This document shows positions 1 through 64,000 of a DNA stretch of 64,000 nucleotides, piece after piece. This stretch comes from Candidatus Thorarchaeota archaeon (lineage in GTDB: Archaea > Asgardarchaeota > Thorarchaeia > Thorarchaeales > Thorarchaeaceae): NCBI GenBank assembly GCA_048882325.1, contig JBHLRS010000001.1:64001-128000 (forward strand), in the 5' to 3' direction. Under the pieces are notes generated by a model that worked only from the letters and a program-made list of their open reading frames with translations, did not search any database and had not been told where the DNA came from. Each line of letters begins with the position of its first letter. Position 1 is the first letter of the stretch. The translations under genes were made by a program, and so were the position numbers.

Positions 1-1
1 T

Positions 2-1342
2 TATCCGAGTACAGGCTCGACAAGTCCTCTCTGGTCTACAATACTCTCAGTCTTATTTTACGTCTCAGCTGATCCAGTCAACCTAGCCTGGTGTATCTAT
101 TTCATCTCGACTCTCTTCTACATATCTTCAACATTCATGGTGGGTAAGATAGTAAGCACATATACTGAGAATCTTCAATGGGGTACACTTTCAGTTCTTG
201 GATTTGTCTTGATTCCTCGTAATACTTGGCTCATGCTCTCAGGGATGGAAACGCCTCTGTTTGTCTTCATATTACTTCTTTCTATCATAATCATGGATAG
301 AATCGAGCTGAAATACGACCTTGTTATTGGTGTGCTAGTTGGTTTGGCTTATCTGTCAAGACCTGAGGGTCTTGTAATTGCCCTTGGAGTGCCAGTAAGG
401 TTAGTTATCATATCATCAAGGGGCAGTCTTGATAGAAATCGAGTCGCTATGCTGTTTGTATCTGCGGGTCTTGCGATACTAGTTGCACTACCGTGGATCC
501 TGCACTGTTTCAATATTACTGGACTACCTTTGCCTGACACATTTTATGCTAAAGTTCATGCTCCTACAGTGTCTGAAATTGAAACTTGGAATTACTTCTG
601 GTTAGTATTCCTAATTGAGATGCCATTCCTACTTGTGGGGATGTTTGTAGGAGTTCTTTTGGTGTTCAAGCGAATGCCTTTTCCATGGTTGTTTCCAACT
701 ATCCTTACCATCATGTATCGGTTGTCAATTCCATATATTTCACTGATAAACAATGGTCGCTACCTTCTGCCTATCTTTGACCTCTATTTCGTCGCAGCAA
801 TTGTAGTAATGGGACTGCGGCTGGAAAAATTCCTCACTGGAAGACTGAGGTTCAAAGACGGTCGAGACAGTCACCTTACAGCAATTGCAATCGCATTTCT
901 TCTTGTTATTATGCCACTCATCCCCACATATGTTTGGCAAGCAACAAACTATGGCCGAGCTGTAGAAAATATTAATGACCTGCAGGTCAACATAGGTACT
1001 TGGCTTGCTGAGAACACACCTGAGGATGCAGTATTCGCGACCCATGACGCAGGAGCTCTTAGATTTATCTCGAACAGGACTATGATCGACATGGCCGGGT
1101 TGGTCAGTCCAGACATAGTTCATGGAAATATGACCACCAGGGAAAAACTATCCTATCTTAGGATGAAAGGTTGTACCTACATAGTCTTCTTCAACGACCT
1201 ATTTCGACATATCAGCCGCCTTCTCCCTACTCAAGCTTATGAAACAGTCTATACAGTTACAGTACCTCCCGAAGTTCATGTTGTAAGTGGTCGATCAACA
1301 ATGTCTGTCTACCAAATCTATTGGGAATACACGAGTTATTAG
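2..1342 (+). CDS. Polytopic membrane protein, GT-C-like glycosyltransferase (5'-partial)
   Basis: Frame is open from position 2 (YPSTGSTSPLW...). Multiple TM segments; motifs SGMET, SRPEG, PDTFYAK, HDAGAL, DMAGLVSP typical of GT-C/PMT-like membrane proteins. Confidence 0.6.
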   Translation, partial: YPSTGSTSPLWSTILSVLFYVSADPVNLAWCIYFISTLFYISSTFMVGKIVSTYTENLQWGTLSVLGFVLIPRNTWLMLSGMETPLFVFILLLSIIIMDRIELKYDLVIGVLVGLAYLSRPEGLVIALGVPVRLVIISSRGSLDRNRVAMLFVSAGLAILVALPWILHCFNITGLPLPDTFYAKVHAPTVSEIETWNYFWLVFLIEMPFLLVGMFVGVLLVFKRMPFPWLFPTILTIMYRLSIPYISLINNGRYLLPIFDLYFVAAIVVMGLRLEKFLTGRLRFKDGRDSHLTAIAIAFLLVIMPLIPTYVWQATNYGRAVENINDLQVNIGTWLAENTPEDAVFATHDAGALRFISNRTMIDMAGLVSPDIVHGNMTTREKLSYLRMKGCTYIVFFNDLFRHISRLLPTQAYETVYTVTVPPEVHVVSGRSTMSVYQIYWEYTSY

Positions 1343-1345
1343 CAA

Positions 1346-2545
1346 TCAGGATATCTGCTTTCGGACGTACTCAACTAGCTCCTCATACAAGGCATTTGGC
1401 TCAGATACATCGACAAACCCTCCAGTGAAAACCTCCCCTTTCCCTCCCCCTTTTCCTCCAAGTTTTTTGACGACGGAAGATATGTAATGAGCTGCTTCAT
1501 GATGTACAGCATTGACTCGAAGAATGACCTGTGATTTTTGTCCAGATCCAAACAGAAGAATGATTGTTGGTCCTGAAACTTTCAATTGATTTGAAAGTAC
1601 TCTAAGAGAACCCGCATCAAACCCAGGAAGAAATTCTGATCTAAAGTTCACATTGCCTATCTCAATAACAGATGGTCCTTCTGAAACCATTTGTACGATT
1701 TTCTCAATCATCATTTGTTTGTCCTCAATTGCTATCTTAGCCCGGTCGAGAACTGGTCCTAACTGTTCCATTTCAAAAGGATATGAGTACTTTCTCGCTA
1801 GTGCTGCATTATAGACGGAAAAGACATGGAGTGCAGCGTTCATACCTGCCATGAATTCTACTCGTGTCCTCTTCTCACCTGACTTGACATCTATCACCTT
1901 GAAGAATCCAATATCTCCGGTCTGTTCGACATGAATTCCTGAACAGGCCGAACTATCCATCTCCCCAACTCTAACTATTCTCAGCCTGTCATGTTTCTGA
2001 GCCAGTCCATCTCTACTTCTTACTGATGAATCAAGACTGTTGGAATCCACAAAACTACTTTCAACTGGAAGATTCCGCTCAATCGCTTGCATGACCTCAA
2101 GCTCCGCTTCAAGGATATTCTCAAGTGTCAAATCAGCACCCAATATCTCCACTGACCCATATTTTCCATCTATCCATAATTCTCCTACCTTGATGACATG
2201 TTTTTTGTTGATGATTGACACGAAGAGATGTTCAGCTGTATGGTTTCTCATCAACGAAATCCGCCACTTCATGTCGATATTCAGGTGGCCCATTTCACCC
2301 TGATCCACATATCCATCAGCAACCAGAACAGTTCCTTCTAAATCACTGATGGTGTCTTTCACTGAAACACAAGTGTTTCCGACAGTGAGACTTCCTCTTT
2401 CGCCTGCCTGTCCTCCTCCCGCCGGTCTTATGACATCTTCACCGATTCTAACGTGATAGTTATCATTAATTTTCTCGACAGATTCGATGGAGACCTCAAA
2501 CTCTCTCCTGGATGTATCATCCCAATACGGAGGAATATCAGTCAT
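1346..2545 (-). CDS. alaX: Alanyl-tRNA editing protein AlaX with C-terminal DHHA1-like domain
   Basis: PAGGGQAGE, NHTAEH and CSGIH zinc-editing motifs; C-terminal GGKGGGKG. Confidence 0.85.
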   Translation of the reverse strand: MTDIPPYWDDTSRREFEVSIESVEKINDNYHVRIGEDVIRPAGGGQAGERGSLTVGNTCVSVKDTISDLEGTVLVADGYVDQGEMGHLNIDMKWRISLMRNHTAEHLFVSIINKKHVIKVGELWIDGKYGSVEILGADLTLENILEAELEVMQAIERNLPVESSFVDSNSLDSSVRSRDGLAQKHDRLRIVRVGEMDSSACSGIHVEQTGDIGFFKVIDVKSGEKRTRVEFMAGMNAALHVFSVYNAALARKYSYPFEMEQLGPVLDRAKIAIEDKQMMIEKIVQMVSEGPSVIEIGNVNFRSEFLPGFDAGSLRVLSNQLKVSGPTIILLFGSGQKSQVILRVNAVHHEAAHYISSVVKKLGGKGGGKGEVFTGGFVDVSEPNALYEELVEYVRKQIS

Positions 2546-2684
2546 AATCTACCACCATCGCAATTACATTATCGTTTCAAAACTGTTTCCACTAGAAGTT
2601 GAAATTCCGATATCTGCCGAAACCGATATAGCCAGTGTTGATTGAACAACTGGTGTTCAGATATTCAACTCGAGGCATCATCTT

Positions 2685-3935
2685 ATGTTTAAGTTTCTAA
2701 AATCCGATCCAGTCAAGAAAGCCAAGAAATACATTGAGAAAGCCCTCATCGAGATCGAGGAAGGATATCCAGAATATGCAAGCGCTGAATACGAGAAAGC
2801 AGCTCGCCAATTCCTTGAAGTAGACCAAACAGACTTCGCTGTCAAGTACTTCCGAGAAGCTGCATATTGCGCATTAGAGGTGAATGATCACTTTAGATGC
2901 TCGGATATGAAGATAGCAGCAGCTGAGTGTTTATTGCAAGAAGGCCGATATGATGAGGCTGGAGGTCTCTACTCTGAGTCATCAGACCATCTACATAGAG
3001 AGAAGAAGACTAAGGAATCTAATAGATCCCTGGGGGTAGCCATCATTGGTTACTTGGCGGCCAGAAATTTTGGAACTGCTACAAATCTGATGCGAAAGGC
3101 TGAGAAACGAATCAAGGATAGTTCTGCCAAGAAAGATACATTGTATGTTCTTGCAGAACTCTGTGTCAGGATACTTTGTGAGGGCGAAGATATCCCTCTT
3201 GACCGATTCAACAAAGCAGCGAAGAGTGCAAAACCTAATGCTAAAGAACAACCCCTGTTCGATTTTCTCGTGACATCTACACGTCTAGCTATTCAGACTG
3301 AGATTATGTTGGAATGGGCTGGGGCTCCACAGAAAGAGGTCAATGTCAAAAAACCTCTCGAGATCGAGCTTAGATACAAGTGTCCTGCTGAGGTTCAGAT
3401 TGTTGACCATAGACTATCTCTGTCGAATAGTGTCATTATGACCAAGGAACCCGAATATACGCAGATTCCATCAAAAGAAGAGTCCTGGTTGCTGGAGTTT
3501 AAGCCCGTCCTGAGTGGAATGGGAAGCATCGGTCCTTTGACAGTGACACTTGAGGGTGACCGAGTTCTAGTCAACAAACATAGCAACACTATCGAATTCA
3601 GTATTGCTCGAGCTCCTTCAAGTATTGCATTGGATGTGAAACCAGAACGAGTTTCCTGCAATCTTGGCGAAGAAGCTGTACTTGAGATTACTGTTCTGAA
3701 TGAAGGAGATGGACCAGCTGAGAACATTGAGGTGACTGTGGAATTGTCCGACGGTCTCGAATTGTCTTTAGGGATTGAAGTTAAGACGATTAACTTTCTA
3801 GGCAGTGGAGAGAACGTACGTTTCCAAGCATTTGTAAGAGCAGTTGGACAAGGAGATGAACTTGTCACAGTTAAGGTCGTAGATGGTCGCTCAGGCGATG
3901 AGGTTGTGAAGACGACAATGGTGCGAGTAGGTTAA
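2685..3935 (+). CDS. SNAP/TPR-like alpha-solenoid fused to two Ig-like (CARDB-like) domains
   Basis: N-terminal A-x-x-Y-x-x-AA helical repeats (YASAEYEKAARQF); C-terminal beta-rich region with ITVLNEGDGPAENIEVTVEL. Confidence 0.55.
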   Translation: MFKFLKSDPVKKAKKYIEKALIEIEEGYPEYASAEYEKAARQFLEVDQTDFAVKYFREAAYCALEVNDHFRCSDMKIAAAECLLQEGRYDEAGGLYSESSDHLHREKKTKESNRSLGVAIIGYLAARNFGTATNLMRKAEKRIKDSSAKKDTLYVLAELCVRILCEGEDIPLDRFNKAAKSAKPNAKEQPLFDFLVTSTRLAIQTEIMLEWAGAPQKEVNVKKPLEIELRYKCPAEVQIVDHRLSLSNSVIMTKEPEYTQIPSKEESWLLEFKPVLSGMGSIGPLTVTLEGDRVLVNKHSNTIEFSIARAPSSIALDVKPERVSCNLGEEAVLEITVLNEGDGPAENIEVTVELSDGLELSLGIEVKTINFLGSGENVRFQAFVRAVGQGDELVTVKVVDGRSGDEVVKTTMVRVG

Positions 3936-3937
3936 TT

Positions 3938-4672
3938 CTAACTTTTCCTCTTCTTTCTCTCTGTTTCAGCTCTTATACTCAAACATGCACTCATGACCTG
4001 TTCGATTGCTTCTTCTTCCTTGAACTCCTTCAGCATGTCTTCAGCATCATCAAGGTCGTTCTTTGCGAGTGCATCACTAAAATTAAGGAGGGTTTCAAGC
4101 CATTCCCATCTTGTCTTTGAAATGATCTTCTTCGCTTTCTCTATGCGCTCCTTGGCTTTATCCATCTTCTCGATAGTTGCAAATCCCATAGCTGCTAGTG
4201 ACAGGTTGATTACAGCTCGTTCTGCATTCCCATCATCAATAGCCTTGTCTGCAGCTTTGTCATAGAGGTTCCCCATGTTCTGAGCAGCAGTAAGGAAATA
4301 CTCACTATTTCCTGTTTTGTGACATGCATAGGCCGCCCAGAGGTAGGCTTGAGCCGCGGTCTCAGTCATTCTTTCAAGGAGAGCTTCTTTAGCAGCATTC
4401 TCGTAGAGTGTCAAAGCTGTAGAGAAATCACTAATTTGTTTGTACTGCGTTGCCGCTTCAAGATATGCAGTGGCGGCTGCTTTATGATCATCTTTCTCCA
4501 CTCGGTCTTCTGCATACATGTGATAGTACTCAGCGGCTTTCCGTGTCATCTCAAGAACTCTATCGAGAAAACAGATTGCTGCGTTCTTGAACTGGTTAGC
4601 AGCTTGATAGTAGTTTTCAACCTCGAGAAACTCATTGGCTAATCGTTCCCATTGAGCACATTCGTCTTCCAT
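3938..4672 (-). CDS. SNAP-like (soluble NSF attachment protein-like) TPR protein
   Basis: All-helical, with repeats QAANQFKNAA, AAATAYLEAATQYKQ, ALTLYENAA, LYDKAA; start taken at MEDEC. Confidence 0.55.
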   Translation of the reverse strand: MEDECAQWERLANEFLEVENYYQAANQFKNAAICFLDRVLEMTRKAAEYYHMYAEDRVEKDDHKAAATAYLEAATQYKQISDFSTALTLYENAAKEALLERMTETAAQAYLWAAYACHKTGNSEYFLTAAQNMGNLYDKAADKAIDDGNAERAVINLSLAAMGFATIEKMDKAKERIEKAKKIISKTRWEWLETLLNFSDALAKNDLDDAEDMLKEFKEEEAIEQVMSACLSIRAETERKKRKS

Positions 4673-4937
4673 GCTATCTCGACCTACCTGTCCTTCTCTC
4701 TGATGGTGCATTCTCTGAGTCCAAACAGGATGTGCCTAAAGTGATTGTGCTCTACAAAAATGTAGCTCCGACGTAAAAAGCACCATTTATCGACACCACA
4801 ACTCTCACTTATGTCGTCACAGCATTTACTCCTGAAAAAGAGCCCAGCATTACGATTTTTCTCTTACAGCTTATTAATTACAATCCGAATTTGAGCTTAC
4901 GTGTAATTTAAATACAAGTTACGCTAATATTTGTCAT

Positions 4938-5073
4938 CGAGCTGTGTAGGTTTCGCGAGAAGGGAGCGATGTAAGAGATTGGAGAGAACTAGCCCTGCTG
5001 GCTAAATCCTGTTTCCCTAACTAGGAACCAACTCGTCGGGAACTCTGCGGTGTTCCCGACACCTTTTCCTTTT
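4938..5073 (+). ncRNA. Candidate structured small RNA
   Basis: TTTAAATA at 4907-4914 upstream; complementary ends; internal hairpin TAGCC/GGCTA; terminal 9-bp hairpin plus T-tract; no ORF found. Confidence 0.25.
5035..5073 (+). terminator. Hairpin plus T-tract
   Basis: GTCGGGAAC (5035-5043) pairs with GTTCCCGAC (5052-5060), followed by CCTTTTCCTTTT; also lies just 3' of the HMG-CoA reductase gene on the minus strand. Confidence 0.55.
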
Positions 5074-5075
5074 GG

Positions 5076-6335
5076 TTATTTGAGTTCCTCAAGAAGTTCC
5101 TTGGCACGCTCGACCTTCACGTTCTTCTCTTTGACCAACTTCTCAGCGATGATGTCAACCTGGTCACCGCGGGCTCCTGCAGTTGCAGCAACGTTACGAG
5201 CATGTAGCGCCATATGTCCCTTCTGAATACCTTCTGAAGCTAGAGCTCGAAGCGCAGCAAGATTCTGTGCTAGCCCTACACTTGCAATGATGTGTCCTAG
5301 CTCAGTTGCAGTTTCCACTCCGAGGATCTTTACGCTTGCTCTGGCGACAGGATGTACTTTGGTTGCACCTCCAACCAACCCTACAGCCATTGGGATTTCG
5401 ATACTACCCAGTAGATGACCTTCTGGTGACTTCTCATATTTGGTCAACGAACTATATCCGTTCATCGCTGCGTAACTGTGAGCTCCAGCTTCGATTGCTC
5501 TGAAGTCATTTCCAGTAGCAATAACGACAGCATCAATACCGTTCATGATTCCCTTGTTGTGTGTTGAGCATCTGTAGGGATCTGCCTCTGCAAACGCCCA
5601 GGCTGCGATTATATCATCAACTACTTCTTCTCCACCCAGCAATTCTTTGTCAAAAGTCGCTTTTGACCTGACAAGTCTAAATTCAGCGAGGTTAGAGAGT
5701 ATTCGCAAGATTACTCGTCCACCTGTTATTTTCTCAATACGTGGTGCAAGCGCTTCAGCCATTGTGTTGACCGCATTGGCTCCCATGGCATCGCGAGTAT
5801 CTACTATGAGCTCTGCAACAAGCATGACACCGACTTTAGAATCGAATATTCTTACTCGGATGTCGCGTGCTCCCCCACCGAATCGCACAAGGATTGGGTC
5901 CTGCTCGTTTGCATACTCCAGAAGCGAATCCTTTGCGTCCATAATCTTTGTCTTGGCATCCTCAGGGGATGCGACCTCTACAACCTGTATCTGTCCAATC
6001 ATATTCGGGCCCGTATCAGTAGCTGTAAATCCACCATGGTTTCGTGTCATTCGAGCTGCATTACTTGCAGCGGCTACTACGGATGGTTCTTCGAGAGCCA
6101 TTGGAACAAGATAGTCCTTCTCGTTGACTCGAAAATTCGTTGCAATACCAAGTGGGAGAGTCATTGAACCGACCACATTTTCAATCATGTGGTCTAGAAC
6201 TCCCATGTCTACGTTGCATGGATCCACCAAAGGTCCCAGATCGTCATCTCCAAGTCCAGTGACTTCTTTCAGTTTCTTCACACGGTCCACTCTAGAGAGC
6301 TTGAAGAAGCCAGAAATCCTCGAATCATCAACCAT
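5076..6335 (-). CDS. mvaA: HMG-CoA reductase, class II (degradative/bacterial type)
   Basis: ENVVG, EEPSVVAA, DAMGAN, HNKGIMNG and GIQKGHMALH motifs; start taken at MVDDSRISGF. Confidence 0.95.
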   Translation of the reverse strand: MVDDSRISGFFKLSRVDRVKKLKEVTGLGDDDLGPLVDPCNVDMGVLDHMIENVVGSMTLPLGIATNFRVNEKDYLVPMALEEPSVVAAASNAARMTRNHGGFTATDTGPNMIGQIQVVEVASPEDAKTKIMDAKDSLLEYANEQDPILVRFGGGARDIRVRIFDSKVGVMLVAELIVDTRDAMGANAVNTMAEALAPRIEKITGGRVILRILSNLAEFRLVRSKATFDKELLGGEEVVDDIIAAWAFAEADPYRCSTHNKGIMNGIDAVVIATGNDFRAIEAGAHSYAAMNGYSSLTKYEKSPEGHLLGSIEIPMAVGLVGGATKVHPVARASVKILGVETATELGHIIASVGLAQNLAALRALASEGIQKGHMALHARNVAATAGARGDQVDIIAEKLVKEKNVKVERAKELLEELK

Positions 6336-6439
6336 GTTTTCAACCTCGCTTGATAGATACTTCACATCGTGGTACCCATAAAAGTTCGACCATAGGGTTT
6401 AAGACTCGAACAGCTGAGGATGCTGAATAGTTGAGCACG

Positions 6440-7957
6440 ATGAGTTCAGAGCGAGATTTCAGTGACATCATCACAGGCCTAGCTAAGAAACGCGGATTCT
6501 TCTGGGGACCATCTCCGGAAATTTATGGAGGCAGCTCTGGATTCTATGATTTAGGTCCGCTAGGCAAGTTGTTAAAGAATCGACTTGAGAACCAGATTCG
6601 AGCGGCCTTTGTGCGAGCGAACTTCTGGGAGGTCGAATGTCCAACAGTCAGTCCTGCTCAGGTCTGGAAGGCCTCTGGCCATCTTGATGGTTTCATTGAC
6701 CCTGTCACTCAATGCACAAAGTGTGGTCAGGTCTATCGTGCAGACAACCTCATTGAGGAGAAGTCACCTGGCACTAATATTGCAGGTCAGACAGTTGACG
6801 AGCTGACAGAGACAATCAAGAAAATTGGTCTTGTGTGTCCATCCTGCAAGGGTGCACTTGGTCCTGTGGAAACCTACAACCTCATGATGCGGACGCGGTT
6901 GGGTCTTGATCAGGAAGCCTATCTGAGACCAGAGACCGCTACTACGACCTATCTTCTATTCAGACGTTTTCTTACATTCTTCCGTGACAAGCTCCCAGCT
7001 TCAGTCTTTCAGATTGGCAAAGCTTACAGAAATGAGATATCTCCACGTCAGGGCATGTTGCGTCTACGGGAGTTCACACAGACTGAAGGCCAGATATTCC
7101 TTCTCGAGAAGGATGAGATGGAATGGCGTCAGTTTGAGGACATTAAGGATGAGAAACTTCCTCTGGTGACATACCAAGCTCAGGAGAAGGACAAGTACAA
7201 TCCTGTCATGACTAAGATGTCTGATGCCATTAAGAAGGGATACTTCCAGAAACCCGCTTACGCTTGGTGTGTCTATATTGGGTATGACATCTTTCGAAAG
7301 ATGGGTTTCTCTGAAGACAAAATGAGACTACGACAGCATCTCCAGACTGAGAGAGCTCACTATGCAGCAGATGCATGGGATATTGAGATTCACACAGACA
7401 GTTTTGGTTGGGTTGAATGTTGTGGTGTGCATGACCGAGGTAACTATGACCTGTCTCGCCATCAGGAATTCTCCAAGGAGAAACTACATGTCAAGGTAAA
7501 CAAGAAACCTGTTGTACCAGAGGTCCTCGAGATTGCTTTCGGCATTGAAAGACCCCTCTTCTGTCTGATTGATAACTCATTCAGACCCGAGTCAGAAGAT
7601 CGTGATACTGATTGGCTTCAGTTTCCGCCCGAGGTTGCCCCCATTCAGGTGGCAGTGTTTCCACTCATGGGTAAACCTGAGCTCTTGGAACCTGCCCAAG
7701 AAATCTACAACGACATCATGGATGCAGGCTTCATCTCTCAGTTTGACCAAGGCGGATCGATTGGAAAGAGGTACAGACGTCAGGATGAGGTAGGAACTCC
7801 CTTCTGTGTCACCATTGACTACACTACACTTGAGGATGGTACAGTAACAGTTAGAGACCGTGACTCAATGGAGCAGATACGTGTTCACAAGGAATCACTC
7901 ATCGAGACCCTCAGAGGACTTATTCGAGGGAAAACACAGTTTGTTTCTCTCGTTTGA
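6440..7957 (+). CDS. glyS: Glycine--tRNA ligase (archaeal/eukaryotic homodimeric type)
   Basis: RRGF-like KRGFF, LRPETA, RNEISPRQG..RLREFTQ, anticodon domain SIGKRYRRQDEVGTPFCVTID. Confidence 0.96.
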   Translation: MSSERDFSDIITGLAKKRGFFWGPSPEIYGGSSGFYDLGPLGKLLKNRLENQIRAAFVRANFWEVECPTVSPAQVWKASGHLDGFIDPVTQCTKCGQVYRADNLIEEKSPGTNIAGQTVDELTETIKKIGLVCPSCKGALGPVETYNLMMRTRLGLDQEAYLRPETATTTYLLFRRFLTFFRDKLPASVFQIGKAYRNEISPRQGMLRLREFTQTEGQIFLLEKDEMEWRQFEDIKDEKLPLVTYQAQEKDKYNPVMTKMSDAIKKGYFQKPAYAWCVYIGYDIFRKMGFSEDKMRLRQHLQTERAHYAADAWDIEIHTDSFGWVECCGVHDRGNYDLSRHQEFSKEKLHVKVNKKPVVPEVLEIAFGIERPLFCLIDNSFRPESEDRDTDWLQFPPEVAPIQVAVFPLMGKPELLEPAQEIYNDIMDAGFISQFDQGGSIGKRYRRQDEVGTPFCVTIDYTTLEDGTVTVRDRDSMEQIRVHKESLIETLRGLIRGKTQFVSLV

Positions 7958-8036
7958 TCGAGTTGTCATTTCTAAATCAAAGGACTTTTGTTGGCGACCT
8001 CCTAGTTTAGATATAGTCGGGTGGAGGAAGTCGACA

Positions 8037-8462
8037 CTGAACGATGATGAAAGACAATCTCGATGGGTTGTCAGGAATAAACAGCGCATTCAAGTTGGGG
8101 GATTCATCCTACTCATTGCAGCAATCATCTGGGAGATTCATGAGGGTGTGACAGGTATAGTAATGGTCATCTCAATGTTGCTTATCTTCTCAATTATTGG
8201 CCCGGTAAAGGGCGATCCCTATGATAAGACAAAGGATCTTGGATCATACATATCACTCACCGAGAGTATGCTCTACAGATCTGACACGCCAGTCGAGGAA
8301 TTTCAATATCTCATCTACCGATTCGTGACACTTGACAAACTCTCCCAAGGTCAGACTGATACTATCCTCAGGCACTTTGCAGGTCGAGCTGACAATGTTG
8401 GCGTTGAAGCAAGAAGACTGCTTAGAGATGAGGAGGAGGAGGAAATAGTTAGTGAGGATTGA
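8037..8462 (+). CDS. Hypothetical 2-TM membrane protein (probable CTG start)
   Basis: Two hydrophobic helices; GGAGGA SD 8 nt before in-frame CTG at 8037; the longer ORF call overlaps glyS. Confidence 0.55.
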   Translation: MNDDERQSRWVVRNKQRIQVGGFILLIAAIIWEIHEGVTGIVMVISMLLIFSIIGPVKGDPYDKTKDLGSYISLTESMLYRSDTPVEEFQYLIYRFVTLDKLSQGQTDTILRHFAGRADNVGVEARRLLRDEEEEEIVSED

Positions 8463-9096
8463 TCCACAAACACACTATAGAGATGAGATCTGTGAAGCTA
8501 TTGAGGCTACTCTACGTACTAGTTCTGAATTTGATGAGTGGACCGTACACCGGTTGAGGATTGATAGAAAATTGGCTAAACCCCATCCTGAACTTCATGA
8601 TCCCTTTGATGTTCGGAACCCTGAAGGGAAACATATGACTTGGTTATTTGAATATGAGCTGGAATTGCTTGACAGCCCTGAGTTACTCGTGGCATACATC
8701 AGGGGCAATTCGGAGAGAATTGAAATTGCTGGTAAGTTAGATCGGCAACTTGCCATTATTGTAATCGCTGTGATGTTAATCTCTCCAAGTATAATCTTCT
8801 TTCCTTGGAGACCTGATTCTCTGTTTCGTTTCACATGGGGCGTAGTGGAACTGGCACTTGCAATTTCACTTATGGCTTATCTTGTTCGTCGGAGGAACCA
8901 AGCATTAACTAGAATGGACGTTATCAATGCTAGAAACGATCCGTCTTTTCGTGAAGCACTCCGAATTCTATCCATACTTTCTGATCGTAGTGAACTGGGA
9001 GGTATGGAGGAATACTTCAAGAGGTATGAAAGAATGGACTTGCACTTAGTTATTGATTCCAATGCAAAAATAGAAAATCATGGGAAAGAGAGATAA
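8452..9096 (+). CDS. Hypothetical 2-TM membrane protein
   Basis: 214-aa ORF with GGAGG SD, overlaps the upstream stop, two TM helices. Confidence 0.6.
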   Translation: MRIDPQTHYRDEICEAIEATLRTSSEFDEWTVHRLRIDRKLAKPHPELHDPFDVRNPEGKHMTWLFEYELELLDSPELLVAYIRGNSERIEIAGKLDRQLAIIVIAVMLISPSIIFFPWRPDSLFRFTWGVVELALAISLMAYLVRRRNQALTRMDVINARNDPSFREALRILSILSDRSELGGMEEYFKRYERMDLHLVIDSNAKIENHGKER

Positions 9097-9134
9097 GGTC
9101 TGCAGCATATCAGAGGTCTGAGAGAGGGTGCCTG

Positions 9135-9584
9135 ATGAACAACACAGACGACCGCGTTGACATCAAGAGTATTCTAGTAGCAGTGGATGGTTCAGAGCAC
9201 TCGCTTAAGGCTGTCCGATACGCTTGCGCGATGGGTCCTTCATTAGGCGCTGAGATTGTTCTGCTACATGTTGTTCCGATGCTTGTTTCTGCTACACCTT
9301 ACCATGACACAGTTTCAGATCAGCCGTTCCTAGCGTTGCAAAAAGTTGGAGAAGACATTCTTGCTCGCGCAAAGACGGTCGCAAGTGACCTTAACTGTCA
9401 GGTCATCGATATGATATCTCATGGAGACCCTGCTGCTAAGATCATTGATATTGCCAGCGAGAGAGGAACTGATATCATCATATTGGGATCACGCGGACTC
9501 AGTGGCATCCGTAGGTTGTTTGTGGGATCAATCAGTGACAAGGTTGCTAGTCATGCTCATTGTCCTGTGATGATTGTTCGATAA
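9135..9584 (+). CDS. Universal stress protein (UspA family)
   Basis: ILVAVDGSEHS, GDPA, IILGSRG..GS, HAHCPVMIVR. Confidence 0.95.
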   Translation: MNNTDDRVDIKSILVAVDGSEHSLKAVRYACAMGPSLGAEIVLLHVVPMLVSATPYHDTVSDQPFLALQKVGEDILARAKTVASDLNCQVIDMISHGDPAAKIIDIASERGTDIIILGSRGLSGIRRLFVGSISDKVASHAHCPVMIVR

Positions 9585-9610
9585 TTCACCACATAGTGAG
9601 GTTTCTTCCA

Positions 9611-10867
9611 GTGGTCGATTCCAGCAGATGTGGAATCTCGGTTGACATAGGAACTACCAACCTGACCTTTCATCTGACTAGGCATGAAACTGGAGAACTC
9701 GCGGGAGTACTGACACTTGGAAACCCTCAACGTGATTATGGTGAAGAAATCATATCTCGAATCGATTTTGCCAGGAAACCAGAAAATGCATCCCTGCTAA
9801 CTGAGGTTGTTCGTGACACTGTGAATGATGGTATAAATGAAATTCTTCAGAAATCGAATTGTGACCTAGAATCGGTTGACTCTGTTGTGATAGTTGGAAA
9901 CACTGTCATGCACCATCTCTTTTTTGGACTCTCGACCAGTTCTTTACTAAGCCCTCCCTACAGAGCTGAACATAAGGACAGCATTCTAGCCAAACCTTCC
10001 GACTTCGAATTAGAGCTCCCCGATGAAGCACTTTGCTACTCGCCGCCCATAATTGAATCATTCATCGGAGCAGACGCTGTAGCCATGATGCTTGCTAGTG
10101 AGTTTGTCAATTCGGATTCTCGTATCGTTTCAATCGATGTTGGTACTAATACAGAGATTGCAGTCCTAAATGATGGAAAGATTTGGATAGCGTCAGCTGC
10201 ATCAGGTCCAGCATTTGAAGGGATGTCGATAGAATGCGGAACTTCTGGAGATGTGGGTGCCATATACAGAGTCCAGATTGACCCAATCGACTTTAGTCCT
10301 CATTATGAAGTCATTGGTGGAACAAAACCTACTGGTATCTGTGGAACTGGTGTGATTTCCGCGATAGCTGGTCTCTTGGAAACAGGAATGCTTTTTCCAA
10401 GAGGCTCATTCAATCGCAGCCGCATAAGTCCCTGGCTTGTGACCGAGGCACCGATAATTCACTACATACTTACACCAGCATCTGAATCAGCTACTAACTC
10501 AAACATCGTCTTAACTCAGCCAGATGTAAGAATGTTACAACAGTCAAAGGCATCTATTCGTTCTGCATTGGGTATGGTACTTCAATACGCACAATTGCAT
10601 CCCTACGATGTGGATGTGCTGTACCTCACTGGTGTGTTTGGTTCTGGACTAATGATAAACGACGCGATTAGAATCGGTCTGTTACCTGAGATGATTAAAG
10701 CTGATGTGCACCAGATTGTTGGAGGAGCCAGCATAGGAGCTGACCTCATGCATAAACAGGAATGCAGGGAACATGCGGTGAATTTGGTTTCCAAAACTAA
10801 TTATATTGAACTGACTGACAATCCCGAATTCAAGAGTCTGTTTGCGAAGAATCTTCCTTTTCCTTAG
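9611..10867 (+). CDS. ASKHA ATPase, RACo/DUF4445 family (reductive activator of corrinoid proteins-like), no N-terminal 2Fe-2S domain
   Basis: DIGTT, NPQ..YG.EIISRI, VGNTVMHH, DVGTNTEI, AASGPAFEG, GICGTG; start approximate. Confidence 0.85.
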   Translation: MVDSSRCGISVDIGTTNLTFHLTRHETGELAGVLTLGNPQRDYGEEIISRIDFARKPENASLLTEVVRDTVNDGINEILQKSNCDLESVDSVVIVGNTVMHHLFFGLSTSSLLSPPYRAEHKDSILAKPSDFELELPDEALCYSPPIIESFIGADAVAMMLASEFVNSDSRIVSIDVGTNTEIAVLNDGKIWIASAASGPAFEGMSIECGTSGDVGAIYRVQIDPIDFSPHYEVIGGTKPTGICGTGVISAIAGLLETGMLFPRGSFNRSRISPWLVTEAPIIHYILTPASESATNSNIVLTQPDVRMLQQSKASIRSALGMVLQYAQLHPYDVDVLYLTGVFGSGLMINDAIRIGLLPEMIKADVHQIVGGASIGADLMHKQECREHAVNLVSKTNYIELTDNPEFKSLFAKNLPFP

Positions 10868-11361
10868 TATACTAGCTCATCCTCGTGAAAGATTTCTCCG
10901 CGGCGAATCCTTGAGGACGAGAGTGGTCTGCCGTCCTTTGTCCTGACTCTTGGTATCACGATGATATGGAACCGCTTGAGTCCATTATCAATACGCATCT
11001 GGTTAATATCAAACGCGTTCTGCACAACCCCTATCTCATCAGAAACAATTAGTGCCTCCAAGTCCTTCATCTTATCCGCACCACCTTCTGTGGTTTCAAT
11101 TGGGAAGATACTTGCTCGCTTGAGGTCAAACTCTGATGCTATGAATTTCTCTAACTCAGTGTACCGCTCAGCATAAGGCTGAATGAGTCTTCTATCACTC
11201 TTGTAAGCTAGCATCTGATCCGTCGTTAGACCGAGTGCTACAGTTCTGCTCAGTTTGAAGGCTGTACGTATGATATGTTTGTGACCTTCGTGGAGATGGT
11301 CGAATGTTCCCGCGAATACAACCTTATTGTAATGGCAAGCATTCGACTCATCTGTTTCCAG
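10864..11361 (-). CDS. coaD: Phosphopantetheine adenylyltransferase (archaeal/eukaryotic type), probable CTG start
   Basis: Frame extends upstream of the ORF call to include VFAGTFDHLHEGH (HxGH) and GLTTD; ALIVSDE and LSSSRIR downstream; no ATG/GTG/TTG between the upstream stop and the HxGH motif. Confidence 0.88.
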   Translation of the reverse strand: METDESNACHYNKVVFAGTFDHLHEGHKHIIRTAFKLSRTVALGLTTDQMLAYKSDRRLIQPYAERYTELEKFIASEFDLKRASIFPIETTEGGADKMKDLEALIVSDEIGVVQNAFDINQMRIDNGLKRFHIIVIPRVRTKDGRPLSSSRIRRGEIFHEDELVY

Positions 11362-11364
11362 TGG

Positions 11365-13356
11365 CTACACACTCCTAGATTCTATGACTCCTGCGTCTGT
11401 AAGGTCCTTTACAATCTGCATCATCTTCGCTGAGTCTATTTCCTTAAATTGGAAACATATCATATCCCAGATAAGATCCAGAGATGTCCAATCTTTTGCC
11501 ATGTTCAACATTTCATCGATTGAAGAGAGAATCTTCCCGTTCTCTTCGCTCAGCTTTCGATATTCTGCCGCCTTTTCGCCAAGGTTGTTCATGATATATC
11601 CCGGTGACATTGCATAGTCATAGATTCGCTTCACCTCGATACCAAAGCTGATTGTATCTAGTGAGATTTGGTCTTCCCGCATAGCTTCAAGTCCAACTTC
11701 AGCACAGGCACCTTCATACGCCTTTCGTGCTACAACCATTTCTGTAGTATAGACCATCTGAAGACTGGTCTTGAGTGATTCACGTAACGATTCCTGTTCC
11801 GATATCAGTGACCATTCATTAGCTGCTTTGTCTAGAGTTTCTTGGCCTAGATCGTGTGCGAGTCCTAGCCAACGAAGAACTCTCGGGTATAGTTTTTCCG
11901 GATCGCCCAAACATCGCGATAGCTCAGTCACACCACGAAGACTTACCGCTTGCATTAGTTCGACAAACTCGTTCCTGCTCTCTGTGAGGATAGTTTCTTC
12001 ATAGACATGATTTGGAAGTGCGTATGAGAGTGCCGATAGAGCTCCAATACGCGAGGCATATCCCATTTGTCTTGCATCAAGTTTGTCCGCAGTATCAGTA
12101 GAAGTGTGGTAAAATCTATCTGGGAACTGATTGAGCATGACTGCTGGGATACCAACAGTACTGTCCGTCAACATGAAGTGGTCACTACCGGGCGAGTAGC
12201 GGTTATACTCGTGAGGCAATGGAGCAACCATTCCACCCTCGCGCCTTTCATCTTTTCTTTTAGCTTCAGACTGCAACCAATACCTTACGACATTGTTCAG
12301 TGTAGTTGGCAATGAGAAAGGTGTCCTGTAAAGATGAAGAACCGAACCAGACTTCGTTGGGTCCGCTCCCACCATGTCCAGATTGATCATCCCTGTGCAA
12401 CGCTTGAGAATGTCCTTCTCATTCTCAATGAATTGAATAGTACCAGACCATTCAGGAATCCATAGAAATCTGATGGAGTAGACCAGTTTGGGTATCTTCT
12501 CTTCCTTGATAAGTCGTGAGAGTACGCGGAGAATTTCCAGTAATGCGCCACTTCCAGAAGCATTGTCGTTTGCTCCTGGATGTGGGTGACAAACGTGGGC
12601 TGCTAACCATATCTCTTTGGACTTGTCTTCTCCAGGCAGTAAAGCTGAGATGACTTGTGTCTTCCCAACTGCTAATGAAGCATCAACTTTGGCTTTTACA
12701 CGAACTACTTTGTTCTCTTCCAACCACTGCTTCAGCTTGATTCCATCTCCCTGTTTCAAGGCGAAACCAAAGGTAGCTTTGTCCTTTGCATCAGCATCCG
12801 GCCAAATTGCATCATATCTTCGCAATTCAGCAAGTTCATCTATGCCCTTTGGAGGTACGAAGGTTAGAACTCCAGCTGCACCATGTTCTTCCACAGCGAC
12901 CTTATGTACAATGCGCGCCAGACTCTCAGTGAGGACAAGATTTCCTTTCACAACTTTGTTATCGTAGTCTGACGGACTAAGACCTTTACCAACATACACA
13001 ACATCCGTTTCAATATCTACAGATGTTGAGTGTGCAATCAGGGAGATCGGTTCTGCATTGAAGTCTGCAAGTGTCTTCTTTTCAGGCTCAAGCAGCTCAA
13101 GTTTTCCATATCTTCCTTCCCACCCGAATGGGTTTTGCCAAGTACCAATTGTCCTTTTCCCATCGGCTGGGTACTCATACACTTTGACTTTGGCATCTGA
13201 AATTGACTCGATTCTATTCTTTAGGTACTCAATAGCCTCTGAGAACCCCGGGCTTGCTTGAATTCTATGGAATGCAGAGATTGCGGTAGCGTAATCCTTT
13301 GCACTGATTCCAGAAATGTTGTCTGTAACGACTTTGACGATATCGTCTGGTAGCAT
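11365..13356 (-). CDS. M28-like aminopeptidase with PA domain (DUF4910-like)
   Basis: HRIQASPG, HVCHPHPGANDNASG, PEWSG, NLDMVG, SDH and YHTSTD metal-binding motifs. Confidence 0.85.
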   Translation of the reverse strand: MLPDDIVKVVTDNISGISAKDYATAISAFHRIQASPGFSEAIEYLKNRIESISDAKVKVYEYPADGKRTIGTWQNPFGWEGRYGKLELLEPEKKTLADFNAEPISLIAHSTSVDIETDVVYVGKGLSPSDYDNKVVKGNLVLTESLARIVHKVAVEEHGAAGVLTFVPPKGIDELAELRRYDAIWPDADAKDKATFGFALKQGDGIKLKQWLEENKVVRVKAKVDASLAVGKTQVISALLPGEDKSKEIWLAAHVCHPHPGANDNASGSGALLEILRVLSRLIKEEKIPKLVYSIRFLWIPEWSGTIQFIENEKDILKRCTGMINLDMVGADPTKSGSVLHLYRTPFSLPTTLNNVVRYWLQSEAKRKDERREGGMVAPLPHEYNRYSPGSDHFMLTDSTVGIPAVMLNQFPDRFYHTSTDTADKLDARQMGYASRIGALSALSYALPNHVYEETILTESRNEFVELMQAVSLRGVTELSRCLGDPEKLYPRVLRWLGLAHDLGQETLDKAANEWSLISEQESLRESLKTSLQMVYTTEMVVARKAYEGACAEVGLEAMREDQISLDTISFGIEVKRIYDYAMSPGYIMNNLGEKAAEYRKLSEENGKILSSIDEMLNMAKDWTSLDLIWDMICFQFKEIDSAKMMQIVKDLTDAGVIESRSV

Positions 13357-13435
13357 AGTAACCACTCACAGTGGAAAATTCGGGTGATTTTCTCACATAA
13401 GTAGTCTGCGACTCGAACAAAATGATGACTCTGAG

Positions 13436-13477
13436 AAAAAAATACTACTACCGGAGGTGATCTTAGCATCCTCCGGT
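13436..13477 (-). terminator. Hairpin plus T-tract after ferritin
   Basis: ACCGGAGG (13450-13457) pairs with CCTCCGGT (13470-13477); a T run follows on the minus strand. Confidence 0.55.
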
Positions 13478-13495
13478 CATGTTCTTGAATACAAA

Positions 13496-14023
13496 CTAAG
13501 GCGCAGTTGAATCTGCAGGGATTGGTGGTGCTGGCGGACGTGTTCCAAGCTCAGCATCAAGCTGAAGTAGAGCGGGAATTGAGTCCCCAATCAGTTTCAA
13601 CTTGTCGCGAATTTCCATTGTGTTTGCTTCTTCCTCTGTTTGCTCATTGTAGAACCAGGTTAACATTGACTGAGTTGATCTATCACCTTGGCTGTCAGCA
13701 GTGTCACCAATCTTGTAGATTCTCTCAGTAACAATGGTTTCATGATGATAAGCATCAGCAAAAACTTCGTGAGCTGATTTGTATTCTGTCTTTGGTCCTT
13801 CAATTGGTTTCATTAGAACTCGTGCACCACGTTCAGTAAGATGTCTGTAGAATCTCATGGCATGTCCAAACTCTTCCTGATATTGAACCTCCATCCAGTG
13901 GGCCATTCCGGTGAGGTTTTGATCCTCAAACCATGCTGCCATGGCGAGGTAGATGAATGCACTGTACAATTCAAAATTCAGTTGGTCATTTATTGCGTCA
14001 ACTAACTCTTGACTAATCTCCAT
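13496..14023 (-). CDS. ftnA: Non-heme ferritin
   Basis: NDQLNFELYSAFIYLAMAAW, EEFGHA, HETIVT and EQTEEE ferroxidase motifs; GAGGTG SD 7 nt before ATG. Confidence 0.95.
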   Translation of the reverse strand: MEISQELVDAINDQLNFELYSAFIYLAMAAWFEDQNLTGMAHWMEVQYQEEFGHAMRFYRHLTERGARVLMKPIEGPKTEYKSAHEVFADAYHHETIVTERIYKIGDTADSQGDRSTQSMLTWFYNEQTEEEANTMEIRDKLKLIGDSIPALLQLDAELGTRPPAPPIPADSTAP

Positions 14024-14034
14024 AATTATGCACC

Positions 14035-14070
14035 TCAACTTCCATGTTGAATTTCTCAACTCTCAGTTGA
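14035..14070 (-). promoter_or_regulatory. Tandem TCAAC-N5/6-GTTGA palindromes in the ferritin leader
   Basis: 14035-14050 and 14056-14070, lying between a TTTAAA box (14100-14105) and the SD. Confidence 0.45.
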
Positions 14071-14238
14071 TTTCACTTCACTATAGCTAATCGACTGTCT
14101 TTAAACTTTCGGTAGGACATTGACGGTTTATACTCAATCTGATTCATTCTTCACGAATTGAATACACCTCTTACATCCAACGAACCTTTTTCTTTTGGAA
14201 AATGAAGTTTCAGTTCTATATATAGCCCGGAGTGAGCT

Positions 14239-16977
14239 GTGAAAATGGTACTTTCAGACCTTACAACTCTGACCATTATGTTTGAGTTTGTTCCCCCTCT
14301 CGTAGTAACTTTGATCTATCTCCTCTTCTTCGGAAATCGTAAGAGTAAGTTCATTGAAGCTTTCATTATTCTGATGTATCTGAAGACCGTGACCTATTTC
14401 TTGATGAATATGGTTCTGCTACCAGTCTCTGTGGGAAGCGGTTTCGACCCATTCGTAGACACTCGAACACTCTCATGGCTTCTTCTTACCGATTTGTTGT
14501 TCCATTTTGTGACTTCACTCCAGGAATATATGATGTGGGTAATGGTGTCATTCTTTGCTGTTATGTTTGGAATGGTCGTTCTCGCAGCCAAACTAGCCCT
14601 CCAGGACCCCTTGAAGATGCGGTTCAAGAATCTAATTCGAAGTATTACTAAACGGGAACCAGAAAGTGATGGTTACACAGGCTTCAGCGATCGATTAGCA
14701 AACATTCGCTTCGAAGGTCTTGAACCCCAACCTCTGAATCCAGAGGTTCAAGATAGAGCATGGAGAGATGCTTGGAGAGATTATCTCATCATTGGTCTTG
14801 CTACACTTATTCCATCGATTCCCATCTATATCGGAGGTGTAACCGCCTTTGTGAATGGATACTCACCTGATGTCTACCTTTGGAATATTATGATTTTTCT
14901 AACCTGGATATACAGATTCGGATATCCAGCATCAAACCGAATTGCCAAAGGTGCGGGTCTACGCCTAGGAAATCGCGATGTTGGTGGAGAAATGATGCGT
15001 GGGGTACTTGGTTGGTTCTTCAGACTCAACCTTGTCCTTAGTTTTGGTCTTGTTGGATTCCAAGTATATCAAGCCTTCACTACTGGAGTTGCAGTGTCAG
15101 AGATTCTCAATGTTTTGTTTGCCTACTACACAGCTGGCCTCATCTATGGTGTACCTCCTATCATTTTTGCAATCTTGCTTCTACCACTTGTTGAGGACTT
15201 TGCAGTTGTTTTGTATAAGAAAGCATTTGACTCAATTACTCAAGCAAGAACAAAAGTATCTAAGATGAACATGGGTGGCGTAATTCGGAATCTAAGCTTG
15301 AGTATAGGAACAGGTCTTGCAGCTACAGCAGCATTTACTGGCTCAGTATTCGCTATCACTTCAAATTACGCAATAGAACGCAGATTATTCCTCTTTTTCC
15401 CTAGAGAGATTGATGATGAATTTGTTGCGGGTGTTCTAATCAATCCAGTAAGTAATCTAGGGATGATGGGCGAAACAATTTGGTTGTTAATGCTCCTGGC
15501 AATACCTTTCGCTATGATTATTGTTCTTGGAATTATAGGTCACTTTGTTTGGAAACGCTCAAAGGGTGGAATAGAATCATTTGCACTATTCTCAGGTTTG
15601 ACTCTATCCATGGTGACCTACTATGTGTTTCCAGGTTTAGATTACATTGTCAATTTTAGCTTAACCCCAGCATATTATGCAGGTGAAGTATTCAACAGAT
15701 TCCGCCCTGTTCTTTCATTTCCACAACCAGAGCAACAATGGGTGCGCCTAGCTTCTCAGTTCATTATCAACATGCCATTGTTCATATTCAGTACACTCTT
15801 CATTCTATACTTCTTCAAGTATAGGGAAAGCTGGAGGAATCAGGTTGGAGAAACTGCTGGGCCTCTATTACATGTCCATCAGAGAGACATCTTCCAGTCT
15901 GCAGTGATGTTCTTTGGAGGTCTCGTACTTTCTATTATTGGTGCATGGGGATTATCAGTACTGATTGCAGACCCGGGGCTAGTTTATAATCTACTTACTG
16001 GTCTATTTAACCAGATTTCTCGACCTGAGGGACTAGAGGCTGTTCTAGTTCCATTCAATCTTGACAACATGATTCCAAGATGGGATCCAGCAGCAGACCC
16101 ATTTGGATGGTTCATCATCTTCGCAGAACACAACATGGTTCGGATTCTCTTGATGTTGGTCCTCGGTCCTATGTTCTGGTCTGCCGCTTTGTGGTTGACT
16201 GGCGTTGAAAAGACTGATAGTGAGAAGAGCATCGGTACTTGGAGTATTGTTACTCTAATAATAGGCGGAGTATTAACTTACGTATGGACGGTTCACGATG
16301 CGAGGATTGGTCTCTTCAACCCCTATAATTTACGGTGGGGCGTTGCTGCACAGCTTGGGCTTCGAGCACTCGTAGTCTTTGGAGCACTGTTTCTTATTGT
16401 AGGTTTGATTGCAATAATCCGCAGTCGTGGAGGAAAAGGTATCGGAGCTTGGTGGTTCCCACTCTTTATCTTCATCTTTGCAGCTGAGTACTTCATCTAT
16501 GATGACCAATTCACCATTATAGCATTGGTCGTACTTCCAATCATTCTAGCCGCGGGATACAAGCTTACTGGACGAGGGCGTGGAGAGGACTTTCTCATCT
16601 CCTACATCAAATTCAGTATAATGTCCTTGGCTATATCAGAAGTGCTGTCAACTGCACTGACTCTTGGGGGAATTGCAATCATCGAGCTCCAGTTCATTGG
16701 GATAAGCCCATTAGAGCTTCTTGCAAGAATTATTCCCCATGCAATTGTAGAGATACCCACCTTCTTGGTTGCTGCTGGTGCTGCGATTAGGATATCGAAG
16801 GATCTATGGCCGATTATAGAGTCCGAGGAATGGGAATCAGTTCCATCCAAGACCCGTGCATTACTTGGTGATGCTCGTACCTGGAGGACATACGCCCTAA
16901 TTGTGTTCTTCCTTGTGATTGCCGCTTTGATTGAGGCGTTCATAACTCCGATTGTCTACTGGATGGTAGTTCTATAG
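14239..16977 (+). CDS. Large polytopic membrane protein with C-terminal SpoIIM-like domain
   Basis: 912 aa, roughly 20 hydrophobic segments; C-terminal IIPHAIVEIP...AALIEAFITP signature of the SpoIIM family. Confidence 0.7.
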   Translation: MKMVLSDLTTLTIMFEFVPPLVVTLIYLLFFGNRKSKFIEAFIILMYLKTVTYFLMNMVLLPVSVGSGFDPFVDTRTLSWLLLTDLLFHFVTSLQEYMMWVMVSFFAVMFGMVVLAAKLALQDPLKMRFKNLIRSITKREPESDGYTGFSDRLANIRFEGLEPQPLNPEVQDRAWRDAWRDYLIIGLATLIPSIPIYIGGVTAFVNGYSPDVYLWNIMIFLTWIYRFGYPASNRIAKGAGLRLGNRDVGGEMMRGVLGWFFRLNLVLSFGLVGFQVYQAFTTGVAVSEILNVLFAYYTAGLIYGVPPIIFAILLLPLVEDFAVVLYKKAFDSITQARTKVSKMNMGGVIRNLSLSIGTGLAATAAFTGSVFAITSNYAIERRLFLFFPREIDDEFVAGVLINPVSNLGMMGETIWLLMLLAIPFAMIIVLGIIGHFVWKRSKGGIESFALFSGLTLSMVTYYVFPGLDYIVNFSLTPAYYAGEVFNRFRPVLSFPQPEQQWVRLASQFIINMPLFIFSTLFILYFFKYRESWRNQVGETAGPLLHVHQRDIFQSAVMFFGGLVLSIIGAWGLSVLIADPGLVYNLLTGLFNQISRPEGLEAVLVPFNLDNMIPRWDPAADPFGWFIIFAEHNMVRILLMLVLGPMFWSAALWLTGVEKTDSEKSIGTWSIVTLIIGGVLTYVWTVHDARIGLFNPYNLRWGVAAQLGLRALVVFGALFLIVGLIAIIRSRGGKGIGAWWFPLFIFIFAAEYFIYDDQFTIIALVVLPIILAAGYKLTGRGRGEDFLISYIKFSIMSLAISEVLSTALTLGGIAIIELQFIGISPLELLARIIPHAIVEIPTFLVAAGAAIRISKDLWPIIESEEWESVPSKTRALLGDARTWRTYALIVFFLVIAALIEAFITPIVYWMVVL

Positions 16978-16985
16978 AAATTTGG

Positions 16986-17022
16986 GGAGTGGCTAGACCA
17001 CTCCTACTTCTTTCCTTTTTTT
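16986..17022 (+). terminator. Hairpin plus T-tract
   Basis: GGAGTGG-CTAGA-CCACTCC then CTTCTTTCCTTTTTTT, just after the stop at 16977. Confidence 0.6.
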
Positions 17023-17205
17023 ACATTCAATCTGTTCAACGTAGGCTTATATTCTAAGTTTCGGACATAAGAGAAAAGCGCCGCTGCTAGGGATATGACC
17101 AATCAAGACTGTTGTCCGGAAACAGTTCTCTTTTGGAACAAGAATGCATCGCACGGTTCTATGCATTTTGAAAGCAGCTGCGGTCGCCAATCAAGTTAAC
17201 TTGAG

Positions 17206-20200
17206 GTGTACACGACGAAGCTATTCACCAAAGTATTCTCTCTCGCTGTACTGGCTCTATTCTCCTTATCACTTTTCATGACTCCTCCTATTGCAGACAT
17301 CTCAACTGAGGAGTCACTCACAGCTCCAATTTCTTATTCTAGGTATAATCCATACTCAATCGCTGATTACCCTGAGAATTATACCAGAGTCGATTGGGAT
17401 CTAGGGACAGTAAACGAAGAAAACACACACAATTGGAGTTCGAGTCATTATCGATTTGGACCAACAATTAATTGGCATACAAGAAATACAACTGATTCTA
17501 CATTGATTACCTGGAATGATGAAATCGCAATCAATGAGTATGTCGATTTCAGAATTGAGATACCATACAGCTCTCTTGGTGGACAGACCCCATTTGGAGT
17601 CTATCTCATGGGACAATACTTCAACATGTCTGCATTAGCAAACAGTGAAGGTCAGTTCTATATGAGCGGCAACTCACCCATAATGTTCATGGTCTGGTAT
17701 AACATATCGGGCGGCAACTGGCTCACTTTCAGTAGCACAAATACAACCTGGCCTGAAGCGCCACCTGCTGAGCTGCCACCTGGTTTTGCATTGAGTGACG
17801 TCTTTGGAACAGAAGTTTCCCCCTTCATGGAGATGAACATGGCGGCATCGGGATATGTCGCAGGAGCAGAGTCCTATTGGGCCAATGTTCGACTGAGATT
17901 CAATTCATCCACTATTGGAGGGTTCTACACAATCTCTTGCGGGGTGCAGGATACCCAACTGCAGACTATTGCTGAGAGCAGATTTGAGGAATTCAACAGT
18001 GGAAGAATCATCGGGACAACATTTGACTTCCTCGTGGATCAAGCTGTTGGTGGGTATTATGACTGGGAAAGAGTTTCTGATGATGGCTTTCCTCTATATT
18101 CCGCCACTCGTGGTGTAGACTTCAACATGACTGCTACTATTACCAATGGGACAAACCTGAGCACAGCTACAGTGCTCTTTGAAATTCCCAATCAGATCAG
18201 GACAAAGAACTGGGTCTATGGCCCATACACAGTGACCGAAGAAGTCACTGGAGTCTGGGAGTTTGATGATGTGAGTGAAACTTACTTCTGGAATGCAACA
18301 AAGACGGTCAACTGGACTTCTCAGAAGGAGGGTTTCCATTACGAGGATGGATACACTTGGTTAGATACTGGAAGGGAATACAACTTCAACGATTATGGCT
18401 TCATTCAGACGAGATGGACAAGTGGTCAGGCTGCAATAGTCTACAATTTCACAACTGGTACATTCACAACTGTTCTTGCTTATCACTACGATAACATGAC
18501 AGAGGTAACAGACCAGTATGGCACGCATTGGGAGAAAATCAACTGGTTCGAGTATGAACCGTGGCCTGTAGATGGCAGTATTCCTCTCCCTTACATCGTG
18601 AACCAGACCACAAGTGAGTCTTATTGGGCAAATGGAAAACTTGTGGTTACTTTCCGAGGTCATATCAGTGACAATATTCGTCCAACAACTCAAGACGATG
18701 GGAATTGGCCACTCAATGTTTGGGAAATTATCACAGATATCCATGGTCGCGGTCTTGCTCCTGCAGCTCGATTGCCATTGTCTTCACCAGAGGACGCAGC
18801 CCAGTATGACCTGCTGAACTCTCTGGCTGTCGAATCACCAGTTTCAATCGTGACTTTGACTCATGGTGGTGAACCATACGAGCCAGATTGGATGTTTTAT
18901 AGCGATATTGGTGTGCCCTTCACTGTAAAATCATGGCTGCAGGGTGGTGCTGATTACATCAATGAGATTGACGGCATAGGATTCTTTATGACCGCCTATG
19001 AGGACAATCGGGGCTTTGATGGCATGTTTGATTGGCACCAGTGGTCTGAAATTGAGATTCAGATTCGAATAGATCCTCATGGTGCAGTCGATGTAGCTGT
19101 CTATAACAGGACTGTTCGAAACCAGTGGATCAATGGTACTTACTGGGACTGGGTCATGGTTGAAGTCATGCCTGGTCGATGGGAGCCTCAATGGAAACTT
19201 ATCGACGACTGGCACTGGGAGGAGTTGACCTGGGACTTTGTTGCAGATGATTGGACTTCAGGATGGCTGTCGTTCGAATCACCAAATCTCAGAATGCCAG
19301 TTCACTGGCTTGATGTTGCTGGTCTCATGATAGATCCTTTAGGCAACGACCTCAGAATATCATTCGATATTATACCTACTCCTGAACTACCGCAGCTAGA
19401 ATGGAGATGGAAGTACTTCTATGGTGATCTTACCTGGGTTATTGACTACGAGTCTGGTTGGGGTGAACACACCGTACTCGGTTGGAACGAGAACACAGTA
19501 TACAGTTACATCAATGGCACATCCAAGCTATACATGGATGAACCAGTTAAGGCTGAAATCTTCAAGGACCAAATAACTCCTGATCTCTATCAGCGTGATA
19601 AGATTCCATATGTCGTGATAAATGGTCAAGAGATTAACCTTGACAAGTATTTGATGACAGATATGGAATACAATTGGGAAGAGACCGTCCGGTCCGAATA
19701 CAACTATTTGACTGGTGAAGAAGAATACTTCATCAAATTTGCAAATGGAACCGAGATACAGGTGTATTCAGGTAGTGCTGGGGTCATTTTCAATATCACA
19801 TTGCCAAATCTGGGAAATGCAAACTTTCTAGCTTGGGGCGATGGACCACAATATGCGGGTATTGATGACCTCTACTACATGCTTGCTGTAAATGGAACTA
19901 TGATTATTCAACCGTGGTTCATCTGGGATCTGTGGATAGCTCAATTCTATGAGGTGGTTGAGGTATCTCAGGTTGAGTATACCTATGTGACTTACCTCAA
20001 TGGTACAAAACCGTTCTATATGAGAGGTTGGCCCGAGTATTTAGGGTACGATCATTATGTGATGTATCGGAATGAAACATATGAACCAGTAGAGTTCTGG
20101 TATGATCCAACGTTTGGATATCACTACTGGAACATGACAGATGGGAAGTTGTACATGTTTGATTGGCCATGGGAGTTGATGACAGGAGTCTACAACTCAC

Positions 20201-23200
20201 AACCATTCTTCATACCACAGTTCATGACTCGCTCTCATGTATATACAGTTGTTTCAGGTAAGGAGTTCCAGCTTCCAGCACCCGGAATTCCCATGTGGAG
20301 TCCTTGGGAATTGAATGATCTTGAAAATATCATCAATCCTGCAACAGGCCGCTACTTTGCAAAGGAGTACGCTATCGTTGATGGTGTACCCTATGAGGCA
20401 ATTAAGTTGCCAATGCAGGAGTGGGAACCAATCTTTGGTTACTGGTATGATATCTATCAGATTGATACCGGAGTAATCCGCAATCTAACTGATTGGAGTA
20501 TGAATCCAGCAGGTAGGTTCAACTATGATGTTGGTGACTACATGAAGAACCTGCCATGGACCACAGTCGCAAACGGAACTATTTGGGTGCCCACTGTTGC
20601 TCAAGAGGACTGGACCGTTGCTGTCGGTCATCGCGACACGCAGACTTACGAGTTTGTTGCTGATGGCTGGCTAGACCTCCAAACTGGGTATTATGATGGA
20701 GATTATCAAACAAGCATGATCTCTGATTGGAACACGACTGGAGGATATGACTATGTCCTGACAATGAGTGGGGAGAAGTTCTTCTATAACGAAACTTGGA
20801 GAGCAACATTCCTCAACATCTCATTGTCTAATGGTACATTCTTCTATTCGCGAATGGACAATCCAGTCGCAGAGCCAATTGATATTACACAACCAGAGAT
20901 TGACCGCTATTTTATGATTGACATCTACGGCAACTATCAAGGATGGCGAGGATGGATGGACTTCACGGCACAGCTAGTGTTCGTGGAAGATGTCTTGGGA
21001 GACCCATTCCCTGGTAGTGGGTCATTCTTCTGGAATGGCACTTACCAACCCATCATCCAGTATCCTGTTGATTACTGGGAATGGGATGGATCCATGTGGT
21101 TCAACAGGACTTTCATTGAAGACAATATCGTGCCGCATTACTACAATTTCCTACAGTCTGCTCTGAATGGATCAATGTACGAAATCGTGTCATTGCAGCA
21201 AATCCCTGAGAGTTACAAATTTAACTTCCCCTCATGGGCGTTCAATGTGAGTGGAACCGAGTATCATGCTTTCGGAGCGAAGGAGCTGCTTTATCAAGCC
21301 TTTAAAACTCAGGGCTATAGCAGGAAGCTGGATTATGCGCCTCTTCCAATTTCGATTGTCCGTTCTCAGGAAGTTATCGTATATGGTGTTCCTGCTTATG
21401 GAATGTGGGATCACGAGGTCTGGACAATTGATCCTCTAACTGGAGCACTTGATCTAGATGGCGATCTTAGTACCACTGTAGATCAGTTTTATGTGAAGGA
21501 GATTCACTCCAGCACAGACTACTTCAACATAACTCAGCAGTATCTTGATGTTTCTATCCTCTGGGAACCTGATAATACCACCTATGCTGATGAGTTCTAC
21601 CTACACTCATACACAGGAATGGTCACATTCAACTGGACCTATGACTGGAGTGAGTTAAACATCTGGACTCATGCAGACACTGGAGCGACCTTGACTTCAG
21701 GTGAATACGCAACAATTTACAATGTGTTGTTCGATTCATATGGGAATCCACAACCAGGGTATTGGGGCATAGCATGGATGTTTGAGAATCGGACATATGC
21801 TGATGTGATCAATCAGGCTAAGGATGAAGGTTGGGACTGGGTAGAAGACAATTCTCAGGAATGGAGTTGGCTTTGGTGGGAGCTTGATGAGCAATACAGC
21901 ACTGTGGTGAGCAATGGTACTCATTCAGATCTAATGGATATCAATCTCGCATACCAGTATGCAGGTATGTTTGCGTGGAATGACACAAACAGTGACAACT
22001 TCATGGACATCTCTTCTGAAAGTTTGGGTGACGCAGAGCTAACCCACTATTGGATGCCTATAAATGTCGAATCTGTGAGTTTCACCACGCCCGGTGAAGC
22101 TTGGGGCAATCTCAACACAACAGATTCAGAGTATCGATCCGTTGATGAAACAATAGACTTTGGCGTCACATTCAACAACGTGACTGGAGAGGTCTATCCA
22201 TTCGGTGTACGATCATACTTTGATTGGTACGAAGATGCATACTATGGCTCTGACTTTGTTGACTTTGATGAACGACCCACCGAGTGTCTTACAGAAGAGT
22301 TCTCGATTGATGTACACTTTACAGGTGCAGTTAACCAGACCGATGACTCTGGTATCGCAGAGGTCAAGTTTGACATCACCGTAGGAGACTGGGAGATGTA
22401 CACACCTGGTGGAGATGATGCTCTAGATGGGCGAAGTCTCGCAGTTTCGTTTTATAGTGACATCACTATCCTCACGAGTGGTGGAATGACTGCTAATGCT
22501 ACCTACATTGATGACTTAGGTCAGACAGTAACCAATGACCAAGCTGCAGCATCTTACAACTTCACAATGGCTAGTGGCCTGAGTGATGTCGCTTTGATGA
22601 GCTTGGGTGGTTCACCCTACACCTGGACAAAGAACACGTCTATGCCAGTTACAGTTGACGCTCAGACAATTCCAGTCGATGCGTTCAGTGCAATCTATGT
22701 GTCTGGTGGAGGACATTCAGCTACGACATTCTCAGTAGCATCCACACAGTTCTACACCGTAATTGGTTTCCCACAATGGGATGGTTGGGCAGTAACAGTT
22801 GACCCAATCTTTGTTGGTTACATCTCACCAGGAACTCCAGATAGTGAGGCACCGAGTTTCGGTACTACAATACACTCAGCTGTTCAGATAACAGGTGTGG
22901 ATAATGTCCACATTGAAGCAAGCGTCACAGATGGTGGAGGTTCTGGTCTTGCGGGAGTCAAAGTTTGGGACATTGACAACAATATTAATCATACAATGAC
23001 CTACGATGAAGGCCGAAGTGTGTGGGAGGTTGACATTGCTCGAACGATTGATGGTCGTTACAACTTCAACTATAGAATTGTAGCTGAAGACAATGCTGGT
23101 AATGAAGCCACAACCACAATTCAGTCCTTCCTGTTCAGAGATAATCTTCCTCCAACGATAGACTCCCTGAACATTGTCAATGGAACTGATATCTACGGTG

Positions 23201-23931
23201 ACGAGATTGCTACAGTCACTGCAACTGCATCTGACACTGGTGGGTCAGGTATTGACTATGTTGTCTTATCTTACTGGAACACAACTGGAGTATACAACAT
23301 AACCATGGCATACTCCGCAGGTGAATACAGTGGTGAGATTCCAAACCATGCACCTGGAACCATTGTACAATATGGTATTACCGTGTACGACATTGATGGC
23401 AACCTCGACTGGAGTGGATGGGACACGTTCACCTTTGCAACTGGCGGAGCTCCTGATACAGTAAGTCCGTCGATTACGCTGGTGTTTCACGACCCAGCTA
23501 GTCCAGCATCAACTGATGCTGTTACTGTTTCAGCTGACATTCAGGATGTTTCTGGAGTTGCATCAGCTGTTCTACAGTACAAGGTTGATGGTGGAGCATG
23601 GAACAATGTGACAATGACTTCAGTAGGAACAACCTACAGTGCTACCATTCCTTCGCAGGCTGATGGCGTAACTGTCACATACCGAATTGTTGCATATGAT
23701 ACAGTCGGGAATGAGGCAGTTTCTGGTGAATTCTCCTACAATGTAGAGGATGTTGCCACAACAACTATACCAACTGGGCCAACAACCACCGAAACTCCAA
23801 CATCACCAACCGAACCAACAGGACCTCCTGGTCCCGGACCTGGTGATCAAGAAACCCTGCTCATGGTTTACGGAGCCTTTGGAGCACTTGTTGTGATTGT
23901 TCTGGCTCTAGCAGCTCGTAGACGTAAGTAG
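17206..23931 (+). CDS. Giant cell-surface glycoprotein (S-layer/adhesin-like), membrane anchored
   Basis: Signal peptide; Trp/Tyr/Asp-rich; many NxS/T sequons; DLDGD motif; three C-terminal Ig-like repeats, P/T linker, TM helix and RRRK tail; true start may be ACG at 17215. Confidence 0.8.
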   Translation: MYTTKLFTKVFSLAVLALFSLSLFMTPPIADISTEESLTAPISYSRYNPYSIADYPENYTRVDWDLGTVNEENTHNWSSSHYRFGPTINWHTRNTTDSTLITWNDEIAINEYVDFRIEIPYSSLGGQTPFGVYLMGQYFNMSALANSEGQFYMSGNSPIMFMVWYNISGGNWLTFSSTNTTWPEAPPAELPPGFALSDVFGTEVSPFMEMNMAASGYVAGAESYWANVRLRFNSSTIGGFYTISCGVQDTQLQTIAESRFEEFNSGRIIGTTFDFLVDQAVGGYYDWERVSDDGFPLYSATRGVDFNMTATITNGTNLSTATVLFEIPNQIRTKNWVYGPYTVTEEVTGVWEFDDVSETYFWNATKTVNWTSQKEGFHYEDGYTWLDTGREYNFNDYGFIQTRWTSGQAAIVYNFTTGTFTTVLAYHYDNMTEVTDQYGTHWEKINWFEYEPWPVDGSIPLPYIVNQTTSESYWANGKLVVTFRGHISDNIRPTTQDDGNWPLNVWEIITDIHGRGLAPAARLPLSSPEDAAQYDLLNSLAVESPVSIVTLTHGGEPYEPDWMFYSDIGVPFTVKSWLQGGADYINEIDGIGFFMTAYEDNRGFDGMFDWHQWSEIEIQIRIDPHGAVDVAVYNRTVRNQWINGTYWDWVMVEVMPGRWEPQWKLIDDWHWEELTWDFVADDWTSGWLSFESPNLRMPVHWLDVAGLMIDPLGNDLRISFDIIPTPELPQLEWRWKYFYGDLTWVIDYESGWGEHTVLGWNENTVYSYINGTSKLYMDEPVKAEIFKDQITPDLYQRDKIPYVVINGQEINLDKYLMTDMEYNWEETVRSEYNYLTGEEEYFIKFANGTEIQVYSGSAGVIFNITLPNLGNANFLAWGDGPQYAGIDDLYYMLAVNGTMIIQPWFIWDLWIAQFYEVVEVSQVEYTYVTYLNGTKPFYMRGWPEYLGYDHYVMYRNETYEPVEFWYDPTFGYHYWNMTDGKLYMFDWPWELMTGVYNSQPFFIPQFMTRSHVYTVVSGKEFQLPAPGIPMWSPWELNDLENIINPATGRYFAKEYAIVDGVPYEAIKLPMQEWEPIFGYWYDIYQIDTGVIRNLTDWSMNPAGRFNYDVGDYMKNLPWTTVANGTIWVPTVAQEDWTVAVGHRDTQTYEFVADGWLDLQTGYYDGDYQTSMISDWNTTGGYDYVLTMSGEKFFYNETWRATFLNISLSNGTFFYSRMDNPVAEPIDITQPEIDRYFMIDIYGNYQGWRGWMDFTAQLVFVEDVLGDPFPGSGSFFWNGTYQPIIQYPVDYWEWDGSMWFNRTFIEDNIVPHYYNFLQSALNGSMYEIVSLQQIPESYKFNFPSWAFNVSGTEYHAFGAKELLYQAFKTQGYSRKLDYAPLPISIVRSQEVIVYGVPAYGMWDHEVWTIDPLTGALDLDGDLSTTVDQFYVKEIHSSTDYFNITQQYLDVSILWEPDNTTYADEFYLHSYTGMVTFNWTYDWSELNIWTHADTGATLTSGEYATIYNVLFDSYGNPQPGYWGIAWMFENRTYADVINQAKDEGWDWVEDNSQEWSWLWWELDEQYSTVVSNGTHSDLMDINLAYQYAGMFAWNDTNSDNFMDISSESLGDAELTHYWMPINVESVSFTTPGEAWGNLNTTDSEYRSVDETIDFGVTFNNVTGEVYPFGVRSYFDWYEDAYYGSDFVDFDERPTECLTEEFSIDVHFTGAVNQTDDSGIAEVKFDITVGDWEMYTPGGDDALDGRSLAVSFYSDITILTSGGMTANATYIDDLGQTVTNDQAAASYNFTMASGLSDVALMSLGGSPYTWTKNTSMPVTVDAQTIPVDAFSAIYVSGGGHSATTFSVASTQFYTVIGFPQWDGWAVTVDPIFVGYISPGTPDSEAPSFGTTIHSAVQITGVDNVHIEASVTDGGGSGLAGVKVWDIDNNINHTMTYDEGRSVWEVDIARTIDGRYNFNYRIVAEDNAGNEATTTIQSFLFRDNLPPTIDSLNIVNGTDIYGDEIATVTATASDTGGSGIDYVVLSYWNTTGVYNITMAYSAGEYSGEIPNHAPGTIVQYGITVYDIDGNLDWSGWDTFTFATGGAPDTVSPSITLVFHDPASPASTDAVTVSADIQDVSGVASAVLQYKVDGGAWNNVTMTSVGTTYSATIPSQADGVTVTYRIVAYDTVGNEAVSGEFSYNVEDVATTTIPTGPTTTETPTSPTEPTGPPGPGPGDQETLLMVYGAFGALVVIVLALAARRRK

Positions 23932-23939
23932 AATATATG

Positions 23940-23970
23940 GCGGGCCTTGTGCCCGCTTTACTCTCTTTTT
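23940..23970 (+). terminator. Hairpin plus T-tract
   Basis: GCGGGC-CTTGT-GCCCGC then TTTACTCTCTTTTT. Confidence 0.6.
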
Positions 23971-23986
23971 CAAGCTCTGAGTCATG

Positions 23987-24385
23987 TCACTCGAGTTGAG
24001 ATTTTAACTTCTCATGGAAAAATCTTACACCTGCAAGGTGTGCTTCATAAGTGCAGTTGAAAAGGTCATAGGAGATACCAGTAACAGGTATGGCATTGCG
24101 AATCATCAGAAAGTCTCTCTTATCAATTCCAAAATTGACCTCAACAAGTGTCGCATTTGATTTCAATAATTTCTCATAGATCCCTTTCTTGCTCTTGGTA
24201 GGAACATTAGATAAGTCCATTAATCTAGTTGTGAGTGTGATCCAATTTTTTCCGGGAAAGACTTCAATAATCTTGGCTTCAATTGGTCCATATGGATACA
24301 GACTGAATGTCTTTCGACCATGCTCTTCAAAGTCAATCTCTAATCTTTTCAGATACTCTTTCGCAATGAACCATGTTGTGCTCAT
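23987..24385 (-). CDS. YbjN/CesT (T3SS-chaperone fold)-like protein
   Basis: 132 aa with IYEKLLKSN..LVEVNFGID pattern typical of YbjN-like proteins. Confidence 0.55.
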   Translation of the reverse strand: MSTTWFIAKEYLKRLEIDFEEHGRKTFSLYPYGPIEAKIIEVFPGKNWITLTTRLMDLSNVPTKSKKGIYEKLLKSNATLVEVNFGIDKRDFLMIRNAIPVTGISYDLFNCTYEAHLAGVRFFHEKLKSQLE

Positions 24386-24526
24386 CTATTCTCGTTCCTG
24401 CCTGAGGACTCTCCTCACTTCACCAATTGTTTCCGCAGTTTAGACTAGTGACCTATGGGCAAATACTAGTAAAAGTCTTCGCTTTTCCAGAAGGCTAGGT
24501 TTCTAAGGTATATTCTTTTTCGTTCT

Positions 24527-25762
24527 TTATGAGGTTGGCAGTCGGATGATGAATTTTGTACCACCTAGGTCTGGATCATCAACTAATTCAATGGAACCTT
24601 TGTGAGATTCTAGGACAAATTTAGAGAGATATAGTCCGACGCCCCCTTCCTCTGATTGAGATTTTGATCCCCGTCGAAAGAGAAATTCTCTCTTTTCAAT
24701 AGGAATGCCCGGCCCATCATCACTTATAGAGATTACAAAGTTATCTTCTTCAAGAGAAATATCAACAAAAACAGTTGGTGATTCTCCAGCATATTGCGCC
24801 GCATTTCTGAAGATATTTTGCCAAACCATTGGAAGAAGTCTGCTTGCAGTGAAAGCACACTTGCTAACTTCTTTTTCGCCAGTGACTTTTATTTTCAGAT
24901 GTCTATGTGTCTTTTGAGAATCGAGTGCAACTTCCTCTATATGTTTGACTAAATCCATTTCTGGTAGCTCAAGTGGCATAGAAAAGACATGAAGTAATTG
25001 CACCATTCTATTGCCAAGGTCAATTGATTGAGTGAGATTCTGATTGACTTTATTGATGTCGATATCAAGAAACAGCTGAGCCAGCTCAATTGAGCTTAGA
25101 ATGGCCTGCAAATCATTCCTTAGATCGTGTCGCAACAGCTGGGTATACACCTCAAGCTCCCACTGTTGTCTTGTCAAGTCACTATTGCTCTGCTCAACCT
25201 GCTCAATGTATTGCTCCAATGTATAGGATGCTACAAGAATGAAGAATGTAACAACGATAGCAGTACCAATGTGACTGTCAAATTCCGTAATTGGAATGCC
25301 AAATATGACATTCACAATGAAAACCATTGTTGAAATCATAACTACTCCTTGAGCAAAAACAACAGTAGTCCTTGTGAGTAATGCACCACCCACTAGTGCA
25401 ACCATAAACCAGACCATTAATCGAGGTAGATCATTTGGTTGCCAGCTAGTCCCAAATAGAAAGATGGTGACTGGTAATATTGTGATTGCAGCTACCGTAG
25501 TTGTCTGAACCACATCATAATACTTGGTTCTTGTTCCCAAATACATGAAGAACACTAGTAGAATCGCACTAAGATATGTGGGAGTGGAGAAGAAAACGAG
25601 TTCACTTGTGAATTGCGCGAAGGAGAATATTGGAATTGCGATGAGAAGAAATGACGAGAGGAGACGTGATTGCTGTCTTTTTCTCAAACCCTGTACGGAT
25701 GGATGTGGTTCGATAAGACTGGAAAGGAATTTACCCACATCACTGAGAAACCCCTCATTCAT
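24527..25762 (-). CDS. Membrane sensor histidine kinase
   Basis: About 6 TM helices; H-box LRHDLRNDL, N-box NIFRNA, G1 DDGPGIP, G2 GGVGL. Confidence 0.92.
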   Translation of the reverse strand: MNEGFLSDVGKFLSSLIEPHPSVQGLRKRQQSRLLSSFLLIAIPIFSFAQFTSELVFFSTPTYLSAILLVFFMYLGTRTKYYDVVQTTTVAAITILPVTIFLFGTSWQPNDLPRLMVWFMVALVGGALLTRTTVVFAQGVVMISTMVFIVNVIFGIPITEFDSHIGTAIVVTFFILVASYTLEQYIEQVEQSNSDLTRQQWELEVYTQLLRHDLRNDLQAILSSIELAQLFLDIDINKVNQNLTQSIDLGNRMVQLLHVFSMPLELPEMDLVKHIEEVALDSQKTHRHLKIKVTGEKEVSKCAFTASRLLPMVWQNIFRNAAQYAGESPTVFVDISLEEDNFVISISDDGPGIPIEKREFLFRRGSKSQSEEGGVGLYLSKFVLESHKGSIELVDDPDLGGTKFIIRLPTS

Positions 25763-25927
25763 ATTAGCACCTTTTTCATTGCTCAGTCTAAATCAGAGTT
25801 TGTGAAATATAAGGAAAGTTCGTCTAGTTCTTCTAATCATAAAACAGAATCTGGTAAAATGGGATAGAGAATACGACCATCCATACAGTAACTAAAGATA
25901 AATCAATGACATCAATTTCGTTTTACT

Positions 25928-26947
25928 ATGGACTCATCCGCCCTCTTAAGATATCTTCAATCAAAATTCACCGATCGTAACTCTCTACAAATCGTAAACT
26001 ACAAAGACATCACTAGCGGATGGGAAACTCAAATCTACGCATTCGATTTGAGGTGGGAAGTCAATCAAAAGGAAGAGAGCGAGCATCTTATTGTGAGGGT
26101 GTATGCTCCTGGAATCAGCGAGAAGACTGAACATGAAGCTAGAGTCATGAAGCAACTATCCACGATGGACTACCCTGTACCAATGGTACATATCACAGAA
26201 ACTGATGAGTCTCTACTCGGTAAACCCTTCATGATAATGGACAGAATAACTGGGAGTACTCTTGAAGACAAAATATCGGTGCCTAATGCTGACTTCTCAA
26301 AATGGTTGCGAGTTTTTAGTGAGTTGTTTGTTAAACTGCACAATCTTGACTGGACAGTCTTCCTTTCTGATCCTAACATCATACCTAAAGATGACCCTTA
26401 TTTCATAATCAACACAATGCTCTCAGACTATCGAGTCAAGATAACACAATATGATAAGGAGGAGCTCTTGCCTATTGTTGAGTGGCTTGAAACTAATGCG
26501 AATCGAGTGCCATGCTACAGGCCCTCTGTCACTCACGGCGATTTCCATCCAATGAACATCATGATTGATGACGATGAACTTCCATATGTGATTGATTGGG
26601 GCGCAGCTGGCGTGAGAGATTTTAGAATGGACCTTGCGTGGACATTACTACTTACTAGAGCATACTCGACTCAAGAGAATCATGATTTCATCCTCAAAGG
26701 GTACGAGGATGAGGTAGGGCATCAGATCAATGAAATCGAATATTTCGAAGTTCTTGCCATACTCCGTCGTCTGTTTGATGTACTAGTTTCTATGGATGAG
26801 GGAGCAACTTCGCGAGGAATGCGAGAAGGTGCAGTAGAACTAATTAGGGAACAAATGGGTCACGTCAAGGTCGTTTACTCTTTGCTTGTTGAGATGACTG
26901 AGATTCAAATTCCAGAAGTGGAATCTTGGATTGACAGCTTTCTCTAA
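25928..26947 (+). CDS. Aminoglycoside phosphotransferase/choline kinase family protein
   Basis: HGDFHPMN and IDWG motifs; GKPFMIMDRI. Confidence 0.88.
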   Translation: MDSSALLRYLQSKFTDRNSLQIVNYKDITSGWETQIYAFDLRWEVNQKEESEHLIVRVYAPGISEKTEHEARVMKQLSTMDYPVPMVHITETDESLLGKPFMIMDRITGSTLEDKISVPNADFSKWLRVFSELFVKLHNLDWTVFLSDPNIIPKDDPYFIINTMLSDYRVKITQYDKEELLPIVEWLETNANRVPCYRPSVTHGDFHPMNIMIDDDELPYVIDWGAAGVRDFRMDLAWTLLLTRAYSTQENHDFILKGYEDEVGHQINEIEYFEVLAILRRLFDVLVSMDEGATSRGMREGAVELIREQMGHVKVVYSLLVEMTEIQIPEVESWIDSFL

Positions 26948-27019
26948 TTATTGAGGTCGTTCCTGCTATCACTATGATTTATCACTATGTTTCGAAATGC
27001 AATGAATGGGATGGGTTTG

Positions 27020-28288
27020 ATGAGTGATGACAGATCTCTTGAGTATCTAACTGTAAAATCATTGCACTTGGTTGAGCAGGGACGACTAGGTGAGGCTGAG
27101 TCGCTTCTTGCAACAGTTGTCAAGGAAACTCCAAATTCTGCAATACATTGGTCATTATATGCATATGTCGCAAGCTGCTTTGGCCGCAAATCTGAGTATG
27201 ACAAGGCACTCGAATCAGCAAAGAAGCTGGCCGAGAGTAATGCGGTTGTACACTTCAATATTGGAGTAGCAATGAAACGCATTAAGGACCCTTCATGGAA
27301 AGGCATGCTAAAGAAAGCAGCAAAACTTGATGACGGACTCAAGGACCAAGTAAAATCCGCAATGAAAGTTGATTATCCTACCCCTCTCATTGTATATCCA
27401 ACTGGATCTGAGGAGCTACTAGCTCAAATAGCAGAAGGTGAACCCTCAGGACCTCAGCTCTCTAAAGCAAAACCAGTTGATCACGATGTGGATGTCATTT
27501 CTGGGATGATCCGAAAAGTTAGAGGTCGTCTCTTGAGAGATGATGTAGAAGAGCGAGCAGGATATCTCATGGGTGGAGTCGTAGTACGTTTGGAAGATGT
27601 GACTCTTGAGATGAGGTATGGTCCTGAGAGCAAAGGAGAGATATATCCCGCAGGAACCATGGTCACGGTCACGATTGAGGATGGTAGAGTACCAAGAATC
27701 ATTGAGATAACAGATAATACAGAGGAACCACTTGAAGGACCTGCTTACGTTGAGGTTCCAAAGTTCTCCTACCAAGCTAGATGGCCAAAGATGTGCTGTG
27801 GTTGTGGCGAAACTCAACTGAAGCAGCTTAAACTGCAGGGTGTGAATTGGGATGCAGAGTTCACACTTCCAAAAACAGAAGTCGTTGAAGTGGCTGTTCG
27901 AAGACTCAACTGGAAACGAATTGGTGCTGTTGCTCTTACATATGTCATAGGAACGATATTTGGTGTTCAACCAGCTGTCACAAGCTCATTTGCGCTTGAG
28001 ATCTCTTCTGAGATAGAAGACAAGTACGACTATTACCTGAAAGAATTGGAAACACTCAATGAGGTTAAGATGCATCTCTCCATGAATCTCTATCTCTGCA
28101 AGGAATGTAAGAAAGAGAAGAAAGACTATGGAGCATATGTTTCAGTCACTCCTCGTGAGTTTGATGATGGCTTTCCAGCATTGATTATTGAGTTTGGTAA
28201 TGAAGTGTTCATGAGAGTCTTTCATGATCACAATCCAGGAGATATCTTTGCCACGGTCACTAGAGAGAAGATTCAGATCCTATCCTAA
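27020..28288 (+). CDS. TPR-containing protein with C-terminal putative Zn-binding domain
   Basis: N-terminal TPR-like helices; CCGC and CKEC pairs flanking one hydrophobic segment; start could be 26987. Confidence 0.55.
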   Translation: MSDDRSLEYLTVKSLHLVEQGRLGEAESLLATVVKETPNSAIHWSLYAYVASCFGRKSEYDKALESAKKLAESNAVVHFNIGVAMKRIKDPSWKGMLKKAAKLDDGLKDQVKSAMKVDYPTPLIVYPTGSEELLAQIAEGEPSGPQLSKAKPVDHDVDVISGMIRKVRGRLLRDDVEERAGYLMGGVVVRLEDVTLEMRYGPESKGEIYPAGTMVTVTIEDGRVPRIIEITDNTEEPLEGPAYVEVPKFSYQARWPKMCCGCGETQLKQLKLQGVNWDAEFTLPKTEVVEVAVRRLNWKRIGAVALTYVIGTIFGVQPAVTSSFALEISSEIEDKYDYYLKELETLNEVKMHLSMNLYLCKECKKEKKDYGAYVSVTPREFDDGFPALIIEFGNEVFMRVFHDHNPGDIFATVTREKIQILS

Positions 28289-28297
28289 ACAATACAA

Positions 28298-29113
28298 TCA
28301 CTGATTTGAGAATCCACCATGATGGAACTCTATTTTGCATTGTACTTTCGTCAACGCACAGTAGCTCTCAATATCCTCTTCCATCTCATTCCACATTAAG
28401 GGTCGATTTCGAATCTTCTTATAATAGTCTTTTAACTCTGGAAATCTATTTTCAACTAGACTCATTATTCGAGAAATATTATGTGATCTGAAGTTCAGAT
28501 TTTCAAAACGAAAGTCATCTGTTGTTTGAACTGCTGCTTTTATTATCGCTTGCCAATCAGTTATCATTGGAAAGATTGGGGAAACAAAAACATATGTTGG
28601 TATTCCTGCTTGCGAGATGGTCTGCAATGCTTCAAGCCGTTCCATTGGTTTCGAAGCTCTTGGTTCAATGACTCTGCTAACTCTCTCATCAAGAGTACTT
28701 ATGGAGATTCCAATACGGATTTTTCCAAATTGTTCGAAAAGATCAATGTCTCTTGTCACCAGTTTGGATTTTGTCAATATCTGTATTGATGCCGTCGTGC
28801 CAATGAGCTTCTCTAGAACTCGCTTCGTGTTCTCGTACTTCACCTCTAAGGGTGTATATGGATCAGTAACTGAGCTAAAAAGGAGGGTTTTGCCATCGTA
28901 TTTCTCAGGTTTTATCCGACTCATATCATACTGTTTCACATCAAGAAATTCGCCCCATTGATCACCGCTATGATTGGTGAATCGTTTCATGAATTCTGCA
29001 TAGCAGTAGATACAGCCATGCTGACATCCAATGTAAGGATTAATCACAAAATCTATTCCTGGTATCCTGCTTTTTGTAATGATACTCTTTGCTGATACCC
29101 TATTGACCTTCAT
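28298..29113 (-). CDS. Radical SAM protein, spore photoproduct lyase-like family
   Basis: NPYIGCQHGCIYCYA (CxxxCxxC), SSVTDPY, ILTKS. Confidence 0.9.
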   Translation of the reverse strand: MKVNRVSAKSIITKSRIPGIDFVINPYIGCQHGCIYCYAEFMKRFTNHSGDQWGEFLDVKQYDMSRIKPEKYDGKTLLFSSVTDPYTPLEVKYENTKRVLEKLIGTTASIQILTKSKLVTRDIDLFEQFGKIRIGISISTLDERVSRVIEPRASKPMERLEALQTISQAGIPTYVFVSPIFPMITDWQAIIKAAVQTTDDFRFENLNFRSHNISRIMSLVENRFPELKDYYKKIRNRPLMWNEMEEDIESYCALTKVQCKIEFHHGGFSNQ

Positions 29114-29174
29114 CGACTTTACAAGATACAGTAGGCTTCAAAACTTTGCCTTAACAGTTTTCATATTCAATCAA

Positions 29175-29603
29175 CTATGAAACAAAGATTTTGTCAGCAA
29201 TGTGTCTGACTATGGCTCTAGTGATACCACTAACAAAACCCGTCGCAATTGTTTTGTCTAAGCATTCTATAAGTACGGGATTTTCCACCACCTTTCTGAC
29301 AAATTCATTCAGACTTTGAATAGCATGTGATGTCTGTCCCTTGAAGACATAACTAAACAAGAGTGAGGATTCATGTTTCATAATCATGGTATATTCACCA
29401 ATAGTGACACTATCAAGAGGTCTTGCGAATATCTTGTCAGTCAGAAAAACAAGGGCAGTCAAAAAACTAGAAACAAGATTTTCATTATCTTTCAGGTATG
29501 GGTGGAACTCTACAGACGCAAGATTAACACCTGTTTGGGCGGCTGAGAGAAACAGTTGAACTGGCTCTTCTTTCATGTTTTCCACGTCAGTAATTGCTAA
29601 CAT
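29175..29603 (-). CDS. Stand-alone longin-like domain protein (Asgard type)
   Basis: EEPV...LVSSFLTAL..LTDKIF..LD...GEYT...YVFKGQ pattern with beta-beta-alpha-beta-beta-beta-alpha-alpha layout. Confidence 0.55.
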   Translation of the reverse strand: MLAITDVENMKEEPVQLFLSAAQTGVNLASVEFHPYLKDNENLVSSFLTALVFLTDKIFARPLDSVTIGEYTMIMKHESSLLFSYVFKGQTSHAIQSLNEFVRKVVENPVLIECLDKTIATGFVSGITRAIVRHIADKIFVS

Positions 29604-29700
29604 TGTTCACACCTTGCCAAATGGGGTATGGGAGGAGAGAAGGAGTAGAGCCCTTCTCTGTTTGTATGAAGCTCAACTCACAACTCCTCCTAGATTTAGT

Positions 29701-31095
29701 TCACAGTCTGGTGGATGCTGTTGTTGTTATCCGATCCAACCTCCCAGTCAGTGCAGACCAGAACAATAGATAGCTTACCACAACCCAACCGTAGCCATAG
29801 TCAATTCCTGCAAGTCCAATCACAATTGGAGGCAATCTGATGACGAAGAAGAGGATTATTGCAATAGCTACTCCCAAGGGTTTTAGACTACCAGAAGCAC
29901 CACTTTTTCTCATACGCCTCCAAACTCCGAGGAATATCACGGAAGGCAACAACATAATCCCAATGGTCGGGAGAATGATGTATAGGAGATCCAGGAACGC
30001 TTGGCCAATACTTGTTGGATAAGCTTGACCGATAAGTAATGAGATCGGTGCATAGACAATCATAGGTCCTAATGCCGCACTCCTCCACCCAGCAGCATAA
30101 ATGGCTCCCACTGAGAGGAATGTCAATGCGTATCCAGTAAGGATGAATTCTATGTAAATCCCAAGTGGATCCGGAAACATCGAGAGGTTCTGAAGCATCC
30201 CCGTCATCTGTCCAATTCCTAACATAAAGAACGCAATCATGAACATGAGCGTAGGAATCTGCTTTGTTTCAGCCCACCTACCAAAGAGATATGATGCTGT
30301 TCCTATTGACAGGAGAATTGCTACTGCTCCCATCGATGTGATGCTCAAGAGGAAGAAGTCTGATGTGAACCCTGCTGATTGGATACTGACAAGAATAAGC
30401 ACTGGAAATGCAAAAGAGGCTCCATAACCAACCAGTTCAAAAGTGATTTTCTGGTCCGGTCGCAAGAATGTGAAGACAACCATTGCGGGACCCATTAGTG
30501 CTATGAATAAGGTTACTAATGACTCAGGTCCAATGAGCAAGTCGAAGTAAAGTACCGGAAGACCAGCTATTTGGGCAATGAGTGCAAAGGCGAGAGATGC
30601 ACTTGTTCCACGCTTGGTCTCTCGTGTTATGTAGACAAACAATCCTCCCACAACAATGAGAATTACTGATGGAAATAGAACTCCTATCAGTAGTAGGAAA
30701 TCCCCTGTCTGCGGATACATTTCTGCGAGTGCAAACAGCAAAACCGAAACAAGTCCAGTTGATGCTGGAATGGAATAGAATTGTCTTGCATTCAGAATCA
30801 TCGCTGCGGCTACACCTAACAAAACCACCTCTACAGCTGATGCAGCGTAAAAGGCATAATAGGTGTCAACCAAGATGGCTTGTCCAATTGTTTCTTCGAT
30901 GAATGTTGCCATTGCACCAAGGCTAAGGACAACAAAACCGACTGCGACAACGTATAGTGGTCGAAAAGCTTTTCGAGACTCTGAATCCATTCCAGCAGAT
31001 TTGGATCTGCTGTACATGATAATGGTCAGAGCAGCCACTAAAGTTGCCAATCCAAGATAGAGTTGAGTTGTTTCATATATTCCCATAGCTAACAC
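29701..31095 (-). CDS. ~15-TM membrane protein, apparently two tandem 7TM units
   Basis: 15 hydrophobic segments counted by eye; basic loops after TM1/TM5 and TM9/TM13; no soluble output domain. Confidence 0.65.
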   Translation of the reverse strand: MLAMGIYETTQLYLGLATLVAALTIIMYSRSKSAGMDSESRKAFRPLYVVAVGFVVLSLGAMATFIEETIGQAILVDTYYAFYAASAVEVVLLGVAAAMILNARQFYSIPASTGLVSVLLFALAEMYPQTGDFLLLIGVLFPSVILIVVGGLFVYITRETKRGTSASLAFALIAQIAGLPVLYFDLLIGPESLVTLFIALMGPAMVVFTFLRPDQKITFELVGYGASFAFPVLILVSIQSAGFTSDFFLLSITSMGAVAILLSIGTASYLFGRWAETKQIPTLMFMIAFFMLGIGQMTGMLQNLSMFPDPLGIYIEFILTGYALTFLSVGAIYAAGWRSAALGPMIVYAPISLLIGQAYPTSIGQAFLDLLYIILPTIGIMLLPSVIFLGVWRRMRKSGASGSLKPLGVAIAIILFFVIRLPPIVIGLAGIDYGYGWVVVSYLLFWSALTGRLDRITTTASTRL

Positions 31096-31098
31096 ATC

Positions 31099-31542
31099 CT
31101 AAAACACAGTTTTTCCCCAGTCGCTAGCGGATTTCTTAGCCTTTTCAACCTGCGACTCGGTCCATTCCTTCACACTCTCAGTTACCTCTGCAGAAGCTTC
31201 CTTATCATCCGAGAATAGCTCTCTCATCAAGGCGAGAGTACCATCATCGAACTGCCCACCATTCTCTTGAATCAGTTTGACTACTTCCTGGTTTGCAGCT
31301 AATGCGCTTGCCTCATTGGCTTCATGGAGTGTGACGATATGGTATTCATCGGAATTGCCAATCAGCAGTTTCATGTCTCCAAAGCGGAGTTCTTCCACTC
31401 TTGTGCCACCAGCGATCTTCTTGATGAACATCTGCACAGCTGACACAAAACCTCCAAACAGGGTGACGTCACCCTCTAGGTGTTCCCACCCAACCGATGC
31501 AACGGTTTCCCCTGCTTGGTTCACCAACATAATGCCGTACAT
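31099..31542 (-). CDS. Longin-like domain protein
   Basis: IMLVNQAG...D.TLFGGFVSAVQMF..KI.G...EELRFGDMKL pattern typical of Asgard longin-like domains. Confidence 0.65.
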   Translation of the reverse strand: MYGIMLVNQAGETVASVGWEHLEGDVTLFGGFVSAVQMFIKKIAGGTRVEELRFGDMKLLIGNSDEYHIVTLHEANEASALAANQEVVKLIQENGGQFDDGTLALMRELFSDDKEASAEVTESVKEWTESQVEKAKKSASDWGKTVF

Positions 31543-31590
31543 TTCGTTTTTCTCCGATTGATAGCTAACTGTGTTATCATGATCAAGTTG

Positions 31591-31860
31591 TTACAATGAA
31601 CTGAACCAGTCCTCCGTCTTCTCGATGGCATCCTTTTTGCCATCATCTTCCCCTGAAGTTCCCAAAGCAGCTTCAACGTCCCTGATTTTGAATTGACCAT
31701 CCACGAACAAGACAAGTGTATGATTTTTCGAGCAGCTCGTCGTGACCATTGCAGGCAAACGTTTAGCTTTCTTTATCGAATCTTCATCAACATCAACTTT
31801 TACTAGAGTTCCGTCTTTGCATTCTGGACATGTGAATGGACTCAATGACACTTTCGCCAT
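31591..31860 (-). CDS. Small Zn-ribbon protein (CxxC...CxxxH, VD.QF.IR)
   Basis: CPEC and CSKNH, LFVDGQFKIR; starts 3 nt after the GTPase stop. Confidence 0.65.
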   Translation of the reverse strand: MAKVSLSPFTCPECKDGTLVKVDVDEDSIKKAKRLPAMVTTSCSKNHTLVLFVDGQFKIRDVEAALGTSGEDDGKKDAIEKTEDWFSSL

Positions 31861-31863
31861 TTT

Positions 31864-32400
31864 TTACACCCCTTCTAGATGCTCTTTGATTAGTCCCTGA
31901 GCAATGAGATCAAACATATCTGAAATTCCCTCACCCGTTTTTGCTGAAACCTCTACACAATGAGCACCATAATTCTGTGCGAACACTACTCCGTCCTCGT
32001 ATGACACACCAGAACCATTCTCTCGTTCATCAGTTTTGTTTCCGACAAGGAGAATCTTGCTATCTGGGGCACTCTCTTTGAGCCGATCAATCCAATCTGT
32101 TAGTCGACCTAAGGAATATGACCGATTGACATCATAGACTGCAATGGCATACTTTGATCCCCTGAAATAATCTGACACGACATCACGAAACCGTGGCTGT
32201 CCTCCAAGATCCCAAATCATTAGGGTTAGAGTAGAGCCATTTGACTCGATTTTCTTTGATGCGAAATTTGCACCTATGGTGAGTCTCATGTTATCATCAA
32301 AACGGTCTTCCGTATATCGGAGGGTAATGCTGGTTTTACCAACGCCGCCCTCACCGATTATCACCGTTTTGAAGACTGGAGCTCTAGTTGTGTTAATCAT
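31864..32400 (-). CDS. Rab-like small GTPase
   Basis: G1 GEGGVGKT, G2 TIGANF, G3 WDLGGQ, G4 NKTD, G5 SAK; RabF-like RFRDV, YFRGS, VYDV; ATG overlaps the upstream stop (ATGATTAA). Confidence 0.93.
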   Translation of the reverse strand: MINTTRAPVFKTVIIGEGGVGKTSITLRYTEDRFDDNMRLTIGANFASKKIESNGSTLTLMIWDLGGQPRFRDVVSDYFRGSKYAIAVYDVNRSYSLGRLTDWIDRLKESAPDSKILLVGNKTDERENGSGVSYEDGVVFAQNYGAHCVEVSAKTGEGISDMFDLIAQGLIKEHLEGV

Positions 32401-33214
32401 TGGCTTTACCTCTGGTTTCTTTTCCTTCGACAGTGTTGACAGACCAAAGAATCTCCCCTCCAGAACGAAGTAGGATTCTTTTGGCATCTCTGTATCTTTC
32501 AATGAATTCATCATTGTCAGATAGCAAAACATGAGCAAGTCTCTCAAGCAATACTGAGAATGACACACTATCTATTGCTGATGCGTTCATTTGGTTCACG
32601 AGTTTTTCGAGGGCATTGAATAGTACCATGTCTTGTTCCAGAATCAGATTAGTCAGTTCTTTACAGTCCTCTTCCGAAGGCTCAATTCCCCAACCATTCT
32701 GTAAGAAATCAATACAGGGATATGGGCTATCAGTGGAGAATTTTGGTCGATGGTAGATGAAGAACCGAGCTACTGATCGAAACTGCAACCCTCTTGTCCT
32801 CTTCTTCCTGCCATCATCGTCAAACTCTGATGGGGGATCTTGTTCAACGAGATCCTGTTCTTCCAACTTCTGGAGATGATAATAACACTGATGACTAGTG
32901 ATTTTGAGCTCTGGGTACTTGTTTTCAAGTTCCTCAACAATTTCCGGGACTGTCAACCAATATCTTTGGATTGGTCTCCTCACCTCTACCGAATGAGTGA
33001 GTCCAGTACCATCGTCAAGTGTCTGTACCTCTGTTGTGACCTCAGTTTCAAAATCATTAATTCCGGCAGAGAGGACCCGAATGATGTGCTTACGAATTGG
33101 ATGGTGGAGTGATTCCTTCTGCTCATCATGTTCAATCAGAAGCAGCGTTCTTGGACTGCTTTCTGCTTGACTGATAAGAGTTGTTTCATCCACATTAATT
33201 CCCACGGTTATCAC
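32393..33214 (-). CDS. ArsR-like winged-helix protein with insertion
   Basis: HPIRKHIIRVL...LTVPEI...YYHLQKLEEQDLVE. Confidence 0.7.
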   Translation of the reverse strand: MITVGINVDETTLISQAESSPRTLLLIEHDEQKESLHHPIRKHIIRVLSAGINDFETEVTTEVQTLDDGTGLTHSVEVRRPIQRYWLTVPEIVEELENKYPELKITSHQCYYHLQKLEEQDLVEQDPPSEFDDDGRKKRTRGLQFRSVARFFIYHRPKFSTDSPYPCIDFLQNGWGIEPSEEDCKELTNLILEQDMVLFNALEKLVNQMNASAIDSVSFSVLLERLAHVLLSDNDEFIERYRDAKRILLRSGGEILWSVNTVEGKETRGKAND

Positions 33215-33225
33215 TTCATTCTGTC

Positions 33226-33265
33226 AACACTTGCTGTCAAGTGTTATTGTAACGAGTTGCAATAA
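33226..33265. promoter_or_regulatory. Two abutting inverted repeats in the divergent promoter region
   Basis: AACACTTG-CTGT-CAAGTGTT (33226-33245) and TTATTGTAAC-GA-GTTGCAATAA (33244-33265). Confidence 0.45.
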
Positions 33266-33382
33266 AAAAATAACAGTATTTAAATCTATTTCATTAGTAA
33301 GAATAATTAATATAGTAAATCACAATAACCAAATCTTTTAAGTTTGGACAAATACACGTTATAATCAGAGAGGAGAACTTCC

Positions 33383-35227
33383 TTGGATAGTAAACTTGCA
33401 GCGCTCCCAGAATTTCCTGACACACAAAGGAGGGACTTCATGGTTCTTGAAACTCCCGATCAAAAGGAGTCTCTCTACCACGCACTAAGACTCGAGATTC
33501 TCCGGGCACTGAGTACTGGTGTTGAGGATTTTGAAACAGAAGTGAGGAAGAATGAGAAAGAACTTGATGATGGGACTTTGATCTTGGAAGAGGTAACAAT
33601 TCGAAAGCCATCCCAAAGATATTGGATGAGTGTTCATGAGGTTCTTGAGGCTATCGCAAAAACCAAACCAGATCTCAAAATCTCTAACTACAACTGTTAC
33701 TATCATCTCAGGAAATTACGAAACCAGGGATTGGTTGAGCAGTATCCTCCTCCCAAACGAGGTAGAAAGGGAGATAGAAAAAGAGTCCGCGGGATGTTCT
33801 TTAGAACAACAGCGAGGTTCTTCGTACCAACCACCTTTGAGATATCTCCTGATTTAGCGGAGCAAGATGTCCTACCTCCTGAAGTGACGGAGAAAGCCGT
33901 TCAACTCGCACAAAAGGTCAAAGAAACCGGGAGGGCTGATGCCTACGAATATCAGATAAAGATTGGAAGGACTACGTATTGGTTTTCAGTCACAATGAGT
34001 CTTCATGATGATGGTGAAAGTATTGTTTCAGTAGTCCGAGACATAACGAAACAGAGGAATACCCAAGAGGCATTAAGACAAAGTCAGGAACGACTTGATC
34101 TTGCACTCAAGGGTGCTGATCTCGCGCCTTGGGACTGGTTGCATACAGCTAAACGAATGACGTTCAGTGATCGGTATGCTGAAATGTTGGGATTTAGTCT
34201 TAACGAATTGAAGGTGTATGCTGATAAGTGGGAGGAATTAATTCATCCTGATGATCTGGAAACAGTGCTACAGAAGTGGGATGATCATCTGGAGAGAAGA
34301 ACACCATCTTACTCCTCTGAACATCGAATGATGACTAAACACGGACATTACATCTGGGTTTTAGATAGAGGTAGAGTTGTCGAAAGAGATGAAGATGGCA
34401 ATCCTGTCAGGTCTGCTGGAACAATGCTTGATGTCACTCATGAGAAAGTTGTACTTCAAGCCCTGGATCAAAGCGAGGAACGATATCGAAGGCTTGTAAA
34501 TGATTCCAATCAAGGTATAGCCATATTCGTTGCAGGCAATCTTGTCTTTGCCAACACTGCATACACAGAAACAGTTGGTAGACCTCTGAGGGATTTACTT
34601 GAGATGACTCCTGAGAGTATTTGGAATATTGTACATCCAGATGATAGACCAGAGTTGGAACGAAGGAATGAAGAGATCGTTTCTGGAGCAAAATCGCTTC
34701 CACATTACAGATTCAGATACATACGCCCTAATGGCGAGGAGCGATGGGTAGACTCCTATGCCAAAGTCGTTGATCATGATGGCCGAAGAGCCTTACAGGT
34801 TCTTGAGGTTGATGTCACTGAGCAATACAAGGCAGAGAATGAATTGCGAGAGAGTGAGCGACGTTTCAAAAGCGTCTTCGAGCTGTCACCTATCGGTATC
34901 ATTCTATTAGATCAACAAGGAAAAATCATTCAGCTCAACCAGGCGGCTAAGGATATCTTGGGCGTGTCTGATCCTAAGGATTATGAGAATTATAGCTTGG
35001 AGGCAGACCAGAATATTCCTCCAACAGTTTTGATCGATATACGAGAGGGCGATGTAAACAGGTTTGAAGTCGATTATGATCTACAAAAAGCAGGTCTCAA
35101 GTCAAAGAGGAGAGAACCAATTAGATTACAAGTTATCGGGATTGCATTGAATGTATCAGATGATGGGACTGTCAATACATATCTCGCGCAGATTTTGGAT
35201 GTTGGCAAAACCGAGAATCAGAGTTAG
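33383..35227 (+). CDS. One-component regulator: wHTH plus multiple PAS/PAC domains
   Basis: N-terminus paralogous to 32393..33214; PAS motifs IHPDD, VHPDDR, RDIT/LDVT/VDVT; no kinase or other catalytic domain. Confidence 0.85.
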   Translation: MDSKLAALPEFPDTQRRDFMVLETPDQKESLYHALRLEILRALSTGVEDFETEVRKNEKELDDGTLILEEVTIRKPSQRYWMSVHEVLEAIAKTKPDLKISNYNCYYHLRKLRNQGLVEQYPPPKRGRKGDRKRVRGMFFRTTARFFVPTTFEISPDLAEQDVLPPEVTEKAVQLAQKVKETGRADAYEYQIKIGRTTYWFSVTMSLHDDGESIVSVVRDITKQRNTQEALRQSQERLDLALKGADLAPWDWLHTAKRMTFSDRYAEMLGFSLNELKVYADKWEELIHPDDLETVLQKWDDHLERRTPSYSSEHRMMTKHGHYIWVLDRGRVVERDEDGNPVRSAGTMLDVTHEKVVLQALDQSEERYRRLVNDSNQGIAIFVAGNLVFANTAYTETVGRPLRDLLEMTPESIWNIVHPDDRPELERRNEEIVSGAKSLPHYRFRYIRPNGEERWVDSYAKVVDHDGRRALQVLEVDVTEQYKAENELRESERRFKSVFELSPIGIILLDQQGKIIQLNQAAKDILGVSDPKDYENYSLEADQNIPPTVLIDIREGDVNRFEVDYDLQKAGLKSKRREPIRLQVIGIALNVSDDGTVNTYLAQILDVGKTENQS

Positions 35228-35231
35228 ATAT

Positions 35232-35756
35232 TCACACTATGTATAGATAGATTGATTCATCCTCATTAGTCTTTACTGGTTCCCATCCCTCAAGGATGAA
35301 CCGGTATGATACAACACGAGTTCCTGTTCTTAGTTCTCCTGCAAGTTTCTCTCTTATCTTCTTGTTAATCTCATGCCCTTGATACAATGTGACCACAGTT
35401 GCATCCTCAAGACTCACCTTGAAGAAATTGGCTCTTAGAACTTTCACTTTTTCGCTTAGACCATGACGTCGTATTGAAAAGCGTGACCAGAACAGACGAA
35501 CAGGATCAATTTCGATTCCAATTGACTTTGCACCAAACTCCATAGCCGCCATGACAATTATTCGCCCATCTCCTGAGCCAAGGTCATACAATAAATCGTC
35601 CTGACCTACCTCAGCAATCTCAAGCATGGCTCTGACTTTCTTTTTTGGGGTTGGTACCCAAGGCGCACCAATTACACCTGACCATGCAATCCAGATAACA
35701 AATACAATGAGAATGAGCTCAATTCCGAGGATGAAGAGAACTTGTTCAAATGTCAT
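35232..35756 (-). CDS. Class I SAM-dependent methyltransferase with N-terminal TM (FAM173/aKMT-like)
   Basis: APWVPTP, YDLGSGDGRI, GIEID, RVVSYRF. Confidence 0.85.
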   Translation of the reverse strand: MTFEQVLFILGIELILIVFVIWIAWSGVIGAPWVPTPKKKVRAMLEIAEVGQDDLLYDLGSGDGRIIVMAAMEFGAKSIGIEIDPVRLFWSRFSIRRHGLSEKVKVLRANFFKVSLEDATVVTLYQGHEINKKIREKLAGELRTGTRVVSYRFILEGWEPVKTNEDESIYLYIV

Positions 35757-35904
35757 TTCCAAACACATCTCGTCGGGACAGAGTAGTACTTCTTTCTTCC
35801 GTAGGATGGATTACTTGATAGATTCTGTATGGTTCCCTAAGTTACATGAATGATGTTCAATGCGAGTGAAAGGTTGCCAAAATACTCTCCATTCACTCTT
35901 CATT

Positions 35905-37716
35905 CTACTGAATCCTGTGCCTTTTTCTGAACCGGTCAATAGCGTCATGTCCCAATCTGCCAACAGCCTTGTCCATATTGTCCTTCCTTATTCTGACCAT
36001 TGATGGACGCCCATGACAACATGTATACGTACCCTGGGTTTTGGAGAACTCTTCTATAAGATTACGAATTTCTTCAACACTCATTGTCTGACCAGATCTG
36101 ATTGCTGAATGACAGGCTGTGAGTTTCACAAGCTCATCCATAAATGAGTCTCGCGCTTCATCGATTCCAATTGTCACAATTTGATCTATGAGTGAGATGA
36201 GTTCGATCTCCGAGGCCATTCGCCCAAAGATTTCAGGCACAGCGGCAACCGAAACCTCATTGCCACCAAAACTCGAGAACGAAAAACCGAGGTCCTCAAG
36301 AGTGTCAACAAGTTCAAGAATCCGCTCCGTGTCGTTAGGACTCAAGCTTAATACAAACGGCTCTAGTAGTTCTTGAATCGCTACTCTGTTTTCATTGACT
36401 TCTCTTCTCAGCTGTTCATAGAGCACTCTCTCATGAGCTGCGTGCTGGTCTATGATTAAGAGCCCTTCTTCATATTCAAGAAGGATATAGAGTTGGTGAA
36501 TTTGACCTATGATTCTGAATACACCGCCTAACAGACTTACAGGGTCTTCATCATCACCAATCTGAGTTAGTGGTTCAAGGATGGTCTGTTCTATCAATGG
36601 TACCGTCCTGAGGCTTGTTTCACCAACACCTTTTGACGTGGATGTCTTTGACTCTCCGTTTTGCTTGTTGCTATCATATTGGTCCTCTTCTAAGAACTCT
36701 TCCAATGTCTGGCTCTCATCTTGTGAAACATCCACACCCAATGCATCTCTCACAGCTTTGGTGACTATGGAACTCACTTTTTCAAGATTCAGGATTCTTA
36801 CCTCTCGTTTGGTGGGGTGTACATTAACATCAACATCACCAGCATTCATCGCGATATCAAGTGAGCACACGGGATATTGTCCCTTCATGAGCATTGTTGA
36901 GTATGCTGATTCAACAGCCAGACTCAAACGCTCATCTGCTATCGGTCTCTTCATTACTGCAAAGTATTCGCGAGATCTATTTCCTCTCGACACTGGAGGC
37001 ATCGCAACAAATCCCTCTACCCACACGCCTGCATCTGAATAGTATACCTCGACCAGTCCTTTAGCTACATCGCTACCCCACAGGTAAGTTATCCTGTCAA
37101 TGGAGTTTTGAGTTGGAGGGCAATCGATTACGACTTTCTCATCTCTGGTCAGTCTGAATCCAACATCTGTTCGGATGACTGCATGTTTCATGATGACTTC
37201 CAGAATACGCTGTCCCTCAACCTTTGCACTCGCGAGATGCTTTCGTCTTGCAGGAATCTTCTTGAATAAGTCCTGCACTTCAACCGTAGTTCCGATGGGT
37301 CTGGATGAATCGGTTATTGTGGGGCTTTCTCCAGCTCTCGAAACGATGAGTGTACCTACATCTTCATCTGTAGTCTGAGTGGTTATTCTTAATTCTGCCA
37401 CTGAAGCAATGCTTGCAAGAGCTTCTCCCCTGAACCCGTATGTAGAAATCGCATCAATATCCTTCTTGGTTTCAATTTTACTTGTCGAGTGTCTTGCGAG
37501 ACAAACCTCACAGTCACTTCTTGCGATACCAGACCCATTGTCTGAGACTACTATCTTGTCTATTCCTCCACCTTCAATGATAATGTCAATCATATCTGTT
37601 CCTGCATCTAGTGAGTTTTCAATGAGTTCCTTAACAATCGAAGATGGATTTTCAATTACTTCTCCAGCTGATATAAGCGAAACCAATTCCTCGCTCAGGA
37701 CTTTTATCTTTCCCAC
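35905..37716 (-). CDS. mutL: DNA mismatch repair protein MutL
   Basis: AGEVIE, KELIENSLDAG, GFRGEALASI, DVNVHPTKREV, DQHAAHER, ACH and CHGRP. Confidence 0.97.
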   Translation of the reverse strand: MGKIKVLSEELVSLISAGEVIENPSSIVKELIENSLDAGTDMIDIIIEGGGIDKIVVSDNGSGIARSDCEVCLARHSTSKIETKKDIDAISTYGFRGEALASIASVAELRITTQTTDEDVGTLIVSRAGESPTITDSSRPIGTTVEVQDLFKKIPARRKHLASAKVEGQRILEVIMKHAVIRTDVGFRLTRDEKVVIDCPPTQNSIDRITYLWGSDVAKGLVEVYYSDAGVWVEGFVAMPPVSRGNRSREYFAVMKRPIADERLSLAVESAYSTMLMKGQYPVCSLDIAMNAGDVDVNVHPTKREVRILNLEKVSSIVTKAVRDALGVDVSQDESQTLEEFLEEDQYDSNKQNGESKTSTSKGVGETSLRTVPLIEQTILEPLTQIGDDEDPVSLLGGVFRIIGQIHQLYILLEYEEGLLIIDQHAAHERVLYEQLRREVNENRVAIQELLEPFVLSLSPNDTERILELVDTLEDLGFSFSSFGGNEVSVAAVPEIFGRMASEIELISLIDQIVTIGIDEARDSFMDELVKLTACHSAIRSGQTMSVEEIRNLIEEFSKTQGTYTCCHGRPSMVRIRKDNMDKAVGRLGHDAIDRFRKRHRIQ

Positions 37717-37725
37717 TGCAACACC

Positions 37726-39279
37726 TCACGTACCTAGCGAAGAGTGTTCAACGATTCCTCCGACAACAGTCATTTCAATATCTATCTCAATAATCCTGTC
37801 TGGTGCCACTTCCAGAATGTTCTCAGAAAGCACGACAAAGTCTGCTCTCTTACCTACTGTGATACTCCCTAGAGTATTTTCTTGAAAGACCGAGTATGCG
37901 CTCTCCATCGTGTAGCATCGAAGTGCCTCCTCTACAGTCAATCTGACTCTATCATTTTTATGTGTCACCGCAGACCAGATTCCGTATAATGGACTATAGG
38001 GCATACCATCTGAACCGAAACAGACCCTGGCTCCATTGTCGAGAGCCACTCGAAACATGTTCATACCACGGACTCGTTCCTCATCAAACCTGTCGTCATA
38101 GAGACCTCCTGGTTGTTGCCATCTTCCAACGAAATTGGGCTGCATCGAAAGAATAAGGCCAAGCCCTACTGCTCTACGAATCTGATATTCATTGATCATC
38201 TCTGCATGTTCGATTCTATGTCTCTGCTCTCTCAATATACTCTTGTCTGGCAGCTTTTCAAAAGTAGAGATAACCATCTCGAGTGCTTCATCACCAATTG
38301 CATGTGTGACTGTCTGGATGTTATTTGCTACTGCCTTTTTGATAACCGCCTCATACTCATCCTGAGGAAACAAAAGCATTCCTTTGTTTTTGGGGTCGTC
38401 GTTGTATCCTTTTGAAACAAAAGCAGTCTTCGCGCCAATGGATCCATCTGTGAAGATTTTAACTCCTCCAATCCTAACCATTGGACTCCCCATCCCAGAC
38501 GTTAAACCTAGTTCAATCATGTGGTCGATTTGATCTACAGGTATGTTCACGATCATGCGAGTGGAAAGTTGATGTTTTGTTTCTATCTCACGAATATGTC
38601 TGAGTGTCCCACTTGAAGCATTGTCAATAACGGTAGTGATGCCTTTTTCATTTGCAATTTTATTGCCAACCTTGACCCCCTCCTCAATCTGTTCGCCTGT
38701 AGGCTTGACCTTCTCCCAGACTTCATCAATGTCTTTCAGAATTCCCGTTGGTCTTCCAAGTTTATCTCGCTGAACTCCCTTTTGCTTCAGGTCTATGTTG
38801 AGCTTCTTGAGACCGATGATGTTCACCGTCGCAAGATGCCCACACACTCGAGTAACCATTATTGGATGATCTTTACTGACAGGATCTAGATCTTTTGCTG
38901 TTATGTATCTCTTCTCAGTCCATGTACTCTCGTCCCAGTTATAGCCGAGAATCCACTCGCCTTTGGGATATTTGGGAACTGCTCCTTTTAGAAATTCTAC
39001 AGCTTCTTCAACAGATCCAACCTTGCCCAGTTGAACATGAGGTGCTTTTATTCCTGCACTAGTCAAATGGGTGTGTGCATCAATGAATCCTGGGATTACA
39101 GTCTTCCCACCGAGATCGATAACCCTTTTTGCATTGGGAATAAGGTCCATCACTTCCTCTTCCCCTCCCACCGCGAGTACCTTATAGCTCTTTACTGCAA
39201 GCGCATTCGCTGTGGGTTTTTGTGCATCCATCGTAATGATATTGCCATTGAAGACAACTAGGTCAGCTTCCACCTTCAT
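37726..39279 (-). CDS. Amidohydrolase (YtcJ-like, Amidohydro_3)
   Basis: PGFIDAHTH, KIFTDGSIG, HAIGD, HRIEHA, GSD, GKRADFVVL. Confidence 0.92.
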   Translation of the reverse strand: MKVEADLVVFNGNIITMDAQKPTANALAVKSYKVLAVGGEEEVMDLIPNAKRVIDLGGKTVIPGFIDAHTHLTSAGIKAPHVQLGKVGSVEEAVEFLKGAVPKYPKGEWILGYNWDESTWTEKRYITAKDLDPVSKDHPIMVTRVCGHLATVNIIGLKKLNIDLKQKGVQRDKLGRPTGILKDIDEVWEKVKPTGEQIEEGVKVGNKIANEKGITTVIDNASSGTLRHIREIETKHQLSTRMIVNIPVDQIDHMIELGLTSGMGSPMVRIGGVKIFTDGSIGAKTAFVSKGYNDDPKNKGMLLFPQDEYEAVIKKAVANNIQTVTHAIGDEALEMVISTFEKLPDKSILREQRHRIEHAEMINEYQIRRAVGLGLILSMQPNFVGRWQQPGGLYDDRFDEERVRGMNMFRVALDNGARVCFGSDGMPYSPLYGIWSAVTHKNDRVRLTVEEALRCYTMESAYSVFQENTLGSITVGKRADFVVLSENILEVAPDRIIEIDIEMTVVGGIVEHSSLGT

Positions 39280-39519
39280 ATCAGACACGACCACATTTGG
39301 AATCATATTGACATATCTTTCTTGTCATACGGGGCATCGCGAAAGGTCTTTTTTTTCGCACATTTCATCCAACATATCCTCATATATATAAAAATATACT
39401 ATTATAAATAGATAGACCATATTCATCAATGCCGCCGATTGCATATTCAGGTTTGTCTGATCCACCACCGCGTTCTACTGCGGAACTTGCATTTTGGCTG
39501 CATTTTGGAGATGATTCAG

Positions 39520-42500
39520 ATGCGATCAATGCGATTATTCAACAAGACGTTTACCTTGCTCATAGTGTCATTGTTCGTAGTTTCTTTTTCCATTGCTGGA
39601 AGCTCAGCAGCACTGCCTTCTCAAACCGTGGCAGGGAGCTCCGCAATCTTTCAACAACCAATCGATGTTGTAGTTCCTGCAGACGAAGGAACCAATTTGG
39701 ATTGGTATACAGATACTGGGAACTATAATGACACCTGGACTTGGTCAAACAACTACTGGCTCTTTGGTCCTCGGGCGAACTATGAGCTCTTCTTCAACAA
39801 TGGTTCACAGATTCATGATGATGATTATGTACCTATAAATGAAGAGATCACTTGGAGGATCAACATTCCAAAAAGTATTCTCCGAGGCGCAAGTATAGAT
39901 AACGTATACATCAATGGATGGTATGTATCTCCTGACATGAATTTCAGTGCAAGTTTCGCTTTTGATTTCTACAATAGTACGCCTATAACCTGGTCAGCGA
40001 GTTCGTCAAGTGAGAACTATACAACAGGAGTCTTTGATTATACACCATATGTCGAAGTCAATGCTGGAGCTAGTTCCTTAACAAGTGACTCTTCAATGTA
40101 TTATGTCAACTTCAAAGTTCGATTCCTTTCTTCTGCACCAATGGGACTCTACAATTCATATATCAACCTCTATGATCGTGATGGTAACTACTATGATGTT
40201 CGCTCTCGTTGGGCAACAGACATGATGATGTCTGAATACATGGCAGTCGGAATCCCACGAAGTGAGGCGTGGACTTACTCATACTATGGTGGATATACCC
40301 TTGAGAAACAAGACCTGGCTGGTGATCAGATTTACAGTGTGAGTCGGGGTACTGACTTCATGATGCGATTCAACATCACCGGAAATGGTGAGCTTGATTA
40401 TGCCATGCTTTGGACCTACCTACCGACAGGTGATGTCAGAATTCCAATCAACAGGACTGGATTTCATACAGAGATGATAACACACACTGGTGGCTGGGTC
40501 TTTGATCCTGCAATCCAAACTTATGTCTATAATAGTTCAATCCAATATACAGTCCCAGAAGGAGTCTATGGTGATTATATCGAATATGACTACTACTATG
40601 GCTCTGACTGGCGTGATTATGAATATCGATACATTATGTGGAACGAAACGTCAGGTATGATGGAGGTCGAGAGTTATACAACCTCTCAAGAAATGAACCT
40701 GATGTACATCTACAACTTTACTTCCAATACCTTTGAGCTGCTATATGGCTTTCAGTACTGGAGTTATCCTCTAGACTACTACCAACCAGATGTCTATGAG
40801 GAATATATTTGGTACCTTGAGCCCGTTGAGAATGCTCCACTCCAGATATATGCGTTGAATGACACTCTTAGCAATAAGTACGTCAACAATGGAATCATCA
40901 GCGTTGAGTTCGTTGGACACTTTACTGACCAAGCACCAAAAGGAGCAACCATCAACTTCAATGATAGAGTTGTCAGCAAGGATGGCTATGAATTCAATGT
41001 TCTAGCTGATGACTATGGTAACGCTCCAATGACCTATCAAGAATATCTTGATGCAAAACAAGTTGCAGTGGAATCACCAGTTACAATTGCGAAGCTCTTG
41101 AAACAAGACCACTCCGATGTATATGGTTGGTTCTTCCCTGCTGACCCAGGTACACCTTTCGAGGTTCAGGGTCGACTTCAGGGTGGTGCTGATCTTGCAA
41201 CTGATATCGATGGTGCGCTCTTCTCGATGAAGTCCTATGACAGCATCTGGACAGAAAATATGTACATGTACACTGACATGTACTATGAGATTCTCGTGGG
41301 GGCTGACAACAGTGTAACTTTCTCAGCCTACAACTATACTGCAATGGAAAACAGAACGTTTGGCTACCACTGGGAGTGGCAGGAGGTCCAAGTAACCGAC
41401 TGGCACTGGGAGTACAATGTTACAAGTGGTGAAACAGAGTGGGTCTACGGGGAATACTGGACCTCAGAGGACGTCTGGGTTGAGGGTTGGTACTGGGAAT
41501 GGTTCTACTTCAACCAAAAAGATGGTGAATGGGTCAGCTCTCAGGATTGGTATTGTAATGATGTTCGTTCTGAGATGACCAAAGTGAATATTGATTTTGC
41601 AGAGGTTATTGGTATCACCCATTACAATGCTGGTGGAGACCTTTACTACTCATTCCTCGTTAACTTGACTAATTCAGTCCGTGAGATTACTCACTGGTGG
41701 GATTTCAACTTTGCAAACAACACATGGGTCATTGATCCGTCATCCGGTACTGGTTTCCATGATGTTGCAGTTTGGAGACCTGGATGGGTCCACACCTTTG
41801 ACTACATGGGTGAGGATGTGTTTGTTGAAATATCTTCCAAGATTGGTGTCTTCAATAGCACTATTCCGGGCTCATCTGATTGGATGTCTGTTGATGAAGT
41901 CCCATACATCACAATTGATGGTGTTGACTACCCTATCAAGGTAAGAAACATCATGTACCCATACTCATCTGAAACTGAACAAAGAATCATGTTCTGGGAC
42001 AATGGTGGTGACTACTATGAGTTGCTGAACGGGACAAAAATCTACATTCAAGAGCAGCGAAGTGCTTTCTTTTACAATGTCACTATTCCTGGATACGGTT
42101 CCTTCATCTCTGCTCAGAAAGATTACATCTTTTGGGATGATGGTGTTAATGGGTGGTATAGCTGGTGGGATATTTATGGCAACATTCACCAAGGCACCGA
42201 CTACATGATCTGGGGTTATAATGTGACTGTTGAATTCCTTGAAGCCTCTGACGCTATTCGTGATGGCTACTACCTTCGTATTGGTGAAGCTAATGTGCTC
42301 AAGGTGAAGGACTACCCAATCAATGATCCGCGAACTGGCACTGTCTATGTCATCGACGAATATGGAACTCGGTACGACATGACATATGATCCATACTCAG
42401 GATACTACTACATGGAATATGAGACCCTCCTGCAACGAGTTTCCTATGTGTCTGAGAGTTACGAGGGTACCTTTCAGGCAGCTCCTGCGTTTATCGCAGA

Positions 42501-45372
42501 CTGGGGTATTCTTCAAGCTCAATGGTTCACGACTGATGGTCATCACGAGATGCCATATCCAGGAGCTCTAGCTGATTGGCGTGGTGTATACTATACCACA
42601 ACTGAATACGATGGTAAGGTTCCTACAACCAAGACCATTACTGTTTCAGATGTCACCTATTTCCTTGGTGGCAATCCTGACACAAGCACATGGTACGAAT
42701 CTGACCACTTCAACCATACAGGTTTCTGGGTCATCATAGATTCAACCAACTACACACTAGATGGTCAGAAGATGTGGCATGCACTTGTTAATGGCACTTC
42801 AACATGGCAACCAATGACTGTTGGAGGATCATTAGAGTATGGTTCGTTTGCTCAATTAGCCTTCCAAACAGAGGGTACACTTGAAACACCCTATACCTAT
42901 TATGTTGAATACAATTGGAATTCAACATATTACTACGAGTCCAACTGGACAGTTTCACTCGGAAATGGTTCAGTGTATTCTTGTGAACCACGAATACTCT
43001 TTGAGGTGTATCTTGTCGATGCGAATGGAACGCTTGTCTACACATATGACCGATACCCATACGAAGAATGGCTTGGTGGTGACAACTATGTCTACTATAT
43101 CGTTGATCTTGATGGAGCATTACACTATGTTGACTACTACTATGAATTACCAGCACTGGATGTCGTCATCACCGAAGGTTGGGATGTTTGGGGTCCAAAT
43201 GGTACAGCTACATTCCATTATTTCGTCAATGGCACAGAGCACATCGAACCTTACTCAGGTGGTCATGGCGGAATGTCAACCATGGTCTTCACAAATGGAA
43301 CTCTGAGTGGCAAGTACTTCTTCAGATACGCCAATTATGACAATGCCATCTATAATGTGTCATACATGGGTGGAACATACAAAGCAGTCGCAAGGTCCGA
43401 TTACATCTATCAGATTGGTAGTGTTGAAGGCCAAGCATACACCTACACACTTGCTCCAATCGAGAGTGTCGTTTTCAAAAACTTCCAAGAGATAATCGTT
43501 GGCAACCCACGATGGGCACTTTGGGGTGTTCAAACTTGGGCTGAATCAGAGTCCAATAATGCTCTCGACTTAGATGGTGATCTATCGACAACTGATGACC
43601 AGTACTACGTACTCTCTGAGTATCAGTCGACAAACAGCTACTATCAAGAATGGACGCGCATGTGGGTCAACCTCATGTGGGATCCAAATGGAACTATTTT
43701 TGGTGATGAGATGCTCACTGATTCATGGATGGGTGTTGAGACCTATTCGTGGTCTTATCAGTGGCAGGAGACCTTTTACTGGTTCCATGCAGATGACCTT
43801 ACACCAGTAGGTTCAGCTGAGTGGGACACAATCAATAACACTATCTTTGATGCTGAAGGGCTTCCTCGGGCTGGTTATTGGGATATTGCACATATGGGTC
43901 GTAATGTCACTTGGGAGGACATCCTTGCTGAGGCTGAAGCCAATGGTTGGGACTGGTTTGATCAAGGTGAACAGGAATGGACCTGGTTGTCTTTTGGTGT
44001 TGGTCAACATTATGGTGTTGACTCAGAAACCGGATATAGTGGCATTGATTTACGCTACGAGTACTCGGGTCTCATGATTTGGGAAGACACAAACAACAAC
44101 TCTATCATGGAGGCATTTCTGACAAATCCAGGAGACGGTGAACTTACTCACTATTTCATACCTGATTCAGTTGGAAGTGTGAGCTTTGTCACACCAGGCA
44201 TGTCATTTGGCGTTACTGATGCATCTGGTCATCTGTTGGTTGGCGTTGAGGATGAGATAACATGGGGTGTCACTTTCAGTGATATCAACGGTACTGTATT
44301 CCCATTCAATGCATATGCATACTGGGACTGGTACGGTGGTGTAGTGACTGGAAGTGATCTAAAGACATTCGATGAGCGACCAACCAAGGTCACAATCGAT
44401 GAGCTCTCATTTCTGGTCCACTTCCAAGGTTTCATCAATGAAACCGAAGGCGCCACAAACAATTATGCAACTCTCAAGGTTGACAACACAGTTGGACAGT
44501 GGGGTGTAAATCTAATCGGTGGTATCGCTAATCTCGAAGGCAAGTCGCTTGCTCTCAACTATCTTGCAGATGTGAGCACTTCACAATTCAGGGTAGAAGA
44601 AGTCGGTGTTGATCCGGAACAAACAATTGTTTCAGACCGATTCCAGATAGGTGATAACCGTGCAAGATTCGCTGAGATGATTATCGGTGGAGTAACATAC
44701 GAGTGGGCCGCTGATCCATACACTGCATATAATGTCACAAGCCAGACAACTCCATTCAGTACTTTCACTAGTGCTTACCAGTCTGAGGATGGCAAATCTG
44801 CCACCTCATGGTCATTCACCTCAACACAGTATTACGTTTCGATTGGATTTCCGCATTGGGATGGCTATTACGTCTATCAGGACCCAATCTTCGTTGGTTA
44901 TGTCAGTAACTCTGGCAATCCTGGTGGTGCTGTAGCATTCAACAATCTGGGATTCAGTCCTTCAGTTCCATCCTCTACTGATGCTGTGACTGTTGGCGTG
45001 GACCTAGTGACCGACGATGAGATCTTCAGTGTGGCGCTTCAGTACAGTACTGATGGCTACAACTTCAATGGCATCTCCGGAATGTGGTCTGACTCACCAA
45101 ACCATTGGGTTGGTGAAATTCCTTCCTATCCTGAGGATACTCAAGTCTGGTACAAGGTAGTTGTCACAACCAACTCTGGAACCTACGAATCTGACATCAA
45201 GTCTTACATCGTTGGCCAAGGCGCAGTGACGGAACCAACAGAGCCTCCAACCACCCCACGACCAACTGGACCAAGTGGTCCGATTGAGCTATCAACAGAG
45301 ATGTTGTTGATGCTTGGTGGTGTAGGCGTTGTGGTTGTCGTCCTCGGTGTGATGGCTAAGAGACGCAAGTAG
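39520..45372 (+). CDS. Giant cell-surface glycoprotein, paralog of 17206..23931
   Basis: GGAG SD before MRSMRLFNK signal peptide; shared blocks AVESPV, ALDLDGDLSTT, FDERPT, GFP.WDG, DPIFVGY; one Ig-like domain, P/T linker, TM and KRRK tail. Confidence 0.8.
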   Translation: MRSMRLFNKTFTLLIVSLFVVSFSIAGSSAALPSQTVAGSSAIFQQPIDVVVPADEGTNLDWYTDTGNYNDTWTWSNNYWLFGPRANYELFFNNGSQIHDDDYVPINEEITWRINIPKSILRGASIDNVYINGWYVSPDMNFSASFAFDFYNSTPITWSASSSSENYTTGVFDYTPYVEVNAGASSLTSDSSMYYVNFKVRFLSSAPMGLYNSYINLYDRDGNYYDVRSRWATDMMMSEYMAVGIPRSEAWTYSYYGGYTLEKQDLAGDQIYSVSRGTDFMMRFNITGNGELDYAMLWTYLPTGDVRIPINRTGFHTEMITHTGGWVFDPAIQTYVYNSSIQYTVPEGVYGDYIEYDYYYGSDWRDYEYRYIMWNETSGMMEVESYTTSQEMNLMYIYNFTSNTFELLYGFQYWSYPLDYYQPDVYEEYIWYLEPVENAPLQIYALNDTLSNKYVNNGIISVEFVGHFTDQAPKGATINFNDRVVSKDGYEFNVLADDYGNAPMTYQEYLDAKQVAVESPVTIAKLLKQDHSDVYGWFFPADPGTPFEVQGRLQGGADLATDIDGALFSMKSYDSIWTENMYMYTDMYYEILVGADNSVTFSAYNYTAMENRTFGYHWEWQEVQVTDWHWEYNVTSGETEWVYGEYWTSEDVWVEGWYWEWFYFNQKDGEWVSSQDWYCNDVRSEMTKVNIDFAEVIGITHYNAGGDLYYSFLVNLTNSVREITHWWDFNFANNTWVIDPSSGTGFHDVAVWRPGWVHTFDYMGEDVFVEISSKIGVFNSTIPGSSDWMSVDEVPYITIDGVDYPIKVRNIMYPYSSETEQRIMFWDNGGDYYELLNGTKIYIQEQRSAFFYNVTIPGYGSFISAQKDYIFWDDGVNGWYSWWDIYGNIHQGTDYMIWGYNVTVEFLEASDAIRDGYYLRIGEANVLKVKDYPINDPRTGTVYVIDEYGTRYDMTYDPYSGYYYMEYETLLQRVSYVSESYEGTFQAAPAFIADWGILQAQWFTTDGHHEMPYPGALADWRGVYYTTTEYDGKVPTTKTITVSDVTYFLGGNPDTSTWYESDHFNHTGFWVIIDSTNYTLDGQKMWHALVNGTSTWQPMTVGGSLEYGSFAQLAFQTEGTLETPYTYYVEYNWNSTYYYESNWTVSLGNGSVYSCEPRILFEVYLVDANGTLVYTYDRYPYEEWLGGDNYVYYIVDLDGALHYVDYYYELPALDVVITEGWDVWGPNGTATFHYFVNGTEHIEPYSGGHGGMSTMVFTNGTLSGKYFFRYANYDNAIYNVSYMGGTYKAVARSDYIYQIGSVEGQAYTYTLAPIESVVFKNFQEIIVGNPRWALWGVQTWAESESNNALDLDGDLSTTDDQYYVLSEYQSTNSYYQEWTRMWVNLMWDPNGTIFGDEMLTDSWMGVETYSWSYQWQETFYWFHADDLTPVGSAEWDTINNTIFDAEGLPRAGYWDIAHMGRNVTWEDILAEAEANGWDWFDQGEQEWTWLSFGVGQHYGVDSETGYSGIDLRYEYSGLMIWEDTNNNSIMEAFLTNPGDGELTHYFIPDSVGSVSFVTPGMSFGVTDASGHLLVGVEDEITWGVTFSDINGTVFPFNAYAYWDWYGGVVTGSDLKTFDERPTKVTIDELSFLVHFQGFINETEGATNNYATLKVDNTVGQWGVNLIGGIANLEGKSLALNYLADVSTSQFRVEEVGVDPEQTIVSDRFQIGDNRARFAEMIIGGVTYEWAADPYTAYNVTSQTTPFSTFTSAYQSEDGKSATSWSFTSTQYYVSIGFPHWDGYYVYQDPIFVGYVSNSGNPGGAVAFNNLGFSPSVPSSTDAVTVGVDLVTDDEIFSVALQYSTDGYNFNGISGMWSDSPNHWVGEIPSYPEDTQVWYKVVVTTNSGTYESDIKSYIVGQGAVTEPTEPPTTPRPTGPSGPIELSTEMLLMLGGVGVVVVVLGVMAKRRK

Positions 45373-45378
45373 AACAAG

Positions 45379-45414
45379 AAGAGGGGCCATATTGCCCCTC
45401 TTTCCCTCTTTTTT
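45379..45414 (+). terminator. Hairpin plus T-tract (possibly bidirectional)
   Basis: AAGAGGGGC-CATATT-GCCCCTCTT then TCCCTCTTTTTT, between convergent genes. Confidence 0.6.
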
Positions 45415-46060
45415 ATTTCTTTGGAACCTTTTTCCAATCGTCCAAGAATTTCTTGATACCGACGTCCGTAAGTGGATGATTGACCATCTTGTCTAGTACT
45501 GCTGGGGGAATCGTGGCGATATCTGCGCCGATTAATGCAGCCTCATAGACATGTATCGGATGTCGAATACTAGCAACTATGATTTCAGTTTCAAATCCAT
45601 AGTTCGCATAAATCTGGGCTGTTCCCTCAATTACATCCATTCCAACTTGTCCGATATCATCGAGTCTTCCTATGAAAGGCGAAACGAAAGTTGCACCTGC
45701 TTTTGCTGCAAGGATAGCTTGGTTTGGACTAAAGACAAGCGTGACATTGGTTTGGATTCCCTCATCTGCACAGACCTTGACTGCCTTAAGCCCCTCCCAT
45801 GTCATGGGTATTTTGATGGCAGCATTATCAATCCAACTGTTGAGCTCCCGAGCTTCTTTCAGCATACCTTCGGAGTCCTCGCTCACGACCTCCAGACTAA
45901 TTGGTCCCTTTACAAAAGAAGCAATCTCATCAATGACCTCTCGGAAGTCACGACCCTCCTTTGCTACCAGGGATGGATTGGTTGTCACTCCATCAACCAT
46001 TCCTCGATCATATGCTTTGCGTATTGCTTCAACATTGGCAGTATCAATGAAGAATTTCAA
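45413..46060 (-). CDS. tal: Transaldolase / fructose-6-phosphate aldolase (short type)
   Basis: FIDTAN, GVTTNPS, IKIP Schiff-base Lys, NVTLVFS, SPFIGR, ASIRHP. Confidence 0.93.
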
Positions 46061-46148
46061 CTCTAGTTATCTCCTGTCTTGACCAGAACATGGTCTCTAC
46101 TATCCGAGTAGGTGTGTTTGCTGAATTTAAAGCGTGGGGTCTGGGTCT

Positions 46149-46808
46149 CTATTTCATTGCCTTCTTGAAATCGCGAACTCTCTGCTCGATGTCTGGAGCC
46201 TTAAACACTGCTGATCCTGCGATAAAGAAGTCAGCACCTGCCTTCCGAAGGTCAGCAACATTATCTAGAGTCACACCACCATCCACAGCAATCCTGACCT
46301 CCGGTTTTAACTCATCAAGCAGTGCCCGAAGGTCTGCTACCTTCGCCATTGTAGAAGGGATGAACTTCTGTCCTCCAAATCCCGGGCAGACGCTCATCAG
46401 AAGAACTGAGTCAATAAGGTCAATTACTCCTTCAACTGTCTGAACTGAGGTCGCTGGGTTCAAAGTGATTCCTGCCCGTGCACCATGGTCGATTATCAAT
46501 TGGACTGTTCTATAGACATCGAAGGACGCCTCCATGTGTGGATAAATCAGCTCCACTCCTGCATCAATGAACTTGGGGATGTACTCCCGAGGATTAGTTA
46601 TCATAAGATGGGCATCGAGAGGAAGGTCGGTGATTGCCCTCATCTGCTTTGCTACCCAGGGACCAAAGCTGATGTTGGGTACAAAATGTCCGTCCATGAT
46701 GTCAAGATGGAAATAGTCTGCTCCACCCTTCTCAGCCGCCTTGATGTCTGCTTCAAGGTTGGCAAAGTTAGCTGCTAGAATTGAGGGTGTGAGTAGAGGT
46801 TTATGCAT
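46149..46808 (-). CDS. rpe: Ribulose-phosphate 3-epimerase
   Basis: PSILAANF, HLDIMDGHFVPN, DAHLM, MSV.PGFGGQ, VDGG, AGSA. Confidence 0.96.
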   Translation of the reverse strand: MHKPLLTPSILAANFANLEADIKAAEKGGADYFHLDIMDGHFVPNISFGPWVAKQMRAITDLPLDAHLMITNPREYIPKFIDAGVELIYPHMEASFDVYRTVQLIIDHGARAGITLNPATSVQTVEGVIDLIDSVLLMSVCPGFGGQKFIPSTMAKVADLRALLDELKPEVRIAVDGGVTLDNVADLRKAGADFFIAGSAVFKAPDIEQRVRDFKKAMK

Positions 46809-46924
46809 AACCAAACCTCTGACTGCCTTGATTTTAATCTTCTCTAATGTCAACAGCAGTAACACAGAAACTTAACTATAGTTTTTTATACCTCTAGTTG
46901 CCTGATATAATAAGGATGATTGGA

Positions 46925-47524
46925 ATGACAGAAAGGAAGGTCAAGAAGGAGCTACAACCAGTTCAACGTCAAGATTTACTCGATGCGTTGAGAATCCGTT
47001 TTGAAGAAAACATGAACCGTCATAAGGGTCTTGTATGGGCGAATGTAGAAGCAAGGCTGAAGGCTGATCCTGAGAAACTGTGGTCGCTAAACGAAATGGA
47101 AAGGACTGGCGGTGAACCTGATGTAGCTGAATATGACAAGAAAACGAACGAATTCATTTTCTATGATTGTTCAGCACAGAGTCCCGAAGGTCGCAGATAT
47201 GTCTGTTACGATCGTGAAGGGCAGGATGCGAGAAGAAAGATGAAAGGTACCAAAAGTACGAGCTCGGAAGGTCTGAAAGGCAACGCAATCGATATGGCAG
47301 GTACTATAGGTATTGAGATCTTAACAGAAGAGCAGTATCGAAAGTTGCAGAAACTTGGAGAATTCGACACTAAGACTTCAAGCTGGGTGAAAACACCTTC
47401 TGCTATCAGAGAACTAGGTGGTGCCATCTTTGCTAGTCGCCGCTACAACCATGTCTTTACGTTTCACAATAGTGCTCCTTCTTTCTATAGAGATAGAGGG
47501 TTCCGTGGCTCGTTAAGAGTCTAA
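46925..47524 (+). CDS. DUF4256 family protein
   Basis: WSLNEMERTGGEPD, CYD, LTEEQYR, KTSSW, RGFRG..RV; start approximate. Confidence 0.8.
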   Translation: MTERKVKKELQPVQRQDLLDALRIRFEENMNRHKGLVWANVEARLKADPEKLWSLNEMERTGGEPDVAEYDKKTNEFIFYDCSAQSPEGRRYVCYDREGQDARRKMKGTKSTSSEGLKGNAIDMAGTIGIEILTEEQYRKLQKLGEFDTKTSSWVKTPSAIRELGGAIFASRRYNHVFTFHNSAPSFYRDRGFRGSLRV

Positions 47525-47536
47525 ACTTTGTGCGCG

Positions 47537-50137
47537 TCACGACTTTCGACGCTTTATCTCATCTTGGATTTCCTTGAGTTCGTTTAAAGCATCCATTGGT
47601 GTTGTTCTGTCCAGGTCCATATGTTCTATTTTCTCAACGATTGGATCATCAATGACAAGAGCCTCTAGACTCGCTTGCTCAGTATTCTCAAAGTCCGCAT
47701 CTGTCAGGTCGACCGCTGAGATGTTCTCCTTCTCAAGTCTGACCAAAAGCTCCTTTGCGCGTCTGACTACTTCATCTGGAACACCAGCTAATGCCGCCAC
47801 ATGCACTCCATAGCTCCTATCGGTTCCGCCATCTACCACCTTATGAAGGAAGACAATGGTATCACCTGACTCCTTAGCTAGAGTGTGTACATTTTTGACC
47901 CCATGATATAGTTTCGACATATCTGTCAACTGATGAAAGTGAGTAGCAAAGAGAGCTCTTGTCTTCATCTGGACAATTCGCTCAGCAACAGCCCACGCTA
48001 GAGCCATCCCATCAAATGTTGATGTCCCTCGACCTATCTCATCCAGTATAACCAGACTCTTCTCGGTTGCATTGTTCAGGATGTTTGCGGTTTCAACCAT
48101 TTCAACCATGAACGTACTCTGTCGGGCAGTGAGATCATCAAATGCACCAACTCTGGTGAATATCCTATCAACGAGTCCTATCTCTGCACTCTTTGCAGGG
48201 ACGAAGGTTCCCATCTGAGCTAGTAACACTATGATGGCACATTGACGCATGTAGGTACTTTTCCCAGCCATATTGGGACCTGTCACAATCATCAGTGTTG
48301 TCCCTCCATCACCAATCTCAATGCTATTGGGCACGAACTCATTAGGTCCAAGCATGACCTCAAGTGATGCATGTCTTCCATCAGTTATCTTGATGCGTGT
48401 GCTGTCTGTGATCTTTGGTCTGCTATAGCGTCTAGTGACTGCAACATCTGCTAGAGACACCAGAACATCTGCAGTTGCTACAGCATCTGAGTCCTGCCGT
48501 AAGCTGCTGGTGACTTTCCTGATTTGTTCGCGGAGACCCTCGTACAACTCGTACTCAACCTTGTTGATCCGTTCCTCTCCTGCAAGAACAGTGGACTCTT
48601 TCTCCTTAAGGTCGGGTGTGATGAACCTCTCTGCATTGGCTAAGGTCTGCTTGCGTTCATACTCATCAGGCACCATTGAAAGGTTGGCTTTCGTAACCTC
48701 AATATAGTAACCAAAGACCTTGTTGAAGCCAACTTTTAATGTCTTGATTCCAGTTCTTCTTCGCTCAGACGTTTGCAGAGATGCAATCCATTTCTTGTCG
48801 GAAGAAATTGTGTCCTTCAGCTCATCAAGTTCTTGGCTGAAACCTCTTAGTATCATGCCTCCATCTCGCACTGAAACAGGTGGGTCATCCACAATTGCGG
48901 ACTTCAATGTTTTGTGAAGCTTGGTGAATGGGTCAATAGAACTTGCTGACTCCTTCAATATCTCACTTTTGCACTCTGAGAGGGACATCTTGATCTTAGG
49001 GAGTTTCGCAAGAGCATTCCTAAGAGCCAAGAGGTCTCGTGCGTTGGCCGAACCAAACACAATCCTGCTGGTGATTCTCTCCAGGTCTCCCAAATCTCTA
49101 AGACTGTTTGAGATTTCCTTTCTATGAAGGGCATCTCGTGCTAGTTCCTCTATAGCATCCTGTCTTTTCTCTATCTCCTTGAGGTTACGGAGGGGTCTCA
49201 GCATCCATTGTTTCAACTTCCGTTTCCCCATGGGAGTTACTGTCTTTGAGAGCACCGAGAGTAATGTCCCCCTAGTACTGCCATCCCTCGCATTCTTGAC
49301 AAGCTCTAGATTGCGTTGTGTTGTTGGATCGACTATCATATGCGCCTCAACGCTATAGGTACGAATTCCAGAAACTGTCATAGTCCCTGTTTTGTGAACA
49401 TCATTCAAATACGATAGGACCGCACCAACAGCTCCAAGAGCCACACGCTTATCGCTCAGTCCATATCCATCCAGAGTTGTTACTCCAAATTGTTCTTTCA
49501 CAAGTTCTTCCGCATTCCGTACTGAATAGTCAGTGTCAGCTCGGAAAGTGACTTTAACACCCATCTCCTCAAGGATCGTCTTGAGATTCGATTTTGCTGT
49601 CGAGTCAGGAAGGAGAATCTCCGAGGGTGAGAACTTACCTATCTCGTTCATCGTTGTTTCGCCATCAAGTGAGGCTTCGAACTCTGTGGCAAGAAACTCT
49701 CCGGTTGAAACATCAACTGCTGACAGTCCAATCAAGTCCTCATGTTGCACCAAAGAAACTAGATAGTTGTTGGTTGTGTCATCAAGCATTGTACTCTCAA
49801 GAACTGTGCCTGGTGTTACAACTCGAACGACATCTCGTTTCACTAGCCCCTTTGCCTGCGATGCCTCCTCAACCTGTCGTGCGATGGCCACAGTATAACC
49901 TGCCTGTAGAAGTTTGGCGATGTACCCATCTACAGAATGATTAGGTACTCCACACATTGGCCACTTGTCTATCCCTTCTCCCCGTGCAGTGAGTACAATA
50001 TCCAAGATTTTACTTGCAATCTTGGCATCCTCATTGAACATCTCATGAAAATCCCCAAGTTGATACATGAGTATGCAATCGGGATATTGTCTCTTCAACT
50101 GAAGATATTGCCTCTGCATAGGGGTTTCTTTACTCAC
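47537..50137 (-). CDS. mutS: DNA mismatch repair protein MutS (MutS1)
   Basis: TPMQRQY, GDFHE, TGPNMAGKST, STFMVEM, DEIGRGTST, ATHF, SYGVHVA. Confidence 0.97.
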   Translation of the reverse strand: MSKETPMQRQYLQLKRQYPDCILMYQLGDFHEMFNEDAKIASKILDIVLTARGEGIDKWPMCGVPNHSVDGYIAKLLQAGYTVAIARQVEEASQAKGLVKRDVVRVVTPGTVLESTMLDDTTNNYLVSLVQHEDLIGLSAVDVSTGEFLATEFEASLDGETTMNEIGKFSPSEILLPDSTAKSNLKTILEEMGVKVTFRADTDYSVRNAEELVKEQFGVTTLDGYGLSDKRVALGAVGAVLSYLNDVHKTGTMTVSGIRTYSVEAHMIVDPTTQRNLELVKNARDGSTRGTLLSVLSKTVTPMGKRKLKQWMLRPLRNLKEIEKRQDAIEELARDALHRKEISNSLRDLGDLERITSRIVFGSANARDLLALRNALAKLPKIKMSLSECKSEILKESASSIDPFTKLHKTLKSAIVDDPPVSVRDGGMILRGFSQELDELKDTISSDKKWIASLQTSERRRTGIKTLKVGFNKVFGYYIEVTKANLSMVPDEYERKQTLANAERFITPDLKEKESTVLAGEERINKVEYELYEGLREQIRKVTSSLRQDSDAVATADVLVSLADVAVTRRYSRPKITDSTRIKITDGRHASLEVMLGPNEFVPNSIEIGDGGTTLMIVTGPNMAGKSTYMRQCAIIVLLAQMGTFVPAKSAEIGLVDRIFTRVGAFDDLTARQSTFMVEMVETANILNNATEKSLVILDEIGRGTSTFDGMALAWAVAERIVQMKTRALFATHFHQLTDMSKLYHGVKNVHTLAKESGDTIVFLHKVVDGGTDRSYGVHVAALAGVPDEVVRRAKELLVRLEKENISAVDLTDADFENTEQASLEALVIDDPIVEKIEHMDLDRTTPMDALNELKEIQDEIKRRKS

Positions 50138-50386
50138 TCTTGCTCCCTGCTTCTCTTATTTCCGACTGCTTCTTTAATAATGGCATCGACAAAATGGTTC
50201 CGGTTAATAATTCATGTCTTGAGTAAAATTTGTCCATAATCGAACACTGACACTTTTCATTTTGCAACTTACTGATCTAATTTTTTAACGTGTAGATTAC
50301 AGTTAGTCCATTATCAAATAAGCTTGAGTTAAAAGGAACAATTAAGAGGGTCTTTGAATCGATTTGAGAGCGACAGGGTGCAATTC

Positions 50387-51013
50387 TTGAGAACACGCAT
50401 TCTAGGACTCTCCGGAAGTCCGAGGACGAGCAGCAACACCGCGATACTTGTGGAAACAGCTCTCGATGCTGCAGAGAAAGCAGGTGCAGTAATAGAGTTT
50501 CTAGACTTGTCTGCACTCGATATTCGAATGTGTGAACATTGCAGTGAGTGCTCTCAAACTGAAAGGTGCAAACTTAATGATGACTTGAACAAAGTTGCTG
50601 ATAAGATGAGAGTTGCTGATGGCATCATCTTTGGCTCTCCAGACCACCATGCATCCGTGGCCGCACCTTTGAAAAATGTGATGGATCGTACAGGCCGTTT
50701 CATGAAGCTTGAGGGCAAGGTTGGTGCTAGCATTGTCGTTGGTCGTAGATCAGGTACTGACATCACAATGACTCAGATGTTGTTTTTCATGTTAGTCAAA
50801 GAGATGATTGTACCTGGTGGAGTACATTGGCCAATAGGTTTTGCATTGAATGCTGGAGACATTCGAGCTGATACTGAAGCTATTGCCATGGCAAAACAAA
50901 TGGGGACACGCATTACTCAACTTGCTACGAATTTAGTTAGAAATCCTGTGCCTTGGGCGCATGAACCAAGACCAACCGGACAAAAAGTCCGTTTTGGACA
51001 TGAGTGGCAATAA
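50387..51013 (+). CDS. Iron-sulfur flavoprotein / flavodoxin-family FMN reductase
   Basis: GLSGSPR..SNT, CEHCSECSQTERC, ADGIIFGSP; TTG start after GGGTG. Confidence 0.88.
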   Translation: MRTRILGLSGSPRTSSNTAILVETALDAAEKAGAVIEFLDLSALDIRMCEHCSECSQTERCKLNDDLNKVADKMRVADGIIFGSPDHHASVAAPLKNVMDRTGRFMKLEGKVGASIVVGRRSGTDITMTQMLFFMLVKEMIVPGGVHWPIGFALNAGDIRADTEAIAMAKQMGTRITQLATNLVRNPVPWAHEPRPTGQKVRFGHEWQ

Positions 51014-51400
51014 TCACGTCGTCGTGGACGCTTCATACTTACTCGGACAAGATGTCAATATTTTCGTAGCGTGTATGAGCGACGCTGACTGCAACTGACC
51101 AATGGCTACTATCTCCTGACCATCTATCAGATTCGGAGTATCTCCAAGTATAAGCACCGTGATTGTGTGATTCTCACCTTCCATCACCAATGTCACATTC
51201 TCTGATGTTGTTGCCAGTGAACCAGCTTGATATGCTCCCTTGACCTGAATGTTGCGACCCATGTACGGATCGGGATTTGTGACAACCTCATCAACTGCTA
51301 GATATGGATCTACGAATAGGTTCAGCATAGCAAATGCAACGAAACCAATTGTTGCAACCAAGATGATTGCTACAGCTGCCATTCGCGTTCTCTTCTTCAT
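51014..51400 (-). CDS. ccmE: Cytochrome c maturation heme chaperone CcmE (CxxxY type)
   Basis: N-terminal TM, OB-fold-like body, C-terminal CPSKY. Confidence 0.9.
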   Translation of the reverse strand: MKKRTRMAAVAIILVATIGFVAFAMLNLFVDPYLAVDEVVTNPDPYMGRNIQVKGAYQAGSLATTSENVTLVMEGENHTITVLILGDTPNLIDGQEIVAIGQLQSASLIHATKILTSCPSKYEASTTT

Positions 51401-51402
51401 TA

Positions 51403-51543
51403 CTACTGGTCTCCTTCTAGCTGTGAATCCACCATCTTGAGTTGCTTCTCTATTCCTATCATCCTCAATAAAAGATATGCTAGGAATACAAAGATGCCTC
51501 CCCAGAGGATAACGGCTACAATGAACAATTCAAATTGCTGCAT
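51403..51543 (-). CDS. ccmD: Heme exporter protein CcmD (46 aa, absent from the ORF track)
   Basis: Manual translation MQQFELFIVAVILWGGIFVFLAYLLLRMIGIEKQLKMVDSQLEGDQ; single TM plus charged tail; fills the ccmC-ccmE gap. Confidence 0.8.
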   Translation of the reverse strand: MQQFELFIVAVILWGGIFVFLAYLLLRMIGIEKQLKMVDSQLEGDQ

Positions 51544-51547
51544 GACG

Positions 51548-52216
51548 TTAACTCCTTTCCATTCTTATTCTCATCAATTTTTCTTGAGCTGAATCAATTT
51601 TGTATGACAAATCCACCATGATCAAAGCGATGAACGTAACTGCGATCATCGCAACGAACAAAGTCATCATATGTTCAACTTCCATTTGGAGCCCTGATGG
51701 CTCAATGACTATTGGGTGTAGAGTATCCCAAATTCGAATTGAAAGATAGCTCAATATTACCATTGGGAATGCTACAATTCCAAAAATTGAACCAAACTGA
51801 GCTCTGGACTCACGATCACCAACTGAGGCTCGATATGCTAGAATACACGCGTACGCCACCCACAGTATTAGAGTGGTTGTTTCTCGAGGATCCCAGTTCC
51901 AGTATGAATTCCAAGCTGCATTGGCCCACATCATTCCAGAAAGCAAGGTTATCGTTGTGAACAACAAGCCAAGCTTGATTGCTACTGCTCCAAGGATATC
52001 ATATTTCAAATCTCCTTTCCAGAGATACATTACACTGCAGAGTAATGTCCCCCCAAATAGTCCATATGCCACAAGTGCGGGTGCTACGTGCTGAAAGAAG
52101 ATTCGAACATTCTCTCCCAGCTGGACATCTGGTGGTGCGAAGATCCAAGTCATATAGACATACAAGAGTGCTATCGCTGCGGTGATTCCAAGAAAAATCA
52201 GCTGGGTTTTTCTCAC
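51548..52216 (-). CDS. ccmC: Heme exporter protein CcmC
   Basis: IFFQHV, WWD motif WANAAWNSYWNWDPRET, TLHP. Confidence 0.92.
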   Translation of the reverse strand: MRKTQLIFLGITAAIALLYVYMTWIFAPPDVQLGENVRIFFQHVAPALVAYGLFGGTLLCSVMYLWKGDLKYDILGAVAIKLGLLFTTITLLSGMMWANAAWNSYWNWDPRETTTLILWVAYACILAYRASVGDRESRAQFGSIFGIVAFPMVILSYLSIRIWDTLHPIVIEPSGLQMEVEHMMTLFVAMIAVTFIALIMVDLSYKIDSAQEKLMRIRMERS

Positions 52217-52294
52217 GGTTTTTCAACTCGAATTGTCGGCGGACAACACAGTTCGTAATATGAAGGTTTTGTTAACAGTGTTAACATCAAAGCT

Positions 52295-52993
52295 TCACGG
52301 TGAAAGTGCGAAGTGAAACACTGATGCTGATAGTGTCAACATTGCTATCAGATGTGCTAGTAGAATTTCGAAAATGAACAAAACTGTTAGACCCATCCCT
52401 AATACTAGTGCGCCTGTTCCAAGGACAGCAATTTTGGTGAGTTCGATTAACAACATCAGACCTGAGATTGCTGTTGGGAAGTATACCAAGGGAAAAATGG
52501 TCGACTTCGACTCTGATGGCATCGTCAAGGCTGATGCCATTGATCCCACTGCTGCCAAGTCCAATGTACCGATGAGAATAGTGGCCATCATTAGTGGGAG
52601 GTCATTGAATATAGAGAAACCAAACAATACCGAGATGATAGGAACCAGAAAAATCTCCACGAGTCCCATTAGTAAAAATCCATAGACTACCTTTCCTAGA
52701 TATACAGACCATGCTGGAATTGGAGCTGTGGCTAAACCTCGAAGTGTGCCTGTTTCTGCTTCTGAAAGGAATATAGGTGCAAATCCAAACATGCCTGTGA
52801 AGAATATGATGACCCAAAGCAAAGCGCTACCAACTTCTTGTGGCACTATTCCTCCTGTGACTACTGCAAAGGAAAAGGCTAGAACTGCAATCAATGCAAA
52901 GAGGAACATCGAGAACATTTCGAACTTCTTACGAAATTGAGTGAGAATGTCTTTCTTCGCGATTGCCAGTGCTGCACCTAGTCCTGATGTCAT
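52295..52993 (-). CDS. ccmB: Heme exporter protein CcmB
   Basis: 6 TM helices; KDI, LLWV, E.ETGTL, YLGK, FP motifs; located between ccmA and ccmC. Confidence 0.85.
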   Translation of the reverse strand: MTSGLGAALAIAKKDILTQFRKKFEMFSMFLFALIAVLAFSFAVVTGGIVPQEVGSALLWVIIFFTGMFGFAPIFLSEAETGTLRGLATAPIPAWSVYLGKVVYGFLLMGLVEIFLVPIISVLFGFSIFNDLPLMMATILIGTLDLAAVGSMASALTMPSESKSTIFPLVYFPTAISGLMLLIELTKIAVLGTGALVLGMGLTVLFIFEILLAHLIAMLTLSASVFHFALSP

Positions 52994-53002
52994 CCTTACA
53001 CC

Positions 53003-53680
53003 TCACAGAGATTGGTCAAATTCAGATATTGGACCTTGGCTTACAACCACACCCTTTCTAAGTGTCACATACTCATCACACAATGCTGCACCATATGCAA
53101 GATTGTGTGTTGTTACAATAGTCGTTCTTGCATTCCTATACTCATTCAGGTATTCCCAGAAGTCTTCAGTTGTGTCTTTATCCAGCCCACTGAAAGGCTC
53201 ATCCAGAAGCAACAATTCAGGATCGTGTATCAGACTTCGGACAATATCGAACCTTTTCTTCAGACCCGTTGAGAGATTCTTCACAGGTTCTTCAAGCCAT
53301 GTATTAATGGAAAATCGTGTGGTCAAATCCGCGACCTGAGATTCAAAAAACTCTGCTGCGAGCCCGTAGAGTTTCCCGTAGAACTTAAGATTCTCCAGAC
53401 CTGTCAGTTCCTCGTAGAGAAGCACTTTGTCACCTACCAGCCCGATTCTGCTTTTCACCTCTTCAGGCTCTTCCTGAGGATCAAATCCCATCACAGAGAT
53501 TTGCCCTCCATGAGGTCTCAGAAGGGTGGAGATGACTCGCATGAGCGTTGTCTTGCCCGCTCCATTGGATCCAAAGAGACCATGAACCCCTCCCTTCGAA
53601 AACCTGAGTGAAACTTTCCTTAATGCGACTCTGTAGCCATAGCGTCTTGTGAGTTCGTTTGTTTCTATGGCTACTGTCAC
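53003..53680 (-). CDS. ccmA: Heme ABC exporter ATP-binding protein CcmA
   Basis: GSNGAGKTT, LSTG, LLLLDEPFSGLD, H-loop; GTG start after AGGTGG. Confidence 0.85.
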   Translation of the reverse strand: MTVAIETNELTRRYGYRVALRKVSLRFSKGGVHGLFGSNGAGKTTLMRVISTLLRPHGGQISVMGFDPQEEPEEVKSRIGLVGDKVLLYEELTGLENLKFYGKLYGLAAEFFESQVADLTTRFSINTWLEEPVKNLSTGLKKRFDIVRSLIHDPELLLLDEPFSGLDKDTTEDFWEYLNEYRNARTTIVTTHNLAYGAALCDEYVTLRKGVVVSQGPISEFDQSL

Positions 53681-53787
53681 TAGTTGATCCACCTTTGATG
53701 TCAGCTGAACGCACTTGAAACCCTTATTTAATGTGCTGGATGAATGCCTCATGCTTTAACTTGGTTCAGCTGATGCTGAGGATGTTG

Positions 53788-55005
53788 TTACTCAAGTCCC
53801 ATCAAACTCATGAATAGGTCCTCAATATTGAGTACCTTGATATCCACTCCACGTTTTTTCACGGCATCAAGAAAGTTCAACTTACAGAACACACAGGATG
53901 AAACAACAGTTGTTGCTCCAGTTTCGAGGGCCTGATTTAACCTTCTCTCAGCCACATTGATCGCATTCTCGCCGAATCCAGCCTTGAATCCTCCTCCGGC
54001 TCCGCAACAAACAGAGTTTTGCCTGTTCCGCTCCATTTCAACGAAATTAATTCCAGGGATACTTTTTAGTATCTCTCTAGGTGGTTCAAAGATGCCAACA
54101 TGTCGGCCGAGATGGCAAGGATCGTGGTATGTTACTGTTTCGGGGTAATCCTTCTTCCACTCGAGCTCTCCTTTTTTCAGCTTGAGAGCCAAGAATTGTG
54201 TAAGATGTTGGGTAGAGAAGGGGAGAATACCATGTCTTTCTCTGTAATATCTGGGCCAATCTAAAGTTGTTGTCCGATAACATCCTGAGCATGAGAAGAT
54301 GACATGCTTGATACCTCTAGACTTCATTTGCTCAACATTATGAACGATGAACTTCTCAGCCTCGAGTGTTCCTAGCAGCTCCATCTCACCATCCTCTGAC
54401 TCCTCGTGAATCGGACGAACCACCTGTCCTGTTCTAATCAATGGGCTACAACAACAGTATTCATCAGCTCCAAGAATCTGAGGTTCAACTCCAAAGTAGT
54501 TGAGCATTCGAAGAGTCGCATCAGCAATCTCTGGTCTCTTGTACGATGCTGTGCATCCTACAAAATAACCCCACTCAGAATCTTCCGAGATTCTTGTATC
54601 TGGTTGGACCCAGTCACCTCGTTCCCTAGGGTTCTCTCCAAACACATTGTTGAATTTAAATGCCATATCACCCATGACATGCAATTTTCCATAGGGCCCC
54701 TTGCCCATCTGAACGAGTTTTTTCCGAACATCCTCGATTATTCTGACATATGGTACTTTGATAGGACACCTCTCGACACACTGTTCGCAGGTACTGCACG
54801 CATATACTGCTCGTATGAATCCTTCATCAACAGGTAGATTCTTCTCAACATATGATCGTAAAAGTCTAAGACGTCCTCCAGCGAAGTACGCTTCCGACTT
54901 AAACTCCTCATAACTAGTGCATGTCCATCTGCATGTCGAGCAATTACTACATAGGACAATCTGGTCAGGATCCACATCAAGCTCAGGTGTAAAGAATCGC
55001 GCCAT
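53788..55005 (-). CDS. Fe-S oxidoreductase, HdrD/GlpC/GlcF-like (2x[4Fe-4S] plus 2 CCG domains)
   Basis: CSNCSTCRWTC, CSTCEQCVERCP, GCT, CCCSP, CSGC, YHDPCHLGR, CCGAGGG, CVFC. Confidence 0.9.
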   Translation of the reverse strand: MARFFTPELDVDPDQIVLCSNCSTCRWTCTSYEEFKSEAYFAGGRLRLLRSYVEKNLPVDEGFIRAVYACSTCEQCVERCPIKVPYVRIIEDVRKKLVQMGKGPYGKLHVMGDMAFKFNNVFGENPRERGDWVQPDTRISEDSEWGYFVGCTASYKRPEIADATLRMLNYFGVEPQILGADEYCCCSPLIRTGQVVRPIHEESEDGEMELLGTLEAEKFIVHNVEQMKSRGIKHVIFSCSGCYRTTTLDWPRYYRERHGILPFSTQHLTQFLALKLKKGELEWKKDYPETVTYHDPCHLGRHVGIFEPPREILKSIPGINFVEMERNRQNSVCCGAGGGFKAGFGENAINVAERRLNQALETGATTVVSSCVFCKLNFLDAVKKRGVDIKVLNIEDLFMSLMGLE

Positions 55006-56487
55006 CTAGAAACTTCCCTCCTGGTATGATACTGGAATCTGTAGAATCTTCTTCGCTCTTCGGAGTAATGCCTGCAACCTCCGGAAGTTTCCATTCATTG
55101 TAAACATGAGATTCAATCGTGTGTATGACATGACACAATGTGTCAACTTGTCAGGATTCATTATTCCTTTCGGATCCCAAGTTTTACGAAGTTCCTTATA
55201 GCGCTTGTAATCTTCAGGTTGGTATTTCTTGATGTAGACGGTGTTCTGGAGCCCTAAAGTATAGAGCCTACCACCTCGTCGATACATCATTTTTACAAGT
55301 TTGTGAAGCATAGATTTTCCAGACATAAAATGCATCCAATGCCTGTGGTCTGAGGGAGCAAACACGCAAAGTCGGGCCATTGAAGAGCTACCAAGAACGC
55401 AATAGAAACAAGAATTGATGTGGTAGTTGCTTGCGATTTTGTACATCTTCCTTACGATTGGCTCAATATGCTGAATCGGAATCCAGAAATTCTGCATTGA
55501 CAGTGTGGGGACCTCGAGCTTCAGTTTCATCTCGACGATGTTTCTGTCTTCCCAATTCTTGTTGTAGTAATCCTGTTGCATCTCCTCTCCACCCGCAACC
55601 TCAAAAATACCGCGGGCAGTTTTCATTGATTCAGCTACTTCATCTGCGGGTCCGCCATATGTTACCATAACAAAGAACAGCCCCGATGTCCCCGGTGGTA
55701 GACCTCCTTGAATCCGCCACTCGTATTCAAGGTCCGTCAGTCTTAAGTAGACTGGTTGTGTTTTCGTCTTACTTAACCGGGAAAGAGCATCCACGGCTTT
55801 ATGCAGGTCGTCGAACGCAAACATAAAGCCCTGAATTTCTTCTGGTATCGGAATCACTTTCATCTTTATGGTTGTGACAACCCCAGCAATCCCAGAAGTT
55901 CCAAAGAATGGCTTCATGTCTTCTCCCGTTACCGTATCGATAGTGCCATCTGGTCTAACAACTTCCATCTCAAGCACATTTTCAATCATTGAACCATACT
56001 TCGGGGTTCCGACTCCAGCCGAACCACCAATTGCTAACCAACCAGCAAGGGTAGATGCCACACCACTCTGAGGTGCAGATGGTATTGCCAAGCCATGTTT
56101 GCTTAAATCATTGTTGAGAATCTCCCAAACAGCGCCTGCTTCTACTATTATCCACCCATCATCTTTGTTTACTTCTTTGAGTTTATCCATGCGTTTTGTG
56201 TCAATCACAATTCCGCCCCTTGTCGGACTTGCTGAACCATAGTAGCACGTCCCTCCACCTCTTGGAATGATGGGTATTTTCTTCTTTGAGGCGAATTGAA
56301 TAATTTGTGATACTTCTTCACTTGACTCTGGCCACGCTACATAGTCTGCAAGCCATTTCTTTTTCCATCTATAGTGATAATATGGGATTCCGGTTGTATC
56401 TCCACTTGCAGATAGACGCTCAGCAATCAGGTCACTAACCCATGGCACTTCGGAAAGTTTTGTGATTTGGTCTGTTGAATTCATCAT
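55006..56487 (-). CDS. FAD-binding oxidoreductase (PCMH/GlcD-like)
   Basis: PRGGGT, TLAGW, GTSGIAGVVT, WDPKGIMNP. Confidence 0.88.
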   Translation of the reverse strand: MMNSTDQITKLSEVPWVSDLIAERLSASGDTTGIPYYHYRWKKKWLADYVAWPESSEEVSQIIQFASKKKIPIIPRGGGTCYYGSASPTRGGIVIDTKRMDKLKEVNKDDGWIIVEAGAVWEILNNDLSKHGLAIPSAPQSGVASTLAGWLAIGGSAGVGTPKYGSMIENVLEMEVVRPDGTIDTVTGEDMKPFFGTSGIAGVVTTIKMKVIPIPEEIQGFMFAFDDLHKAVDALSRLSKTKTQPVYLRLTDLEYEWRIQGGLPPGTSGLFFVMVTYGGPADEVAESMKTARGIFEVAGGEEMQQDYYNKNWEDRNIVEMKLKLEVPTLSMQNFWIPIQHIEPIVRKMYKIASNYHINSCFYCVLGSSSMARLCVFAPSDHRHWMHFMSGKSMLHKLVKMMYRRGGRLYTLGLQNTVYIKKYQPEDYKRYKELRKTWDPKGIMNPDKLTHCVMSYTRLNLMFTMNGNFRRLQALLRRAKKILQIPVSYQEGSF

Positions 56488-56496
56488 TATTCACCT

Positions 56497-56907
56497 CTAG
56501 GCAATATATAGAAGATATCCCATGACAAAGACTATTGTCCAACATGTTGCAGCAGTCAGACCAGGTATTTGTGTTCGAATGCCTGATATGCCAGTAAGAA
56601 AGGCACCAACACCAGCCAAGTACCCAATCACACCTAAACCAATATGGATTAGATGAAACAGATCCGCGCTTCCTGATCTCAACACCGTGTCTGTAAGTGG
56701 GAGAATCGCTACGATATTGACTGATGTCAGTAACAAGGCCAGTCCTGCACATACTCCATGGACAAAGGTGTATTTCTCTTTAGAAATGTAATATAATGAA
56801 GTACCAATATAGAGGAGTATCAGTGCGGGAAGTCCAAGTATGACGCTCATGTGTACATTGCCGATTTGTAATGCCTGAAGTTGACTAGTTATCATAGTTG
56901 TAGTCAT
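56497..56907 (-). CDS. 4-TM membrane protein with intramembrane His residues (putative heme b binding)
   Basis: Four TM helices; FVHG and FHLIHIGLG; AGGAGGT SD. Confidence 0.55.
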   Translation of the reverse strand: MTTTMITSQLQALQIGNVHMSVILGLPALILLYIGTSLYYISKEKYTFVHGVCAGLALLLTSVNIVAILPLTDTVLRSGSADLFHLIHIGLGVIGYLAGVGAFLTGISGIRTQIPGLTAATCWTIVFVMGYLLYIA

Positions 56908-57059
56908 TCAGATACCTCCTTGAGTGAGAAATGATGTTTTGATGGCTTGCACGAAAGAAAAACAAGTTGCAGAAGGTCACCTCTTTCTGAAAATGGATAG
57001 AATAAGTATTGAATTGGTGCTTTCATTACATTCAAGCCCTGGTCACATCCAACATTCAT
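56904..57059 (-). CDS. Possible 51-aa small protein
   Basis: AGGAGGT upstream; open frame fills the whole gap; TGA overlaps the next ATG (ATGA). Confidence 0.3.
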   Translation of the reverse strand: MNVGCDQGLNVMKAPIQYLFYPFSERGDLLQLVFLSCKPSKHHFSLKEVSE

Positions 57060-57069
57060 TCTACCTCCT

Positions 57070-58788
57070 TTAATGGAAGATTTTCCTTCCTAGTCTAAGG
57101 AATGGTGTACCAATTGAAAGTACGACCGTTATTGGAATAAGATTAGCAAACTCTGAAACAGCATATCCAACAAGTAACCCTACAGCGAACCAGATGAGAA
57201 AGCTCGTTAGATCATTGACTACTATCCATGGAACATATGCCTGAAATATGGTTGGTACAAACAATCTTGCAACCCAGATGACGACTGGTGCAATTAATCC
57301 TGCAGCGAACATGATGAGCAGATTTATCCTAATACTCAGTACCAATGGTCCTGGAAATACTTTGTGTGAATTGAGATATCCCTTTTTGTCAGTTTTACGT
57401 TTCAGATTTGACATCTTAGCGTATTCTTCTTTACCATAGAAGCTCCTCGAATGTGCAGCGTTCCACATTCCGATAGAGTAAGCCCTGCCACCATGTTTCA
57501 ATCCTAGATTGATCACATCCAAGGAACGATACCAACCCATGAGGAATGATATTCTGCGACGTTCATCATCTGGGAACCATGTCAGAACTGCAACCTCTCC
57601 TCTGTCGGTTATTGCCCCTTCTAGGGCAAAATCCTCATCTTTGAAATGCTTGTTCATATGAGTGATATACTCATCAAGATTCTCTAGTGGAACGTATACC
57701 TCAGAAGGCGCTAGACTCGGTCCCAGTCTCTTAATCCGCATGGGATAGAACCGCTCACCCCATTCATGCTCTGCAACCTCCTTTGATTCAAGGGATCCAC
57801 TATACCGACTTACAATATGTTCAAGTTTTTCAATCTCGGTAGCTATTTCATCCTCGGTACCTTCGAAAGCGCACGAGATTACAAATTCACCAGTCGTTGG
57901 TGGAGCTTGATTCACCTCTCTTAGCATACCATAGAATTTGTCCGTTATGAAATGCAGATAGAAGGGTCTTGTAGCCTCAAGAATATCCTGAAGTGCTCCA
58001 ACCATTAGACTCTGGCTTCTAAAGGAGGATGTTGTTGGTCTGATGTTTCGAAGTGGAATGATTTTTAGGACGACTTTTGTGATCACACCAAGTGTACCAT
58101 TGCTGTCCAGAAAGAGCTGCGTTGAATCAGGATTATACATAAACTCGCCGACATCACCATAGAATGTATCTCCTCCACCAAAGTTCTTAGTTTCTTTTTC
58201 TATCATGAATTCCTCTTCGGACGTTTCCTTTGTTCGAATAACTCTACCATCTGGAAGTACTACTTCAAGGTCTACCACCTGTTCTGATATACCACCATAT
58301 TTTGTACTTCCGATTCCAGATCCGCCTGCTGCAACCCAACCTCCAACCGTGCTTGATGGAGCGCTGGAAGGATAAGCGGCTACGGTGACACCCTCATCCT
58401 CTAGCTCTTCAATCAGTTTTCCCCAGATTATTCCAGCACCTACCTCAATTGTCATTGTCTGTTTGTCAATGTTCAGGATCTGATTCATTCTGGTCATTTC
58501 AACAACAAGTCCACCTCTTGTAGGAAGTGCGCCCCCATATCCACTTGTCCCATGACCTCTGGGAACCACAGGGATATTATTCTCTTTGCAATAAACCAAC
58601 AGATTCGACACAACTTCAGTTGTTGTTGGTTGAGCTACGGCTTCCGCGTGCGGATTTAATACATCATTGACAATTCCAGGCAGTGCTGCAATATCACTTG
58701 AGTAAAGTTTGGTCATGTATTTCTCAGCTGAGAAATAGTCTTCACCTACGATGTCAGCCAAATTCTGAATGTGTTTCTTCCCAATCAT
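57070..58788 (-). CDS. FAD-binding oxidoreductase with C-terminal TM helices
   Basis: PRGHGTSGYGG, YPSSAPSSTVGGW, GTLGVITK, ERFYPMRIKRLGPS; hydrophobic C-terminus. Confidence 0.88.
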   Translation of the reverse strand: MIGKKHIQNLADIVGEDYFSAEKYMTKLYSSDIAALPGIVNDVLNPHAEAVAQPTTTEVVSNLLVYCKENNIPVVPRGHGTSGYGGALPTRGGLVVEMTRMNQILNIDKQTMTIEVGAGIIWGKLIEELEDEGVTVAAYPSSAPSSTVGGWVAAGGSGIGSTKYGGISEQVVDLEVVLPDGRVIRTKETSEEEFMIEKETKNFGGGDTFYGDVGEFMYNPDSTQLFLDSNGTLGVITKVVLKIIPLRNIRPTTSSFRSQSLMVGALQDILEATRPFYLHFITDKFYGMLREVNQAPPTTGEFVISCAFEGTEDEIATEIEKLEHIVSRYSGSLESKEVAEHEWGERFYPMRIKRLGPSLAPSEVYVPLENLDEYITHMNKHFKDEDFALEGAITDRGEVAVLTWFPDDERRRISFLMGWYRSLDVINLGLKHGGRAYSIGMWNAAHSRSFYGKEEYAKMSNLKRKTDKKGYLNSHKVFPGPLVLSIRINLLIMFAAGLIAPVVIWVARLFVPTIFQAYVPWIVVNDLTSFLIWFAVGLLVGYAVSEFANLIPITVVLSIGTPFLRLGRKIFH

Positions 58789-58799
58789 TCTAGCACCAC

Positions 58800-59978
58800 C
58801 TAGAGACCCAACGCCTCCACCACAATCTGAGACAGGTCTTTGAACTTGATCTTAGATTCGCGGTTTTCAATTCCATCATTAAGAGACATTGTACATGATG
58901 GACATTCACTCGCCAATATAGTCGCACCCGTCTTTTCAGCCTCCTCAATCCGTCTTGCTGAAACTCTAACTGACGCTACTGGATATGTTCCTTTGAGTAA
59001 TCCGCCACCACCACAACATCTAGCTTTGTTCCGATTGTGTTTCATCTCTTTCAATGTAAGGCCCGGAATTGCACTAAGAAGCTCGCGAGCTGGATTGTAG
59101 ATATTCTGATGTCTTCCCAATTCACAAGGATCGTGCCACACCACTTCATGTGGGTACTCTTTATCGAACTTGATCTTTCCTTCTTTCAGTAGCCTAAGTG
59201 CGAACTCAGAAAATGGAAGGAATTCGAGACCTTCAACCACCTCTTTCCCGAGGAGATGTGGATATTCTTCAGCAAATGCTCGATGACAGCCTGGACAATT
59301 GAATACAACTGTCTTGACACCGAGATTCTTTAGAGCTTTAATGTTGTGCATGGCCAGTTCTTTTCCTTTGTCAAAACCACCTGCAACGAAGTAAGGATTT
59401 CCACAACAGAATTCATCATCTCCTAGAATTGTGAAATCCACTCCTGCAGCATCCATTACCCTTATGGTGTTCTCACCCATGTGGGCAAGAGTACCTTTGA
59501 ATGAAATGTTACATCCTGCGAAATAAGCAACCTCTGCTTCAATACCAATCCTATCTTCCACGAGATCATCAACCATATCTGTCCAGAGGGTCCTGTCAGC
59601 TTGGTCCATCTCCATAATGTTCTGAGTCTGCTGTAGCGAATCATCAATGTAATTGACAATCTCTGGCCATTGATTTAGATTACCTATCTCTTGTCTTGTT
59701 AGTTGCCAAAATCTTAGGAGAGGAATGTTTGTCTGACAAATCTCTTGACAGGCTCCACATAGTGTACAATAGAAGATCCTCTGAGCGAAGTCGGGTGGAA
59801 TCGGTTTGTTTTCTTTGATAAGGGTTCTAAGTTGCTGTAACTTTCCTCTAGGTGATTGCGAGTCCCAAAGTGTGTCCAAATATGCTGGACAAACGAATGT
59901 ACAGAATCCACACTTTGCACACACTGTTGGCTCTATGTCGAGTCCTTCAAGTTTGTGAGGTTCGTATGGTTTTGTCAT
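58800..59978 (-). CDS. Fe-S oxidoreductase, HdrD/GlpC/GlcF-like
   Basis: CAKCGFCTFVCP, CTLCGACQEIC, CCGNP, CPGC, HDPCELGR, CCGGGG, CPSC. Confidence 0.9.
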   Translation of the reverse strand: MTKPYEPHKLEGLDIEPTVCAKCGFCTFVCPAYLDTLWDSQSPRGKLQQLRTLIKENKPIPPDFAQRIFYCTLCGACQEICQTNIPLLRFWQLTRQEIGNLNQWPEIVNYIDDSLQQTQNIMEMDQADRTLWTDMVDDLVEDRIGIEAEVAYFAGCNISFKGTLAHMGENTIRVMDAAGVDFTILGDDEFCCGNPYFVAGGFDKGKELAMHNIKALKNLGVKTVVFNCPGCHRAFAEEYPHLLGKEVVEGLEFLPFSEFALRLLKEGKIKFDKEYPHEVVWHDPCELGRHQNIYNPARELLSAIPGLTLKEMKHNRNKARCCGGGGLLKGTYPVASVRVSARRIEEAEKTGATILASECPSCTMSLNDGIENRESKIKFKDLSQIVVEALGL

Positions 59979-59993
59979 TACTGAATCTCCTTA

Positions 59994-60494
59994 TCACGGC
60001 CATGGTATTCCGATCCAGTCTAGGATTGGTTTTAGGATTGAGGTATCATAGACAAATATACCTCCTAATGCTCCCATGATCATCATCAAGACCCCACCAA
60101 AGATTACTAGAATCGCGTAGGGGAAATAGGTGGACGCCTTAACCCACACTCTGTCTCCAAGCCTTGCGCGAACAATAATCAGATAGACATAGATCTCCAT
60201 AGATACTACCGACCAGAGAATCTTGAACCGCATTATTGATGATTCAACCAAGTCGAGGAATGTGTACTCGTCCATGAAACCTGTTAATGCCCCAGCGAAC
60301 AGTCCTAGAAGACCGATGATACCCCCTACATATATGAATACATCAAATTGATGAAATATCTTCGATAATCTAGTCCCTGGTGTGTTTATGTTGTCCCTAA
60401 AGAGTATACGAAGTAAGAGATTTACCAAAGCCACAGCAGCTGTGGCAGTCAAAATTCCAGTATGAAAGTGTACGAAAACAGGATGAATCGCCAT
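59994..60494 (-). CDS. DUF2231-like 4-TM membrane protein
   Basis: N-terminal IHPVFVHF, ALTG, GALGG..VY. Confidence 0.65.
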   Translation of the reverse strand: MAIHPVFVHFHTGILTATAAVALVNLLLRILFRDNINTPGTRLSKIFHQFDVFIYVGGIIGLLGLFAGALTGFMDEYTFLDLVESSIMRFKILWSVVSMEIYVYLIIVRARLGDRVWVKASTYFPYAILVIFGGVLMMIMGALGGIFVYDTSILKPILDWIGIPWP

Positions 60495-60507
60495 TCATAT
60501 CACCTCT

Positions 60508-61086
60508 TCATTGACCTCTCCTGAATGCTAGGTATCCAAAGATTATCAGCAGCACTCCGGTGACAATAGGAACCCCAATCATCATCATTCTCCAAATTTC
60601 CACTCGATCCAATGGTGGGGGAGTTGTTGGCAAAGTACCAGGTTCGCCTGTTACATTGACTGCAACATCAAATGAATCTGAAAGAGCTCCTGCTGCTGCG
60701 GTCCAGATTCGAATTGTATAGGTGCCATTGGTAAATGGTGTAAAAGTTATCGCTACTGATATTTCTCCAGCAGCTCCATTAGTGTCATTTGTTGATCCGT
60801 CTTGGACTAGAGGTTCAGAAACCATGAAATAATCATTGTCAGCCCATCCACTCTTGATTGCGATATATTCAGCTCCATTTCCTGCTTCTATCTGAAGTGT
60901 AAAGGAGTCTCCAGTTTCCGCATCAACTGTGGAGTTTGTTGTAACTGTGAGTGTACCTGTGTTTGTATGACAATTTCCACACTCACTTGTGTAATCAGAA
61001 TTTGCCACAACTGAATTTGCTGCAGCAATAACCAAAACAAGAAAGCTCATGACTACAATGAGCTTCGTAGCGTGGTTCCGTTTCAT
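60508..61086 (-). CDS. Membrane-anchored monoheme c-type cytochrome with beta-sandwich domain
   Basis: Signal peptide, CGNCH shortly after the predicted cleavage site, beta-rich body, P/T linker, C-terminal TM plus RR; ccm genes nearby. Confidence 0.7.
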   Translation of the reverse strand: MKRNHATKLIVVMSFLVLVIAAANSVVANSDYTSECGNCHTNTGTLTVTTNSTVDAETGDSFTLQIEAGNGAEYIAIKSGWADNDYFMVSEPLVQDGSTNDTNGAAGEISVAITFTPFTNGTYTIRIWTAAAGALSDSFDVAVNVTGEPGTLPTTPPPLDRVEIWRMMMIGVPIVTGVLLIIFGYLAFRRGQ

Positions 61087-61282
61087 ATATTCGTCACCTA
61101 GACTTGGTTACATATTGCATCTATAGAACGATTCAAGGCATTATCCAAGTTTCGATTTTGAACATAAATCCCGTATAAGAGCATATTGGTAAACCATGTT
61201 AATAGTAATATTGCACACAATGGTGCATGTCAATTTTCTATAGTGCAACACAGTTTTGTAAGCTCATCAATCACTTCAATGT

Positions 61283-63004
61283 TTACCTACGAAAAATCTT
61301 GCTTAGAATTCTTAGTAGAGGAATACCTATTGAGAGTGACAGATTAAGTGACATTAGTCTAATGACAAATATACCAAAAAGACCAGCTCCCAATGATAGC
61401 CACACCAGTAATGGAATAGGACTTAATCCAACCAGACTCGATCCCAACAGTTGTGACAACCACTCCCAACCAATAAAATCCGGTCCAATCAGACCTGCAA
61501 ATAGCACAACAAAGAATCCAAGCAGAAATCCGAATACCATCGATGCACGACCAACCGTAACTCTTCCACCAAACACCTTCACAGGATTCATGAGATTGTC
61601 AGGGTCTAACCTCTTCTTCATAATCTTCAGGTCTTGATAGTTTTTACTACCATAGTACTTTTCCGCATGTCGCGAGTTCCAAAGACCAACAGCATATGGG
61701 AGACCGCCAAATCTCTCAGCTAAAGCTGCTATCCGAAAAGACCTGTACCACCCAATTGTGAATGAAAAACTCTTTCGCTCATCATCTAGTATCCAGACCA
61801 TGAAGGAGCTAGAATGATCATTGCTTATAGTTCCCTCAATTGCTACCTTGGATCTTCTTAATTCATCTTTAGTCTTCTCAAGTATTTCTGGAAGCTTGTT
61901 CAGTGGAGCAAGCATCTCAGCTGGTACAAGACTTGGTCCATGACGTTTAATTCTTAGTGGATAAAGTCGTTCATCCCAATAGAACCATGCTCTATCATCA
62001 TCTAACTTTATCCCGCCTTCTTTCTTTGTAATGTCTTCAATCTGCTCTATGTTCTCTTCATTTTGATAAATCGTATCGAGAAGTGCGCCTGTCAGAACAT
62101 AACTCCCTTGTTCCAATTCAAAACCATCAAGAGCTCTTAATTTTGCTGTGTAGTTGTCTGCAAGAAACCTCAGAAAGTACGGTTGAGTTTCTGAGATAAT
62201 CTTCGTGGCAGCGGTAATCAGTTCCCTCATCGATTCGAAAGAACATGCAAAGGGAACAAGCTGCAAATTAGGTATGGTCTTGAGTGTCACTTTGGTGATT
62301 ATTCCAAGCGTTCCATACGTCCCTGTAATAAGCTTTGACTCTTGTTCGGGAGTCCCTAAACCTGCATCAGTCAGTTCCTGACTAAGCCACTTGTTTCCCT
62401 TTTCCACCTCTTCTTGAAGATTATCAGTCTGAGGGTCTAACAAGACTTTTCCAAGTCTTACAACCTTGCCATTTGGAAGGACTGCCTCAATCCCTAGAAC
62501 CTGCTTTAGGATTTCCCCGTATCGTGTTGAACCAATACCAAGACCCCCACTTGCAACAAAACCTCCGACGGTGGCAGCAGTCGCACTTGAGGGATAAACT
62601 GGAAGAGTGAATCCCAGACGCTCAAGAAATTCAAGAAGGTTTCTCCAAGTAATTCCAGATTCCACTGTAATCGCTTGTTCAAATTCGTTGAAGTAGAGTA
62701 TATTCGACATACTCGACATATCAACACACAGCCCCCCTCTTGTCGGGATTGATCCGCCCCAGCCAGATGTTCCATTACCCCGGGGAACAATTGGTATTTT
62801 GTAATCAAGAGCATACCAGATTAATTTCTGAATCGAAAGGACATCAACGGGCTGTGTTACAACATCGAATCTTGGACTAACTATCTGATACGCAATACCT
62901 GGGAGACTTGTGACATCTTTCGAATAGAGTGTACGAGTCTCATATGTTGTTGAAACATTATCAGCTCCTACAATGTCTCCAATACGCATTTCATCTATCC
63001 TCAT
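61283..63004 (-). CDS. FAD-binding oxidoreductase with C-terminal TM helices (paralog of 57070..58788)
   Basis: PRGNGTSGWGG, YPSSATAATVGGF, GTYGTLGIITK, ERLYPLRIKRHGPS, LDPDNLMNP. Confidence 0.88.
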   Translation of the reverse strand: MRIDEMRIGDIVGADNVSTTYETRTLYSKDVTSLPGIAYQIVSPRFDVVTQPVDVLSIQKLIWYALDYKIPIVPRGNGTSGWGGSIPTRGGLCVDMSSMSNILYFNEFEQAITVESGITWRNLLEFLERLGFTLPVYPSSATAATVGGFVASGGLGIGSTRYGEILKQVLGIEAVLPNGKVVRLGKVLLDPQTDNLQEEVEKGNKWLSQELTDAGLGTPEQESKLITGTYGTLGIITKVTLKTIPNLQLVPFACSFESMRELITAATKIISETQPYFLRFLADNYTAKLRALDGFELEQGSYVLTGALLDTIYQNEENIEQIEDITKKEGGIKLDDDRAWFYWDERLYPLRIKRHGPSLVPAEMLAPLNKLPEILEKTKDELRRSKVAIEGTISNDHSSSFMVWILDDERKSFSFTIGWYRSFRIAALAERFGGLPYAVGLWNSRHAEKYYGSKNYQDLKIMKKRLDPDNLMNPVKVFGGRVTVGRASMVFGFLLGFFVVLFAGLIGPDFIGWEWLSQLLGSSLVGLSPIPLLVWLSLGAGLFGIFVIRLMSLNLSLSIGIPLLRILSKIFRR

Positions 63005-63999
63005 GAATCCCTATCCCCTCCTGCATTCTTTGGTAACAAGGATTCTGAAACAATCTGTGAGATGTCTTGTACTGTCGTTTGATAACCTGTAGTAAACATT
63101 GCAAGATTAAACGCAAGGATGCACCGTGGGCATTCCGTGATTATTCTTGATGCTGGTGTTACTGTTGCGTCTCTCAGGCGCATTTCTGCTATTCTTGATG
63201 ATAGAACGGGATCTACAACATCAAGCAGTCCATGAGACCCACAACATCGTGTACTCTGCCGGGACGGAGTCATCTCAACATTATATACGCCAGGAATTTT
63301 CTCTATGATTTCCCTAGGTTCTTCAGTTGCTTTCAGTACTCTTGCGGAGATACAGGGATCATGATAGGTCACTGTCACCATGGGTTGTTCTTCGAAATTG
63401 AGTCGTCCCTCTCGAACTAAGCGGCTGATGAACTGAGAAGCTGTCAATAGTTCAAGATTGCTCTCTTCCTTCAGTAACTTGCTATATTCTGACCAAGTCT
63501 GAATACATGATGGACAACTAAAGACAACTGTTTCCACTCCAAGACTATGAATCAGCTCCAAGTTTTTGGTAGCCATTTCATTAATTCCTTCGAAGTTCCC
63601 TGCCCAACCTAAGGGTGCTCCGCAACAGATCTCTTTGTCCCCGAGAAGTGTATAATCGACTTCCGCATATTCCATTATTTTAATCATAGATTTAGCAACA
63701 TCATGGAGCTGAGATTTGAGAGAAACATTACAACCTAGAAAATATGCTACTTTGGCTTGTTTCAAGACTCGATGACTAACTGTATCCTCAATCTCCTCCA
63801 TCCAGAGAAGTCGGTCAGCTGAACCCATCCACATGATGTCTCCTCTGGATTTTACTGATTCCAATACAAACCTCGCAGGTCGGGGCAATAACCCTCGCTC
63901 TCGAGCTTCAGCACGAGCAACCTCCCAGAATCTATCAAGACTGATACCTGTTGTGCAGACTGATGTGCAATGTTCACACAGGTTACAAAGGAAGATTTT
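63001..63999 (-). CDS. Fe-S oxidoreductase, HdrD/GlpC/GlcF-like (5'-partial)
   Basis: Frame open to the window edge: KIFLCNLCEHCTSVC; CCGAP, CPSC, YHDPC, CCGSHG, CPRC. Confidence 0.88.
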   Translation of the reverse strand, partial: KIFLCNLCEHCTSVCTTGISLDRFWEVARAEARERGLLPRPARFVLESVKSRGDIMWMGSADRLLWMEEIEDTVSHRVLKQAKVAYFLGCNVSLKSQLHDVAKSMIKIMEYAEVDYTLLGDKEICCGAPLGWAGNFEGINEMATKNLELIHSLGVETVVFSCPSCIQTWSEYSKLLKEESNLELLTASQFISRLVREGRLNFEEQPMVTVTYHDPCISARVLKATEEPREIIEKIPGVYNVEMTPSRQSTRCCGSHGLLDVVDPVLSSRIAEMRLRDATVTPASRIITECPRCILAFNLAMFTTGYQTTVQDISQIVSESLLPKNAGGDRDS

Positions 64000-64000
64000 A

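Follow-up and report, generated by a model that had tools for sequence, protein, structure and literature searches.

The locus described here is built around four core proteins, a Rab-like small GTPase, a small Zn-ribbon-type protein, a longin and a membrane protein with 15 transmembrane (TM) helices, whose identities are established and whose genes strictly co-occur. We lean, with moderate confidence, towards reading it as a membrane-associated small-GTPase switch made of these four co-inherited proteins. Among the archaea most closely related to eukaryotes, the operon offers a specific candidate, open to experimental testing, for small-GTPase signalling coupled to the membrane.

Layout of the locus

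The genes lie at positions 29175-35227 of the window, by which we mean the whole 64,000-nucleotide stretch of Candidatus Thorarchaeota DNA that was analysed. The ORF listing gives six co-oriented genes on the minus strand and one divergent gene on the plus strand; the coordinates and gaps in an earlier sequence-only reading match it for all seven. Running from the wHTH gene to the second longin gene, the intergenic distances are an 8-nt overlap and then 3, 48, 3 and 97 nt. The features are as follows.

33383..35227, plus strand: divergent wHTH-PAS regulator, 614 aa (Pfam)
33215..33382, no strand: AT-rich divergent promoter region (sequence read directly)
32393..33214, minus strand: wHTH protein, 273 aa, first gene of the operon (Pfam HTH_20)
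31864..32400, minus strand, internal ATG taken as start: Rab-like small GTPase, 178 aa (Pfam Ras)
31591..31860, minus strand: small Zn-ribbon-type protein, 89 aa (conserved residues)
31099..31542, minus strand: longin-fold protein, 147 aa (AF2 model)
29701..31095, minus strand (database gene call starts at 31086): 15-TM protein, 461-464 aa (AF2 model)
29175..29603, minus strand: second longin-like protein, 142 aa (profile-profile match)

The component identities first proposed from the sequence were all upheld by Pfam, AF2 models, structural neighbours and family alignments. Pfam has no model for three of the four core families (Zn-ribbon, longin and 15-TM).

Conservation across Asgard genomes

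A profile of the TM family was searched against 151 Asgard genomes and the family was found in 18 of them. The synteny of the core proved to be strongly conserved: the Zn-ribbon, longin, TM and GTPase genes lie within about 3.5 kb of one another in 20 of 20 informative loci, covering 17 other genomes. This clustering is far beyond chance, and these four genes are the core of the module. Two core gene orders occur, GTPase-Zn-longin-TM and Zn-longin-TM-GTPase, and the present genome has both, as paralogous module copies. Sequence identity between these copies is 26% for the TM proteins (E 3e-23), 61% for the GTPases and 42% for the Zn-ribbons, and the longin of the paralogous copy matches the longin profile at 1.6e-26. 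Best-hit typing of the TM, longin and Zn-ribbon proteins was concordant in all loci except one.

The module is found in Thorarchaeota and Atabeyarchaeia (two Asgard classes) and in one other family. Of the 27 Asgard families sampled, 24 gave no match, and among the Thorarchaeota-family genomes searched a match was obtained in half (13 of 26). On this distribution the module does not belong to the core systems of Asgard archaea. The full seven-gene layout, with the wHTH gene, the divergent wHTH-PAS gene and the second longin, recurs on independent metagenomic contigs within a Thorarchaeota subclade, so that the association with both regulators, which had been noted from the window, holds for that subclade. 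A literature search found no published description of the Rab-like GTPase, longin, Zn-ribbon and tandem-7TM combination, just as the sequence-only reading had been aware of none.

Regulators and promoter region

The divergent gene, already taken for a wHTH-PAS sensor, is confirmed as such by Pfam (PAS_3 6.4e-40, PAS_8, PAS_9, HTH_20 2.9e-5): an N-terminal ArsR-like wHTH is followed by three or four PAS domains, with no catalytic output domain. Over residues 17-148 the encoded protein shares 48% identity with the wHTH protein of the operon (E 3e-42), and on this match the wHTH protein and the N-terminus of the wHTH-PAS protein are paralogs. The operon protein itself matches HTH_20 at 8e-6, with 26.2 bits against a cutoff of 27. 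A wHTH gene is kept upstream of the GTPase in loci L003, L032/L039, L038, L052, L053 and L055, and a divergent wHTH-PAS homolog is present in L003, L038, L039, L052 and L055.

Within the promoter region there is a TATA-like TTTAAATA box at about 33278-33287. Between this box and the wHTH start lie two inverted repeats, CACTTG-N4-CAAGTG at 33228-33243 and TTGTAAC-N2-GTTGCAA at 33247-33262, which we regard as candidate operators. The block of TATA box and repeats is nearly identical in L052 and L053, and in L003 and L039 an analogous AAGCAC-N8-GTGCTT repeat follows the same TATA box. The wHTH gene in first place, the paralogous wHTH-PAS gene opposite and the conserved repeats downstream of the TATA box suggest that, in the subclade of the window, transcription would be controlled by a PAS-sensed signal.

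The GTPase and the Zn-ribbon-type protein

The Rab-like assignment of the GTPase is borne out both by Pfam (Ras, 5.2e-41) and by its closest solved relatives, which are Rab18, Rab14, Rab35 and Rab2A (E about 3e-32); the Thor-Rab 7ezb matches at 1.3e-28. The protein has the full set of G1-G5 motifs, which are invariant among the 18 module GTPases, and it retains the switch-II Gln. No C-terminal Cys is found in the GTPase of the window or in any of the 18 module copies.

The small Zn-ribbon-type protein combines a CPxC...C-x3-H site with a conserved C-terminal DKAxxW-x4-COOH helix. In an alignment of 20 sequences C11, P12, C14, C43 and W85 are invariant and H47 is present in at least 90%. In the ESM Atlas, Zn_ribbon_21 emerges as a structural lead (TM 0.51/0.66).

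The longin and the second longin-like protein

The two small proteins predicted to be longin-like do appear to fold as longins. The AF2 model of the 147-aa protein (pLDDT 72, pTM 0.71) has the topology ββαβββαα, and in VIA-align it matches the VAMP7 longin at Z 11.2 and Sec22 at Z 10.5, followed by sigma-adaptin, TRAPP and Mon1-Ccz1 at Z 9-10 and Roadblocks at Z 8-9. Every Foldseek match is a longin or a Roadblock, and none of the 41 longin family members matches Pfam. The protein ends in a KAxxDWGKTVF helix, and in all loci a C-terminal helix with an invariant Trp (KAxxW) is common to the longin and the Zn-ribbon protein. Because longin domains also serve as SNARE regulators, coat subunits and effectors, GEF or GAP activity cannot be inferred from the fold. 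Elsewhere in this genome, a third longin paralog adjoins a Roadblock/LC7 protein (Pfam 2.7e-10).

The 142-aa family aligns with the module longin family in hhalign (96.8%, E 2e-10, 87 columns), which makes the protein, on profile evidence, a distant paralog of the 147-aa longin; its ESM Atlas model (pTM 0.76) resembles the Fuz_longin_1 cluster (TM 0.73/0.75). It does not have the C-terminal W motif of the longin. Stand-alone homologs with 40-45% identity lie directly 3' of the TM gene in L043, L052-L055 and L057, while L022 and L024 carry an additional longin copy; loci with two longins are thus found repeatedly in both types of module. In other settings the 142-aa domain forms the C-terminus of TPR proteins.

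The 15-TM membrane protein

The tandem-7TM architecture proposed from the sequence takes the form 7+1+7 in the AF2 model (pLDDT 89.7, pTM 0.86), in which two bundles of seven helices each, connected by a linker helix, make up the 15 TM helices. The N-terminus is placed outside and the C-terminus inside, with nine Lys or Arg residues in the inside loops and none in the outside loops. All loops are very short, there is no soluble domain, and since the extracellular loops have only 4-9 residues there is no ligand-binding ectodomain. Conservation is higher on the cytoplasmic side (0.68 versus 0.52, p 2e-9), and the near-invariant polar residues E86, Q172, Q293 and R417 lie within helices.

Residues 240-453 align to 7TM receptors with VIA-align Z up to 14.7, a value which barely exceeds those that helical bundles reach through arrangement alone; the top 50 rows for this C-terminal half are all 7TM receptors or designed 7TM folds. 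In the ESM Atlas each half resembles the 7TM input modules of HisKA and GGDEF sensors. The class A GPCR motifs (DRY, NPxxY, CWxP) and the retinal Lys are absent from the protein, and Foldseek with the whole protein gave no significant PDB match. The resemblance to 7TM receptors is, as modelled, at the level of the fold only.

Proposed switch and alternative readings

In the switch that we favour, the longin, alone or with the Zn-ribbon protein or the second longin, would form the platform to which the GTPase binds and by which its nucleotide state is set, a role modelled on the longin and Roadblock platforms of eukaryotes and Myxococcus. As the GTPase has no lipid-anchor cysteine, it would probably reach the membrane only through this complex. 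The KAxxW helices of the longin and Zn-ribbon protein may dock onto the cytoplasmic face of the 15-TM protein or onto the GTPase, and the two 7TM bundles would provide an anchor and possibly a sensor. The receptor-longin-GTPase scheme of the sequence-only reading is partly supported, in the identity of its components, its synteny and its subclade regulators; a receptor role of the membrane protein, a longin heterodimer, GEF or GAP action and a signal running from receptor through longin to GTPase are its putative elements. The second longin and the regulators are accessory and not core, because a single longin, and neither a wHTH nor a PAS gene, is what most loci contain.

The 15-TM protein could instead be the regulated target, such as a transporter, a channel or a lipid-handling or other membrane enzyme, whose activity, assembly or position the GTPase would control, the longin and Zn-ribbon protein being the adaptors; the signal would therefore run from cytosol to membrane. 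The synteny fits this equally well and gives no direction. The lack of an ectodomain and the near-invariant intrahelical polar residues, as in transporters, are also consistent with it, and the PAS regulator is cytoplasmic, so that sensing may occur there. Nevertheless we consider this arrangement unlikely, though a serious contender: Foldseek found no significant match among solved transporter folds (TM-scores do not exceed 0.2 in the rows for MATE, MFS and MurJ), the top 50 VIA-align rows of the C-terminal half are 7TM receptors or designed 7TM folds, the Atlas neighbours of both halves include sensor kinase and GGDEF input domains, and conservation peaks at the cytoplasmic face rather than mid-membrane.

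It is more doubtful still that the locus serves polarity or the positioning of a cytoskeleton in the manner of MglA/MglB, with the longin as GAP or GEF setting the distribution of the GTPase and the membrane protein as a static landmark that senses nothing. Roadblocks including MglB are among the structural neighbours of the longin (Z 8.3-8.8), the third longin paralog stands beside a Roadblock/LC7 protein, and MglB also regulates MglA by means of a C-terminal helix. The topology, however, is that of a longin and not a Roadblock, with a strand first and no N-terminal helix; longins outscore Roadblocks in VIA-align; the GTPase is nearest to eukaryotic Rabs by sequence and keeps the switch-II Gln; and we know of no dedicated polytopic membrane or Zn-ribbon protein that MglA/MglB pairs require. 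That the genes are mere neighbours with no shared function, their longin-like and 7TM resemblances being incidental, accords with the three core families that have no Pfam model but is very improbable, given that 20 of 20 loci stay intact through an order change, whole-module duplication and two Asgard classes, with the 3-14 nt gaps and overlaps typical of co-translated operon genes.

Comparison with known systems

As in 7TM receptors (GPCRs), each half of the 15-TM protein is modelled as a seven-helix bundle with its N-terminus outside and C-terminus inside, and about 200 residues of the C-terminal half can be aligned to GPCRs of the adhesion group, class C and class A (Z 10-14.7, a likeness at the fold level). 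Unlike in 7TM receptors and sensors, two bundles are fused by a linker helix with neither an ectodomain nor a fused output domain, and the associated G protein is Rab-like and monomeric instead of heterotrimeric.

MglA/MglB of Myxococcus and Thermus likewise encode a prokaryotic small Ras-like GTPase beside a Roadblock/longin-superfamily regulator, and MglB is a structural neighbour of the 147-aa longin (Z 8.3-8.4). The present module differs in its longin topology, its Rab-like GTPase with the switch-II Gln and its obligate membrane and Zn-ribbon partners. A further Asgard operon encodes a LAMTOR1-like Roadblock protein, a Rab-like GTPase and a DENN-domain protein, proposed as a GEF module (Liu et al. 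2021). The two share a conserved Asgard pairing of a Rab-like GTPase with a Roadblock/longin-superfamily protein, whereas here a Zn-ribbon and a tandem-7TM protein are found in place of DENN or LAMTOR1-like proteins, and the range is narrower.

The logic may also be shared with the lysosomal assemblies (SLC38A9 or LYCHOS/GPR155 with Ragulator, GATOR1 or FLCN, and Rag GTPases), where a polytopic membrane protein and Roadblock/longin platforms control an anchor-less small GTPase (Liu et al., bioRxiv 10.1101/2020.10.19.343400; established knowledge). In contrast to these, the GTPase here is Rab-like, not Rag-like, and lacks a C-terminal Roadblock domain; the membrane protein bears no sequence relationship to theirs, with a weak Foldseek row for LYCHOS (E 0.13, TM 0.27); and there is no mTOR-like output.

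The eukaryotic longin-platform Rab GEFs (Mon1-Ccz1, TRAPP core, CPLANE/BLOC-3) likewise join longins to a Rab-like GTPase. Sequence similarity to them is not detectable (0 of 41 members hit Pfam), the module longin consists of one domain, about 130-150 aa long, and most loci encode only one such protein, its partners are a Zn-ribbon and a polytopic membrane protein instead of large multi-domain subunits, and the GTPase is not prenylated, the GEF role being putative. In structure, however, Mon1, Ccz1, the TRAPP longins and CPLANE align to the 147-aa longin model at Z 9-10.4, and their heterodimer theme is echoed by the second longin in some loci.

Gene organisation and conservation of the module

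The open reading frames listed for this region exactly reproduce the gene map and spacings of the sequence-only reading: six minus-strand genes, separated in turn by an 8-nt overlap and by 3, 48, 3 and 97 nt, facing a divergent gene recognised by its PAS domains. The features are as follows.

32393-33214, minus strand: wHTH protein, 273 aa
31864-32400, minus strand: GTPase, 178 aa, starting from the ATG at 32400
31591-31860, minus strand: Zn-ribbon protein, 89 aa
31099-31542, minus strand: longin-like protein, 147 aa
29701-31095, minus strand: membrane protein, 461-464 aa (the database call starts at 31086)
29175-29603, minus strand: second small protein, 142 aa
33383-35227, plus strand: divergent PAS gene, 614 aa

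A profile of the membrane (TM) protein was searched across 151 sampled Asgard genomes. It found the protein in 18 of these: in 13 of the 26 genomes of the window's own family, in all 3 of a second family and in 1 of the 19 of a third. The other 24 Asgard families sampled gave no match to this profile. The names that homologs carry put the window itself in Candidatus Thorarchaeota. The second family is Atabeyarchaeia: one of its loci encodes the protein annotated as Rab family GTPase in Ca. Atabeyarchaeum deiterrae. Within the families sampled, the module is confined to Thorarchaeota, Atabeyarchaeia and a further Asgard family.

The Zn-ribbon, longin, TM and GTPase genes are adjacent in all 20 loci with enough flank, drawn from 17 other genomes, and in two loci of this genome. 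The same four families occur in two orders, GTPase-Zn-longin-TM, as in the window, and Zn-longin-TM-GTPase, and this genome has one of each. Its second copy lies on contig 12 (locus L009, 6049-8650, minus strand), with spacers of 11-14 nt, and each of its four proteins has its paralog in the window.

8396-8650, minus strand: Zn-ribbon protein
7992-8381, minus strand: longin
6598-7980, minus strand: TM protein, 460 aa
6049-6585, minus strand: GTPase

Neither reordering nor duplication nor divergence to 26% identity has separated the four genes, which strongly indicates a shared function. At one further place, contig 119 of genome G069 (∼17000-25500, loci L019 and L033), two modules stand back to back on opposite strands, and an extra Rab-like GTPase gene converges on one of the TM genes, giving a local cluster of three module GTPases.

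All seven genes had been read as a single layout. That layout is real and recurrent, but the core comprises four genes only, the regulators and the second longin being accessories that are missing in many loci. Genes for the wHTH protein and the divergent wHTH-PAS protein accompany the window-type module in loci L003, L052, L053 and L055 and in genomes G128 and G143; they are missing both where the gene order is the other one and in the clade with TM proteins of ∼487 aa. The 142-aa protein has stand-alone homologs (40-45% identical) 3' of the TM gene in loci L043, L052-L055 and L057, and for this subclade we rejected an early inference that the sixth gene was non-syntenic. No 142-aa homolog was found at the module in L001, L003, L017, G128 or the ∼487-aa TM protein clade. 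In two loci of the other order a second module-longin gene stands 3' of the GTPase (L022, 576-977; L024, 3759-4232), so the two-longin state arose more than once. In three loci (L052, 6492-8048; L053, 5314-6870; L054, 3500-5056) a co-oriented gene for a 518-aa protein with no Pfam match on record starts 5 nt after the second longin, and it may be an eighth member in that lineage.

Putative regulatory genes and flanking signals

The 614-aa protein matches PAS_3 at 6.4e-40 (135.8 bits), as well as PAS_8 (66.4 bits) and PAS_9 (61.2 bits), all above the Pfam gathering score, and TIGR00229 at 2.3e-41 across four stretches. Over its first ∼130 residues it shares 48% identity with the wHTH protein (E 3e-42). 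As for a winged HTH of the ArsR type, the Pfam model HTH_20 scores 26.2 bits on the wHTH protein against a gathering cutoff of 27, and 24.4 bits on the PAS protein.

The promoter 5' of the wHTH gene contains a TTTAAATA box and, after it, a pair of inverted repeats (33228-33243 and 33247-33262). Box and repeats are nearly identical in L052 and L053, and a different inverted repeat occupies the equivalent promoter position in L003 and L039. Such a placement would suit a candidate operator for the wHTH proteins. A scan for sigma-70 promoters and intrinsic terminators, of a kind ill-suited to archaea, gave counts at the level of shuffled sequence. The 97-nt gap before the second longin gene (29604-29700) holds, on the coding strand, an 8-bp stem with an 8-nt loop, AGAGAAGG...CCTTCTCT, with no T-run after it; this may be a processing site, an attenuator or nothing.

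The Rab-like GTPase

The GTPase matches the Pfam Ras model at 5.2e-41, the matches to Arf (8.6e-13) and Gtr1_RagA (4.8e-7) being far weaker. By sequence, its best solved structures are Rab18, Rab14, Rab35 and Rab2A (E ∼3e-32), and the best 46 PDB matches are all eukaryotic Rab, Ypt or Sec4 proteins (E 3e-32 to 1e-28); the published Thorarchaeota Rab, Thor-Rab 7ezb, comes after them with E 1.3e-28. Among 18 aligned module GTPases, GEGGVGKTS, T41, WDLGGQ, NKxD and SAK are invariant, such that G1-G5 are complete and the switch-II Gln is kept, and in none of the 18 does the C-terminal tail contain a Cys that could form a geranylgeranylation motif. We therefore call these proteins Rab-like rather than canonical Rabs; the invariant motifs and the missing C-terminal Cys together indicate an intact Rab-like switch with no lipid anchor.

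The longin-like proteins

No Pfam or NCBIfam model matches the 147-aa protein, and none of the 41 members of its family matches the Pfam models Longin, Sybindin, Sedlin_N, Clat_adaptor_s, Fuz_longin_1 or Mon1 at E ≤1. An AlphaFold2 (AF2) model built on these 41 homologs (pLDDT 72, pTM 0.71) lacks an N-terminal helix, has the topology ββαβββαα and closes with a long C-terminal helix; DSSP places the strands and helices at E3-8, E13-17, H26-44, E51-54, E57-63, E67-74, H80-93 and H100-110. In the VIA-align comparison with representative structures the top matches are longin domains, VAMP7 (Z 11.2, 103 aligned residues, rmsd 2.5) and Sec22 (10.5). CPLANE, COPI, sigma-adaptins and TRAPP follow at Z 9.6-10.4, and the group including BLOC-3 and Mon1-Ccz1 spans Z 9-10.4. 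The non-longin neighbours score lower, with Roadblocks and MglB at Z 8-9 (best Roadblock 8.8) and profilin at 7.9. The Foldseek matches are likewise all longins or Roadblocks, with weak E-values of ∼1e-3, and against the PDB neither the longin nor the TM model reached an E-value ≤0.001. The assignment as a longin, drawn from the VIA-align ranking and the predicted topology, is thus one of fold.

The αββαβββ topology of MglB and Roadblock-LC7, with its N-terminal helix, is not that of the model, which begins with a strand at residue 3, and none of the 41 members matches Robl_LC7. A third paralog of the module longin, of 136 aa (1751-2161), lies on contig 1 of this genome outside the window (L010, 15-3563) and adjoins a genuine Roadblock/LC7 protein (2215-2604, Pfam Robl_LC7 2.7e-10); its other neighbours are a 309-aa Pro-rich protein with no Pfam match and a 555-aa coiled-coil protein with a terminal CxxC...CxxC.

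The 142-aa protein had also been called longin-like, and this description held up. A word-based search returned nothing and made it seem an orphan, a status overturned by exhaustive, genome and contig searches. The exhaustive search gave 404 representative relatives at E ≤1e-3, mostly the C-terminal domain of TPR proteins of 600-750 aa. Compared with hhalign, the 142-aa family profile matches the module-longin family profile at 96.8% probability (E 2.1e-10, 87 columns, from β2 to α2). The relationship is visible only with family profiles on both sides, since the 142-aa protein against the type-A longin alignment alone gives 3%. Its model in the ESM Atlas of predicted structures (pTM 0.76) resembles a Fuz_longin_1 cluster (TM 0.73/0.75), and an Atlas feature search pointed to a Roadblock/LAMTOR2 cluster at 0.93; each of these is a lead only. 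From the family profile match, we take the 142-aa protein to be a distant longin paralog. The TPR proteins form a large Asgard family, in which TPR repeats (TPR_12 1e-27) make up the N-terminal part and a longin-like homolog of the 142-aa protein the C-terminal domain; examples are in L041, L042, L044-L047, L050 and L051 (proteins P0150-P0296).

The Zn-ribbon protein and a shared terminal helix

The 89-aa protein has a CPxC...C-x3-H site in which C11-P-x-C14 and C43-x3-H47 are invariant or at least 90% conserved among 20 sequences, so that the zinc-ribbon ligands form two pairs on two knuckles; the His is missing in one member. No curated Zn-ribbon model recognises it, the best being Zn_ribbon_16 (E 0.096, 13 bits against a cutoff of 27), and the family is restricted to Asgard archaea.

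The alignments give the longin and the Zn-ribbon protein the same kind of C-terminal helix, [D/K]-K-A-x-x-W in consensus and then 4-5 further residues, whose Trp is invariant in both families, both gene orders and both Asgard classes. One terminal motif on two unrelated folds suggests a common docking site. This site could be the GTPase, the surface of the membrane, or the conserved cytoplasmic face of the TM protein, where each bundle might provide one. Ahead of the terminal W142-G143 motif, window-type longins (residues 118-147; gene 31099-31542) additionally have an insertion of ∼21 residues that the longins of the other order lack; it contains a second conserved Trp (W127-T128, at least 90%).

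The 15-TM membrane protein

The AF2 model of the TM protein is confident (pLDDT 89.7, pTM 0.86) and shows seven helices, a linker helix, seven more and a short C-terminal helix, the two bundles being helices 1-7 and 9-15. All of the loop Lys and Arg residues lie on one side (9 inside, 0 outside), which places the N-terminus out and the C-terminus in for both bundles. The extracellular loops are 4-9 residues long, and conservation is higher on the cytoplasmic side (0.68 versus 0.52, p 2e-9). Nearly invariant polar residues lie within helices 3, 6, 10 and 14.

A Foldseek search of the PDB gave no significant match (E at least 0.08). With VIA-align, residues 240-453 match ADGRL3 (Z 14.7, 206 aligned residues, rmsd 4.0), a designed GPCR-like fold (13.9) and CD97 (13.8). 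The best 50 matches for this C-terminal half are all 7TM proteins, although a Z score of 14.7 is near the level that helical bundles attain by arrangement alone. The ESM Atlas links each half to V1R and DUF6962 as well as to the 7TM modules found N-terminally in HisKA and GGDEF sensors; the N-terminal half was compared structurally with Atlas models only. We found none of the class A GPCR motifs DRY, CWxP and NPxxY, and no retinal-type Lys in helices 7 or 15. The tandem-7TM (7+1+7) description of the sequence-only reading is therefore borne out as an architecture, by the AF2 helices and the topology, while any likeness to GPCRs is at the level of fold and does not extend to class A motifs. The two halves align weakly and in register in hhalign (E 0.0066), which is suggestive of an internal duplication.

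A possible membrane-anchored GTPase switch

From the observed components and their linkage, we infer the binding, GEF or GAP activity, sensing and signal direction of a membrane-anchored GTPase switch, a reading we hold to be somewhat more probable than its negation. In this reading the longin and the Zn-ribbon protein would be kept at the membrane by the 15-TM protein, and the Rab-like GTPase, itself not prenylated, would come to act there by binding to the longin platform, which would set its nucleotide state. The sequence-only observation is confirmed and its interpretation supported in part: component identities and recurrent synteny are borne out, with the core reduced to four genes. Complex prediction for the four core proteins, with the TM protein scored, gave 0.35, compared with 0.00, 0.00 and 0.27 for GTPase-swap controls, and weighs neither way on binding.

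That the TM protein is a regulated target and not a sensor is rather unlikely. We regard as speculative, and unlikely, the fuller proposal that the tandem-7TM protein is a true receptor, with a longin-type exchange factor reading its conformation and in turn loading the Rab-like GTPase, in an archaeal 7TM-to-small-G-protein pathway. An MglA/MglB-like polarity module would also pair a small GTPase with a small regulator, but we think it improbable, the model of the 147-aa protein having the topology of a longin and not of a Roadblock. Finally, the persistence of the four genes as neighbours makes it very improbable indeed that they are unrelated.

Relationship to known systems

A small GTPase with a regulator of the Roadblock/longin superfamily is a known kind of pairing, as in MglA/MglB, Mon1-Ccz1, TRAPP and Ragulator-Rag, and Asgard genomes have dozens of genes for small GTPases as well as numerous Roadblocks and longins. 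In the Lokiarchaeon MK-D1, GTPase genes are reported as a rule not to share operons with those for Roadblocks or longins, which makes regulators hard to match from genome layout; longins are given in the same study for Loki and Odin, not for Thorarchaeota (Tran et al. 2024, PMC10933270). A 2026 preprint describes 7TM and GPCR-like structural clusters in Asgard archaea, with no link to a GTPase. The Asgard operon of Liu et al., with a LAMTOR1-like Roadblock, a Rab-like GTPase and a DENN protein, is different from this module, for which our literature search found no published description.

The module is a specific and conserved pairing, duplicated as a unit, of one Rab-like GTPase, one longin undetected by curated sequence models, a small zinc protein and a dedicated polytopic membrane protein. 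As the four proteins are small enough to be expressed and reconstituted, two questions become directly testable: how an unprenylated archaeal Rab-like GTPase meets the membrane, and what longins did before eukaryotes. If its 7TM protein turns out to be a sensor, the module would offer the first case from prokaryotes of a small GTPase connected to a 7TM protein. A 7TM-to-GTPase pathway of this kind, if true, would have been invented independently or would be left over from the machinery that gave rise to membrane-coupled GTPase signalling in eukaryotes, of the transceptor-Ragulator-Rag or receptor-GEF-Rab type.

Follow-up and report, generated by a model that had tools for sequence, protein, structure and literature searches.

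Thorarchaeota carry a probable accessory electron-transport island of ~45 kb, and the end of the 64,000-nucleotide stretch of thorarchaeal DNA analysed here (the window) covers its ccm-proximal third. The island is real and coherent, and no description of it was found in the literature searched. It appears to work like HdrDE, DsrMKJOP or EtfD, but with new membrane and cytochrome parts. The initial annotation described 14 consecutive minus-strand genes at this site, and ORF calls and Pfam searches recovered all of them in the same order, with intergenic gaps of -4 to 196 bp. These genes, and a plus-strand neighbour, are:

63001..64000, minus strand: FeS-c, HdrD/EtfD-type protein (two [4Fe-4S], two CCG) running past the window end; PF02754 CCG, E 2e-29
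61283..63004, minus strand: FAD-c, type I VAO/GlcD-family flavoprotein, 573 aa; FAD_binding_4 E 7e-33, FAD-oxidase_C E 2e-11
60508..61086, minus strand: cytc192 (P0001), exported candidate monohaem cytochrome c; from sequence
59994..60494, minus strand: DUF2231-like 4-TM protein (P0002); PF09990, 23.1 bits, E 8e-5
58800..59978, minus strand: FeS-b, cytoplasmic HdrD/EtfD-type protein (two [4Fe-4S], two CCG); CCG E 9e-34, Fer4_8
57070..58788, minus strand: FAD-b, type I flavoprotein, 572 aa; FAD_binding_4 E 1e-40
56497..56907, minus strand: 4TM (P0003), His-bearing membrane protein of an unnamed family, 136 aa; from alignment
55006..56487, minus strand: FAD-a, type II flavoprotein, 493 aa; FAD_binding_4 E 1e-34
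53788..55005, minus strand: FeS-a, HdrD/EtfD-type protein (two [4Fe-4S], two CCG); CCG E 2e-27
53003..53752, minus strand: ccmA, ABC ATPase; PF00005 E 6e-27 and its place before ccmB
52295..52993, minus strand: ccmB; PF03379 CcmB, 71.5 bits, cut-off 24.9
51548..52216, minus strand: ccmC, with WWD motif AWNSYWNWDPRE read from the sequence; PF01578, 104.6 bits
51403..51543, minus strand: ccmD-like single-TM ORF, 46 aa; assigned only by topology and position between ccmC and ccmE
51014..51400, minus strand: ccmE, variant type with CPSKY; PF03100, 49.7 bits, and sequence
50354..51013, plus strand: NADPH-dependent FMN reductase-like gene, convergent to ccmE; PF03358 E 3e-30

The genes are tightly packed. 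FAD-c overlaps FeS-c by 4 bp, and in the cytc192-DUF2231-FeS-b-FAD-b cassette the exported CxxCH gene comes first and the gaps are 11-15 bp. FeS-a lies 0 bp from FAD-a and 35 bp from ccmA, so that the 4TM-FAD-FeS trio runs into ccmA. The FMN reductase-like gene adjoins ccmE in six of the seven relatives whose fetched locus reaches ccmE and lies ~10 kb off in the other (G009); its membership in the system is uncertain.

The cluster had been noted to continue off the window, and it extends for another ~35 kb. Past the window end are a fourth flavoprotein/Fe-S pair, ccmF, a multihaem cytochrome, MenA (129 bits, cut-off 102) and a complex I-like operon in which one flavoprotein paralog forms a fusion with NuoB. 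The ccmF gene, on which the earlier reading hinged, is 9.5 kb beyond the window. A polyprenyl synthase and a GGR-family reductase are also encoded in the island. Three FAD/CCG cassettes are thus present in the window and four in the island, the fifth flavoprotein being the NuoB fusion. All island genes are intact ORFs in this genome.

The adjacency of ccm and oxidoreductase genes is not peculiar to one genome. The same order occurs in all eight same-genus contigs examined, and the arrangement is therefore not a chance one. Nearly all genes are intact in these eight loci (the amine-oxidase-like gene is split in three and the DUF2231-like gene is missing in one), and orthologs are 50-90% identical with cofactor motifs retained. 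The 4TM gene is found in four of the eight; the other four keep ccm and lack the whole 4TM-FAD-a-FeS-a trio. Within the family of 16 genera, four markers have one shared distribution: the multihaem cytochrome, the 4-TM domain, CcmE and the DUF2231-like protein each occur in the same five genera, and the remaining 11 have none of them. About half of the family lacks the island, near-complete genomes included, which indicates that it is not core metabolism. A gene order of 4TM (with or without exodomain), FAD and FeS occurs twice in the island and is also seen in two further Asgard families, f9 and f26. In f9, the larger one, the trio abuts ccmF, ccmAB or ccmCE in 5/5 loci examined, and about two dozen genomes have it on one contig with CcmE at a distance of 4-10 kb. 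Ccm occurs in 29 of the 135 f9 genomes, and a multihaem cytochrome homolog was detected in 0/135. In f26, where the trio also occurs, the ~20 kb examined contain no ccm genes. Together, these patterns support the conclusion that the parts of the island belong to a single conserved unit and are not side by side by chance.

The full FeS-c gene encodes 402 aa, ends at contig C1:128209 and has CCG and Fer4_8 domains, with two CxxCxxCxxxC motifs, two CCG motifs and no signal peptide. The best solved relative of FeS-b is mycobacterial EtfD (9OJN, residues 401-724, E 8e-36), and HdrB is also among the solved relatives. FeS-b scores under every NCBIfam equivalog cut-off, FeS-a is TfrB-like at 193 bits (under the cut-off of 385), and the Fe-S proteins hit the models for DsrK, TmcB and HmcF, each below its own cut-off.

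The flavoproteins had been taken for cytoplasmic GlcD/Dld-like enzymes. FAD-a has no TM helices; FAD-c and FAD-b carry two to three predicted C-terminal TM helices (around residues 489-548 and at residues 477-556, respectively). They are not typical GlcD/Dld enzymes: none of the five paralogs has GHxGDGNxH or EHG, the motifs that mark the metal site in D-2-hydroxyacid dehydrogenases. Specifically, FAD-a aligned to LDHD has its His/His/Glu metal motifs replaced, and the flavoproteins score 122-156 bits against the glcD model (cut-off 568). FAD-b matches mouse LDHD (8JDB) over its full length (E 3e-29), without the metal motifs of that enzyme. Given the loss of the catalytic metal motifs, substrate oxidation is an assumption.

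The membrane proteins had been put forward as b-type cytochrome candidates; their invariant histidines would be compatible with this, and neither a Pfam family nor a specific solved fold could be assigned to them. The DUF2231-like label of P0002 is sub-threshold, just under the Pfam cut-off of 26.4 bits. Among Atlas clusters, the nearest ones with a name carry DUF2231; at scores of 0.84-0.86 these are no more than leads, and the top one has no common Pfam family. The residues His4, His9, His11 and His48 are invariant among orthologs, and the predicted N-out topology places the HPxFxHFH motif on the outer face. The AF2 model has four long helices (pLDDT 71), and no significant structural match to it was found in the PDB. 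The free 4TM protein (P0003) has invariant His19, His50, His85 and His88 and belongs to a family with 56 representatives among 1.84 billion proteins. A Pfam search gave no match for this family, and its structural matches were generic four-helix bundles only. The invariant histidines are what points to haem b in the membrane proteins.

By alignment, the free 4TM protein is homologous to the C-terminal membrane domain of cytc399, which is encoded just outside the window and consists of an exported CxxCH and Ig domain fused to a 4-TM domain. Cys35, Cys38, His39 and five membrane histidines of cytc399 are invariant (30 sequences, 46-74% identity); the free 4TM lacks the fifth histidine, which would pair a second haem. 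The AF2 model of cytc399 (pLDDT 82) has two beta-sandwiches and a four-helix TM bundle. An architecture of 4-TM plus exported CxxCH domain is just what a b/c-type conduit would have.

A search for further CxxCH proteins elsewhere in the genome had been suggested, and we found three paralogs of cytc192 and a sole multihaem cytochrome, all from the same island or family. Cytc192 has a signal peptide, CGNCH at residue 36, an Ig-like sandwich, a Thr/Pro stalk and a C-terminal TM anchor. It matches no Pfam family above cut-off. Of the 48 homologs found, those with a name come from MAGs labelled as Thorarchaeota or other Asgard archaea, and all 48 are annotated as hypothetical. In the whole 3.6-Mb genome, a signal peptide together with CxxCH at residues 33-38 occurs in four ORFs only; these are paralogs of one another, and three are inside the island. 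One paralog is a 1481-aa protein full of PKD/Ig repeats. The cytc192 orthologs retain C-X2-C-H or C-X4-C-H, and the heads of the Ig-fold proteins alternate between these spacings with both Cys and the His always kept, as does the first haem site of the multihaem cytochrome. The latter has nine haem sites and OcwA (6I5B) as its best solved relative (E 3e-10). The exported proteins of the second Asgard family have a motif with one cysteine only (H-x2-4-C-H), which is not a classical System I substrate.

The variant System I of archaea and sulfate reducers, reportedly described by Allen et al. in 2006, has a CcmE with CxxxY and no CcmH. The island resembles it in having CcmA, CcmB, CcmC (WWD), a CcmE in which Cys replaces the haem-binding His (CPSKY) and a single CcmF nearby, and CcmH was not found in the genome. 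The ccmD-like ORF had no Pfam match. Unlike the variant system, the island ccm genes are embedded in, and apparently co-transcribed with, flavoprotein/CCG cassettes, in a host without haem synthesis. HemB is present in 1 of 86 family genomes, so haem must come from outside; MqnA/D were not found and no MenB scored above cut-off, so the quinone head group would also need to be imported. Searches for cytochrome b, NarI, NrfD, COX1 and cytochrome bd identified no other recognisable quinol-oxidising or haem enzyme in the genome. With MenA in the island, the electron path may go via menaquinone rather than directly through intramembrane haems.

In the EtfD structure, the CCG clusters, two [4Fe-4S], haem b and menaquinone form one wire (PMC13083937). 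Like mycobacterial EtfD (Rv0338c/MSMEG_0690) and Methanosarcina HdrDE, the island has a cytoplasmic unit with two [4Fe-4S] and two CCG that would be fed by a flavoprotein and seated on a His-bearing membrane part. The island Fe-S unit, however, is a separate soluble protein, the flavoprotein is of the VAO/GlcD family and not an ETF, and the membrane partner is of a four-helix unnamed family or DUF2231-like instead of the five-helix NarI/HdrE type (no NarI-family gene was found in the genome). One such partner is fused to an exported CxxCH domain. The island would follow the same plan as DsrMKJOP, TmcABCD and HmcABCDEF of sulfate reducers, in which an external cytochrome c is linked through a membrane subunit of the haem-b type to a cytoplasmic CCG protein resembling HdrD. 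It differs from them in that its membrane and cytochrome subunits are non-homologous, an extra flavoprotein is inside and the NrfD-/NarI-type subunit is absent. The flavoproteins share FAD_binding_4, FAD-oxidase_C and a GlcF/HdrD-like Fe-S partner with GlcDEF, LDHD, D2HGDH and LctD, and match LDHD over their full length (E 3e-29 to 4e-28); beyond the missing metal/substrate motifs, they differ from these enzymes in the TM helices or fused NuoB found on type I paralogs.

In Geobacter, the quinol oxidase CbcL, which serves extracellular electron transfer, combines a membrane domain holding two haems b with a multihaem c domain in a single fusion protein. Similarly, cytc399 joins a His-rich helical membrane domain to a predicted outward-facing haem c domain in one polypeptide, but it is unrelated in sequence, its outward domain carries a single haem site in place of nine, on an Ig-fold body, and its gene is directly followed by a flavoprotein/CCG pair. 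OcwA of Thermincola potens, a bacterium without an outer membrane, is a terminal reductase with nine haems on the cell surface; it belongs to the NrfA/c554/MccA superfamily and reduces iron oxides, nitrite and hydroxylamine (6I5B). The island multihaem cytochrome shows nine motif positions in the same order. It differs in having TM helices at both ends, an invariant CMHCM where the second active-site haem of OcwA has CxxCH, and C-X4/5-C-H as its ninth site.

The analysis establishes which genes are present, how they are ordered and conserved, which of them occur together, which motifs are kept and what topology is predicted. The cofactors of the membrane and Ig-fold proteins, the subunit contacts, the direction of flow, the substrate and the acceptor are inferred. 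We consider it moderately probable that this is an accessory electron-export island, in which FAD/CCG cassettes pass electrons from an unspecified substrate through membrane subunits to surface cytochromes and an unspecified acceptor. The electron path proposed in the initial annotation is partly supported: it gains a conserved unit, ccmF and CxxCH paralogs, and loses its ordinary GlcD/Dld enzymes. The cytoplasmic cassette would comprise a divergent VAO/GlcD-family flavoprotein without the usual metal site and an HdrD/EtfD-type protein with two [4Fe-4S] and two CCG. It may be attached to the membrane by the flavoprotein's own TM helices or by small histidine-rich four-helix proteins, namely the new family, free or fused to an exported domain, and the DUF2231-like protein. 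Outside would be the OcwA-like nine-site cytochrome and the anchored Ig-fold proteins, each of which has one C-X2/4-C-H site; the island's variant System I (CcmABC(D)E with CxxxY, CcmF, no CcmH) would load all of these with haem. The most likely route would lead from a cytoplasmic substrate to FAD, to CCG and [4Fe-4S], to a membrane subunit (haem b and/or menaquinone), and onward via monohaem cytochrome c and the multihaem cytochrome to an external acceptor, for which a mineral, humic quinones, a partner cell and nitrite or hydroxylamine are candidates.

The same hardware could run in reverse, with surface electrons (from a partner, reduced humics or Fe(II)) reaching CCG proteins that reduce a cytoplasmic disulfide or other acceptor, as in HdrDE and DsrMK. 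CCG domains are the catalytic sites of heterodisulfide reductase, in keeping with the HdrB, DsrK, TmcB and HmcF matches, and flavoproteins without the dehydrogenase metal site do not fix the direction. We consider reversed flow unlikely, since the pairing of CCG with a VAO/GlcD flavoprotein is typical of substrate-oxidising enzymes (GlcDEF, LDH-type matches, EtfD), Thorarchaeota are described in papers as organic-matter fermenters needing electron sinks, and a flavoprotein paralog takes the place of the input module of the complex I-like enzyme. It is comparably improbable that the cassettes are cytoplasmic or quinone-linked and functionally separate from the cytochromes, with ccm and cytochrome genes merely co-inherited. 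Such separation would fit the f26 trio, the four relatives that keep ccm without the trio, and MenA, which permits a purely quinone-based role as in EtfD. Against it, an exported CxxCH gene heads one closely spaced cassette, the membrane subunit of another is fused to a CxxCH exodomain, the trio adjoins ccm in a second Asgard family, and the island markers are all gained or lost together at the genus level.

The small CxxCH Ig-fold proteins might also not be haem proteins, and System I would then serve the multihaem cytochrome only. Their Cys/His head would in that case hold a metal or a disulfide, and the proteins themselves would be of a surface or S-layer type, as might be expected from bodies that are ordinary Ig/FN3-like sandwiches, from the repeats throughout the 1481-aa paralog, from the lack of matches to Pfam cytochrome families and from relatives in another family with H-x-x-C-H and a single cysteine. 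This is quite unlikely given that the C...CH head is invariant in 30 sequences and alternates between two known haem c spacings, and that in f9, which has Ccm and no detected multihaem cytochrome, no exported candidates other than Ig-fold proteins were seen next to ccm. We regard it as very improbable that the island is a decaying, non-working relic of a lineage that makes neither haem nor the naphthoquinone head group, as the absence of HemB from 85 of 86 genomes and the results for MqnA/D and MenB would allow. The intact ORFs here and in nearly all cases in the eight relatives' loci, and the retained identity and cofactor motifs, argue against decay; moreover, haem-auxotrophic bacteria that keep Ccm are known, such as Haemophilus influenzae.

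If electron export is the true function, the island would provide such a route in an Asgard group, the Thorarchaeota, whose members are usually treated as fermenters.

The window spans C1:64001-128000 of a 3.6-Mb MAG that is 93% complete, and the names that close homologs carry in databases assign it to Thorarchaeota. A search for sequencing runs returned DNA runs alone, from two studies, four of which are possible sources of the assembly. ORF calling and Pfam searches placed 14 consecutive minus-strand genes at window 51014-64000, in exactly the order read in the initial annotation, and inspection of the adjoining contig sequence bore out its prediction that the cluster runs on past the window end. 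The 14 genes are spaced by -4 to 196 bp, and 35 bp separate ccmA from a trio of genes for a four-helix transmembrane (4-TM) protein, a flavoprotein (FAD-a) and a CCG-type Fe–S protein (FeS-a). The three predicted FAD/CCG Fe–S pairs (FAD-a/FeS-a to FAD-c/FeS-c) were recovered by Pfam and motif searches as three genes with FAD_binding_4 and FAD-oxidase_C domains and three with ferredoxin motifs and CCG domains. The stretch is the ccm-proximal third of a putative Thorarchaeota electron-transport island of ~45 kb.

Features of the island and its boundary (C1, contig of the window; L004 and L013, fetched loci)
Window:47537-50137, minus strand: MutS of the bacterial type, 866 aa, all five MutS domains; island boundary in every relative examined
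Between MutS and ccmE: FMN reductase gene
Within window 51014-64000, minus strand: cytc192, 192 aa; signal peptide, CGNCH right behind it, Ig-like body, Thr/Pro stalk, C-terminal TM helix
Within window 51014-64000, minus strand: P0003, His-bearing protein of 136 aa; four TM helices, no Pfam match
Beyond the window: cytc399, 399 aa, CxxCH protein paralogous to cytc192
Beyond the window: FAD-d and FeS-d, fourth flavoprotein and fourth CCG protein
L004:1306-2649 (C1:128306-129649): amine-oxidase-like flavoprotein, HpnE/phytoene-desaturase-like, closing the cytc399-FAD-d-FeS-d operon
L004:6802-8193 (C1:133802-135193), strand opposite to the cassettes: multihaem cytochrome, 463 aa
L004:8351-10522 (C1:135351-137522): exported, anchored surface protein, 723 aa, between the multihaem cytochrome gene and ccmF
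C1:137544-139601, same strand as the multihaem cytochrome: ccmF, 685 aa
Beyond ccmF: GGR-family reductase, polyprenyl synthase, MenA
Beyond MenA: two PNPOx-like genes and a fifth CCG protein
L013:357-4802 (C1:146357-150802): surface protein, 1481 aa, signal peptide and CNACH at the N-terminus
L013:5106-7046 (C1:151106-153046): fusion of NuoB with a type I GlcD-like flavoprotein, 646 aa, NuoB models above cut-off; ~23 kb past the window end, heading the complex I-like operon
Complex I-like operon: NuoA, J, C, D, H and an antiporter-like subunit (Pfam)

Matching contigs of eight genomes from the same genus were compared with the island by their ORFs. In these relatives the gene order MutS, FMN reductase, ccmEDCBA, cassettes, multihaem cytochrome, ccmF, MenA and complex I-like operon does not change as far as each contig extends, and the synteny survey thus refutes the possibility, raised in the initial annotation, that ccm and oxidoreductase genes are neighbors in this genome only. 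Seven of the eight have the full cytc192-DUF2231-FeS-b-FAD-b cassette, no DUF2231-like gene being found in that of G003, and the 4TM-FAD-a-FeS-a trio occurs in four. One relative (G009) carries a second complex I/Mrp-like gene set between ccmE and the FMN reductase gene (contig C3, ~17400-26600; L028:17422-20000 into L029:1-6600), with ~24-43% identity to the Nuo genes of the island.

A sample of 400 Asgard genomes included 85 from the same family, and of these 37 encode CcmE, 34 the DUF2231-like protein, 37 the 4-TM domain and 36 the multihaem cytochrome. Each of these four markers is confined to the same five genera of the family and absent from the other eleven. About one third of the genomes in the window's own genus, including one that is 97% complete, lack all four. 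At genus level the markers are present or absent together, and the island is therefore an accessory unit gained or lost whole.

A profile search of the Asgard sample also detected the 4-TM domain in two other families, f9 (37/135 genomes) and f26 (6/14 genomes). All seven loci fetched from these families encode the 4-TM domain, preceded by an exodomain or extra TM helices, then FAD and FeS proteins, which is the order of both 4TM-FAD-a-FeS-a in the window and cytc399-FAD-d-FeS-d adjoining it. In f9 the trio directly adjoins ccmF, ccmA/B and ccmC/E, and contig coordinates place the 4-TM gene at most 4-10 kb from CcmE in about two dozen genomes. AsnC-like genes beside ccm in f9 were considered as possible AhbA/B haem-synthesis enzymes and set aside, since Pfam gives only AsnC-type HTH and ligand domains.

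The window encodes recognizable System I proteins: CcmA (PF00005, E 6e-27), CcmB (PF03379, 71.5 bits, cut-off 24.9), CcmC (PF01578, 104.6 bits, cut-off 29.9), in which the WWD motif reads WNSYWNWDPRE, and CcmE (PF03100, 49.7 bits, cut-off 24.6). The C-terminal CPSKY of CcmE is a Cys-x3-Tyr (CxxxY) variant replacing His-x3-Tyr. At the ccmD position lies a 46-aa ORF with a single TM helix and no Pfam family match. The genome does not lack ccmF, the gene that the initial annotation had singled out for a search; the ORF scores 87 bits against PF01578 and 164-165 bits against the CcmF/NrfE models, below their cut-offs of 569 and 927. CcmH (PF03918) was not found in this 93% complete genome, and a CcdA/DsbD-type gene lies on a different contig. 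A ccmC-ccmE-FMN reductase set on the 3-kb contig C89 (L001:1-2340) was rejected as a true duplication; it has ~79% nucleotide identity to the C1 copy in one alignable stretch, and probably comes from a related species as a fragment mis-binned into the MAG.

HemB (porphobilinogen synthase) is absent from the window genome and from 85 of 86 family genomes, the only hit being in a 670-contig MAG, and about half of the family genomes have System I and cytochrome candidates despite the missing HemB. Neither MqnA/D nor a MenB above cut-off was found in the genome; MenA is present (TIGR00751, 129 bits, cut-off 102). Given the lack of HemB, MqnA/D and an above-cut-off MenB, haem and the quinone head group would have to be imported if the system works. 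This points to scavenging of haem and a naphthoquinone precursor, and hints that haemin and such a precursor should be added in cultivation.

The flavoproteins of the window have an FAD domain recognized by FAD_binding_4 at E 1e-34 to 1e-40 and match mouse D-lactate dehydrogenase (LDHD) over their full length (E about 1e-28). In the alignment, FAD-a has VLGSSSMAR and YTLG in place of the GHVGDGNFH and EHGIG of LDHD. The flavoproteins are not ordinary enzymes of the GlcD/Dld kind named in the initial annotation: none of five paralogs has the GHxGDGNxH or EHG metal/substrate motif, and names such as lactate or glycolate dehydrogenase were discarded because the metal motifs are missing. Type I flavoproteins (FAD-b, FAD-c and the NuoB fusion; 33-37% identity) have TM helices or NuoB attached, with two to three C-terminal TM helices in FAD-b and FAD-c (572 and 573 aa). 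Those of type II (FAD-a and FAD-d; 33% identity) are partners of 4-TM proteins. No NuoEFG genes were seen in the complex I-like operon, and the fused flavoprotein appears to replace the NADH input module of the complex I-like enzyme. Three relatives (G017, G005 and G004) have loci extending as far as the fusion, and there it is conserved with 87-88% identity.

Four Fe–S proteins each carry two CCG domains behind two CxxCxxCxxxC ferredoxin motifs, and none of the three in the window has a signal peptide. They match the TfrB, LdhH, GlpC, TmcB, HmcF and DsrK models, all below cut-off, and as none attains an equivalog cut-off we give them no specific enzyme name. FeS-b aligns to the soluble portion of EtfD from mycobacteria (9OJN, E 8e-36). 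In the EtfD structure, the clusters bound by CCG domains, two cubane clusters, a haem b and menaquinone line up as a single chain (PMC13083937).

Cytochrome b, NarI/HdrE, NrfD, haem-copper oxidase and cytochrome bd were not found in the whole genome. Candidates for a membrane haem protein come from the 4-TM family. P0003 aligns with the last 135 residues of cytc399, and all 11 family sequences compared have invariant histidines at the start of TM1, the start of TM2 and, as HxxH, the start of TM3; these are kept in distant relatives too. Among 30 cytc399 sequences (46-74% identity) five membrane histidines are invariant, the fifth at the inner end of TM3, as are Cys35, Cys38 and His39. In an AlphaFold model of cytc399 (pLDDT 82), two Ig/FN3-like sandwiches precede a bundle of four TM helices. 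As the exodomain has to lie outside the cell, TM1 begins at the outer face; His269 and His345/348 are therefore close to that face, and His300 and His366 close to the inner one. In the model this layout could hold two haems, and the 18-residue spacing on TM3 equals that between the two haem ligands on one NarI helix. We take it as the strongest argument for a b/c-type conduit, with the proviso that invariant TM histidines would be necessary, not sufficient, for haem binding.

The 4-TM domain is rare. Its profile retrieved 56 representatives among 1.84 billion proteins, the majority of ~290 aa with the domain at the C-terminus. Pfam returned nothing usable at E <= 10, the best match being Cytochrom_B561 at E 7.5 for one of 11 members, and fold searches with cytc399 gave only Ig/FN3 sandwiches and generic four-helix bundles (Z about 10). 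The Atlas neighbors of P0003 are DUF420, cytochrome b561 and DUF4079, all with scores <0.9 and the latter two at about 0.8, and serve as leads only. Kinship between the 4-TM and DUF2231-like families is undetectable by hhalign (probability 0.1%). The DUF2231-like label of P0002, the other 4-TM protein of the window, stands as a similarity and falls short of the Pfam cut-off (23.1 bits vs 26.4, E 8e-5); the match spans profile positions 3-134 of the 139 in PF09990. P0002 also has Atlas neighbors with DUF2231, again a lead only, and is a probable distant member by sequence. It keeps HPxFxHFH at its predicted outer N-terminus and one inner histidine. A fold search with its model found no solved relative with E below 0.3, the top rows being a 4-5-helix subunit of the mycobacterial CIII2CIV2 supercomplex (TM-score 0.54) and, at E about 1, STEAP and cytochrome b561.

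A whole-genome census for the further CxxCH proteins sought in the initial annotation returned one multihaem protein and four signal-peptide CxxCH ORFs, the latter all paralogs of each other. The island contains the recognizable c-type cytochrome candidates of the genome except one paralog on contig C52. Orthologs of cytc192 carry C-X2-C-H or C-X4-C-H. In f9 the exodomain head is H-x2-4-C-H, with one cysteine, as opposed to C-x2-4-C-H in Thorarchaeota, and the same head occurs on two small anchored Ig-fold proteins across ccm. Such proteins, encoded at L042:6752-8071 and 13038-13916 and also in L043, L044, L046 and L047, flank ccmC/E, ccmA/B and ccmF. One f9 Ig-fold protein with this head is fused to a 4-TM domain ahead of an FAD/FeS pair. 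A search of the 135 f9 genomes found no homolog of the multihaem cytochrome; thus no exported candidates other than the Ig-fold proteins were seen next to ccm in the examined f9 loci, which ties the protein family to haem attachment. Their predicted attachment site in f9 is unusual.

The multihaem cytochrome has TM helices at both termini. To our knowledge no CxxCM haem site has been described, and this protein has an invariant CMHCM at its fifth site, where OcwA of Thermincola potens has CxxCH (the second active-site haem) and NrfA has CxxCK. OcwA is its best solved relative (6I5B, E 3e-10); matches to NrfA and ONR have E 1e-7 to 1e-6, and the Pfam families are PF13435 and PF02335. Nine motif positions are kept in eight orthologs, in the haem-site order of OcwA. 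Seven sites are CxxCH, the first alternating between C-X2-C-H and C-X4-C-H like cytc192, and the ninth is C-X4/5-C-H where OcwA has a His/Met-ligated haem. OcwA itself, a terminal reductase with nine haems, sits at the cell surface of a bacterium that has no outer membrane, and also reduces nitrite and hydroxylamine.

Other products of the island are less readily placed. For the HpnE-like flavoprotein, which is 87-92% identical among relatives, the substrate may be the tail of a quinone or an isoprenoid. The 723-aa surface protein is conserved, with a C-terminal TM anchor and an Arg-rich tail, and matches no family except for a faint (alpha/alpha)6-barrel hint. The 1481-aa protein has PKD/Ig-like repeats and a C-terminal TM anchor, its head also occurs on open frames of 770-1426 aa in relatives, and it may represent a stalk with a haem tip or a protein of the S-layer type.

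We consider it somewhat probable that these components form an outward chain from a cytoplasmic substrate to an external acceptor. Electrons from the substrate would enter FAD and pass through the CCG and cubane clusters to a membrane subunit with haem b and/or menaquinone, and from there via a monohaem cytochrome c to the nine-site cytochrome and the external acceptor. The logic of the island resembles that of HdrDE, DsrMKJOP/Tmc/Hmc and EtfD. The same hardware could be run inward, which is an unlikely option. An equally low probability is given to cassettes that have no relation to the cytochromes, against which stands the joint gain and loss of the markers in the family at genus level. It is less likely still that the Ig-fold proteins are not haem proteins; cytc192 matches no Pfam cytochrome family and has only Ig-like hits below threshold, and the f9 loci associate its family with ccm. 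That the island is a relic no longer working seems very improbable, with the missing haem and quinone steps on one side and the invariant cysteines and histidines of cytc399 on the other.

Neither the membrane subunits nor the monohaem Ig-fold proteins nor the flavoprotein clade can be assigned to a described family. Beyond the outward chain, we propose tentatively, and with some doubt, that Asgard archaea have a transmembrane electron conduit of their own, which in Thorarchaeota has grown into a complete island ending in an OcwA-like surface reductase. Its core would be the rare His-rich four-helix membrane family, always followed by a flavoprotein without the metal site and an HdrD-like Fe–S protein. 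The membrane protein would often be fused to an outward Ig-fold domain with one haem c site, which is CxxCH in Thorarchaeota but HxxCH, with a single cysteine, in the Loki-type family, and which a co-located variant System I would load with haem. The Thorarchaeota island would have to scavenge its haem and quinone head group. The literature searched yielded no description of the island; most subscription journals were outside its coverage, and an earlier description is possible.

Models of Thorarchaeota, as of most other Asgard archaea, have them living by fermentation or acetogenesis and shedding electrons as hydrogen or formate. No multihaem cytochromes were reported in the Helarchaeota paper, and for related Asgard lineages the terminal electron acceptor of the complex I-like (Nuo)/menaquinone chain was described as 'unidentified' (PMC9723677). 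If the proposal is true, the conduit would be the missing terminal electron sink for this chain, and direct electron transfer to minerals or syntrophic partners would be possible. The work also provides new objects of study, namely the His-rich 4-TM family, a candidate Ig-fold monohaem cytochrome family, the flavoproteins including the NuoB fusion, and the nine-site cytochrome with its CxxCM site. Should the connection to surface haems be true, the island would provide these archaea with an electron outlet resembling respiration, or would link them electrically and directly to partners, with a bearing on carbon and metal cycling in sediments and on syntrophy-based models of the origin of the eukaryotic cell.
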